The translations under genes were made by a program, and so were the position numbers. Below are positions 1 to 64,000 of a DNA stretch of 64,000 bases, in pieces. Source of the stretch: Auanema rhodensis (lineage: Eukaryota > Animalia > Nematoda); the NCBI GenBank assembly GCA_964057225.1, contig OZ059899.1:16678001-16742000 (forward strand), in the 5' to 3' direction. A model generated the notes under the pieces. That model made no database searches and was not told the DNA's origin. It saw nothing but the letters and a program-made list of their open reading frames with translations. Positions within the stretch are counted from its first letter, which is position 1. Each line of letters begins with the position of its first letter.

Positions 1-139
1 CACCAATTTGTTCGTCAAAACAAGAAATGAATAACATTCTCGTTATACACTGAGAATTTTTTCTAATTATTCGAAATAAATTAAAATCTTTTTTTTTCCT
101 TTTTGTAGGAAATAATTTTTATTTTGTTTCAAATCTCAG

Positions 140-483
140 ATTGCTCATGACATGGCTCATTCATTACTTTCGAAAACTGGAATTGATCCAACAACTACTT
201 CCATTCGAATTGGCTTAGAGCAGTTCGCTGTCTTGGCAGAAGAGTATGAGAAACAATGTATTGAGTAAGTTTCGTAATTTAATTCATTATAAAGTATATA
301 TAAACATGTATGTTGAATTTCTTTTTCAGTATGCCAGGTCTTTATCTATACGATTATACAAAACCGAAAAAGACGATAGCTATATTAGCTGCTGAGATTA
401 ATGCTCTTCCTCCAAAGAATCCATATAGAAATGAGCATATTCCCAGTGAAGGTATAAGTCTCTCTGACTTCACGGTATCCTAG
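140..483 (+). CDS. tfbm-1: Mitochondrial dimethyladenosine transferase / transcription factor B1 (TFB1M), last two exons (gene starts upstream of window)
   Basis: Exons 140-264 and 330-483 (GTAAG...TTTTCAG intron) translate to IAHDMAHSLLSKTGIDPTTTSIRIGLEQFAVLAEEYEKQCIDMPGLYLYDYTKPKK..., resembling the TFB1M C-terminus (LL..A.IDPT...L.I..F..L...Y...C...P.LF.Y). The stop could differ if GTATAAG at 452 is a donor. Confidence 0.72.
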
Positions 484-1670
484 AGAAATTTTTCTGATTT
501 ATTGAACTAAGTTATAATCAGATTTCTTAGTTTGGAAATATTCCTCATAAATTAATATATATTTGAAAAGATTACCCTAACATTATTCTGCTTAAACGTT
601 CAAATTCAGAATTGATCTTTAATATAGTTCAAAAAACATGTTCCATTTGTAAAAGATTAAGTTCTAGTCAGCTAGAATTCGAGATCTCTTTGTTAAATAT
701 TATTTTTTAAATTCAAACGATCACTTGTTATAAATATTGTCATGTTTAATATTTATTAATCGTTAGTTGTTATATTATTTTGTTGTTTTTTGTTTTTTTT
801 TTATTTAAAAGTATTACAAATTACGTTAAGTTTCAAATAAAATAAATAAAGTAAATGTCATCCAGTGTTTGTTCAGTGTGTTACATGCTTCTACGCCAAT
901 GATTCTATATGTTTTAGCCGAGTTTTTTTTTTTTTTTGAAATACAAGTTTGGGTTTCAGTCTAACAATCCTATGATTATGAAGCATTGTTCATATTTTTT
1001 TGCGGAAAATCAATGAGATCAGTGGGCTTAATGACTTTTTTCTTTTTAATGGCAACTTGAAATAATTGAGTTTTAAAAGTTCTGTCTATCATAGTAATCG
1101 TTTAGATGGTGTTTGAAGAAATTTCTTCAACATTTGTTTGAATTAAATATTTTAATTCGGCAGACACCATAACTTTTCCAGAAATCCCTTTTATGATTTT
1201 TTTTATTCTGAAAAATTAACTATTAAGTGATACTCAACATATTTGTTTCATTAAAAGTTTGAAAGTATTTCATCCTTTAACTGTTTATTATATAATATAT
1301 TTAATTCCTTTTGGAATGGTTTATGTAAAACTAGAATTGTAAATCGATTTAGTCATATTTAATCCAAAATCCATGTTTAAACTCTTTTCTTATTTTTTAC
1401 TCACATTCTTTTATATTTTGAAAAAATGAATTAATATTCTTTTATATTTTATAATATTTTATATTTTTTATATCAGCAACGCAATAAAACTATAGTTCTA
1501 CTATACATATAGCAACTTTTATATAATGATAGTTAGTTCTATCTAAGTTCATAATACAGAAAAAAACCAAAAGAGAATATTTTTTGTGTTATTTTTATTA
1601 AAATTTACACTTAAAACGCTGAAACTTCTCATGTGAATAATAGCACATTGTCTTCTTATATACATGTAGA

Positions 1671-1712
1671 TCTATCGTTCATTCACATCGTTCATTCACA
1701 TCTATCATTCAC
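1671..1712. repeat. ~13-bp micro-tandem repeat (ATCGTTCATTCAC), about 3 copies
   Basis: tctatcgttcattcac atcgttcattcac atctatcattcac. Confidence 0.7.
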
Positions 1713-2000
1713 TTTTTAAACTTTAATTTTCCTTCCCATTTTAAGCAACTTGAGTGATTGAATACATGATTCTATTCCTTCATATTCAAGCTATCTTATC
1801 AGCTGTTTTAGTTCTATTATATATGATATCATTGGTATAACAGGAATTATTCTGTTGGAAATTTCCATGACAACCGAGTCACTTAGTTACATACATTTTC
1901 TATTTTTCATTTAACTTACTTCAACTTTTCGCTATCTTCATTTCTGTCCAAATTTGTTCATTGTCAAATAGATCCTTAATCTTCTTTTCCCCTTTTAGGA

Positions 2001-3404
2001 ATGTCTGGACAAATAGCTCCAGCTCCTCCAGGAGTCATTACCATGCAACCCGGTGTTTCACAACAACCTATGGTCAAGCTGCCAGGTACGTTCGATACAT
2101 TTCGACAAAACTGTTAAAATTATTTTTACAGATGGCCAGGAAATTCCTTTATCCGTTTATCAACAACAATATGGCCAGACTATAACTAGTCAACCTGTGG
2201 CATATCCAGGTTTGAGCTTAAACTAATCATTTTTATTGAAATTTTGCTAATAATGTTCAGGCATTATGTGCATCCCTCCGGCACAACCAATGGTTGGTGT
2301 TCCACCTGGACTTGAATATATGACTTTGATTGATACTGTAGTTGTGAAACAGGTGCATTCCTCATTTTATTCGTTAATCTGAAAGAACAAAAGAAATGTT
2401 CACGTTGATATGAAGTTACACAAGATTTCTATTTTAGGTAATTGAATTGGTTGAAGTATTTACCAGCTTTGAAACTAGAAATAAATATATGTTACATAAT
2501 GCAAATGAGGAACAGGTAATTATTGATAATGTTATCCGTTCTCAATGTTTTTTCACTTCTTTCATTCTTCCTTCATTCAGATTTTTTTTGCTGCTGAAGA
2601 ATCGGATTTCTGTTCTCGACAATGCTGCGGTGCTAATCGTGGATTCGTTATGCATGTTGCCGATAACTTCAAACAGGTTAACGAGAAAATTTTATATAGT
2701 TGAAAGCTTTTTTGCTTTAGGAAGTCATGCTTATTCGTCGTCCATTCAAATGTCTGCTTAATTGTGGCTTTGCCTGTGTCAGACCATGTGCACATGAGTG
2801 TACGATTGAAGCTCCTCCAGGAAACGTGGTTAGAACTAATTTAATTTTTTTTTCAAACTTTACAACTTGAATAAGATTTGTAGTGTTTGCATAACATTTG
2901 CAGATAGGAACCGTAATACAAACATGGTCTTGCTGTTCAACTAATTTTGTTGTTTGTGATGCGAATAACAGGCAGCTTTTCAAAATTGAAGGTCCATGTT
3001 GCTGTATGTTACTAGGATGTCAAGATAAGGAATTTTCGGTAAGTAATATTTTAAATAAAAAAAGTTAAACTTCTTCAAACTTTTTCTCAAACTTAATCTT
3101 TAAGGTTGCAACTATGGATGGATCCGTAATAGGAAGCATAGTTAAGAAATGGGGTGGTTGTATTCGAGAATCTTTGACAAATGCTGATATTTTCAGTGTT
3201 CATTGTATGTTTAAAATTCAACCAAACAATAACAAAATAAAATTTTCAGTTCCGTTGGATTTAGATGTTAAGCTTAAAACTATACTGTTAGGCGCAACCT
3301 TCTTAGTTGTAAGAATATTCTTGTTGCAAGAATTTGAAATATATCTTCTGTTTCAGGACTTCGTTGAATTCGAACAAACACAACAGCCAAAAAACCCTAA
3401 CTAA
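2001..3404 (+). CDS. Phospholipid scramblase (PLSCR/scrm family), multi-exon
   Basis: Pro/Gln-rich N-terminus MSGQIAPAPPGVITMQPG; scramblase motifs PPGLEY, FETRNKY, AAEESDFCSRQCCGANRGF, IEAPPG, KIEGPCCC, IGSIVKKWGG, FPLDLDVKLKTILLGATFLVDF. TTTTAG acceptor 2 nt before the ATG. Confidence 0.93.
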
Positions 3405-4067
3405 TTAACTTAAACTGTTATTAGAATGTTTCCAATATATACATATATTCATCTTAATCATTAACTTTTCATAACTAATCTTTTTGTTTCATATACATAT
3501 TATTTGTTTTATATTTATATATATAATATATGAACAGTATATTAAATACATCACTAACAACGAGCAGAAATCACACTGAAGTAAGGTTTTGGGATCTCAA
3601 AATCCCGAAAGCGCGTTTTTCAAAACCGTATTTCGAAATAAACATTTGATAAAACTCTCTATTGCTGAAGATGAATTGCACAAATGAATAAGGCCTGCTA
3701 GTGAAAAGGAAGGAGACGTAAAAGGGGAATATAATAAGGAAAGTTAGAGAAATAGGGCATATAGAAACCCGAACTAAGGAAAAACCATTCAAAAGAAATA
3801 GAAAAAAGAAAAGAACAGGAGCAATTGTAAGCATAGTAGTACCCGCAAGAAGAAAAATGGCCAGAGTTAAAATGATAAAAGCTGGAGAAAAAAAGAATGA
3901 GATGTTAACGATATCTTTAAAAAGAACTTTGAAAGGTTGAGGTTATTATACTCATACTATCCTTGCAAAGAGAAAAATTAAGAATTATGACACACATATA
4001 CACAAAACATGTAGACATAAATAGTAAAAAAATAGTTTTTGCAAAAAAAGCAGACGAATTGGAACTA

Positions 4068-7000
4068 TTAAATTTCTTTGATGTATTCCATTAAGGCATC
4101 CAATCTTAATACATTTTCTTGGGATAACTCCTTATAGTATGTATCACGATGCTTGACAAGCTCCCGCAATTCCTGAAATACTCGAAACCGTAAGGAACTT
4201 CGTGAAAAGAGTATAGTATGGATATCATATTCCACACGTTCAAACACAAACCTTGATAACAAATTCGGATTTCTCTTTCCTTTGCTCTTGTGCGACATCA
4301 ACTCCACAAGCTGCAGTTGAGTTTGCGAAAGATTTAAACTTATCGGCTAAACAACGGACTATAAAGTCAAGAGCTTCCATGGCAGTATCTATACTTTTCG
4401 TATCTCCCAACATCACTGGAAATATGAAATACGTGAGAAAAACATATATTTAATAGATATTACTTTTGATTCCAACAATATGGCTATGTACAAGTCTTAG
4501 ATCCCAACGTTTCTGTTGGGTAAATTGTTGAAATAGGCGGCGACGTATAACTGAGTCCCCCCCTACCAGGCCTACATCAGATGCTCCCGAGCGAATACTT
4601 TTTGAGAATCTTTCAGCTTCTGCAAGAAAATTTACATTTTTTAGAGGTTGGGTTACAAACCTAAGTTTCGAGCGTCTATTAAACGCAAAGTGCTGTAATG
4701 GCCCTTCAGAAGACTTGTCAAAAGATCTTGCGCTGTTAGCTGGAAAAAAAGAAAGAGTCCTTCAAATACACATACAGAATACCAACTCACACTTTCATTA
4801 TTTTCTATTTTGGGGGTACTAGCAGTGCTGTTGAGAGTAGTGATTTCTTTTGGAACCTCTCGAACTGAAGTTCTTGTAGCAGGAGATGGTTTTCTTGTTG
4901 GCAACGGGGGTAGCCTAGCTGATTTTGCAGTTATTGTTGATGTATTAGAAGTACTTGTAGCAGACGAAGCAGCTTTAGTTTTTTCATTAAGAGAAAGACG
5001 AGTTGGTCTAAAACATTACGAAAAGGTAAAAAAATCAAAACAACTATGTGACAAAATGGATTTAAGAATTTTGAGAAGTGAAATACAAACACGGAAGTTA
5101 TTTTGGAGGAAAAAAACGAAAATCATGTTATAAGAAACAAAAATAATAAAAAACAAACCTATTAAGAGCAGGTGGTTCGGTAGGACTTCGAGGACGACTA
5201 CTTAAGCTATCCGTGGAGTTAACCTTTTGGTATCTACAAAGCGGTTTCTTAACTTTTTTTACCATTTACAGGAATATTTTGTTCTTATATGCAGAGAAAT
5301 GAGTAGAATCCATGGCAACCAAAAGTCTAGGCTTGTTTCGGTTGATGCAGGAAAAGCCAGAGGATGGGGGGGGGGTAGTAAAGACCAAAACCAAAAGATG
5401 GATAATAGCTCTCTTATGCAATAAGGACCGGAAGTAGAAAATAAATGAATTGTAACTACTTAGCATGCAAAAGTCCAAACATGTTTCGAGCAAAAAACTA
5501 AGATCGTCAAGAAAATTTGGGGGGTGAAGTTCGGGGTATCGATATTAATGTACAAAGGAATGATGAAGAAGCCTTGAATTTTTAATGAAAAATAATTCAA
5601 AGCAATGCTTACCTGGAAGCCGATGAAGCCCTAGTTACACGACCAGTTGTTGGTGTGCTAGGCTGTGTGTTCAACTTCTGCGGAACTGAATCAGATGAGA
5701 CGCCGGCAGCCGCATTTGGTCGTCTGGGGGCAATATTTGAAGGAGCTGAACGAGGAATGGTCGCAGCCTACAAAATTAATTAAGTAAATGAAAAAAAAAC
5801 AAAAAACTAAATTAATTACACTTTTCTATATCATTCGAACTTAATATAGGAAGTTCAATGAGATAAATTCTTCATTTTGCAAATTTTGAATATGAGAAAG
5901 CGGTACGTGAAAGTTCACGTAAATTTTGGCTTATTATTGTATAAAGGACACATGTTCTTATTTTCTCAAAGAAAAAAAAAGAATTTAAAACAATATCAAC
6001 TTACAGCCATTCTAGGTTTAGTGTGAATACTGTTGTTGTTGTTGTTGTTGTTTGTATTGTTTCGTATACTGCAAGTAGATCCAGAGGAGGATGAGGGCGA
6101 TGGAGATGTTGAAGAATCTGTAGGTATGAGTAGATCCTCTTCCTCTTCTATTTCTCCTTCGTCTACAGTAAATTCAACTGATAAGCGTTCGTCTTCCCGC
6201 GTAAGTATATCCTGAAAATAAATTTATGAAAAAGAGAAAGAAGATTAAAATAGAAGCATCAACTTGAAACTGAAAAAAAAGAAAATCTTTAGGAAACATT
6301 TCTTAAAAGTAATATAAGAAAAAGATATATTCCCGCTCGAATAAAATTATAATAGCGATACAATATTTACAGGCAGATCAGTTAAGTTAGGTCCGGGAGA
6401 TTAAACTATAACGAGATCCGCTCTGTCATCTCTATTAGCAGCACCTAGGCCGTCTGAACCATATGATCCATTTCAAATAGCGATCTATTTCCAAATTTAT
6501 AAATATATGTGAAATAAGCACACGAATCCAAATAATACTCAATTATTCACTAAATCTATATAAATAGGAGGTTCTCTCTCTAACTCCTGCAACAGATTTC
6601 TGTTTCGTGGACCTTTTCAAATCCGACGAGCGCCAGTTGAGATCAATAAGTTATATAGACATAGAAGTAATAACGAAAGACTTAAAGCTTTAAGGTACTA
6701 AGAATTAAAAGAGAAAGCATAAGTTCAAGATCAAATCCTAATCCCACCTACAAAGAGTAAACAAGTGATTGTAGTTAGTTCTTCATTCTAGTGAAAACAT
6801 TTTAAAAGGAAAGTATCTAACCTCGATTGAATATGTAATCATTGCTAACGAATTATTTACACTGAAACACGACAAGTTTGCGACGCCCTCACTGAAATTC
6901 AGTTCCAATACCTGAACGATTTAAATATTTAAAAAAAGAACCGATATAAGAGAAATTACTGAGTATTGTTCGCTAAGTTGTCGAGAAAACAATGTGTCAC

Positions 7001-8058
7001 AAGGTTCCCAAGTTAACATTCTAAGCTCGGTGTCTGTTGCTGCCAATAGATAGTCGTCTTAAACGTTGAAAATGAGAAAGGTTTTCTTAGTTTCAAATTT
7101 CATACTTTCCGGATTATCTCTTTCCCCACTAAACGCTATTCCCTTTATAGGGCTCGACAAAGCATCTGACTGTGATACACATTCCATTTGATCTAAACAC
7201 CAGAAACGGACAACGCGATCCAGACCATAAGTAGCTAACATCATTTGAACGGGATTGAATTGAACTCCAACAGCCTGGAACTTATTGCTAATTCGATGAA
7301 AAATGTATTAGAATATTGAAATAGGAGGATCAAATGTACGCTCAATGTAGCATGAGCTCAAGCGAATGATGAGTAGAAAGTACAGGTTCAACATACCGAA
7401 CAAGGGAAAAAACGTGCAGGCTGTCGATTTCGAATATCAAACAGATGAAGTGATGAAGCCGTTCCTACAGCTAATAGAGAATCATTAGGAGAAACATCTA
7501 CACATTTGATTGGGCCACCAACATGACCCCCTAAAACGTTAGCTGGATGGCATCTGGTATCCCATAAAGTCCACGAAGAATCTAATGAGCCAGAAATCTT
7601 AAAAAAAAAAGAAAAATAGAGAAGTTATCCATAAAAAAATGTGCATCTTGCGAAGACTTTGATACCTACCCAGGAATAAATGGAACTACGAGTTGGACAA
7701 ACCGCTTTCACAGGAAGAGTATGGTGTGCTGGCAAATTTCTAATCTCTCTTCCTAGAACAAGAAATAATGCATTCAAAGCTTGAAACCTCAAGTTCACTT
7801 ACCAGAAACTAAATCAACTAGTTTAATAAGTGTTCCTGATGAGACGGCTAAATTTCTTTCATCCCTACTCAAGCGTATACAATCTGCATGACCTCGATAT
7901 GACAGTGATGGTCCCTGCAATAACAACAACAATAATAATTTTTATTTAGAGATTCGAGATAAAGAAAATATATTATATAACTGATGAATTACTTGAGGTA
8001 TCATCTTTGTACTACTAAATATAGATTTGTTAAATTGAATGAAAACAGCCGCCTTCAT
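4068..8058 (-). CDS. Katanin p80 regulatory subunit (KATNB1-like): N-terminal WD40 repeats, Ser/Pro/Thr-rich linker, C-terminal con80 domain
   Basis: Spliced minus-strand translation gives WD40 segments (SGSLDSSWTLWDTR, CVDVSPNDSLLAVG..LHLFDIR, FNPVQMMLATYGLDRVVRFWCLDQMECVSQS), a low-complexity linker, and con80-like GVDVAQEQRKEK near the C-terminus. The ATG at 8058 is the best guess; upstream exons are not excluded. Confidence 0.82.
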
Positions 8059-9099
8059 TTTTCTATTGTTATGTTGTCAGTGGAATGTAAGGAAATGGAA
8101 AGAACAGAAACTCAATGAAATTTCCTCATTTTTCATCAAAACGAGTTAGAGTTCTTTGCAACTGTGCAAGTTTCATGAGATATGATGATCATAATTGTAA
8201 TTTCTTTCTCAGCAGACACTGTTCCAAGTTGCACTAGCAAAACTTTTGCTCTTGAAGTCTTTTGAAGTTGCGCAAATTTATATATATATCTTCGTATAAC
8301 TTATATAGATTGTAAGAAATTGAGCTGAGGGGGGGGGGGGTGAAGAAAATGTAAGGAACATTCAAAGTATTAGGTGTTGACATTTGGAAATGAAGTGAGA
8401 ACTTTACGTCTTTTACGTGAAAAACATGCTTACACGTTAATACATTTTAAATTTATTTTATTTTTGCCAAACAGCTCTGCAGATAGAATGAGGTGTATCA
8501 TCTACGATCCCTTCTATAAATCTCCTTTCTTTCGTGTTCGTCGGTTACTCCTCTGTTTTCAGGGACATCATCTATTTATTCTGCGACAGCGCGACCCTTT
8601 TAATACATGCACAACATACGCTTGTTCTGCCTTCACTATGTTTGATGATATTTTTGTTATAGATAATAGAAAAACGATAGATATAGGGAGAAAAAGAACA
8701 ATCAGAAATAAAAGAGAATACAATGCATCGAAAACAGAGAGAGAGACGCCGAAACAAATGGAGAAATACAAAAATTCGTACATGGTCTGGTGTGGATCCT
8801 ATTTGTCTACACTGTCAAACACCTTTAATTGTACATTGCCACAGCTGCTTTAAAAAACTTCAAGTAATTTCAGAAACTAGTTTGAATCTTTCATTTTTTG
8901 TGCTTATAGTTACTTTCACAATGCAACACGTCATATGATAATGATCAACACATATAGCACTATATGATAAAATAAAATGAAAATAATAGTTTCATGTTGT
9001 TACCTCAAAATAATTCAATTGCTTCTCCCTTCTTTTTATTTTTCAAAATTTCGCCAATTATTACATGTTACATCGGTGAAAAAGGAACAACATCGACAG

Positions 9100-9720
9100 A
9101 TTGAGTCAAGTAGGAGCGCTCGTCGCGCCCACAAGGATCCTTCCACTCTTTCTCTTATGATAAACAAGCCACCAACGAAGTACTACTGTGGACGTATTTC
9201 GAGGTCTGCTAGCGGTATCAACGAGTATTATACGTCATTGACCTTGTCTCTTTTTCTCACTTTGCTAAGATCAACCCTTTCTAAATATGATATGTATACA
9301 TTCAGACAACAACTCTGTTATGAATATTCAACATCTGGTGTAAGCGGGTGGTAACTTCCGAGTGCGCAAAACCAAGACGAGAAACAGGGCGAACAGAGTA
9401 AATCGAGACGTCAATAGGGTAATCCCCTGTGCGTGTTTGGTATAAAGGATTCAATAAACCCTCCGCGTTCTTCATATCTTTTCACATAAACCAAACTGCA
9501 ACCCCATCACTCTCTATGTTTCTCCCCTTCTCTCATATACTCTCTCGGTTACTAGCTAGCGGTCCTTTCTGTGGAAACGAACACTCATAGTCAAAATCCA
9601 TCCATATTCCCGCTGTTTCCATTGTTCTGAGGGCGGTCAACAGCTGAGGCAGCTGGTAGAGCTCATGTGCATCTCTTGGGAATAGTAGAAAGCGCTTCCA
9701 TCAAAAGCCGTGAACCTTCA
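9100..9720 (+). promoter_or_regulatory. GC-enriched intergenic island with promoter/enhancer-like motifs
   Basis: CpG-richer than its flanks; GACGTCA (~9407), GGGTAATCCCC (~9417), GTATAAA TATA-like (~9440), paired CAGCTG E-boxes (~9641-9655). No supported ORF. Confidence 0.35.
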
Positions 9721-11798
9721 GCATAAGGCTTTTCATCCATTCAAAACGTTTCTTCCTCAATTATGGTGCTCATGCAAGCTTCCTTGATTCATAATTCCTA
9801 TACTTGGATACTGCATCAATATAACTACCATCCATATAATTGCGCAACTATGAAACTGTTAGACAGAAAATTAGTCAGTGCTATGATGAATAGTAAATTA
9901 ATAAGACGAAATTGGGTCCTCAAATCTAATTTTAGACTTCTTGTAAGGATGTTCATGACATCCAACATGTTTCCAACATCATAGCATGTTTAAGGAAATA
10001 GGTTTAACAAAATTGTATTATTTGGAAACAGAAGTTTTATTCGTGCATCTGACCTTTTTTTTCACAAATCTAGAAAAGAAAATCATGAATATCATTATAA
10101 ATCGAAAAGATTATGAATGATTGAAAATACGACCGACTTAAACTGAGCACATAGTATATGAAACTATTGGCCCATCTATTCTTCATAATTTATAATATTC
10201 AGCGAAATATGATGATAAGAGTTATGTTGAAACGAAGTGAATATGATATGACGTTACATATACACAAGAAACTCTTATGGATTTGTACCTGACTCATCAC
10301 ACTTCTATACGCAAATTCTTTATATCCACATACTTGACTTTATGTCCTTTCACAAGTTCGAAATCGTTGAGAATTACAAGTAGTGTAAGACATTTGATCC
10401 ATGTTAATGAAACTTGATCTGAGCAATAGACAGAAAAGAGAAAAGCTGTCATTTCAAAAGCCAAAAGACACAAAGAGCAGAAAAAACTTCAACATTGAAA
10501 AAGAAAACTTACGGATTCCCCATTAAGTGAATATGAATTGAGTGGGCTCGCAGTGAATACGGATTGCAATCGTCGAGAGTATGAGGCACAAATTGGAATA
10601 CAAGGCAAAGATGGACATAAAACTAAAAAAATATATTGTTTTATTGTTATGTCTCTGTGTATTTTTTTCATTTTCAATATATTTTTTAGTTATTTTGTTT
10701 AACGACATCATTTTATGTTTACTACTTGAGCTCACTTGCTATGCCGTTGCCTTACTGACGGATACTTTTAAAGAAGCTAAAAGTATTGATTCTCAAGATT
10801 TTTAAACGCAAGCACAGCAGTGAACTTATAAATCAACAGAGAAATGTATTTGAAAACATACTTTCAAAACTCATGAACGATTGTTTAGAGAAGTGACCAT
10901 TCGTTTATCCACTGAAATAATAAAATGAAGATATCTGAGAGTTGTCCATCTATGTGGCATTTAGGAAACAAGTGATACAAAACATCGATAGAGTGAGAAG
11001 TTTTGCGAATAAAGAAGAAGTAGTATATAAAATAGTACGATTTAGTTGCAATTCTTACGAATAACAACATTTGTTACTTTGAAAAAATGAAGATGTTTTG
11101 CTCTTACTGATAAAAGCACACAACGAGAAAAAAAGGAAAATGAAAATCAATACGTAAATGGACCAAAAACTGAATGCTCTAATAAGTACACCACAGAGAA
11201 CTAAATGGATCGGATTAAAGTGGAATTGATGGTATTCGCAATGTAAAATTTATAAAAATATTAATAATGAATCAATAGAAATCTGACTATATATAGTAGT
11301 GTACAAAATAAAGGAAAGATTGCAGCTGTGTGTTTTACAGGCAAGGCAGACAAATCCCTCCATCGATGAGATATGCGTCGTAGATAAGGTTATTTAAAGG
11401 CAAAAGGAATAAAACTTGAAGAGATTATGTTGATTGAGAGAAAATAAGGCGATGAGAAGATTAAAAAACTTAGTGAAAGGATGAAAAGTGGCAAAAAGAC
11501 ATAAAATGTATAAATAAAAGACTTACCTTTGTTAATTTTGAAAAAAAATAAAATTGACTAAGTTTGATTTTTGAATATTTTCTATTATATTAATTAGGAG
11601 CTAAATACAAGCGTCGTAAATATTTCGGTCTGTGAAACAATCATGAGAACAATGGGCGTGGGCTACAAAATTATTGTTCTATGGTACGTAAAGACGCGTG
11701 AGTGGGTTTTTGATGATGTCATGAATACATATGCAAAGTTCTTTACTTTTTAAGCTTAGCATCGTGGAAATCTTGAACTTGACTGCATTTTTTAGAAA

Positions 11799-12206
11799 AT
11801 GGACGGAATAATTGCTATGTTACCTGCTCCTTTCCAAAAGTTCTCAACTCATATGGATTTTCCTGGACAGAGGTCTGCTGAGAGAACATATCAGGTATCT
11901 AAGTATTATTCAAATATTTTGAAAAAGAAAGTGTTAAGGTTATCATGGTACTTTCTGGCATAATTGGTTTCTTTGTTGGCTATTCTAGCCAGCAACTTTC
12001 TCATGCTATTTATACCGTTTTAATAGGTGCTCTAGTTTCTGCTCTCGTAACTTTACCTCCTTGGCCCGTCTTCCGTCAAAACCCAATTGCCGTATGTTTC
12101 TCCCACATTTTTAAAAATTAAATTCTCATTTTTTCAGTGGCTATCCGTCGAGAAGGAGCAGCAAGATACCAAATCTGAAGCAGTCGAGAGCAAGAAGAAG
12201 AAATAA
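11799..12206 (+). CDS. spcs-1: Signal peptidase complex subunit 1 (SPCS1/SPC12), 3 exons
   Basis: MDGIIAMLPAPFQKFSTHMDFPGQRSAERTYQ|VIMVLSGIIGFFVGYSSQQLSHAIYTVLIGALVSALVTLPPWPVFRQNPIA|WLSVEKE...KKKK*; has the SPC12 hallmarks MDF.GQ..AE and LPPWP..R.NP..W. Confidence 0.93.
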
Positions 12207-12373
12207 AAAAATTGAGAAGTGTTTTTATGGGTTCTTGGTTTTATCCACTATGATTCCTTTGTATTCTTCCTACATATTTTAAGTTATTTTATATTTATTT
12301 TAAGCCGGGGAACATTAAATTAAGTTTGATGATTATGTTTAATATCTAAAGTAAATCTGTATATTCTGTACTG

Positions 12374-12383
12374 TATTACCTGA
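12374..12383 (+). promoter_or_regulatory. Intercistronic TATTACCTGA motif (candidate Ur/SL2 trans-splicing element)
   Basis: Identical 10-mer at 16378-16387; both lie 34-40 nt upstream of the AG preceding the downstream gene's ATG. Confidence 0.5.
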
Positions 12384-12418
12384 TCAACTATTTTTAATTC
12401 AGCAATGTGTATTCTAGC

Positions 12419-16254
<3,836 letters not shown>

Positions 16255-16377
16255 ATCTCATTAAATAATCTTGTAATATATATTTATAATAGTTCTTTAA
16301 TTAAAAGTTTATTTTGTTGAACATAATATCCAAAATAATGTTTTTTTCTTTTATAAGTATTGGTATATCCTTTTGAA

Positions 16378-16387
16378 TATTACCTGA
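16378..16387 (+). promoter_or_regulatory. Second intercistronic TATTACCTGA motif
   Basis: Identical to 12374-12383, 40 nt upstream of TTTAG|ATG of the TTC1 gene. Confidence 0.5.
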
Positions 16388-16427
16388 GTTAATTCCCAGT
16401 TTAATTTTTCATAAGTTAACTATTTAG

Positions 16428-17170
16428 ATGGTTGTAATAGAAGAACTTCTTGATGAAAAGGTTAAAAATATTAATCAGTTGAAGAAGGAGGGGAATACTT
16501 TGTTCGGAGAGGGATCTTTCAGTAAGGCTATAGAGAAATATGAAGTTAGCTCCTCTTTTAGCTGAAAGAATAGTTTGTATTTCAATTTTTAGGAAGCCTT
16601 GGTAGAATGTGTTGGAAACATGGAACTTCGTTCTATTTTGAATTCTAACATAGCAGCGGCCTACATTAAATTAGAGATGTGGACAGAAGCCATAGCTTCA
16701 GCAACTGAGGCCATTGAGGTTAGGACACTAATTTTCATTCTTACGGTCTTTCTTCAGACTGGAGCTATTAATGAAAAAGCTCTCGAACGAAGAGCATTTG
16801 CTAATTATCGCTTAGATAATATTGACGATGCTATAAAAGATTATAAACAAATTCTTGTAAGTAGTTTGTACTCTCATAATTTAATCCACATGTCTACATA
16901 CTCATCCAGGAATCACATCCCAATCGTAAGGATCTTTGCCTAAAATTAGCTGAATGTGAGAACCGTAATAAAGTTAAAATGGAGGATATGAAAAACGATC
17001 TTCTGGAGAAACTTAAATGCTTGGGTAAGTGAAGATTTTGATACGTTATTGATAGTTTTCCAGGGAACGCTTGTTTAAAACCATTTGGTTTGTCAACTGA
17101 TAACTTTGAGATGAAACCCAATGGAGATGGCTACAGTTTTGGAATGAAGAAGCAGAAGCAAGAAGAATAA
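16428..17170 (+). CDS. ttc-1: Tetratricopeptide repeat protein 1 (TTC1-like), 5 exons
   Basis: LKKEGNTLFGEGSFSKAIEKYEEAL; LNSNIAAAYIKLE; KALERRA; TTC1 C-terminal signature LEKLK.LGNACLKPFGLSTDNFEMKPNGDGYSF. Confidence 0.9.
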
Positions 17171-17346
17171 TACTCGAAGATGTACAAATTGTATCAAAGT
17201 TCCAATTCTAATAAATTATTTTGTTACATGCTCAGAAATAAAGAAAATTAAATACAATATTTTACTTCTATGAAACTACAAACATCAACTATCAAGCCGC
17301 ATGATCGTTGCCAAAACTTTCTACTTATACGTCAGAAACCACGTAT

Positions 17347-18091
17347 TCACCAGAGGTAACGACCAATAGCTTTAGGGATCCAGTTATCGTAAAACTTAGG
17401 TCCAGCATACTCTGAGTGTTGACGCCACAAATGCTCTCTCTCTGTGACATTTCCCCAGGAATGAGCAAAGATCTTAAATATACATAAAGAAATTTTACAA
17501 GCGTGTTAAATAAAATACTTCAGTAGCTGATGGGTCCCACCATTTATCTCCTACAGTAAAATATACTGGTTCACCATACCACGTCCCTAAACAAAACGAC
17601 TCATTCATATAACATCTCAATGCGAAAAACCTGTCTTCCATCCTGGAACATCCTTCATAATATCTTCCTCAAGTTCTCTGTTCTTTTTGAGCATTTTCAA
17701 CCAGCTTCAAAGACATATATTTGTAAAAATAAACAGGAAAACTTACAATCTGTCTCTTTCTGCAGTCAAAAAGGGTTGCATGGCATTATTGATATCTACA
17801 TCTTCAAATTTCTCAGTGCTTTAAAGACAACTCAGTGCAAGACAATTAATTTCGTAGACTTACATGTCATCCTTCTTTCTTTCAAGAGCTTGATATGCAC
17901 CAATAGTAGAAGCTCCGAAAATAGCAGCAACCACAACACCCGCTAACAAAGATTAATTTTCTTTTATTATAGATATAATATTTTTGCTTACGTCTCCAAA
18001 CAAGTTTAGGGAAGGTGCGACTAAAGTTGAAACTTCTATAGCCACCAGGTGGTGGCATGTCCTGGCGGACACCTGGACCTTGTTGGCTCAT
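17347..18091 (-). CDS. NDUFA13: NADH:ubiquinone oxidoreductase subunit NDUFA13 (GRIM-19/B16.6), multi-exon
   Basis: MSQQGPGVRQDMPPPGGY...; PFLTAERDR; NRELEEDIMKDVPGWK; GEPVYFT...WWDPS, typical of GRIM-19, plus a C-terminal extension ending YLW*. Confidence 0.93.
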
Positions 18092-18515
18092 ACCTAAATT
18101 TCTGAATATGATCGAATCCATGAAGAGAAAGGAAAAGCCAAAATAAGAAAGTAATCTTTTTAACACGATAATAGTAAAAAATAAACATTTTCAAATTAAA
18201 AACATATGTACTTAAACAATATAATTTGAAATTGAGCATTACTTAAATAATATAATCCTTGAAAAGGAATGGAGAAAAAATAACATAACCAATAAAAAAT
18301 CAAAATGAAAAATACCTCAAAGCTATAGCATTTAGTGTATGACGTCTAAACGAAAATTTGACGTGAAATAAAAAATAAATCCGTAATTTAGGAATTTGTT
18401 GAAGAATGGCGCTAAATTCAAAAAATAACTACAATTTTTGATAATTTTATTAGCTTAAGATTTGGTTGTTTTTAATGTGGATATCAACTAATAAAGAACA
18501 TATTTAGAAGAAAAG

Positions 18516-19092
18516 ATGAATTCAACGACTATTTTGGATAATTTGTTTTTATCTGCGGAACGTCATATTGCCGATCAACTTTTGAGTGAAGATCCTATGA
18601 TAAGTGAAGATGCAGGTAATTGTGGTTACGTTCACTTTTATTTTTGTATTATTTTTTTTCAGAAAACATTCGTAGAAAAGCTTTATCTGAATGTTTGAAA
18701 GTAGAACAGGATTGTGAAACAGAATTTATTGTTCTAGGGAAGGCACGTAAATTAATTCAAGACTTAAAAGGTAGGAAGTCATATTCGTGAAAAGAAATGT
18801 TTATGATTTCAGATAGATATTGTGAAATAGAGTTGAAAAAAGCATTAACGGAAAAAGAGAAGGTTTTATTCATTTTTAATCGCAAGCGCTTCTCAATTAT
18901 ATCGTTTAGAATCAACAGCTTACGGAAAAATACCAGCTAATTACTTCACTTTTGGAAAAATATAAAATTGGAATACCTGAATTAAATATGAGATTGAAGA
19001 GAATTCAAGAAAATGAAGCAAAAAAACAAAAGATTGCTGATGAAATACTGAGTATGAAAGCATATTATGAAGTTTTGAAAAAAAGTCATTAA
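18516..19092 (+). CDS. Small (~145 aa) predicted coiled-coil protein, 4 exons; possibly kinetochore KBP-5/Zwint-like by synteny
   Basis: Clean GT-AG splicing gives MNSTTILDNLFLSAERHIADQLLSEDPMISEDAENIRRKALSECLKVEQDCETEFIVLGKARKLIQDLKDRYCEIELKKALTEKEKNQQLTEKYQLITSLLEKYKIGIPELNMRLKRIQENEAKKQKIADEILSMKAYYEVLKKSH*; divergent from NDUFA13. Identity not recognised from sequence. Confidence 0.75.
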
Positions 19093-19594
19093 GCACTAAG
19101 TGAAGCATTTAACATTCATCTTTACAAATTATCCCATTCAACTTCTTAATACGTTTGAAATGAATCCTAGCCTCCAACAATTATTTATTCTCCATAACTT
19201 TAACCTATTCTATAAAACTTGTAATTTCCTTCGTAGAAATTAATCTTAAATAAATATTTTTAAATAGTTTATAAGTTATTAAATGTGATATATAATTATA
19301 ATAGTTTTACGTTTCAATCATCAACGCACACGAAAGTATTATTACTAACCTAACCAAATCGAAGATAACTAAATGAACTTATATTTAGTATTAAAAAGTT
19401 TTTTTGTATTATCACCATAATAATAAAAATTGAAAAAACATTTTTCATAACATTGTTCATATTTGATTTTATAACAAACAAACCGCTAATCTTTACAATC
19501 ACATTTAAAATGATGATCGAAGTTTGATCCATTTTAGAATAACGAATCTCAAAGCACGGTTGAAATAGAACGTAAGTTACGAAATACATTATAG

Positions 19595-19765
19595 AAGCAG
19601 CAACGCAGCACCAGGAGCCACCTGACCAGGACCAGAAATCCCAGGAGCCGCTGAACTAGGAGCAAAAGCTGAAAAATTCGAGAATCTTCGACAGGGATAC
19701 CAGAAGCTGAAAAATTCGAGGATCTTCGAACGGAATAGCAGGAGGTGAAAAATTTGAGGAACGAA
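19595..19765 (+). repeat. Degenerate relatives of the 15-bp minisatellite plus ~3 AGCTGAAAAATTCGAG units
   Basis: ggagccacctgaccagg resembles ggagccacccgaccggg; agctgaaaaattcgag at ~19667 and ~19705, variant at ~19743. Confidence 0.55.
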
Positions 19766-20060
19766 CAACTAGTAAACCGAATTTTTGATTTTCAGTAGAG
19801 CGCGACAAGTAACAGAAGTGCTCTCTGGTATGATTTTGAAGAAAAGTTTGATTAACAACAGTAACCTATGTTATTTGGAACTTAAACATATAAAATCTAA
19901 CCCGTACAACCTGAAAAACTATTTGAAATTGGAAAATATTGTTATATTAAGGAAATATCACATCTTCAACATAGTCCCATAGTGGGGGTAATTTTGCCAT
20001 AAGATTTATAATAGATATCCGCTCTTCATTTTATCATATAGTTACTAATTATATATAAAT

Positions 20061-20132
20061 GTGGTCAATAGTCGAAAGGATAAGATGACGGACTGAGACT
20101 TAAACAGTCCAGGATCGAGTCCCCAAGGTTAC
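20061..20132 (+). pseudogene. Degenerate tRNA-like / Pol III element
   Basis: A-box-like TAGTCGAAAGG followed by ATAAG (Leu/Ser-type D arm, GTC/GAT stem), B-box-like GGATCGAGTCC, internal hairpin GGACTG-N9-CAGTCC, terminal GTGGTC/GGTTAC pairing. No canonical anticodon or T stem. Confidence 0.45.
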
Positions 20133-20169
20133 TAAATAAAACATAAGGTACGACATAGATTATAGAACC

Positions 20170-21069
20170 TGGAGCCACGGAATGAGTACTCACCGAAGGA
20201 GGAGAAACTGAAGGAGGAGAAACTGAAGGAGGAGGCACCGAACGAGGAGTCACCGAAGGAGGAGAAACTGAAGGAGGAGGCACCGAACGAGGAGTCACCG
20301 AAGGAGGAGAAAATGAAGGAGGAGGGACCGAACGAGGAGTCACCGAAGGAGGAGAAAATGAAGGAGGAGGGACCGAACGAGGAGTCACCGAAGGAGGAGA
20401 AACTGAAGGAGGAGGCACCGAACGAGGAGTCACCGAAGGAGGAGAAAATGAAGGAGGAGGGACCGAACGAGGAGTCACCGAAGGAGGAGAAAATGAAGGA
20501 GGAGGGACCGAACGAGGAGTCACCGAAGGAGGAGAAAATGTAGGAGGAGCCACCCGACCGGGAGAAACTGAAGGAGGAGCCACTCACGAAGGAGCCACCC
20601 GACCGGGAGAAACTGAAGGAGGAGCCACTCACGAAGGAGCCACCCGACCGGGAGAAACTGAAGGAGGAGCCACTCACGAAGGAGCCACCCGACCGGGAGA
20701 AACTGAAGGAGGAGCCACTCACGAAGGAGCCACCCGACCGGGAGAAACTGAAGGAGGAGCCACTAACGAAGGAGCCACCCGACCGGGAGAAACTGAAGGA
20801 GGAGCCACTAACGAAGGAGCCACCCGACCGGGAGAAACTGAAGGAGGAGCCACTGACGAAGGAGCCACCCGACCGGGAGAAACTGAAGGAGGAGCCACTG
20901 ACGAAGGAGCCACCCGACCTGGAGCAACTGAAGGAGGAGCCACTGACGAAGGAGCCACCCGACCTGGAGCAACTGACGGAGAAGCCACTGACGAAGGAGC
21001 CACCCGACCTGGAGCAACTGACGGAGAAGCCACTGAAGGAGGAGCCACTGAAGGAGGGGTCACCCGACC
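20170..21069 (+). repeat. Purine-rich minisatellite block 1: 45-bp units made of three 15-bp subunits, two subfamilies
   Basis: (ggagtcaccgaagga ggagaaaatgaagga ggaggcaccgaacga)n to ~20540, then (ggagccacccgaccg ggagaaactgaagga ggagccactNacgaa)n. Confidence 0.95.
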
Positions 21070-21131
21070 GTATTCAGATGTGTAGAATCTGATATTCCAA
21101 GTACGATTCGGCTGTGACTTTTCACTTTTCC
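21070..21131 (-). repeat. 62-bp inverted fragment of the 200-bp satellite
   Basis: Reverse complement of ggaaaagtgaaaagtcacagccgaatcgtacttggaatatcagattctacacatctgaatac. Confidence 0.93.
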
Positions 21132-21136
21132 TAACT

Positions 21137-21747
21137 GAAACTGAAGGAGGAGGCACCGAACGAGGAGTCACCGAAGGAGGAGAAAATGAAGGAGGAGGCA
21201 CCGAACGAGGAGTCACCGAAGGAGGAGAAAATGAAGGAGGAGGCACCGAACGAGGAGTCACCGAAGGAGGAGAAAATGAAGGAGGAGGCACCGAACGAGG
21301 AGTCACCGAAGGAGGAGAAAATGAAGGAGGAGGCACCGAACGAGGAGTCACCGAAGGAGGAGAAAATGAAGGAGGAGGCACCGAACGAGGAGTCACCGAA
21401 GGAGGAGAAAATGAAGGAGGAGCCACCCGACCGGGAGCCACTCACGAAGGAGCCACCCGACCGGGAGAAACTGAAGGAGGAGCCACTAACGAAGGAGCCA
21501 CCCGACCGGGAGAAACTGAAGGAGGAGCCACTGACGAAGGAGCCACCCGACCGGGAGAAACTGAAGGAGGAGCCACTAACGAAGGAGCCACCCGACCGGG
21601 AGAAACTGAAGGAGGAGCTACTGACGAAGGAGCCACCCGACCGGGAGAAACTGAAGGAGGAGCCACTGACGAAGGAGCCACCCGACCGGGAGCAACTGAC
21701 GGAGAAGCCACTGAAGGAGGAGCCACTGAAGGAGGGGTCACCCGACC
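21137..21747 (+). repeat. Purine-rich minisatellite block 2 (same two 45-bp subfamilies, same order)
   Basis: Same units and the same terminal junction (ggaggggtcacccgaccg|tattcagatg) as block 1. Confidence 0.95.
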
Positions 21748-22060
21748 GTATTCAGATGTGTAGAATCTGATATTCCAAGTACGATTCGGCTGTGACTTTT
21801 CACTTTTCCGGAAAACAGGTTTAGATCAACCCCATCCAAAAGATTTGTTCACAAAAAAGTTCAGGCTGTAGGCACGTTGTGTCCGGTGATTGTCAATTTT
21901 TCTCAAAAATCATCAACTATAATGAAAAATAAATAATCCTAAGTTGGGTATTCAGATGTGTAGAATCTGAATTACTTGGTGTGATTTGGCTGTGACTTCT
22001 CAGTTTTCCGGAAAAAGGTTTATACCAACCCCATCCAAAAGATTTGTTCACAAAAAAGTT
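21748..22060 (-). repeat. ~1.5 monomers of the 200-bp satellite in inverted orientation
   Basis: Reverse complement of the main-array monomer sequence. Confidence 0.95.
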
Positions 22061-22344
22061 GTTCCGATATTGAATTTATTTGATTTCTATTCACAAATTT
22101 ATTAAATTTTTTATTAAAATCCAGAAGAAAAAGAGGTCCTAGCCAAATTTAACGAGAAAATTCAGATTCTACACATCTGAATACATCAGTTTAGTTTAAT
22201 CTTAGTTAGAAAACGATTATTTTTTCTTTTTTAATTTGTTTCGAATAAACTTTGTTAACACGAAAATTCAAAATCGGACATTTATTTTGAAATTATTGTG
22301 AGATTGGTCTATGAACAACCGGAAATTTCAAAAATAGTTTTTGA

Positions 22345-22420
22345 AATTATACGCAGACGTGGACTTACGTGGAAAATGGTATATAAGGAATTGCTTTCCA
22401 TAAGAAAGCAGTCAGTCGAC
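22345..22420 (+). promoter_or_regulatory. Candidate Pol II core promoter
   Basis: Two ACGTGGA motifs (~22347, ~22357), TATATAAG at 22380-22387, Inr-like TCAGTC about 32 nt downstream. Confidence 0.5.
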
Positions 22421-22459
22421 ATGTCAACTTCGGAGCTGGTCTACTTCTTCCTTCCAGGA

Positions 22460-23250
22460 CCCTGACTCCTACTCTTCTGAAGTAGATGAGTGTGAACGGT
22501 GGGCCCGATCGTCTCTGCTCTTCAACTACTAAAGTGGTGTCTCGGTCCCAGCTATGAACGCTTCATGGAATCAACTTCGCTGGATCTTCATGGAATCAAC
22601 TTCGATCAACTTCGCTGCTTCTTCGTGGTATCATCTTCATTTTTTTTTGGTTATGTACTGTTTATTTCCAGATCCCTGACTCCTACTCTTCTGAAGTAGA
22701 TGAGTGTGAACGGTGGGCCCGATCGTCTCTGCTCTTCAACTACTAAAGTGGTGTCTCGGTCCCAGCTATGAACGCTTCATGGAATCAACTTCGCTGGATC
22801 TTCATGGAATCAACTTCGATCAACTTCGCTGCTTCTTCGTGGTATCATCTTCATTTTTTTTTGGTTATGTACTGTTTATTTCCAGATCCCTGACTCCTAC
22901 TCTTCTGAAGTAGATGAGTGTGAACGGTGGGCCCGATCGTCTCTGCTCTTCAACTACTAAAGTGGTGTCTCGGTCCCAGCTATGAACGCTTCATGGAATC
23001 AACTTCGCTGGATCTTCATGGAATCAACTTCGATCAACTTCGCTGCTTCTTCGTGGTATCATCTTCATTTTTTTTTGGTTATGTACTGTTTATTTCCAGA
23101 TCCCTGACTCCTACTCTTCTGAAGTAGATGAGTGTGAACGGTGGGCCCGATCGTCTCTGCTCTTCAACTACTAAAGTGGTGTCTCGGTCCAGCTATGAAC
23201 GCTTCATGGAATCAACTTCGCTGGATCTTCATGGAATCAACTTCGCTGCT
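22460..23250 (+). repeat. 214-bp tandem repeat, 3 identical copies plus a partial fourth
   Basis: Identical ORF-track peptides at 22499, 22713, 22927 (period 214); the fourth copy diverges after ~23190. Confidence 0.95.
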
Positions 23251-23350
23251 TCTTCGTGGTATCAACTTCGCTGGGTCTACGTGGTATCAACTTCGCTGGG
23301 TCTACGTGGTATCAACTTCGCTGGGTCTACGTGGTATCAACTTCGTTGCT
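23205..23350 (+). repeat. 25-bp minisatellite (ATCAACTTCGCTGGGTCTACGTGGT), ~5-6 copies with variants
   Basis: TCAACTTCG recurs at 23212, 23237, 23262, 23287, 23312, 23337. Confidence 0.9.
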
Positions 23351-23634
23351 TCGGCGGGACAAGAAATCTCGGAGTCTACTCAACTTCACTGGTTCTACTT
23401 TTTTTTTTTTCGGTAGGGCCAGTGAAGTTGAGGAGACTCCGGGACAATGGTACTAACCGAGTCATCGTGTTAGTGCCCACCGTCCCCGCTGGATCTTCGT
23501 CGTAACAACTTCGCTGGGTCTTCGTGGTATCAACTTCGCTGGGACAAGAAATCTCGGAGTCTACTCAACATCACTGATTATACTTTTTTTTCTGGATTTT
23601 AATAAAAAATTTAATAAATTTGTCTTTATAATAT

Positions 23635-26600
23635 TTTTTTTTTCATTATAGTTGATGATTTTTGAGAAAAATTGACAATCACCGGACACAACGTGCCTAC
23701 AGCCTGAACTTTTTTGTGAACAAATCTTGTGGATGGGGTTGATCTAAACCTGTTTTCCGGAAAACTGAGAAGTCACAGCCGAATCGTACTTGGAATATCA
23801 GATTCTACACATCTGAATACCCAACTTAGGATTATTTATTTTTCATTATTGTTGATGATTTTTGAGAAAAATTGACAATCACCGGACACAACGTGCCTAC
23901 AGCCTGAACTTTTTTGTGAACAAATCTTGTGGATGGGGTTGATATAAACCTGTTTTCCGGAAAACTGAGAAGTCACAGCCGAATCGTACTTGGAATATCA
24001 GATTCTACAGATCTGAATACCCAACTTAGGATTATTTATTTTTCATTATTGTTGATGATTTTTGAGAAAAAGGAACATTCACCGAGCACAACGTGCCTAC
24101 AGCCTGAACTTTTTTGTGAACAAATCTTTTGGATGGGGTTGATATAAACTTTTTTTCCGGAAAACTAAGAAGTCACAGCCAAATCGTACTTGGAATATCA
24201 GATTCTACACATCTGAATACCCAACTTAGGATTATTTATTTTTCATTATAGTTGATGATTTTTGAGAAAAATTGACAATCACCGGACACAACGTGCCTAC
24301 AGCCTGAACTTTTTTGTGAACAAAACTTGTGGATGTGGTTGATCTAAACCTTTTTTCCGGAAAACTGAGAAGTCACAGCCAAATCTTACTCGGAATATCA
24401 GATTCTACACATCTGAATACCCAACTTAGGTTTATTTATTTTTTATTATAGTTGATGATTTTTGAGAAAAATTGACAATCACCGGACACAACGTGCCTAC
24501 AGCCTGAACTTTTTTGTGAACAAATCTTGTGGATGGGGTTGAGATAAACCTTTTTTCCGAAAAACTGAGAAGTCACAGCCAAATCTTATTCGGAATATCA
24601 GATTCTACACATCTGAATACCCAACTTAGGATTATTTATTTTTCATTATTGTTGATGATTTTTGAGAAAAAGGAACATTCACCGAGCACAACGTGCCTAC
24701 AGCCTGAACTTTTTTGTGAACAAATCTTTTGGATGGGGTTGATATAAACTTTTTTTCCGGAAAACTAAGAAGTCACAGCCAAATCACAGCAAGTAATTCA
24801 GATTCTCCACATCTGAATACCCAACTTAGGATTATTTATTTTTCATTATTGTTGATGATTTTTGAGAAAAATTGACAATCACCGGACACAACGTGCCTAC
24901 AGCCTGAACTTTTTTGTGAACAAATCTTGTGGATGGGGTTGATATAAACCTGTTTTCCGGAAAACTGAGAAGTCACAGCCGAATCGTACTTGGAATATCA
25001 GATTCTACAGATCTGAATACCCAACTTAGGATTATTTATTTTTCATTATTGTTGATGATTTTTGAGAAAAAGGAACATTCACCGAGCACAACGTGCCTAC
25101 AGCCTGAACTTTTTTGTGAACAAATCTTTTGGATGGGGTTGATATAAACTTTTTTTCCGGAAAACTAAGAAGTCACAGCCAAATCGTACTTGGAATATCA
25201 GATTCTACACATCTGAATACCCAACTTAGGATTATTTATTTTTCATTATAGTTGATGATTTTTGAGAAAAATTGACAATCACCGGACACAACGTGCCTAC
25301 AGCCTGAACTTTTTTGTGAACAAAACTTGTGGATGTGGTTGATCTAAACCTTTTTTCCGGAAAACTGAGAAGTCACAGCCAAATCTTACTCGGAATATCA
25401 GATTCTACACATCTGAATACCCAACTTAGGTTTATTTATTTTTTATTATAGTTGATGATTTTTGAGAAAAATTGACAATCACCGGACACAACGTGCCTAC
25501 AGCCTGAACTTTTTTGTGAACAAATCTTGTGGATGGGGTTGAGATAAACCTTTTTTCCGAAAAACTGAGAAGTCACAGCCAAATCTTATTCGGAATATCA
25601 GATTCTACACATCTGAATACCCAACTTAGGATTATTTATTTTTCATTATTGTTGATGATTTTTGAGAAAAAGGAACATTCACCGAGCACAACGTGCCTAC
25701 AGCCTGAACTTTTTTGTGAACAAATCTTTTGGATGGGGTTGATATAAACTTTTTTTCCGGAAAACTAAGAAGTCACAGCCAAATCACAGCAAGTAATTCA
25801 GATTCTCCACATCTGAATACCCAACTTAGGATTACTTATTTTTCATTATAGTTGATGATTTTTGAGAAAAATTGACAATCACCGGACACAACGTGCCTAC
25901 AGCCTGAACTTTTTTGTGAACAAATCTTTTGGATGGGGTTGATATAAACTTTTTTTCCGGAAAACTAAGAAGTCACAGCCAAATCGTACTTGGAATATCA
26001 GATTCTACACATCTGAATACCCAACTTAGGATTATTTATTTTTCATTATAGTTGATGATTTTTGAGAAAAATTGACAATCACCGGACACAACGTGCCTAC
26101 AGCCTGAACTTTTTTGTGAACAAATCTTGATTCTACACATCTGAATACCCAACTTAGGATTATTTATTTTTCATTATAGTTGATGATTTTTGAGAAAAAT
26201 TGACAATCACCGGACACAACGTGCCTACAGCCTGAACTTTTTTGTGAACAAAACTTGTGGATGTGGTTGATCTAAACCTTTTTTCCGGAAAACTGAGAAG
26301 TCACAGCCAAATCTTACTCGGAATATCAGATTCTACACATCTGAATACCCAACTTAGGAATATTTATTTTTCATTATAGTTGATGATTTTTGAGAAAAAT
26401 TGACAATCACCGGACACAACGTGCCTACAGCCTGAACTTTTTTGTGAACAAAACTTGTGGATGTGGTTGATCTAAACCTTTTTTCCGGAAAACTGAGAAG
26501 TCACAGCCAAATCTTACTCGGAATATCAGATTCTACACATCTGAATACCCAACTTAGGATTATTTATTTTTCATTATAGTTGATGATTTTTGAGAAAAAT

Positions 26601-29600
26601 TGACAATCACCGGACACAACGTGCCTACAGCCTGAACTTTTTTGTGAACAAATCTTGTGGATGGGGTTGAGATAAACCTTTTTTCCGAAAAACTGAGAAG
26701 TCACAGCCAAATCACACCAAGTAATTCAGATTCTCCACATCTGAATACCCAACTTAGGATTATTTATTTTTCATTATTGTTGATGATTTTTGAGAAAAAG
26801 GAACATTCACCGAGCACAACGTGCCTACAGCCTGAACTTTTTTGTGAACAAATCTTTTGGATGGGGTTGATATAAACTTTTTTTCCGGAAAACTAAGAAG
26901 TCACAGCCAAATCACAGCAAGTAATTCAGATTCTCCACATCTGAATACCCAACTTAGGATTATTTATTTTTCATTATAGTTGATGATTTTTGAGAAAAAT
27001 TGACAATCACCGGACACAACGTGCCTACAGCCTGAACTTTTTTGTGAACAAATCTTGATTCTACACATCTGAATACCCAACTTAGGATTATTTATTTTTC
27101 ATTATAGTTGATGATTTTTGAGAAAAATTGACAATCACCGGACACAACGTGCCTACAGCCTGAACTTTTTTGTGAACAAAACTTGTGGATGGGGTTGATC
27201 TAAACCTTTTCTCCGGAAAACTGAGAAGTCACAGCCAAATCTTACTCGGAATATCAGATTCTACACATCTGAATACCCAACTTAGGTTTATTTATTTTTT
27301 ATTATAGTTGATGATTTTTGAGAAAAATTGACAATCACCGGACACAACGTGCCTACAGCCTGAACTTTTTTGTGAACAAATCTTGTGGATGGGGTTGAGA
27401 TAAACCTTTTTTCCGAAAAACTGAGAAGTCACAGCCAAATCTTATTCGGAATATCAGATTCTACACATCTGAATACCCAATTTAGGATTACTTATTTTTC
27501 ATTATAGTTGATGATTTTTGAGAAAAATTGACAATCACCGAGCACAACGTGCCTACAGCCTGAACTTTTTTGTGAACAAATCTTTTGGATGGGGTTGATA
27601 TAAACTTTTTTTCCGGAAAACTAAGAAGTCACAGCCAAATCACAGCAAGTAATTCAGATTCTCCACATCTGAATACCCAACTTAGGATTACTTATTTTTC
27701 ATTATAGTTGATGATTTTTGAGAAAAATTGACAATCACCGGACACAACGTGCCTACAGCCTGAACTTTTTTGTGAACAAATCTTTTGGATGGGGTTGATA
27801 TAAACTTTTTTTCCGGAAAACTAAGAAGTCACAGCCAAATCGTACTTGGAATATCAGATTCTACACATCTGAATACCCAACTTAGGATTATTTATTTTTC
27901 ATTATAGTTGATGATTTTTGAGAAAAATTGACAATCACCGGACACAACGTGCCTACAGCCTGAACTTTTTTGTGAACAAATCTTGATTCTACACATCTGA
28001 ATACCCAACTTAGGATTACTTATTTTTCATTATAGTTGATGATTTTTGAGAAAAATTGACAATCACCGGACACAACGTGCCTACAGCCTGAACTTTTTTG
28101 TGAACAAAACTTGTGGATGTGGTTGATCTAAACCTTTTTTCCGGAAAACTGAGAAGTCACAGCCAAATCTTACTCGGAATATCAGATTCTACACATCTGA
28201 ATACCCAACTTAGGTTTATTTATTTTTTATTATAGTTGATGATTTTTGAGAAAAATTGACAATCACCGGACACAACGTGCCTACAGCCTGAACTTTTTTG
28301 TGAACAAATCTTTTGGATGGGGTTGATATAAACTTGTTTTCCGGAAAACTGAGAAGTCACAGCCAAATCTTACTCGGAATATCAGATTCTACACATCTGA
28401 ATACCCAACTTAGGATTATTTATTTTTCATTATAGTTGATGATTTTTGAGAAAAATTGACAATCACCGGACACAACGTGCCTACAGCCTGAACTTTTTTG
28501 TGAACAAATCTTGTGGATGGGGTTGAGATAAACCTTTTTTCCGAAAAACTGAGAAGTTACAGCCGAATCACACCAAGTAATTCAGATTCTACACATCTGA
28601 ATACCCAACTTAGGATTATTTATTTTTTATTATAGTTGATGATTTTTGAGAAAAATTGACAATCACCGGACACAACGTGCCTACAGCCTGAACTTTTTTG
28701 TGAACAAATCTTGTGGATGGGGTTGAGATAAACCTTTTTTCCGAAAAACTGAGAAGTTACAGCCGAATCACACCAAGTAATTCAGATTCTACACATCTGA
28801 ATACCCAACTTAGGATTATTTATTTTTTATTATAGTTGATGATTTTTGAGAAAAATTGACAATCACCGGACACAACGTGCCTACAGCCTGAACTTTTTTG
28901 TGAACAAATCTTGTGGATGGGGTTGAGATAAACCTTTTTTCCGAAAAACTGAGAAGTTACAGCCGAATCACACCAAGTAATTCAGATTCTACACATCTGA
29001 ATACCCAACTTAGGATTATTTATTTTTTATTATAGTTGATGATTTTTGAGAAAAATTGACAATCACCGGACACAACGTGCCTACAGCCTGAACTTTTTTG
29101 TGAACAAATCTTTTGGATGGGGTTGATATAAACTTGTTTTCCGGAAAACTGAGAAGTCACAGCCAAATCTTACTCGGAATATCAGATTCTACACATCTGA
29201 ATACCCAACTTAGGATTATTTATTTTTCATTATAGTTGATGATTTTTGAGAAAAATTGACAATCACCGGACACAACGTGCCTACAGCCTGAACTTTTTTG
29301 TGAACAAATCTTGTGGATGGGGTTGAGATAAACCTTTTTTCCGAAAAACTGAGAAGTTACAGCCGAATCACACCAAGTAATTCAGATTCTACACATCTGA
29401 ATACCCAACTTAGGATTATTTATTTTTTATTATAGTTGATGATTTTTGAGAAAAATTGACAATCACCGGACACAACGTGCCTACAGCCTGAACTTTTTTG
29501 TGAACAAATCTTTTGGATGGGGTTGATCTAAACCTGTTTTCCGGAAAAGTGAAAAGTCACAGCCGAATCGTACTTGGAATATCAGATTCTACACATCTGA

Positions 29601-32600
29601 ATACCCAACTTAGGATTATTTATTTTTCATTATAGTTGATGATTTTTGAGAAAAATTGACAATCACCGGACACAACGTGCCTACAGCCTGAACTTTTTTG
29701 TGAACAAATCTTGTGGATGGGGTTGAGATAAACCTTTTTTCCGAAAAACTGAGAAGTTACAGCCGAATCACACCAAGTAATTCAGATTCTACACATCTGA
29801 ATACCCAACTTAGGATTATTTATTTTTTATTATAGTTGATGATTTTTGAGAAAAATTGACAATCACCGGACACAACGTGCCTACAGCCTGAACTTTTTTG
29901 TGAACAAATCTTGTGGATGGGGTTGAGATAAACCTTTTTTCCGAAAAACTGAGAAGTTACAGCCGAATCACACCAAGTAATTCAGATTCTACACATCTGA
30001 ATACCCAACTTAGGATTATTTATTTTTTATTATAGTTGATGATTTTTGAGAAAAATTGACAATCACCGGACACAACGTGCCTACAGCCTGAACTTTTTTG
30101 TGAACAAATCTTTTGGATGGGGTTGATATAAACTTGTTTTCCGGAAAACTGAGAAGTCACAGCCAAATCTTACTCGGAATATCAGATTCTACACATCTGA
30201 ATACCCAACTTAGGATTATTTATTTTTCATTATAGTTGATGATTTTTGAGAAAAATTGACAATCACCGGACACAACGTGCCTACAGCCTGAACTTTTTTG
30301 TGAACAAATCTTGTGGATGGGGTTGAGATAAACCTTTTTTCCGAAAAACTGAGAAGTTACAGCCGAATCACACCAAGTAATTCAGATTCTACACATCTGA
30401 ATACCCAACTTAGGATTATTTATTTTTTATTATAGTTGATGATTTTTGAGAAAAATTGACAATCACCGGACACAACGTGCCTACAGCCTGAACTTTTTTG
30501 TGAACAAATCTTGTGGATGGGGTTGAGATAAACCTTTTTTCCGAAAAACTGAGAAGTTACAGCCGAATCACACCAAGTAATTCAGATTCTACACATCTGA
30601 ATACCCAACTTAGGATTATTTATTTTTTATTATAGTTGATGATTTTTGAGAAAAATTGACAATCACCGGACACAACGTGCCTACAGCCTGAACTTTTTTG
30701 TGAACAAATCTTGTGGATGGGGTTGAGATAAACCTTTTTTCCGAAAAACTGAGAAGTTACAGCCGAATCACACCAAGTAATTCAGATTCTACACATCTGA
30801 ATACCCAACTTAGGATTATTTATTTTTTATTATAGTTGATGATTTTTGAGAAAAATTGACAATCACCGGACACAACGTGCCTACAGCCTGAACTTTTTTG
30901 TGAACAAATCTTTTGGATGGGGTTGATATAAACTTGTTTTCCGGAAAACTGAGAAGTCACAGCCGAATCTTACTCGGAATATCAGATTCTACACATCTGA
31001 ATACCCAACTTAGGATTATTTATTTTTCATTATAGTTGATGATTTTTGAGAAAAATTGACAATCACCGGACACAACGTGCCTACAGCCTGAACTTTTTTG
31101 TGAACAAATCTTGTGGATGGGGTTGATCTAAACCTTTTTTCCGGAAAACTGAGAAGTCACAGCCGAATCTTATTTGGAATATCAGATTCTACACATCTGA
31201 ATACCCAACTTAGGATTATTTACTTTTCATTATAGTTGATGATTTTTGAGAAAAATTGACAATCACCGGACACAACGTGCCTACAGCCTGAACTTTTTTG
31301 TGAACAAATCTTTTGGATGGGGTTGGTATAAACCTTTTTCCGGAAAACTGAGAAGTCACAGCCAAATCACACCAAGTAATTCAGATTCTACACATCTGAA
31401 TACCCAACTTAGGATTATTTATTTTTCATTATAGTTGATGATTTTTGAGAAAAATTGACAATCACCGGACACAACGTGCCTACAGCCTGAACTTTTTTGT
31501 GAACAAATCTTGTGGATGGGGTTGATATAAACCTGTTTTCCGGAAAACTGAGAAGTCACAGCCGAATCTTACTCGGAATATCAGATTCTACACATCTGAA
31601 TACCCAACTTAGGATTATTTATTTTTCATTATAGTTGATGATTTTTGAGAAAAATTGACAATCACCGGACACAACGTGCCTACAGCCTGAACTTTTTTGT
31701 GAACAAATCTTTTGGATGGGGTTGATATAAACTTGTTTTCCGGAAAACTGAGAAGTCACAGCCAAATCTTATTCGGAATATCAGATTCTACACATCTGAA
31801 TACCCAACTTAGGATTATTTATTTTTCATTATAGTTGATGATTTTTGAGAAAAATTGACAATCACCGGACACAACGTGCCTACAGCCTGAACTTTTTTGT
31901 GAACAAATCTTGTGGATGGGGTTGGTATAAACCTTTTTCCGGAAAACTGAGAAGTCACAGCCGAATCTTACTCGGAATATCAGATTCTACACATCTGAAT
32001 ACCCAACTTAGGATTATTTATTTTTCATTATAGTTGATGATTTTTGAGAAAAATTGACAATCACCGGACACAACGTGCCTACAGCCTGAACTTTTTTGTG
32101 AACAAATCTTGTGGATGGGGTTGATATAAACTTGTTTTCCGGAAAACTGAGAAGTCACAGCCGAATCTTACTCGGAATATCAGATTCTCCACATCTGAAT
32201 ACCCAACTTAGGATTATTTATTTTTCATTATTGTTGATGATTATTGAGAAAAATTGACAATCACCGGACACAATGTGCCTACAGCCTGAACTTTTTTGTG
32301 AACAAATCTTTTGGATGGGGTTGATATAAACTTGTTTTCCGGAAAACTGAGAAGTTACAGCCGAATCGTATTTGGAATATCAGATTCTACACATCTGAAT
32401 ACCCAACTTAGGATTATTTATTTTTCATTATAGTTGATGATTTTTGAGAAAAATTGACAATCACCGGACACAACGTGCCTACAGCCTGAACTTTTTTGTG
32501 AACAAATCTTGTGGATGGGGTTGGTATAAACCTTTTTTCCGGAAAACTGAGAAGTCACAGCCAAATCTTATTCGGAATATCAGATTCTACACATCTGAAT

Positions 32601-35600
32601 ACCCAACTTAGGATTATTTATTTTTCATTATAGTTGATGATTTTTGAGAAAAATTGACAATCACCGGACACAACGTGCCTACAGCCTGAACTTTTTTGTG
32701 AACAAATCTTGTGGATGGGGTTGGTATAAACCTTTTTCCGGAAAACTGAGAAGTCACAGCCAAATCTTATTCGGAATATCAGATTCTACACATCTGAATA
32801 CCCAACTTAGGATTATTTATTTTTCATTATAGTTGATGATTTTTGAGAAAAATTGACAATCACCGGACACAACGTGCCTACAGCCTGAACTTTTTTGTGA
32901 ACAAATCTTGTGGATGGGGTTGGTATAAACCTTTTTCCGGAAAACTGAGAAGTCACAGCCAAATCACACCAAGTAATTCAGATTCTACACATCTGAATAC
33001 CCAACTTAGGATTATTTATTTTTCATTATAGTTGATGATTTTTGAGAAAAATTGACAATCACCGGACACAACGTGCCTACAGCCTGAACTTTTTTGTGAA
33101 CAAATCTTGTGGATGGGGTTGATATAAACCTGTTTTCCGGAAAACTGAGAAGTCACAGCCGAATCTTACTCGGAATATCAGATTCTACACATCTGAATAC
33201 CCAACTTAGGATTATTTATTTTTCATTATAGTTGATGATTTTTGAGAAAAATTGACAATCACCGGACACAACGTGCCTACAGCCTGAACTTTTTTGTGAA
33301 CAAATCTTTTGGATGGGGTTGATATAAACCTGTTTTCCGGAAAACTGAGAAGTCACAGCCGAATCTTACTCGGAATATCAGATTCTACACATCTGAATAC
33401 CCAACTTAGGATTATTTATTTTTCATTATAGTTGATGATTTTTGAGAAAAATTGACAATCACCGGACACAACGTGCCTACAGCCTGAACTTTTTTGTGAA
33501 CAAATGTTGTGGATGGGGTTGATATAAACCTTTTTTCCGGAAAACTGAGAAGTCACAGCCAAATCACACCAAGTAATTCAGATTCTCCACATCTGAATAC
33601 CCAACTTAGGATTATTTATTTTTCATTATAGTTGATGATTATTGAGAAAAATTGACAATCACCGGACACAACGTGCCTACAGCCTGAACTTTTTTGTGAA
33701 CAAATGTTGTGGATGGGGTTGATATAAACCTTTTTTCCGGAAAACTGAGAAGTCACAGCCAAATCACACCAAGTAATTCAGATTCTCCACATCTGAATAC
33801 CCAACTTAGGATTATTTATTTTTCATTATTGTTGATGATTATTGAGAAAAATTGACAATCACCGGACACAATGTGCCTACAGCCTGAACTTTTTTGTGAA
33901 CAAATCTTGTGGATGGGGTTGGTATAAACCTTTTTCCGGAAAACTGAGAAGTCACAGCCAAATCACACCAAGTAATTCAGATTCTACACATCTGAATACC
34001 CAACTTAGGATTATTTATTTTTCATTATAGTTGATGATTATTGAGAAAAATTGACAATCACCGGACACAACGTGCCTACAGCCTGAACTTTTTTGTGAAC
34101 AAATCTTGTGGATGGGGTTGATATAAACCTGTTTTCCGGAAAACTGAGAAGTCACAGCCGAATCTTACTCGGAATATCAGATTCTACACATCTGAATACC
34201 CAACTTAGGATTATTTATTTTTCATTATAGTTGATGATTTTTGAGAAAAATTGACAATCACCGGACACAACGTGCCTACAGCCTGAACTTTTTTGTGAAC
34301 AAATCTTGTGGATGGGGTTGGTATAAACCTTTTTCCGGAAAACTGAGAAGTCACAGCCAAATCACACCAAGTAATTCAGATTCTACACATCTGAATACCC
34401 AACTTAGGATTATTTATTTTTCATTATAGTTGATGATTATTGAGAAAAATTGACAATCACCGGACACAACGTGCCTACAGCCTGAACTTTTTTGTGAACA
34501 AATCTTGTGGATGGGGTTGGTATAAACCTTTTTCCGGAAAACTGAGAAGTCACAGCCAAATCACACCAAGTAATTCAGATTCTACACATCTGAATACCCA
34601 ACTTAGGATTATTTATTTTTCATTATAGTTGATGATTATTGAGAAAAATTGACAATCACCGGACACAACGTGCCTACAGCCTGAACTTTTTTGTGAACAA
34701 ATCTTGTGGATGGGGTTGATATAAACCTGTTTTCCGGAAAACTGAGAAGTCACAGCCGAATCTTACTCGGAATATCAGATTCTACACATCTGAATACCCA
34801 ACTTAGGATTATTTATTTTTCATTATAGTTGATGATTTTTGAGAAAAATTGACAATCACCGGACACAATGTGCCTACAGCCTGAACTTTTTTGTGAACAA
34901 ATCTTTTGGATGGGGTTGATATAAACTTTTTTTCCGAAAAACTGAGAAGTCACAGCCAAATCACACCAAGTAATTCAGATTCTCCACATCTGAATACCCA
35001 ACTTAGGATTATTTATTTTTCATTATTGTTGATGATTTTTAAGAAAAATTGACAATCACCGGACACAACGTGCCTACAGCCTGAACTTTTTTGTGAACAA
35101 ATCTTGTGGATGGGGTTGGTATAAACCTTTTTCCGGAAAACTGAGAAGTCACAGCCAAATCACACCAAGTAATTCAGATTCTCCACATCTGAATACCCAA
35201 CTTAGGATTATTTATTTTTCATTATTGTTGATGATTTTTAAGAAAAATTGACAATCACCGGACACAACGTGCCTACAGCCTGAACTTTTTTGTGAACAAA
35301 TCTTGTGGATGGGGTTGATCTAAACCTGTTTTCCGGAAAACTGAGAAGTCACAGCCGAATCGTACTTGGAATATCAGATTCTACACATCTGAATACCCAA
35401 CTTAGGATTATTTATTTTTCATTATAGTTGATGATTTTTGAGAAAAATTGACAATCACCGGACACAACGTGCCTACAGCCTGAACTTTTTTGTGAACAAA
35501 TCTTTTGGATGGGGTTGATATAAACTTTTTTTCCGAAAAACTGAGAAGTCACAGCCAAATCACACCAAGTAATTCAGATTCTCCACATCTGAATACCCAA

Positions 35601-38600
35601 CTTAGGATTATTTATTTTTCATTATTGTTGATGATTATTGAGAAAAATTGACAATCACCGGACACAACGTGCCTACAGCCTGAACTTTTTTGTGAACAAA
35701 TCTTGTGGATGGGGTTGATCTAAACCTGTTTTCCGGAAAACTGAGAAGTCACAGCCGAATCGTACTTGGAATATCAGATTCTACACATCTGAATACCCAA
35801 CTTAGGATTATTTATTTTTCATTATTGTTGATGATTTTTGAGAAAAATTGACAATCACCGGACACAACGTGCCTACAGCCTGAACTTTTTTGTGAACAAA
35901 TCTTGTGGATGGGGTTGATCTAAACCTGTTTTCCGGAAAACTGAGAAGTCACAGCCGAATCGTACTTGGAATATCAGATTCTACACATCTGAATACCCAA
36001 CTTAGGATTATTTATTTTTCATTATTGTTGATGATTATTGAGAAAAATTGACAATCACCGGACACAACGTGCCTACAGCCTGAACTTTTTTGTGAACAAA
36101 TCTTTTGGATGGGGTTGATATAAACTTTTTTTCCGAAAAACTGAGAAGTCACAGCCAAATCACACCAAGTAATTCAGATTCTACACATCTGAATACCCAA
36201 CTTAGGATTATTTATTTTTCATTATTGTTGATGATTATTGAGAAAAATTGACAATCACCGGACACAACGTGCCTACAGCCTGAACTTTTTTGTGAACAAA
36301 TCTTTTGGATGGGGTTGATCTAAACCTGTTTTCCGGAAAACTGAGAAGTCACAGCCGAATCGTTCTTGGAATATCAGATTCTACACATCTGAATACCCAA
36401 CTTAGGATTATTTATTTTTCATTATTGTTGATGATTATTGAGAAAAATTGACAATCACCGGACACAACGTGCCTACAGCCTGAACTTTTTTGTGAACAAA
36501 TCTTTTGGATGGGGTTGATATAAACTTTTTTTCCGAAAAACTGAGAAGTCACAGCCAAATCACACCAAGTAATTCAGATTCTACACATCTGAATACCCAA
36601 CTTAGGATTATTTATTTTTCATTATTGTTGATGATTATTGAGAAAAATTGACAATCACCGGACACAACGTGCCTACAGCCTGAACTTTTTTGTGAACAAA
36701 TCTTTTGGATGGGGTTGATCTAAACCTGTTTTCCGGAAAACTGAGAAGTCACAGCCGAATCGTTCTTGGAATATCAGATTCTACACATCTGAATACCCAA
36801 CTTAGGATTATTTATTTTTCATTATTGTTGATGATTATTGAGAAAAATTGACAATCACCGGACACAACGTGCCTACAGCCTGAACTTTTTTGTGAACAAA
36901 TCTTTTGGATGGGGTTGATATAAACTTTTTTTCCGAAAAACTGAGAAGTCACAGCCAAATCACACCAAGTAATTCAGATTCTACACATCTGAATACCCAA
37001 CTTAGGATTATTTATTTTTCATTATTGTTGATGATTATTGAGAAAAATTGACAATCACCGGACACAACGTGCCTACAGCCTGAACTTTTTTGTGAACAAA
37101 TCTTTTGGATGGGGTTGATATAAACTTTTTTTCCGAAAAACTGAGAAGTCACAGCCAAATCACACCAAGTAATTCAGATTCTACACATCTGAATACCCAA
37201 CTTAGGATTATTTATTTTTCATTATTTTTGATGATTATTGAGAAAAATTGACAATCACCGGACACAACGTGCCTACAGCCTGAACTTTTTTGTGAACAAA
37301 TCTTTTGGATGGGGTTGATCTAAACCTGTTTTCCGGAAAACTGAGAAGTCACAGCCGAATCGTACTTGGAATATCAGATTCTACACATCTGAATACCCAA
37401 CTTAGGATTATTTATTTTTCATTATTGTTGATGATTATTGAGAAAAATTGACAATCACCGGACACAACGTGCCTACAGCCTGAACTTTTTTGTGAACAAA
37501 TCTTTTGGATGGGGTTGGTATAAACCTTTTTCCGGAAAACTGAGAAGTCACAGCCAAATCACACCAAGTAATTCAGATTCTACACATCTGAATACCCAAC
37601 TTAGGATTATTTATTTTTCATTATTGTTGATGATTATTGAGAAAAATTGACAATCACCGGACACAACGTGCCTACAGCCTGAACTTTTTTGTGAACAAAT
37701 CTTGTGGATGGGGTTGAGATAAACTTTTTTTCCGAAAAACTGAGAAGTCACAGCCAAATCACACCAAGTAATTCAGATTCTCCACATCTGAATACCCAAC
37801 TTAGGATTATTTATTTTTCATTATTGTTGATGATTATTGAGAAAAATTGACAATCACCGGACACAACGTGCCTACAGCCTGAACTTTTTTGTGAACAAAT
37901 CTTTTGGATGGGGTTGATCTAAACCTGTTTTCCGGAAAACTGAGAAGTCACAGCCGAATCGTACTTGGAATATCAGATTCTACACATCTGAATACCCAAC
38001 TTAGGATTATTTATTTTTCATTATTGTTGATGATTATTGAGAAAAATTGACAATCACCGGACACAACGTGCCTACAGCCTGAACTTTTTTGTGAACAAAT
38101 CTTTTGGATGGGGTTGATCTAAACCTGTTTTCCGGAAAACTGAGAAGTCACAGCCGAATCGTACTTGGAATATCAGATTCTACACATCTGAATACCCAAC
38201 TTAGGATTATTTATTTTTCATTATTGTTGATGATTATTGAGAAAAATTGACAATCACCGGACACAACGTGCCTACAGCCTGAACTTTTTTGTGAACAAAT
38301 CTTTTGGATGGGGTTGATCTAAACCTGTTTTCCGGAAAACTGAGAAGTCACAGCCGAATCGTACTTGGAATATCAGATTCTACACATCTGAATACCCAAC
38401 TTAGGATTATTTATTTTTCATTATTGTTGATGATTATTGAGAAAAATTGACAATCACCGGACACAACGTGCCTACAGCCTGAACTTTTTTGTGAACAAAT
38501 CTTTTGGATGGGGTTGATCTAAACCTGTTTTCCGGAAAACTGAGAAGTCACAGCCGAATCGTTCTTGGAATATCAGATTCTACACATCTGAATACCCAAC

Positions 38601-41600
38601 TTAGGATTATTTATTTTTCATTATTGTTGATGATTATTGAGAAAAATTGACAATCACCGGACACAACGTGCCTACAGCCTGAACTTTTTTGTGAACAAAT
38701 CTTTTGGATGGGGTTGATCTAAACCTGTTTTCCGGAAAACTGAGAAGTCACAGCCGAATCGTACTTGGAATATCAGATTCTACACATCTGAATACCCAAC
38801 TTAGGATTATTTATTTTTCATTATTGTTGATGATTATTGAGAAAAATTGACAATCACCGGACACAACGTGCCTACAGCCTGAACTTTTTTGTGAACAAAT
38901 CTTTTGGATGGGGTTGATCTAAACCTGTTTTCCGGAAAACTGAGAAGTCACAGCCGAATCGTACTTGGAATATCAGATTCTACACATCTGAATACCCAAC
39001 TTAGGATTATTTATTTTTCATTATTTTTGATGATTATTGAGAAAAATTGACAATCACCGGACACAACGTGCCTACAGCCTGAACTTTTTTGTGAACAAAT
39101 CTTTTGGATGGGGTTGGTATAAACCTTTTTCCGGAAAACTGAGAAGTCACAGCCAAATCACACCAAGTAATTCAGATTCTACACATCTGAATACCCAACT
39201 TAGGATTATTTATTTTTCATTATTGTTGATGATTATTGAGAAAAATTGACAATCACCGGACACAACGTGCCTACAGCCTGAACTTTTTTGTGAACAAATC
39301 TTTTGGATGGGGTTGATCTAAACCTGTTTTCCGGAAAACTGAGAAGTCACAGCCGAATCGTACTTGGAATATCAGATTCTACACATCTGAATACCCAACT
39401 TAGGATTATTTATTTTTCATTATTTTTGATGATTTTTGAGAAAAAGGAACATTCACCGAGCACAACGTGCCTACAGCCTGAACTTTTTTGTGAACAAATC
39501 TTTTGGATGGGGTTGATCTAAACCTGTTTTCCGGAAAACTGAGAAGTCACAGCCGAATCGTACTTGGAATATCAGATTCTACACATCTGAATACCCAACT
39601 TAGGATTATTTATTTTTCATTATAGTTGATGATTTTTGAGAAAAATTGACAATCATCGGACACAACGTGCCTACAGCCTGAACTTTTTTGTGAACAAAAC
39701 TTTTGGATGGGGTTGATCTAAACCTGTTTTCCGGAAAACTGAGAAGTCACAGCCGAATCGTACTTGGAATATCAGATTCTACACATCTGAATACCCAACT
39801 TAGGATTATTTATTTTTCATTATAGTTGATGATTTTTGAGAAAAATTGACAATCACCGGACACAACGTGCCTACAGCCTGAACTTTTTTGTGAACAAATC
39901 TTTTGGATGGGGTTGGTATAAACCTTTTTCCGGAAAACTGAGAAGTCACAGCCAAATCACACCAAGTAATTCAGATTCTCCACATCTGAATACCCAACTT
40001 AGGATTATTTATTTTTCATTATTGTTGATGATTATTGAGAAAAATTGACAATCACCGGACACAACGTGCCTACAGCCTGAACTTTTTTGTGAACAAATCT
40101 TTTGGATGGGGTTGATCTAAACCTGTTTTCCGGAAAACTGAGAAGTCACAGCCGAATCGTTCTTGGAATATCAGATTCTACACATCTGAATACCCAACTT
40201 AGGATTATTTATTTTTCATTATTGTTGATGATTATTGAGAAAAATTGACAATCACCGGACACAACGTGCCTACAGCCTGAACTTTTTTGTGAACAAATCT
40301 TTTGGATGGGGTTGATCTAAACCTGTTTTCCGGAAAACTGAGAAGTCACAGCCGAATCGTACTTGGAATATCAGATTCTACACATCTGAATACCCAACTT
40401 AGGATTATTTAATTTTCATTATTGTTGATGATTATTGAGAAAAATTGACAATCACCGGACACAACGTGCCTACAGCCTGAACTTTTTTGTGAACAAATCT
40501 TTTGGATGGGGTTGGTATAAACCTTTTTCCGGAAAACTGAGAAGTCACAGCCAAATCACACCAAGTAATTCAGATTCTACACATCTGAATACCCAACTTA
40601 GGATTATTTATTTTTCATTATTGTTGATGATTATTGAGAAAAATTGACAATCACCGGACACAACGTGCCTACAGCCTGAACTTTTTTGTGAACAAATCTT
40701 GTGGATGGGGTTGAGATAAACTTTTTTTCCGAAAAACTGAGAAGTCACAGCCAAATCACACCAAGTAATTCAGATTCTCCACATCTGAATACCCAACTTA
40801 GGATTATTTATTTTTCATTATTGTTGATGATTATTGAGAAAAATTGACAATCACCGGACACAACGTGCCTACAGCCTGAACTTTTTTGTGAACAAATCTT
40901 TTGGATGGGGTTGATCTAAACCTGTTTTCCGGAAAACTGAGAAGTCACAGCCGAATCGTACTTGGAATATCAGATTCTACACATCTGAATACCCAACTTA
41001 GGATTATTTATTTTTCATTATTTTTGATGATTATTGAGAAAAATTGACAATCACCGGACACAACGTGCCTACAGCCTGAACTTTTTTGTGAACAAATCTT
41101 TTGGATGGGGTTGGTATAAACCTTTTTCCGGAAAACTGAGAAGTCACAGCCAAATCACACCAAGTAATTCAGATTCTACACATCTGAATACCCAACTTAG
41201 GATTATTTATTTTTCATTATTGTTGATGATTATTGAGAAAAATTGACAATCACCGGACACAACGTGCCTACAGCCTGAACTTTTTTGTGAACAAATCTTG
41301 TGGATGGGGTTGAGATAAACTTTTTTTCCGAAAAACTGAGAAGTCACAGCCAAATCACACCAAGTAATTCAGATTCTCCACATCTGAATACCCAACTTAG
41401 GATTATTTATTTTTCATTATTGTTGATGATTATTGAGAAAAATTGACAATCACCGGACACAACGTGCCTACAGCCTGAACTTTTTTGTGAACAAATCTTT
41501 TGGATGGGGTTGATCTAAACCTGTTTTCCGGAAAACTGAGAAGTCACAGCCGAATCGTACTTGGAATATCAGATTCTACACATCTGAATACCCAACTTAG

Positions 41601-44600
41601 GATTATTTATTTTTCATTATTGTTGATGATTATTGAGAAAAATTGACAATCACCGGACACAACGTGCCTACAGCCTGAACTTTTTTGTGAACAAATCTTG
41701 TGGATGGGGTTGATCTAAACCTGTTTTCCGGAAAACTGAGAAGTCACAGCCGAATCGTACTTGGAATATCAGATTCTACACATCTGAATACCCAACTTAG
41801 GATTATTTATTTTTCATTATTTTCGATGATTATTGAGAAAAATTGACAATCACCGGACACAACGTGCCTACAGCCTGAACTTTTTTGTGAACAAATCTTT
41901 TGGATGGGGTTGGTATAAACCTTTTTCCGGAAAACTGAGAAGTCACAGCCAAATCACACCAAGTAATTCAGATTCTACACATCTGAATACCCAACTTAGG
42001 ATTATCTATTTTTCATTATTGTTGATGATTATTGAGAAAAATTGACAATCACCGGACACAACGTGCCTACAGCCTGAACTTTTTTGTGAACAAATCTTTT
42101 GGATGGGGTTGATCTAAACCTGTTTTCCGGAAAACTGAGAAGTCACAGCCGAATCGTACTTGGAATATCAGATTCTACACATCTGAATACCCAACTTAGG
42201 ATTATTTATTTTTCATTATTTTTGATGATTTTTGAGAAAAAGGAACATTCACCGAGCACAACGTGCCTACAGCCTGAACTTTTTTGTGAACAAAACTTTT
42301 GGATGGGGTTGATCTAAACCTGTTTTCCGGAAAACTGAGAAGTCACAGCCGAATCGTACTTGGAATATCAGATTCTACACATCTGAATACCCAACTTAGG
42401 ATTATTTATTTTTCATTATAGTTGATGATTTTTGAGAAAAATTGACAATCACCGGACACAACGTGCCTACAGCCTGAACTTTTTTGTGAACAAATCTTTT
42501 GGATGGGGTTGGTATAAACCTTTTTCCGGAAAACTGAGAAGTCACAGCCAAATCACACCAAGTAATTCAGATTCTACACATCTGAATACCCAACTTAGGA
42601 TTATTTATTTTTCATTATAGTTGATGATTTTTGAGAAAAAGGAACATTCACCGAGCACAACGTGCCTACAGCCTGAACTTTTTTGTGAACAAATCTTTTG
42701 GATGGGGTTGATCTAAACCTGTTTTCCGGAAAACTGAGAAGTCACAGCCGAATCGTACTTGGAATATCAGATTCTACACATCTGAATACCCAACTTAGGA
42801 TTATTTATTTTTCATTATAGTTGATGATTTTTGAGAAAAAGGAACATTCACCGGACACAACGTGCCTACAGCCTGAACTTTTTTGTGAACAAATCTTTTG
42901 GATGGGGTTGATCTAAACCTGTTTTCCGGAAAACTGAGAAGTCACAGCCGAATCGTACTTGGAATATCAGATTCTACACATCTGAATACCCAACTTAGGA
43001 TTATTTATTTTTCATTATAGTTGATGATTTTTGAGAAAAATTGACAATCACCGGACACAATGTGCCTACAGCCTGAACTTTTTTGTGAACAAATCTTGTG
43101 GATGGGGTTGATATAAACCTTTTTTCCGGAAAATTGAGAAGTCACAGCCAAATCACACCAAGTAATTCAGATTCTCCACATCTGAATACCCAACTTAGGA
43201 TTATTTATTTTTCATTATTGATGATGATTATTGAGAAAAATTGACAATCACCGGACACAACGTGCCTACAGCCTGAACTTTTTTGTGAACAAATCTTTTG
43301 GATGGGGTTGATCTAAACCTGTTTTCCGGAAAACTGAGAAGTCACAGCCGAATCGTACTTGGAATATCAGATTCTACACATCTGAATACCCAACTTAGGA
43401 TTATTTATTTTTCATTATAGTTGATGATTTTTGAGAAAAATTGACAATCACCGGACACAATGTGCCTACAGCCTGAACTTTTTTGTGAACAAATCTTTTG
43501 GATGGGGTTGATCTAAACCTGTTTTCCGGAAAACTGAGAAGTCACAGCCGAATCGTACTTGGAATATCAGATTCTACACATCTGAATACCCAACTTAGGA
43601 TTATCTATTTTTCATTATTGTTGATGATTATTGAGAAAAATTGACAATCACCGGACACAACGTGCCTACAGCCTGAACTTTTTTGTGAACAAATCTTTTG
43701 GATGGGGTTGATCTAAACCTGTTTTCCGGAAAACTGAGAAGTCACAGCCGAATCGTACTTGGAATATCAGATTCTACACATCTGAATACCCAACTTAGGA
43801 TTATTTATTTTTCATTATTTTTGATGATTTTTGAGAAAAAGGAACATTCACCGAGCACAACGTGCCTACAGCCTGAACTTTTTTGTGAACAAAACTTTTG
43901 GATGGGGTTGATCTAAACCTGTTTTCCGGAAAACTGAGAAGTCACAGCCGAATCGTACTTGGAATATCAGATTCTACACATCTGAATACCCAACTTAGGA
44001 TTATTTATTTTTCATTATAGTTGATGATTTTTGAGAAAAATTGACAATCACCGGACACAACGTGCCTACAGCCTGAACTTTTTTGTGAACAAATCTTTTG
44101 GATGGGGTTGGTATAAACCTTTTTCCGGAAAACTGAGAAGTCACAGCCAAATCACACCAAGTAATTCAGATTCTACACATCTGAATACCCAACTTAGGAT
44201 TATTTATTTTTCATTATAGTTGATGATTTTTGAGAAAAAGGAACATTCACCGAGCACAACGTGCCTACAGCCTGAACTTTTTTGTGAACAAATCTTTTGG
44301 ATGGGGTTGATCTAAACCTGTTTTCCGGAAAACTGAGAAGTCACAGCCGAATCGTACTTGGAATATCAGATTCTACACATCTGAATACCCAACTTAGGAT
44401 TATTTATTTTTCATTATAGTTGATGATTTTTGAGAAAAAGGAACATTCACCGGACACAACGTGCCTACAGCCTGAACTTTTTTGTGAACAAATCTTTTGG
44501 ATGGGGTTGATCTAAACCTGTTTTCCGGAAAACTGAGAAGTCACAGCCGAATCGTACTTGGAATATCAGATTCTACACATCTGAATACCCAACTTAGGAT

Positions 44601-47600
44601 TATTTATTTTTCATTATAGTTGATGATTTTTGAGAAAAATTGACAATCACCGGACACAATGTGCCTACAGCCTGAACTTTTTTGTGAACAAATCTTTTGG
44701 ATGGGGTTGATCTAAACCTTTTTTCCGGAAAATTGAGAAGTCACAGCCAAATCACACCAAGTAATTCAGATTCTCCACATCTGAATACCCAACTTAGGAT
44801 TATTTATTTTTCATTATTGATGATGATTATTGAGAAAAATTGACAATCACCGGACACAACGTGCCTACAGCCTGAACTTTTTTGTGAACAAATCTTTTGG
44901 ATGGGGTTGATCTAAACCTGTTTTCCGGAAAACTGAGAAGTCACAGCCGAATCGTACTTGGAATATCAGATTCTACACATCTGAATACCCAACTTAGGAT
45001 TATTTATTTTTCATTATAGTTGATGATTTTTGAGAAAAATTGACAATCACCGGACACAATGTGCCTACAGCCTGAACTTTTTTGTGAACAAATCTTTTGG
45101 ATGGGGTTGATCTAAACCTGTTTTCCGGAAAACTGAGAAGTCACAGCCGAATCGTACTTGGAATATCAGATTCTACACATCTGAATACCCAACTTAGGAT
45201 TATTTATTTTTCATTATAGTTGATGATTTTTGAGAAAAATTGACAATCACCGGACACAATGTGCCTACAGCCTGAACTTTTTTGTGAACAAATCTTTTGG
45301 ATGGGGTTGGTATAAACCTTTTTCCGGAAAACTGAGAAGTCACAGCCAAATCACACCAAGTAATTCAGATTCTACACATCTGAATACCCAACTTAGGATT
45401 ATTTATTTTTCATTATAGTTGATGATTTTTGAGAAAAAGGAACATTCACCGAGCACAACGTGCCTACAGCCTGAACTTTTTTGTGAACAAATCTTGTGGA
45501 TGGGGCTGGTATAAACCTTTTTCCGGAAAACTGAGAAGTCACAGCCAAATCACACCAAGTAATTCAGATTCTACACATCTGAATACCCAACTTAGGATTA
45601 TTTATTTTTCATTATTGTTGATGATTTTTGAGAAAAAGGAACATTCACCGAGCACAACGTGCCTACAGCCTGAACTTTTTTGTGAACAAATCTTGTGGAT
45701 GGGGTTGGTATAAACCTTTTTCCGGAAAACTGAGAAGTCACAGCCAAATCACACCAAGTAATTCAGATTCTACACATCTGAATACCCAACTTAGGATTAT
45801 TTATTTTTCATTATAGTTGATGATTTTTGAGAAAAATTGACAATCACCGGTCACAACGTGGCTACAGCCTGAACTTTTTTGTGAACAAATCTTGTGGATG
45901 GGGTTGATATAAACCTGTTTTCCGGAAAACTGAGAAGTCACAGCCGAATCTTACTCGGAATATCAGATTCTACACATCTGAATACCCAACTTAGGTTTAT
46001 TTATTTTTTATTATAGTTGATGATTTTTGAGAAAAATTGACAATCACCGGACACAACGTGCCTACAGCCTGAACTTTTTTGTGAACAAATCTTGTGGATG
46101 GGGTTGAGATAAACCTTTTTTCCGAAAAACTGAGAAGTCACAGCCAAATCACAACAAGTAATTCAGATTCTACACATCTGAATACCCAACTTAGGATTAT
46201 TTATTTTTCATTATAGTTGATGATTTTTGAGAAAAATTGACAATCACCGGACACAATGTGCCTACAGCCTGAACTTTTTTGTGAACAAATCTTGTGGATG
46301 GGGTTGAGATAAACCTTTTTTCCGAAAAACTGAGAAGTTACAGCCGAATCACACCAAGTAATTCAGATTCTACACATCTGAATAGCCAACTTAGGTTTAT
46401 TTATTTTTTATTATAGTTGATGATTTTTGAGAAAAATTGACAATCACCGGACACAATGTGCCTACAGCCTGAACTTTTTTGTGAACAAATCTTGTGGATG
46501 GGGTTGGTATAAACTTTTTTTCCGAAAAACTGAGAAGTTACAGCCAAATCACACCAAGTAATTCAGATTCTCCACATCTGAATACCCAACTTAGGATTAT
46601 TTATTTTTCATTATAGTTGATGATTTTTGAGAAAAAGGAACATTCACCGGTCACAACGTGGCTACAGCCTGAACTTTTTTGTGAACAAATCTTGTGGATG
46701 GGGTTGGTATAAACTTTTTTTCCGAAAAACTGAGAAGTTACAGCCGAATCACACCAAGTAATTCAGATTCTCCACATCTGAATACCCAACTTAGGATTAT
46801 TTATTTTTCATTATAGTTGATGATTTTTGAGAAAAATTGACAATCACCGGACACAATGTGCCTACAGCCTGAACTTTTTTGTGAACAAATCTTGTGGATG
46901 GGGTTGAGATAAACCTTTTTTCCGAAAAACTGAGAAGTCACAGCCAAATCACACCAAGTAATTCAGATTCTCCACATCTGAATACCCAACTTAGGATTAT
47001 TTATTTTTCATTATAGTTGATGATTTTTGAGAAAAATTGACAATCACCGGACACAATGTGCCTACAGCCTGAACTTTTTTGTGAACAAATCTTGTGGATG
47101 GGGTTGGTATAAACTTTTTTTCCGAAAAACTGAGAAGTTACAGCCAAATCACACCAAGTAATTCAGATTCTCCACATCTGAATACCCAACTTAGGATTAT
47201 TTATTTTTCATTATTGTTGATGATTTTTGAGAAAAAGGAACATTCACCGAGCACAACGTGCCTACAGCCTGAACTTTTTTGTGAACAAATCTTGTGGATG
47301 GGGTTGGTATAAACCTTTTTCCGGAAAACTGAGAAGTCACAGCCAAATCACACCAAGTAATTCAGATTCTACACATCTGAATACCCAACTTAGGATTATT
47401 TATTTTTCATTATAGTTGATGATTTTTGAGAAAAATTGACAATCACCGGACACAACGTGCCTACAGCCTGAACTTTTTTGTGAACAAATCTTGTGGATGG
47501 GGTTGGTATAAACCTTTTTCCGGAAAACTGAGAAGTCACAGCCGAATCACACCAAGTAATTCAGATTCTACACATCTGAATACCCAACTTAGGATTATTT

Positions 47601-50600
47601 ATTTTTCATTATAGTTGATGATTTTTGAGAAAAATTGACAATCACCGGACACAATGTGCCTACAGCCTGAACTTTTTTGTGAACAAATCTTTTGGATGGG
47701 GTTGATCTAAACCTGTTTTCCGGAAAACTGAGAAGTCACAGCCGAATCGTACTTGGAATATCAGATTCTACACATCTGAATACCCAACTTAGGATTATTT
47801 ATTTTTCATTATAGTTGATGATTTTTGAGAAAAATTGACAATCACCGGACACAACGTGCCTACAGCCTGAACTTTTTTGTGAACAAATCTTGTGGATGGG
47901 GTTGAGATAAACCTTTTTTCCGAAAAACTGAGAAGTCACAGCCAAATCACACCAAGTAATTCAGATTCTACACATCTGAATACCCAACTTAGGATTATTT
48001 ATTTTTCATTATAGTTGATGATTTTTGAGAAAAATTGACAATCACCGGACACAACGTGCCTACAGCCTGAACTTTTTTGTGAACAAATCTTGTGGATGGG
48101 GTTGAGATAAACCTTTTTTCCGAAAAACTGAGAAGTTACAGCCGAATCACACCAAGTAATTCAGATTCTACACATCTGAATAGCCAACTTAGGTTTATTT
48201 ATTTTTTATTATAGTTGATGATTTTTGAGAAAAATTGACAATCACCGGACACAATGTGCCTACAGCCTGAACTTTTTTGTGAACAAATCTTGTGGATGGG
48301 GTTGGTATAAACTTTTTTTCCGAAAAACTGAGAAGTTACAGCCAAATCACACCAAGTAATTCAGATTCTCCACATCTGAATACCCAACTTAGGATTATTT
48401 ATTTTTCATTATAGTTGATGATTTTTGAGAAAAATTGACAATCACCGGACACAATGTGCCTACAGCCTGAACTTTTTTGTGAACAAATCTTGTGGATGGG
48501 GTTGGTATAAACTTTTTTTCCGAAAAACTGAGAAGTTACAGCCAAATCACACCAAGTAATTCAGATTCTCCACATCTGAATACCCAACTTAGGATTATTT
48601 ATTTTTCATTATAGTTGATGATTTTTGAGAAAAAGGAACATTCACCGGTCACAACGTGGCTACAGCCTGAACTTTTTTGTGAACAAATCTTGTGGATGGG
48701 GTTGAGATAAACCTTTTTTCCGAAAAACTGAGAAGTTACAGCCAAATCACACCAAGTAATTCAGATTCTACACATCTGAATACCCAACTTAGGATTATTT
48801 ATTTTTTATTATAGTTGATGATTTTTGAGAAAAATTGACAATCACCGGACACAACGTGCCTACAGCCTGAACTTTTTTGTGAACAAATCTTGTGGATGGG
48901 GTTGAGATAAACCTTTTTTCCGAAAAACTGAGAAGTCACAGCCAAATCACACCAAGTAATTCAGATTCTACACATCTGAATACCCAACTTAGGTTTATTT
49001 ATTTTTTATTATAGTTGATGATTTTTGAGAAAAATTGACAATCACCGGACACAATGTGCCTACAGCCTGAACTTTTTTGTGAACAAATCTTGTGGATGGG
49101 GTTGGTATAAACTTTTTTTCCGAAAAACTGAGAAGTTACAGCCAAATCACACCAAGTAATTCAGATTCTCCACATCTGAATACCCAACTTAGGTTTATTT
49201 ATTTTTTATTATAGTTGATGATTTTTGAGAAAAATTGACAATCACCGGACACAATGTGCCTACAGCCTGAACTTTTTTGTGAACAAATCTTGTGGATGGG
49301 GTTGGTATAAACTTTTTTTCCGAAAAACTGAGAAGTTACAGCCAAATCACACCAAGTAATTCAGATTCTCCACATCTGAATACCCAACTTAGGATTATTT
49401 ATTTTTCATTATAGTTGATGATTTTTGAGAAAAATTGACAATCACCGGACACAATGTGCCTACAGCCTGAACTTTTTTGTGAACAAATCTTGTGGATGGG
49501 GTTGGTATAAACTTTTTTTCCGAAAAACTGAGAAGTTACAGCCAAATCACACCAAGTAATTCAGATTCTCCACATCTGAATACCCAACTTAGGATTATTT
49601 ATTTTTCATTATAGTTGATGATTTTTGAGAAAAAGGAACATTCACCGGTCACAACGTGGCTACAGCCTGAACTTTTTTGTGAACAAATCTTGTGGATGGG
49701 GTTGAGATAAACCTTTTTTCCGAAAAACTAAGAAGTTACAGCCGAATCACACCAAGTAATTCAGATTCTACACATCTGAATACCCAACTTAGGTTTATTT
49801 ATTTTTCATTATAGTTGATGATTTTTGAGAAAAATTGACAATCACCGGACACAACGTGCCTACAGCCTGAACTTTTTTGTGAACAAATCTTGTGGATGGG
49901 GTTGGTATAAACCTTTTTCCGGAAAACTGAGAAGTCACAGCCAAATCACACCAAGTAATTCAGATTCTACACATCGGAATACCCAACTTAGGATTATTTA
50001 TTTTTCATTATAGTTGATGATTTTTGAGAAAAATTGACAATCACCGGACACAACGTGCCTACAGCCTGAACTTTTTTGTGAACAAATCTTGTGGATGGGG
50101 TTGGTATAAACCTTTTTCCGAAAAACTGAGAAGTTACAGCCGAATCGTATTTGGAATATCAGATTCTACACATCTGAATACCCAACTTAGGATTATTTAT
50201 TTTTCATTATAGTTGATGATTTTTGAGAAAAATTGACAATCACCGGACACAACGTGCCTACAGCCTGAACTTTTTTGTGAACAAATCTTGTGGATGGGGT
50301 TGGTATAAACCTTTTTCCGAAAAACTGAGAAGTCACAGCCAAATCACACCAAGTAATTCAGATTCTACACATCTGAATACCCAACTTAGGATTATTTATT
50401 TTTCATTATAGTTGATGATTTTTGAGAAAAATTGACAATCACCGGACACAACGTGCCTACAGCCTGAACTTTTTTGTGAACAAATCTTGTGGATGGGGTT
50501 GGTATAAACCTTTTTCCGGAAAACTGAGAAGTTACAGCCGAATCACACCAAGTAATTCAGATTCTACACATCTGAATACCCAACTTACGATTATTTATTT

Positions 50601-53600
50601 TTCATTATAGTTGATGATTTTTGAGAAAAATTGACAATCACCGGACACAACGTGCCTACAGCCTGAACTTTTTTGTGAACAAATCTTGTGGATGGGGTTG
50701 GTATAAACCTTTTTCCGAAAAACTGAGAAGTTACAGCCGAATCGTATTTGGAATATCAGATTCTACACATCTGAATACCCAACTTAGGATTATTTATTTT
50801 TCATTATAGTTGATGATTTTTGAGAAAAATTGACAATCACCGGACACAACGTGCCTACAGCCTGAACTTTTTTGTGAACAAATCTTGTGGATGGGGTTGG
50901 TATAAACCTTTTTCCGGAAAACTGAGAAGTCACAGCCAAATCACACCAAGTAATTCAGATTCTACACATCTGAATACCCAACTTAGGATTATTTATTTTT
51001 CATTATAGTTGATGATTTTTGAGAAAAATTGACAATCACCGGACACAACGTGCCTACAGCCTGAACTTTTTTGTGAACAAATCTTGTGGATGGGGTTGGT
51101 ATAAACCTTTTTCCGGAAAACTGAGAAGTCACAGCCAAATCACACCAAGTAATTCAGATTCTACACATCTGAATACCCAACTTAGGATTATTTATTTTTC
51201 ATTATAGTTGATGATTTTTGAGAAAAATTGACAATCACCGGACACAACGTGCCTACAGCCTGAACTTTTTTGTGAACAAATCTTTTGGATGGGGTTGATA
51301 TAAACTTTTTTTCCGAAAAACTGAGAAGTCACAGCCAAATCACACCAAGTAATTCAGATTCTCCACATCTGAATACCCAACTTAGGATTATTTATTTTTC
51401 ATTATTGTTGATGATTATTGAGAAAAATTGACAATCACCGGACACAACGTGCCTACAGCCTGAACTTTTTTGTGAACAAATCTTTTGGATGGGGTTGATC
51501 TAAACCTGTTTTCCGGAAAACTGAGAAGTCACAGCCGAATCGTACTTGGAATATCAGATTCTACACATCTGAATACCCAACTTAGGATTATTTATTTTTC
51601 ATTATTGTTGATGATTATTGAGAAAAATTGACAATCACCGGACACAACGTGCCTACAGCCTGAACTTTTTTGTGAACAAATCTTTTGGATGGGGTTGATC
51701 TAAACCTGTTTTCCGGAAAACTGAGAAGTCACAGCCGAATCTTATTCGGAATATCAGATTCTACACATCTGAATACCCAACTTAGGATTATTTATTTTTC
51801 ATTATTGTTGATGATTATTGAGAAAAATTGACAATCACCGGACACAACGTGCCTACAGCCTGAACTTTTTTGTGAACAAATCTTTTGGATGGGGTTGATC
51901 TAAACCTGTTTTCCGGAAAACTGAGAAGTCACAGCCGAATCGTACTTGGAATATCAGATTCTACACATCTGAATACCCAACTTAGGATTATTTATTTTTC
52001 ATTATTGTTGATGATTATTGAGAAAAATTGACAATCACCGGACACAATGTGCCTACAGCCTGAACTTTTTTGTGAACAAATCTTTTGGATGGGGTTGATC
52101 TAAACCTGTTTTCCGGAAAACTGAGAAGTCACAGCCGAATCGTACTTGGAATATCAGATTCTACACATCTGAATACCCAACTTAGGATTATTTATTTTTC
52201 ATTATTTTTGATGATTATTGAGAAAAATTGACAATCACCGGACACAACGTGCCTACAGCCTGAACTTTTTTGTGAACAAATCTTTTGGATGGGGTTGATC
52301 TAAACCTGTTTTCCGGAAAACTGAGAAGTCACAGCCGAATCGTACTTGGAATATCAGATTCTACACATCTGAATACCCAACTTAGGATTATTTATTTTTC
52401 ATTATTTTTGATGATTATTGAGAAAAATTGACAATCACCGGACACAACGTGCCTACAGCCTGAACTTTTTTGTGAACAAATCTTTTGGATGGGGTTGGTA
52501 TAAACCTTTTTCCGGAAAACTGAGAAGTCACAGCCAAATCACACCAAGTAATTCAGATTCTACACATCTGAATACCCAACTTAGGATTATTTATTTTTCA
52601 TTATTGTTGATGATTATTGAGAAAAATTGACAATCACCGGACACAACGTGCCTACAGCCTGAACTTTTTTGTGAACAAATCTTTTGGATGGGGTTGATCT
52701 AAACCTGTTTTCCGGAAAACTGAGAAGTCACAGCCGAATCGTACTTGGAATATCAGATTCTACACATCTGAATACCCAACTTAGGATTATTTATTTTTCA
52801 TTATTTTTGATGATTTTTGAGAAAAAGGAACATTCACCGAGCACAACGTGCCTACAGCCTGAACTTTTTTGTGAACAAATCTTTTGGATGGGGTTGATCT
52901 AAACCTGTTTTCCGGAAAACTGAGAAGTCACAGCCGAATCGTACTTGGAATATCAGATTCTACACATCTGAATACCCAACTTAGGATTATTTATTTTTCA
53001 TTATAGTTGATGATTTTTGAGAAAAATTGACAATCATCGGACACAACGTGCCTACAGCCTGAACTTTTTTGTGAACAAAACTTTTGGATGGGGTTGATCT
53101 AAACCTGTTTTCCGGAAAACTGAGAAGTCACAGCCGAATCGTACTTGGAATATCAGATTCTACACATCTGAATACCCAACTTAGGATTATTTATTTTTCA
53201 TTATAGTTGATGATTTTTGAGAAAAATTGACAATCACCGGACACAACGTGCCTACAGCCTGAACTTTTTTGTGAACAAATCTTTTGGATGGGGTTGGTAT
53301 AAACCTTTTTCCGGAAAACTGAGAAGTCACAGCCAAATCACACCAAGTAATTCAGATTCTACACATCTGAATACCCAACTTAGGATTATTTATTTTTCAT
53401 TATAGTTGATGATTTTTGAGAAAAAGGAACATTCACCGAGCACAACGTGCCTACAGCCTGAACTTTTTTGTGAACAAATCTTTTGGATGGGGTTGATCTA
53501 AACCTGTTTTCCGGAAAACTGAGAAGTCACAGCCGAATCGTACTTGGAATATCAGATTCTACACATCTGAATACCCAACTTAGGATTATTTATTTTTCAT

Positions 53601-56600
53601 TATAGTTGATGATTTTTGAGAAAAATTGACAATCACCGGACACAACGTGCCTACAGCCTGAACTTTTTTGTGAACAAATCTTTTGGATGGGGTTGATATA
53701 AACTTTTTTTCCGAAAAACTGAGAAGTCACAGCCAAATCACACCAAGTAATTCAGATTCTCCACATCTGAATACCCAACTTAGGATTATTTATTTTTCAT
53801 TATTGTTGATGATTATTGAGAAAAATTGACAATCACCGGACACAACGTGCCTACAGCCTGAACTTTTTTGTGAACAAATCTTTTGGATGGGGTTGATCTA
53901 AACCTGTTTTCCGGAAAACTGAGAAGTCACAGCCGAATCGTACTTGGAATATCAGATTCTACACATCTGAATACCCAACTTAGGATTATTTATTTTTCAT
54001 TATTGTTGATGATTATTGAGAAAAATTGACAATCACCGGACACAACGTGCCTACAGCCTGAACTTTTTTGTGAACAAATCTTTTGGATGGGGTTGATCTA
54101 AACCTGTTTTCCGGAAAACTGAGAAGTCACAGCCGAATCTTATTCGGAATATCAGATTCTACACATCTGAATACCCAACTTAGGATTATTTATTTTTCAT
54201 TATTGTTGATGATTATTGAGAAAAATTGACAATCACCGGACACAACGTGCCTACAGCCTGAACTTTTTTGTGAACAAATCTTTTGGATGGGGTTGATCTA
54301 AACCTGTTTTCCGGAAAACTGAGAAGTCACAGCCGAATCGTACTTGGAATATCAGATTCTACACATCTGAATACCCAACTTAGGATTATTTATTTTTCAT
54401 TATTGTTGATGATTATTGAGAAAAATTGACAATCACCGGACACAATGTGCCTACAGCCTGAACTTTTTTGTGAACAAATCTTTTGGATGGGGTTGATCTA
54501 AACCTGTTTTCCGGAAAACTGAGAAGTCACAGCCGAATCGTACTTGGAATATCAGATTCTACACATCTGAATACCCAACTTAGGATTATTTATTTTTCAT
54601 TATTTTTGATGATTATTGAGAAAAATTGACAATCACCGGACACAACGTGCCTACAGCCTGAACTTTTTTGTGAACAAATCTTTTGGATGGGGTTGATCTA
54701 AACCTGTTTTCCGGAAAACTGAGAAGTCACAGCCGAATCGTACTTGGAATATCAGATTCTACACATCTGAATACCCAACTTAGGATTATTTATTTTTCAT
54801 TATTTTTGATGATTATTGAGAAAAATTGACAATCACCGGACACAACGTGCCTACAGCCTGAACTTTTTTGTGAACAAATCTTTTGGATGGGGTTGGTATA
54901 AACCTTTTTCCGGAAAACTGAGAAGTCACAGCCAAATCACACCAAGTAATTCAGATTCTACACATCTGAATACCCAACTTAGGATTATTTATTTTTCATT
55001 ATTGTTGATGATTATTGAGAAAAATTGACAATCACCGGACACAACGTGCCTACAGCCTGAACTTTTTTGTGAACAAATCTTTTGGATGGGGTTGATCTAA
55101 ACCTGTTTTCCGGAAAACTGAGAAGTCACAGCCGAATCGTACTTGGAATATCAGATTCTACACATCTGAATACCCAACTTAGGATTATTTATTTTTCATT
55201 ATTTTTGATGATTTTTGAGAAAAAGGAACATTCACCGAGCACAACGTGCCTACAGCCTGAACTTTTTTGTGAACAAATCTTTTGGATGGGGTTGATCTAA
55301 ACCTGTTTTCCGGAAAACTGAGAAGTCACAGCCGAATCGTACTTGGAATATCAGATTCTACACATCTGAATACCCAACTTAGGATTATTTATTTTTCATT
55401 ATAGTTGATGATTTTTGAGAAAAATTGACAATCATCGGACACAACGTGCCTACAGCCTGAACTTTTTTGTGAACAAAACTTTTGGATGGGGTTGATCTAA
55501 ACCTGTTTTCCGGAAAACTGAGAAGTCACAGCCGAATCGTACTTGGAATATCAGATTCTACACATCTGAATACCCAACTTAGGATTATTTATTTTTCATT
55601 ATAGTTGATGATTTTTGAGAAAAATTGACAATCACCGGACACAACGTGCCTACAGCCTGAACTTTTTTGTGAACAAATCTTTTGGATGGGGTTGGTATAA
55701 ACCTTTTTCCGGAAAACTGAGAAGTCACAGCCAAATCACACCAAGTAATTCAGATTCTACACATCTGAATACCCAACTTAGGATTATTTATTTTTCATTA
55801 TAGTTGATGATTTTTGAGAAAAAGGAACATTCACCGAGCACAACGTGCCTACAGCCTGAACTTTTTTGTGAACAAATCTTTTGGATGGGGTTGATCTAAA
55901 CCTGTTTTCCGGAAAACTGAGAAGTCACAGCCGAATCGTACTTGGAATATCAGATTCTACACATCTGAATACCCAACTTAGGATTATTTATTTTTCATTA
56001 TAGTTGATGATTTTTGAGAAAAATTGACAATCACCGGACACAACGTGCCTACAGCCTGAACTTTTTTGTGAACAAATCTTTTGGATGGGGTTGATCTAAA
56101 CCTGTTTTCCGGAAAACTGAGAAGTCACAGCCGAATCGTACTTGGAATATCAGATTCTACACATCTGAATACCCAACTTAGGATTATTTATTTTTCATTA
56201 TAGTTGATGATTTTTGAGAAAAATTGACAATCACCGGACACAATGTGCCTACAGCCTGAACTTTTTTGTGAACAAATCTTTTGGATGGGGTTGATCTAAA
56301 CCTGTTTTCCGGAAAACTGAGAAGTCACAGCCAAATCACACCAAGTAATTCAGATTCTCCACATCTGAATACCCAACTTAGGATTATTTATTTTTCATTA
56401 TTGATGATGATTATTGAGAAAAATTGACAATCACCGGACACAACGTGCCTACAGCCTGAACTTTTTTGTGAACAAATCTTTTGGATGGGGTTGATCTAAA
56501 CCTGTTTTCCGGAAAACTGAGAAGTCACAGCCGAATCGTACTTGGAATATCAGATTCTACACATCTGAATACCCAACTTAGGATTATTTATTTTTCATTA

Positions 56601-59600
56601 TAGTTGATGATTTTTGAGAAAAATTGACAATCACCGGACACAATGTGCCTACAGCCTGAACTTTTTTGTGAACAAATCTTTTGGATGGGGTTGATCTAAA
56701 CCTGTTTTCCGGAAAACTGAGAAGTCACAGCCGAATCGTACTTGGAATATCAGATTCTACACATCTGAATACCCAACTTAGGATTATTTATTTTTCATTA
56801 TTGATGATGATTATTGAGAAAAATTGACAATCACCGGACACAACGTGCCTACAGCCTGAACTTTTTTGTGAACAAATCTTTTGGATGGGGTTGATCTAAA
56901 CCTGTTTTCCGGAAAACTGAGAAGTCACAGCCGAATCGTACTTGGAATATCAGATTCTACACATCTGAATACCCAACTTAGGATTATTTATTTTTCATTA
57001 TTTTTGATGATTATTGAGAAAAATTGACAATCACCGGACACAATGTGCCTACAGCCTGAACTTTTTTGTGAACAAATCTTTTGGATGGGGTTGATCTAAA
57101 CCTGTTTTCCGGAAAACTGAGAAGTCACAGCCAAATCACACCAAGTAATTCAGATTCTCCACATCTGAATACCCAACTTAGGATTATTTATTTTTCATTA
57201 TTGATGATGATTATTGAGAAAAATTGACAATCACCGGACACAACGTGCCTACAGCCTGAACTTTTTTGTGAACAAATCTTTTGGATGGGGTTGATCTAAA
57301 CCTGTTTTCCGGAAAACTGAGAAGTCACAGCCGAATCGTACTTGGAATATCAGATTCTACACATCTGAATACCCAACTTAGGATTATTTATTTTTCATTA
57401 TAGTTGATGATTTTTGAGAAAAATTGACAATCACCGGACACAATGTGCCTACAGCCTGAACTTTTTTGTGAACAAATCTTTTGGATGGGGTTGATCTAAA
57501 CCTGTTTTCCGGAAAACTGAGAAGTCACAGCCGAATCGTACTTGGAATATCAGATTCTACACATCTGAATACCCAACTTAGGATTATTTATTTTTCATTA
57601 TAGTTGATGATTTTTGAGAAAAATTGACAATCACCGGACACAATGTGCCTACAGCCTGAACTTTTTTGTGAACAAATCTTGTGGATGGGGTTGATATAAA
57701 CCTTTTTTCCGGAAAATTGAGAAGTCACAGCCAAATCACACCAAGTAATTCAGATTCTCCACATCTGAATACCCAACTTAGGATTATTTATTTTTCATTA
57801 TTGATGATGATTATTGAGAAAAATTGACAATCACCGGACACAATGTGCCTACAGCCTGAACTTTTTTGTGAACAAATCTTTTGGATGGGGTTGGTATAAA
57901 CCTTTTTCCGGAAAACTGAGAAGTCACAGCCAAATCACACCAAGTAATTCAGATTCTCCACATCTGAAAACCCAACTTAGGATTATTTATTTTTCATTAT
58001 TGATGATGATTATTGAGAAAAATTGACAATCACCGGACACAACGTGCCTACAGCCTGAACTTTTTTGTGAACAAATCTTGTGGATGGGGTTGATCTAAAC
58101 CTGTTTTCCGGAAAACTGAGAAGTCACAGCCGAATCGTACTTGGAATATCAGATTCTACAGATCTGAATACCCAACTTAGGATTATTTATTTTTCATTAT
58201 TGTTGATGATTTTTGAGAAAAATTGACAATCATCGGACACAACGTGCCTACAGCCTGAACTTTTTTGTGAACAAAACTTGTGGATGGGGTTGGTATAAAC
58301 CTTTTTCCGGAAAACTGAGAAGTCACAGCCAAATCACACCAAGTAATTCAGATTCTACACATCTGAATACCCAACTTAGGATTATTTATTTTTCATTATT
58401 GTTGATGATTTTTGAGAAAAAGGAACATTCACCGAGCACAACGTGCCTACAGCCTGAACTTTTTTGTAAACAAATCTTGTGGATGGGGTTGGTATAAACC
58501 TTTTTCCGGAAAACTGAGAAGTCACAGCCAAATCACACCAAGTAATTCAGATTCTACACATCTGAATACCCAACTTAGGATTATTTATTTTTCATTATAG
58601 TTGATGATTTTTGAGAAAAATTGACAATCACCGGTCACAACGTGGCTACAGCCTGAACTTTTTTGTGAACAAATCTTGTGGATGGGGTTGATATAAACCT
58701 GTTTTCCGGAAAACTGAGAAGTCACAGCCGAATCTTACTCGGAATATCAGATTCTACACATCTGAATACCCAACTTAGGATTATTTATTTTTTATTATAG
58801 TTGATGATTTTTGAGAAAAATTGACAATCACCGGTCACAACGTGGCTACAGCCTGAACTTTTTTGTGAACAAATCTTGTGGATGGGGTTGATATAAACCT
58901 GTTTTCCGGAAAACTGAGAAGTCACAGCCGAATCTTACTCGGAATATCAGATTCTACACATCTGAATACCCAACTTAGGATTATTTATTTTTTATTATAG
59001 TTGATGATTTTTGAGAAAAATTGACAATCACCGGACACAACGTGCCTACAGCCTGAACTTTTTTGTGAACAAATCTTGTGGATGGGGTTGAGATAAACCT
59101 TTTTTCCGAAAAACTGAGAAGTCACAGCCAAATCACACCAAGTAATTCAGATTCTACACATCTGAATACCCAACTTAGGTTTATTTATTTTTCATTATTG
59201 TTGATGATTTTTGAGAAAAAGGAACATTCACCGAGCACAACGTGCCTACAGCCTGAACTTTTTTGTGAACAAATCTTGTGGATGGGGTTGGTATAAACCT
59301 TTTTCCGGAAAACTGAGAAGTCACAGCCAAATCACACCAAGTAATTCAGATTCTACACATCTGAATACCCAACTTAGGATTATTTATTTTTCATTATTGT
59401 TGATGATTTTTGAGAAAAAGGAACATTCACCGAGCACAACGTGCCTACAGCCTGAACTTTTTTGTGAACAAATCTTGTGGATGGGGTTGGTATAAACCTT
59501 TTTCCGGAAAACTGAGAAGTCACAGCCAAATCACACCAAGTAATTCAGATTCTACACATCTGAATACCCAACTTAGGATTATTTATTTTTCATTATAGTT

Positions 59601-62600
59601 GATGATTTTTGAGAAAAATTGACAATCACCGGTCACAACGTGGCTACAGCCTGAACTTTTTTGTGAACAAATCTTGTGGATGGGGTTGATATAAACCTGT
59701 TTTCCGGAAAACTGAGAAGTCACAGCCGAATCTTACTCGGAATATCAGATTCTACACATCTGAATACCCAACTTAGGATTATTTATTTTTTATTATAGTT
59801 GATGATTTTTGAGAAAAATTGACAATCACCGGACACAACGTGCCTACAGCCTGAACTTTTTTGTGAACAAATCTTGTGGATGGGGTTGAGATAAACCTTT
59901 TTTCCGAAAAACTGAGAAGTCACAGCCAAATCACACCAAGTAATTCAGATTCTACACATCTGAATACCCAACTTAGGTTTATTTATTTTTTATTATAGTT
60001 GATGATTTTTGAGAAAAATTGACAATCACCGGACACAACGTGCCTACAGCCTGAACTTTTTTGTGAACAAATCTTGTGGATGGGGTTGAGATAAACCTTT
60101 TTTCCGAAAAACTGAGAAGTTACAGCCGAATCACACCAAGTAATTCAGATTCTACACATCTGAATAGCCAACTTAGGTTTATTTATTTTTTATTATAGTT
60201 GATGATTTTTGAGAAAAATTGACAATCACCGGACACAATGTGCCTACAGCCTGAACTTTTTTGTGAACAAATCTTGTGGATGGGGTTGAGATAAACCTTT
60301 TTTCCGAAAAACTGAGAAGTTACAGCCGAATCACACCAAGTAATTCAGATTCTACACATCTGAATAGCCAACTTAGGTTTATTTATTTTTTATTATAGTT
60401 GATGATTTTTGAGAAAAATTGACAATCACCGGACACAATGTGCCTACAGCCTGAACTTTTTTGTGAACAAATCTTGTGGATGGGGTTGGTATAAACTTTT
60501 TTTCCGAAAAACTGAGAAGTTACAGCCAAATCACACCAAGTAATTCAGATTCTCCACATCTGAATACCCAACTTAGGATTATTTATTTTTCATTATAGTT
60601 GATGATTTTTGAGAAAAAGGAACATTCACCGGTCACAACGTGGCTACAGCCTGAACTTTTTTGTGAACAAATCTTGTGGATGGGGTTGAGATAAACCTTT
60701 TTTCCGAAAAACTGAGAAGTCACAGCCAAATCACACCAAGTAATTCAGATTCTCCACATCTGAATACCCAACTTAGGATTATTTATTTTTCATTATTGTT
60801 GATGATTATTGAGAAAAATTGACAATCACCGGACACAACGTGCCTACAGCCTGAACTTTTTTGTGAACAAATCTTTTGGATGGGGTTGATCTAAACCTGT
60901 TTTCCGGAAAACTGAGAAGTCACAGCCGAATCTTATTCGGAATATCAGATTCTACACATCTGAATACCCAACTTAGGATTATTTATTTTTCATTATTGTT
61001 GATGATTATTGAGAAAAATTGACAATCACCGGACACAACGTGCCTACAGCCTGAACTTTTTTGTGAACAAATCTTGTGGATGGGGTTGAGATAAACCTTT
61101 TTTCCGAAAAACTGAGAAGTCACAGCCGAATCGTACTTGGAATATCAGATTCTACACATCTGAATACCCAACTTAGGATTATTTATTTTTCATTATTGTT
61201 GATGATTATTGAGAAAAATTGACAATCACCGGACACAACGTGCCTACAGCCTGAACTTTTTTGTGAACAAATCTTTTGGATGGGGTTGAGATAAACCTTT
61301 TTTCCGAAAAACTGAGAAGTTACAGCCGAATCACACCAAGTAATTCAGATTCTACACATCTGAATAGCCAACTTAGGTTTATTTATTTTTTATTATAGTT
61401 GATGATTTTTGAGAAAAATTGACAATCACCGGACACAATGTGCCTACAGCCTGAACTTTTTTGTGAACAAATCTTGTGGATGGGGTTGAGATAAACCTTT
61501 TTTCCGAAAAACTGAGAAGTTACAGCCGAATCACACCAAGTAATTCAGATTCTACACATCTGAATAGCCAACTTAGGTTTATTTATTTTTTATTATAGTT
61601 GATGATTTTTGAGAAAAATTGACAATCACCGGACACAATGTGCCTACAGCCTGAACTTTTTTGTGAACAAATCTTGTGGATGGGGTTGGTATAAACTTTT
61701 TTTCCGAAAAACTGAGAAGTTACAGCCAAATCACACCAAGTAATTCAGATTCTCCACATCTGAATACCCAACTTAGGATTATTTATTTTTCATTATAGTT
61801 GATGATTTTTGAGAAAAAGGAACATTCACCGGTCACAACGTGGCTACAGCCTGAACTTTTTTGTGAACAAATCTTGTGGATGGGGTTGAGATAAACCTTT
61901 TTTCCGAAAAACTGAGAAGTCACAGCCAAATCACACCAAGTAATTCAGATTCTCCACATCTGAATACCCAACTTAGGATTATTTATTTTTCATTATTGTT
62001 GATGATTATTGAGAAAAATTGACAATCACCGGACACAACGTGCCTACAGCCTGAACTTTTTTGTGAACAAATCTTTTGGATGGGGTTGATCTAAACCTGT
62101 TTTCCGGAAAACTGAGAAGTCACAGCCGAATCTTATTCGGAATATCAGATTCTACACATCTGAATACCCAACTTAGGATTATTTATTTTTCATTATTGTT
62201 GATGATTATTGAGAAAAATTGACAATCACCGGACACAACGTGCCTACAGCCTGAACTTTTTTGTGAACAAATCTTGTGGATGGGGTTGAGATAAACCTTT
62301 TTTCCGAAAAACTGAGAAGTCACAGCCGAATCGTACTTGGAATATCAGATTCTACACATCTGAATACCCAACTTAGGATTATTTATTTTTCATTATTGTT
62401 GATGATTATTGAGAAAAATTGACAATCACCGGACACAACGTGCCTACAGCCTGAACTTTTTTGTGAACAAATCTTTTGGATGGGGTTGATCTAAACCTGT
62501 TTTCCGGAAAACTGAGAAGTCACAGCCGAATCTTATTCGGAATATCAGATTCTACACATCTGAATACCCAACTTAGGATTATTTATTTTTCATTATTGTT

Positions 62601-64000
62601 GATGATTATTGAGAAAAATTGACAATCACCGGACACAACGTGCCTACAGCCTGAACTTTTTTGTGAACAAATCTTTTGGATGGGGTTGATCTAAACCTGT
62701 TTTCCGGAAAACTGAGAAGTCACAGCCGAATCGTACTTGGAATATCAGATTCTACACATCTGAATACCCAACTTAGGATTATTTATTTTTCATTATTTTT
62801 GATGATTATTGAGAAAAATTGACAATCACCGGACACAATGTGCCTACAGCCTGAACTTTTTTGTGAACAAATCTTTTGGATGGGGTTGATATAAACTTTT
62901 TTTCCGAAAAATTGAGAAGTCACAGCCAAATCACACCAAGTAATTCAGATTCTCCACATCTGAATACCCAACTTAGGATTATTTATTTTTCATTATTGTT
63001 GATGATTATTGAGAAAAATTGACAATCACCGGACACAACGTGCCTACAGCCTGAACTTTTTTGTGAACAAATCTTTTGGATGGGGTTGATCTAAACCTGT
63101 TTTCCGGAAAACTGAGAAGTCACAGCCGAATCGTACTTGGAATATCAGATTCTACACATCTGAATACCCAACTTAGGATTATTTATTTTTCATTATTTTT
63201 GATGATTATTGAGAAAAATTGACAATCACCGGACACAACGTGCCTACAGCCTGAACTTTTTTGTGAACAAATCTTTTGGATGGGGTTGGTATAAACCTTT
63301 TTCCGGAAAACTGAGAAGTCACAGCCAAATCACACCAAGTAATTCAGATTCTACACATCTGAATACCCAACTTAGGATTATTTATTTTTCATTATTGTTG
63401 ATGATTATTGAGAAAAATTGACAATCACCGGACACAACGTGCCTACAGCCTGAACTTTTTTGTGAACAAATCTTTTGGATGGGGTTGATCTAAACCTGTT
63501 TTCCGGAAAACTGAGAAGTCACAGCCGAATCGTACTTGGAATATCAGATTCTACACATCTGAATACCCAACTTAGGATTATTTATTTTTCATTATTTTTG
63601 ATGATTTTTGAGAAAAAGGAACATTCACCGAGCACAACGTGCCTACAGCCTGAACTTTTTTGTGAACAAATCTTTTGGATGGGGTTGATCTAAACCTGTT
63701 TTCCGGAAAACTGAGAAGTCACAGCCGAATCGTACTTGGAATATCAGATTCTACACATCTGAATACCCAACTTAGGATTATTTATTTTTCATTATAGTTG
63801 ATGATTTTTGAGAAAAATTGACAATCATCGGACACAACGTGCCTACAGCCTGAACTTTTTTGTGAACAAAACTTTTGGATGGGGTTGATCTAAACCTGTT
63901 TTCCGGAAAACTGAGAAGTCACAGCCGAATCGTACTTGGAATATCAGATTCTACACATCTGAATACCCAACTTAGGATTATTTATTTTTCATTATAGTTG
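23635..64000 (+). repeat. Satellite DNA array, 199-200 bp monomer, about 200 copies, continuing past the window end
   Basis: Monomer ttcattatagttgatgatttttgagaaaaattgacaatcaccggacacaacgtgcctacagcctgaacttttttgtgaacaaatcttKtggatggggttg...ttttccggaaaactgagaagtcacagcc...tcagattctacacatctgaatacccaacttaggattatttattt repeated head to tail; I saw no unique insertions. Confidence 0.99.

What the first reader, a model, noticed from the sequence alone, without database searches (positions are those of the whole stretch)
22345..23620. Candidate boundary-associated lncRNA gene: TATA, repeated exon/intron units, ~17 TCAACTTCG motifs, poly(A) signal
Seen: two ACGTGGA motifs plus TATATAAG and TCAGTC. Each 214-bp unit parses as a 170-nt exon plus a 44-nt GTATCA...TTTCCAG intron (e.g. 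22628-22671), matching local intron size, and the exon has stops in all three frames. It carries small hairpins (ACTC-CTACT/AGTAG-GAGT; ACTACT/AGTGGT). TCAACTTCG recurs about 17 times, and the right inverted repeat supplies AATAAA. Transcription would point into the satellite. Inference: a modular repeat-scaffold lncRNA (roX/Xist-like logic) at the edge of satellite or eliminated DNA, possibly marking it for silencing or elimination. This is my best candidate for a novel system in the window.
Basis: partly seen in the sequence, partly recalled or inferred. Interest (0 to 1): 0.75.

Follow-up and report, generated by a model that had tools for sequence, protein, structure and literature searches.

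The report
Repeat-built head module of a satellite
This 1.5-kb stretch is a real, non-coding, repeat-built module at the head of a 200-bp satellite array in the nematode Auanema rhodense. It has four promoter-bearing copies, but nothing shows that it is a spliced lncRNA, and it is not at a DNA-elimination breakpoint.

Summary
The genome is the published Auanema rhodense germline assembly, and the window is chr6:16.678-16.742 Mb.

The element is non-coding and built from a 25-bp repeat and its higher-order forms (214, 250, 342 and 367 bp). The number and size of these forms differ between copies. It lies between oppositely oriented 200-bp satellite DNA.

It is a closed, low-copy family of three full copies and two stubs. 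All five abut the same 200-bp satellite. Four keep an identical TATA box region.

- The 170-nt 'exon' folds no better than shuffles.
- An intron-like GT..AG parse appears in 19% of shuffled units.
- The motif count follows from tandem repetition.
- The window has no elimination motif (SFE).
- The array is a ~73-kb interstitial satellite. About 95 kb of ordinary DNA separates it from the eliminated terminal block (AT-1).

Left open: a conserved TATA/Inr core promoter pointing into the array, and a very stable hairpin module (-78 kcal/mol). Transcription into the satellite is therefore possible but could not be tested here.

Verdict: real structure, modest interest; the elimination role is not supported.

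The parts
19775..20176 (+). Dispersed repeat 'X' (context, left flank). At least 33 copies genome-wide at 68-86% identity (most 74-79%). Several lie within 2 kb of a 200-bp satellite array.
20191..21735 (+). GA-rich 15/45-bp minisatellite between X and the inverted satellite. It carries a 62-nt satellite fragment at 21070-21131. The same X, minisatellite, satellite(-) order is seen at chr6:14.896 Mb.
21748..22060 (-). About 1.5 units of the 200-bp satellite in inverted orientation (left arm of the fold-back).
22093..22133 (.). Left arm of the 41-nt inverted repeat. It is an inverted copy of the element's right junction. It is absent from the chr4 copy.
22132..22184 (+). Fragment of a satellite unit in + orientation that runs straight into the leader. 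It is about 125 nt long in the chr4 copy.
22185..22345 (+). Unique AT-rich leader: 99% identical in the chr6:16.446 copy and 92% in the chr4 copy. No detectable similarity to the satellite.
22357..22417 (+). Promoter-like core: ACGTGGA x2 (10-nt direct repeat), TATATAAG at 22380, and TCAGTC with its A at 22414. The 21-mer ACGTGGAAAATGGTATATAAG is identical in all four promoter-bearing copies and occurs nowhere else in the genome.
22452..23245 (+). 214-bp higher-order repeat x3.7. Each unit is about 125 nt of unique-like sequence, then 25/35-bp sub-repeats, then a 44-nt T-rich spacer (the proposed intron). The chr4 copy has a 250-bp unit.
22628..22671 (+). Proposed 44-nt intron, GTATCA..TTTCCAG. 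The same sequence recurs at 22842-22885 and 23056-23099. Its size fits local introns (43-49 nt), but the parse is not above chance.
23207..23345 (+). 25-bp minisatellite TGGTATCAACTTCGCTGGGTCTACG x5.6, the basic building block of the whole element.
23346..23486 (+). Hairpin module: 32-nt arms around a T12 loop, plus a second 12-bp hairpin. Energy -78.1 kcal/mol, z = -10.6. One copy here, three at chr6:16.446 and two on chr4, all about 97% identical.
23487..23582 (+). 25-bp repeats x2.3, then a single (unpaired) copy of the hairpin's left arm ending in a T8 run.
23583..23623 (.). Right arm of the 41-nt inverted repeat, with AATAAA at 23601 and 23613.
23635..64000 (+). 200-bp satellite array. 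It continues to chr6:16,774,344 (about 73 kb in all) and is + wherever sampled. It ends at a Pao/BEL-type retroelement.

Best explanation
The stretch is the non-coding head (junction) module of an interstitial 200-bp satellite array. It is not a gene tied to DNA elimination.

Shown:
- It is built from a 25-bp minisatellite and its higher-order repeats. These have grown and shrunk independently in each copy, as slippage or unequal exchange would produce.
- Its hairpin is an inverted duplication of its own 3' tail.
- The two chr6 copies sit as the centre of a fold-back: satellite(-), junction, element, junction, satellite(+).

Inferred:
- The module spread together with its array by segmental or inverted duplication. 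This gave three full copies (two on chr6, one on chr4), with truncated copies at the far ends of two arrays.
- It carries a conserved TATA/Inr-type core promoter aimed at the array, so some read-through transcription is plausible. The regular exon/intron design, a scaffold function and any role in programmed DNA elimination have no support.
For: Species and position:
- The assembly size (180,911,798 bases) equals the 180.9 Mb of the A. rhodense preprint.
- The preprint's chr5 break site (~16,502,174) is found at C6:16,502,175 as a GGCTCAGCC-centred palindrome.

Repeat turnover:
- Unit size is 214 bp in both chr6 copies and 250 bp on chr4.
- The tail module occurs once here, 3.0 times (342 bp) at chr6:16.446 and 2.1 times (367 bp) on chr4.

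No coding capacity:
- 16-22 stops per + frame and no shared ORF.
- No protein homologues for two ORFs.
- No Rfam family at gathering score.

Fold-back anatomy:
- 268-nt satellite arms (94% complementary) plus the 41-nt inverted repeat.
- chr4 copy: a 1.8-kb inverted array, then the element, then an 8.8-kb array.

Closed low-copy family:
- Leader, tail and promoter box occur only at these loci.
- A stub lies at the distal end of the chr6:16.448-16.509 array, and a fragment at the distal end of the chr4 array.

Not an elimination boundary:
- No SFE in the window.
- The array ends at 16,774,344, and samples from 16.777 to 16.85 Mb are non-repetitive.
- The published AT-1 probe hits the 176-bp satellite sampled at 16.89 and 17.5 Mb; that satellite is seen from 16.87 Mb on.

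Weakness of the gene model:
- Exon fold z = 0.02.
- An intron-like parse arises in 19% of shuffles.
- The 'intron' is as conserved as the 'exon'.
Against: - The promoter-like core is identical over 21 nt in all four promoter-bearing copies, including a stub that is only about 75% identical overall. TATA-to-Inr spacing is kept to within one base.
- All copies point towards the nearer chromosome end.
- In the three full copies the promoter points into the array. In the stub it points away from the array, into unique DNA.
- The hairpin module is about 97% identical between chromosomes, while the flanking satellites are 84-88% identical.
- The three transition differences between the arms of the long hairpin, and one more in the second hairpin, all give G-U pairs on the + strand RNA. 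This is a weak hint only (p about 0.06).
- The 44-nt spacer matches the local intron size, and local donor sites are themselves weak.
- No expression data could be consulted, so a real transcript is not excluded.
Confidence: 0.55

Rival explanations
1. A genuine Pol II non-coding RNA gene family with four loci. The TATA/Inr promoter drives a transcript of about 1.2 kb through the 25-bp repeats and the hairpin module. It ends at the AATAAA in the right inverted repeat or reads on into the 200-bp array. This would work like a TERRA-type array transcript or a hairpin-RNA precursor. The reader's precise 170+44 splicing pattern is a narrower version of this idea, with about 0.1 probability.
For: - The core promoter is identical in four copies and unique to them.
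- AATAAA is kept in all three full copies.
- The motifs show strong strand asymmetry: 17 of 17 are on +.
- The hairpin module is very stable and 97% conserved.
- The 44-nt spacer matches local intron size.
Against: - No expression evidence is available.
- Module numbers are not conserved.
- The exon is unstructured.
- The intron parse is at chance level.
- The whole -110..+25 region of the stub is about 80% identical, so the perfect TATA run is only marginally unusual (about p 0.05 by my estimate).
- No covariation.
- No Rfam family.
- No complementarity to the satellite.
Confidence: 0.3
2. The central domain of a fold-back-type transposon (FB/Tetris-like). Its inverted terminal arms are made of 200-bp repeats, and one arm has expanded into a satellite.
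For: - Inverted satellite arms flank a 1.45-kb centre in all three full copies.
- Copies lie on two chromosomes.
- The satellite itself is linked to another dispersed repeat, X.
Against: - Only three full copies exist.
- The 41-nt inverted repeat occurs nowhere else.
- The arms are extremely unequal: 1-1.5 units against 300-360 units.
- The left breakpoints differ between copies, and the chr4 copy lacks the left inverted repeat.
- No target-site duplication or defined termini were found.
- No transposase ORF.
Confidence: 0.12
3. A marker or organiser of programmed DNA elimination at a retained/eliminated border.
For: Only context: the species eliminates 61% of its germline genome, mostly satellites.
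Against: - No GGC-N3-GCC-centred palindrome in the window.
- The preprint reports exactly four break sites per autosome, all at transitions to the large repeat blocks.
- The terminal block (AT-1, 176-bp satellite) begins about 95 kb beyond this array.
- Other arrays of the same satellite lie up to 2 Mb further inside gene-rich DNA.
Confidence: 0.02
4. A decayed or orphan protein-coding gene with repeated exons.
For: - An ATG lies 7 nt after the Inr-like site.
- The + strand has fewer stops than the - strand.
Against: - That ATG frame stops after 14 codons.
- Unit lengths of 214, 170 and 25 nt are not multiples of 3.
- The chr4 copy has frame-breaking indels.
- No homologues.
Confidence: 0.01

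Closest known systems
Fold-back transposons and their satellites (Drosophila FB elements; 'Tetris' of D. virilis). Comparison from my own knowledge.
   Same: Arrays of tandem repeats in inverted orientation flank a non-repetitive centre. One arm can expand into a satellite.
   Different: Only three full copies. No defined termini, target-site duplications or transposase. The arms are grossly unequal. The left junction differs between copies, which looks more like rearrangement and duplication than transposition.
Fold-back or inverted-duplication scars at satellite borders of this same genome
   Same: There is an orientation switch of a satellite, with a short inverted copy of the junction. The internal hairpin is an inverted copy of the element's own tail.
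   Different: Here the switch encloses a 1.45-kb structured module with a promoter-like core, and the module has been copied to other loci.
TERRA-type promoters: subtelomeric 61-29-37-bp repeat promoters that read into telomeric arrays. Comparison from my own knowledge.
   Same: A promoter region associated with short tandem repeats sits at the head of a long array and points into it.
   Different: No transcript is shown here. The array is an interstitial 200-bp satellite, not a telomere. The promoter is of TATA type rather than a CpG island.
roX/Xist-like modular lncRNAs
   Same: Repeated sequence modules on one strand of a non-coding locus.
   Different: The modules here are 95-100% identical recent duplicates whose number varies between copies. 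There is no structure signal in the module and no evidence of RNA.
SFE break sites of A. rhodense and O. tipulae (bioRxiv 10.64898/2026.08.27.747507; PMC13060919).
   Same: Location at a gene-to-satellite transition in a species with programmed DNA elimination.
   Different: The defining 29-nt GGC/GCC-centred palindrome is absent, and the satellite is not one of the eliminated blocks.

Membership tests
Spliced Pol II lncRNA gene | Core promoter (TATA plus initiator at the proper spacing) conserved among copies | tested here: met
   TATATAAG at 22380 and TCAGTC with its A at 22414. The 21-mer is identical in four loci and unique to them.
Spliced Pol II lncRNA gene | Direct evidence of a transcript (RNA-seq, cDNA) | not testable with these tools
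   No expression data could be reached. Two ORF searches found nothing, which says little.
Spliced Pol II lncRNA gene | Splice sites better than chance, or kept under divergence | tested here: inconclusive
   GT..AG is kept in all units, but the units are 95-100% identical. 19% of shuffled units give such a parse. Size fits local introns of 43-49 nt. A C at -4 of the acceptor appears in none of 14 locally inferred introns.
Spliced Pol II lncRNA gene | No coding capacity | tested here: met
   Stops in all six frames of the unit, no ORF shared between copies, no homologues.
Structured or modular RNA | Module folds better than shuffled sequence, with covariation | tested here: not met
   170-nt module: z = 0.02. 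The hairpin module has z = -10.6, but 0 of 51 pairs covary.
Known RNA families (Rfam 15) | Match at gathering score | tested here: not met
   None at gathering score. The hairpin gives only sub-threshold miRNA-precursor hits, 35 bits at most against cut-offs of 56-107 bits.
Programmed-DNA-elimination break site (SFE) | 29-nt degenerate palindrome centred on GGC-N3-GCC | tested here: not met
   The window has three GGCNNNGCC sites, with 5-7 of 14 palindromic pairs, none near the boundary and at least one (15458-15466) inside the Lon protease gene. A relaxed scan found nothing. The positive control at C6:16,502,175 has 9 of 14 pairs.
Programmed-DNA-elimination break site (SFE) | Abuts a multi-megabase eliminated repeat block | tested here: not met
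   The array is about 73 kb. Samples from 16.777 to 16.85 Mb are non-repetitive. The 176-bp AT-1 satellite is seen from 16.87 Mb on, and the published AT-1 probe matches it at 16.89 and 17.5 Mb.
Fold-back transposon | Inverted arms of tandem repeats around a central domain | tested here: met
Fold-back transposon | Many dispersed copies with common termini and target-site duplications; a transposase in some copies | tested here: not met
   Three full copies. The inverted repeat is unique to these loci. Left breakpoints differ. No ORF.

The most novel reading that the evidence does not exclude
The module is a dedicated promoter cassette for an interstitial satellite. A TATA-driven transcript starts near 22414 and runs through the 25-bp repeats and one to three copies of a 32-bp-stem hairpin. 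It then continues into the 200-bp array. This would feed a small-RNA or heterochromatin pathway that keeps these retained, somatic-genome satellites silent. That would be a TERRA-like arrangement for an internal satellite, with its own hairpin-RNA source.
Probability: 0.15. Interest if true: 0.6.

Novelty: new member of a known kind. Interest (0 to 1): 0.25.

Why it matters
[quoted passage not shown] What remains is a clean example of how a satellite head evolves: a 25-bp repeat, its higher-order repeats, a fold-back, and copying together with the array. There is also a small, testable question. Four loci keep an identical TATA-type core promoter at the edge of the same satellite; three of them aim it into their array and all carry a very stable hairpin, while the fourth, a truncated stub, points away from its array. 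Public RNA-seq and small-RNA data could settle that quickly. Only if transcripts are found would the locus become of wider interest for how retained satellites are handled in a genome that discards most of its repeats.

Tried and rejected
- **Leader as a diverged satellite unit:** rejected. Alignment score 23 against 20.7 +/- 3.1 for shuffles.
- **Protein-coding reading:** no shared ORF. Two ORF searches in the 5.8-billion-protein collection were blank. Pfam finds nothing in the neighbouring minisatellite ORF.
- **Known RNA family:** none. No tRNA in window 1-24000.
- **High-copy transposon:** the leader, tail, inverted repeat and promoter box occur only at the family's own loci.
- **Small RNAs from the hairpin targeting the satellite:** no complementarity beyond 8-9-mers.
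- **De novo palindrome scans for the break motif:** failed at first. The motif was then fixed from the preprint's chr5 coordinate.
- **Splice-site assessment from local genes:** my intron finder is crude and noisy. It shows only that local introns are 43-49 nt with weak donors.
- **Joined (spliced) model:** I did not build or search it.

Full report
**1. Observation**

The region reads as described.
- Tandem Repeats Finder gives a 214-bp unit x3.7 (22452-23245, 99% identical) and a 25-bp unit x5.6 (23207-23345) and x2.3 (23487-23543). The 200-bp satellite runs from 23635 to the end of the window.
- TCAACTTCG occurs exactly 17 times, all on the + strand, against 0.48 expected. All but the first (22424) lie inside the tandem repeats, so they are not independent events.
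- The only two ACGTGGA in the window lie 10 nt apart at 22357 and 22367. They sit just upstream of TATATAAG at 22380 and TCAGTC at 22412.
- The three proposed 44-nt introns are GTATCA...TTTCCAG at the stated coordinates. The 170-nt 'exon' has stops in all six frames.
- A 41-nt inverted repeat (22093-22133 / 23583-23623, 98% complementary) brackets the element. Its right arm carries two AATAAA. About 1.5 satellite units in inverted orientation lie at 21748-22060.

**2. Where this is**

- The genome has 180,911,798 bases, and the window is C7:16,678,001-16,742,000.
- The 2026 preprint on that species reports a 180.9-Mb germline assembly, elimination of 61% of the genome, and four break sites per autosome. 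Each break site carries a 29-nt palindromic SFE.
- The one break coordinate the preprint prints (chr5 ~16,502,174) falls on a GGCTCAGCC-centred degenerate palindrome at C6:16,502,175.
- So the assembly is the same one. Ranking the contigs by size then makes C7 chromosome 6.

**3. Not an elimination border**

- The window holds no SFE-like site. The three GGCNNNGCC matches lie far from the boundary, have 5-7 of 14 palindromic pairs, and at least one (15458-15466) sits in the Lon protease gene. A relaxed scan finds nothing.
- Sampling along the chromosome shows mostly non-repetitive DNA from 14.0 to 16.66 Mb.
- The array of this window runs from 16,701,635 to 16,774,344 (about 73 kb, + wherever sampled). 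It ends at a Pao/BEL-type retroelement (DUF1759 Gag, E = 7e-24).
- Samples from 16.777 to 16.85 Mb are non-repetitive again. A 176-bp satellite is found from 16.87 Mb on, and a 351-bp one from 17.0 Mb.
- The preprint's AT-1 FISH probe, which marks eliminated autosomal terminal repeats, matches the 176-bp satellite and not the 200-bp one.
- Earlier notes place break sites on this contig near 4.74 and 11.73 Mb (not re-tested).
- From all this I infer that the element lies in retained DNA, roughly 150 kb inside the terminal eliminated block. The 200-bp satellite is therefore an interstitial one.

**4. The family**

- A whole-genome search finds two more full copies. One is at chr6:16,446,027-16,447,992 (97-99% identical). 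The other is at C5 (chr4):5,871,082-5,872,829 on the minus strand (85-92% identical).
- There is a ~75%-identical stub at chr6:16,508,955-16,509,300, and a ~100-nt fragment at C5:5,862,064-5,862,160.
- The 21-mer ACGTGGAAAATGGTATATAAG occurs exactly four times in the genome: in the three full copies and the stub.
- All five pieces abut the same 200-bp satellite.
- The stub sits at the distal end of the array that begins with the chr6:16.446 copy. The fragment sits at the distal end of the chr4 array, next to a tRNA-His gene.
- The family is nonetheless not a general feature of these arrays. At least 11 arrays exist. The one array whose two ends I could read (chr6:14.897-14.930 Mb) has no such element.

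**5. Anatomy and turnover**

- The basic unit is the 25-mer TGGTATCAACTTCGCTGGGTCTACG.
- Each 214-bp unit consists of about 125 nt of unique-like sequence, then three 25/35-bp sub-repeats, then the T-rich 44-nt spacer.
- On chr4 the unit is 250 bp, because it holds more 25-mers.
- The tail (25-mers plus hairpin module) is present once here, 3.0 times as a 342-bp repeat at chr6:16.446, and 2.1 times as a 367-bp repeat on chr4.
- The hairpin (23367-23444) is an inverted duplication of the element's own terminal sequence. That sequence occurs once more, unpaired, at 23544-23582.
- In the two chr6 copies the left inverted repeat, spacer and satellite(-) mirror the right junction.
- In the chr4 copy the left inverted repeat is absent. 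There, a 1.8-kb inverted array meets a partial + unit that runs straight into the leader.
- The homology between the two chr6 copies starts inside the inverted satellite stub, and that stub is part of a continuous 95%-identical alignment. So the fold-back predates their duplication.
- These are the marks of slippage, unequal exchange and fold-back rearrangement. They do not look like a conserved exon-intron design.

**6. Tests of the gene model**

- *Coding.* No ORF is shared between copies, and the ATG at 22421 is followed by a stop after 14 codons. Searches with two ORFs, given by reference and unspliced, found no relatives.
- *RNA families.* None at gathering score. The hairpin gives only sub-threshold hits to miRNA-precursor models.
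The 141-nt hairpin module is exceptional (-78.1 kcal/mol, z = -10.6). Its six copies are about 97% identical and show no covariation. The few arm differences give G-U pairs on the + strand, a weak hint of an RNA-level reading (my estimate, p about 0.06).
- *Splicing.* Likely real introns in the neighbouring genes are 43-49 nt with weak GTT/GTA donors, so the 44-nt size fits. But 19% of shuffled units yield an equivalent GT..YAG parse. The GT is part of the recurrent GGTATCA of the 25-mer. The 'intron' is as conserved as the 'exon', at about 95%.
- *Promoter.* The stub keeps the box, and the TATA-Inr spacing to within one base. However, the whole -110..+25 region of the stub is about 80% identical. 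The perfect 21-nt run is therefore only marginally unusual.
- *Link to the satellite.* Beyond the embedded satellite fragment, the element has no complementarity to the satellite.

**7. Reading**

- Most likely (0.55): a non-coding head or junction module of the 200-bp satellite, shaped by repeat turnover and fold-back duplication and copied along with its array. It carries a promoter-like core that may or may not fire.
- Second (0.30): a real TATA-driven non-coding transcript, TERRA-like or a hairpin-RNA source.
- A fold-back transposon proper is less likely (0.12), given three copies, no common termini and no transposase.
- A role in DNA elimination is very unlikely (0.02).
Related loci do exist, so that test was passed. 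The other half of the test, transcription and splicing, is still open.

Noticed in passing
window 19775-21735; L020:134-1480: A recurrent composite: dispersed repeat X (~400 bp), then a GA-rich 15/45-bp minisatellite, then the 200-bp satellite in (-) orientation. The minisatellite-satellite junction is at the same phase in both loci. X has a TATATAAA box. Pfam finds nothing in the 194-aa minisatellite ORF.
   Followed up: partly
genome-wide: The ~33 X copies show strand polarity by chromosome position. They are + beyond about 13 Mb and - below about 9 Mb on C1, C3, C4, C5, C6 and C7, so they point towards the nearer chromosome end. The exceptions are C6:12.93 Mb and the two C8 (X chromosome) copies near mid-chromosome. 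The promoter-bearing element copies also point outwards.
   Followed up: no
L080:445-4001 (chr6:16,774,345 on); L015:2065-3052 (C5:6.179 Mb): The same Pao/BEL-type LTR retroelement (Gag DUF1759, open for at least 550 codons in L080) ends two different 200-bp arrays, at different phases of the satellite unit.
   Followed up: partly
window 19300-19562 and chr6:16,799,020-16,799,283: A 263-nt stretch is 100% identical about 101.7 kb downstream, followed there by an 86%-identical start of X. This is a possible large direct repeat bracketing the whole array region.
   Followed up: no
window 21070-21131: A 62-nt fragment of the 200-bp satellite is embedded inside the 45-bp minisatellite.
   Followed up: no
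L082:3445-3516 (C5:5,861,944-5,862,015): A tRNA-His (GTG) gene lies directly beside the element fragment at the distal end of the chr4 array.
   Followed up: partly
window 1900-18200: The flanking genes are ordinary housekeeping genes: scramblase, Lon protease, a TPR protein and GRIM-19/NDUFA13. This fits retained, gene-rich DNA. The GGCTTAGCC at 15458-15466 is a chance core match inside the Lon protease gene.
   Followed up: partly
L071-L075 (chr6:16.87-16.945 Mb), L076-L079 (16.96-16.99 Mb), L056-L059: The terminal block is not uniform. The 176-bp satellite (AT-1) covers 16.87-16.945 Mb. Samples from 16.96 to 16.99 Mb are non-repetitive. Further out, the 351-bp satellite is found at 17.0, 19.0 and 21.0 Mb and the 176-bp one at 17.5 Mb.
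   Followed up: no
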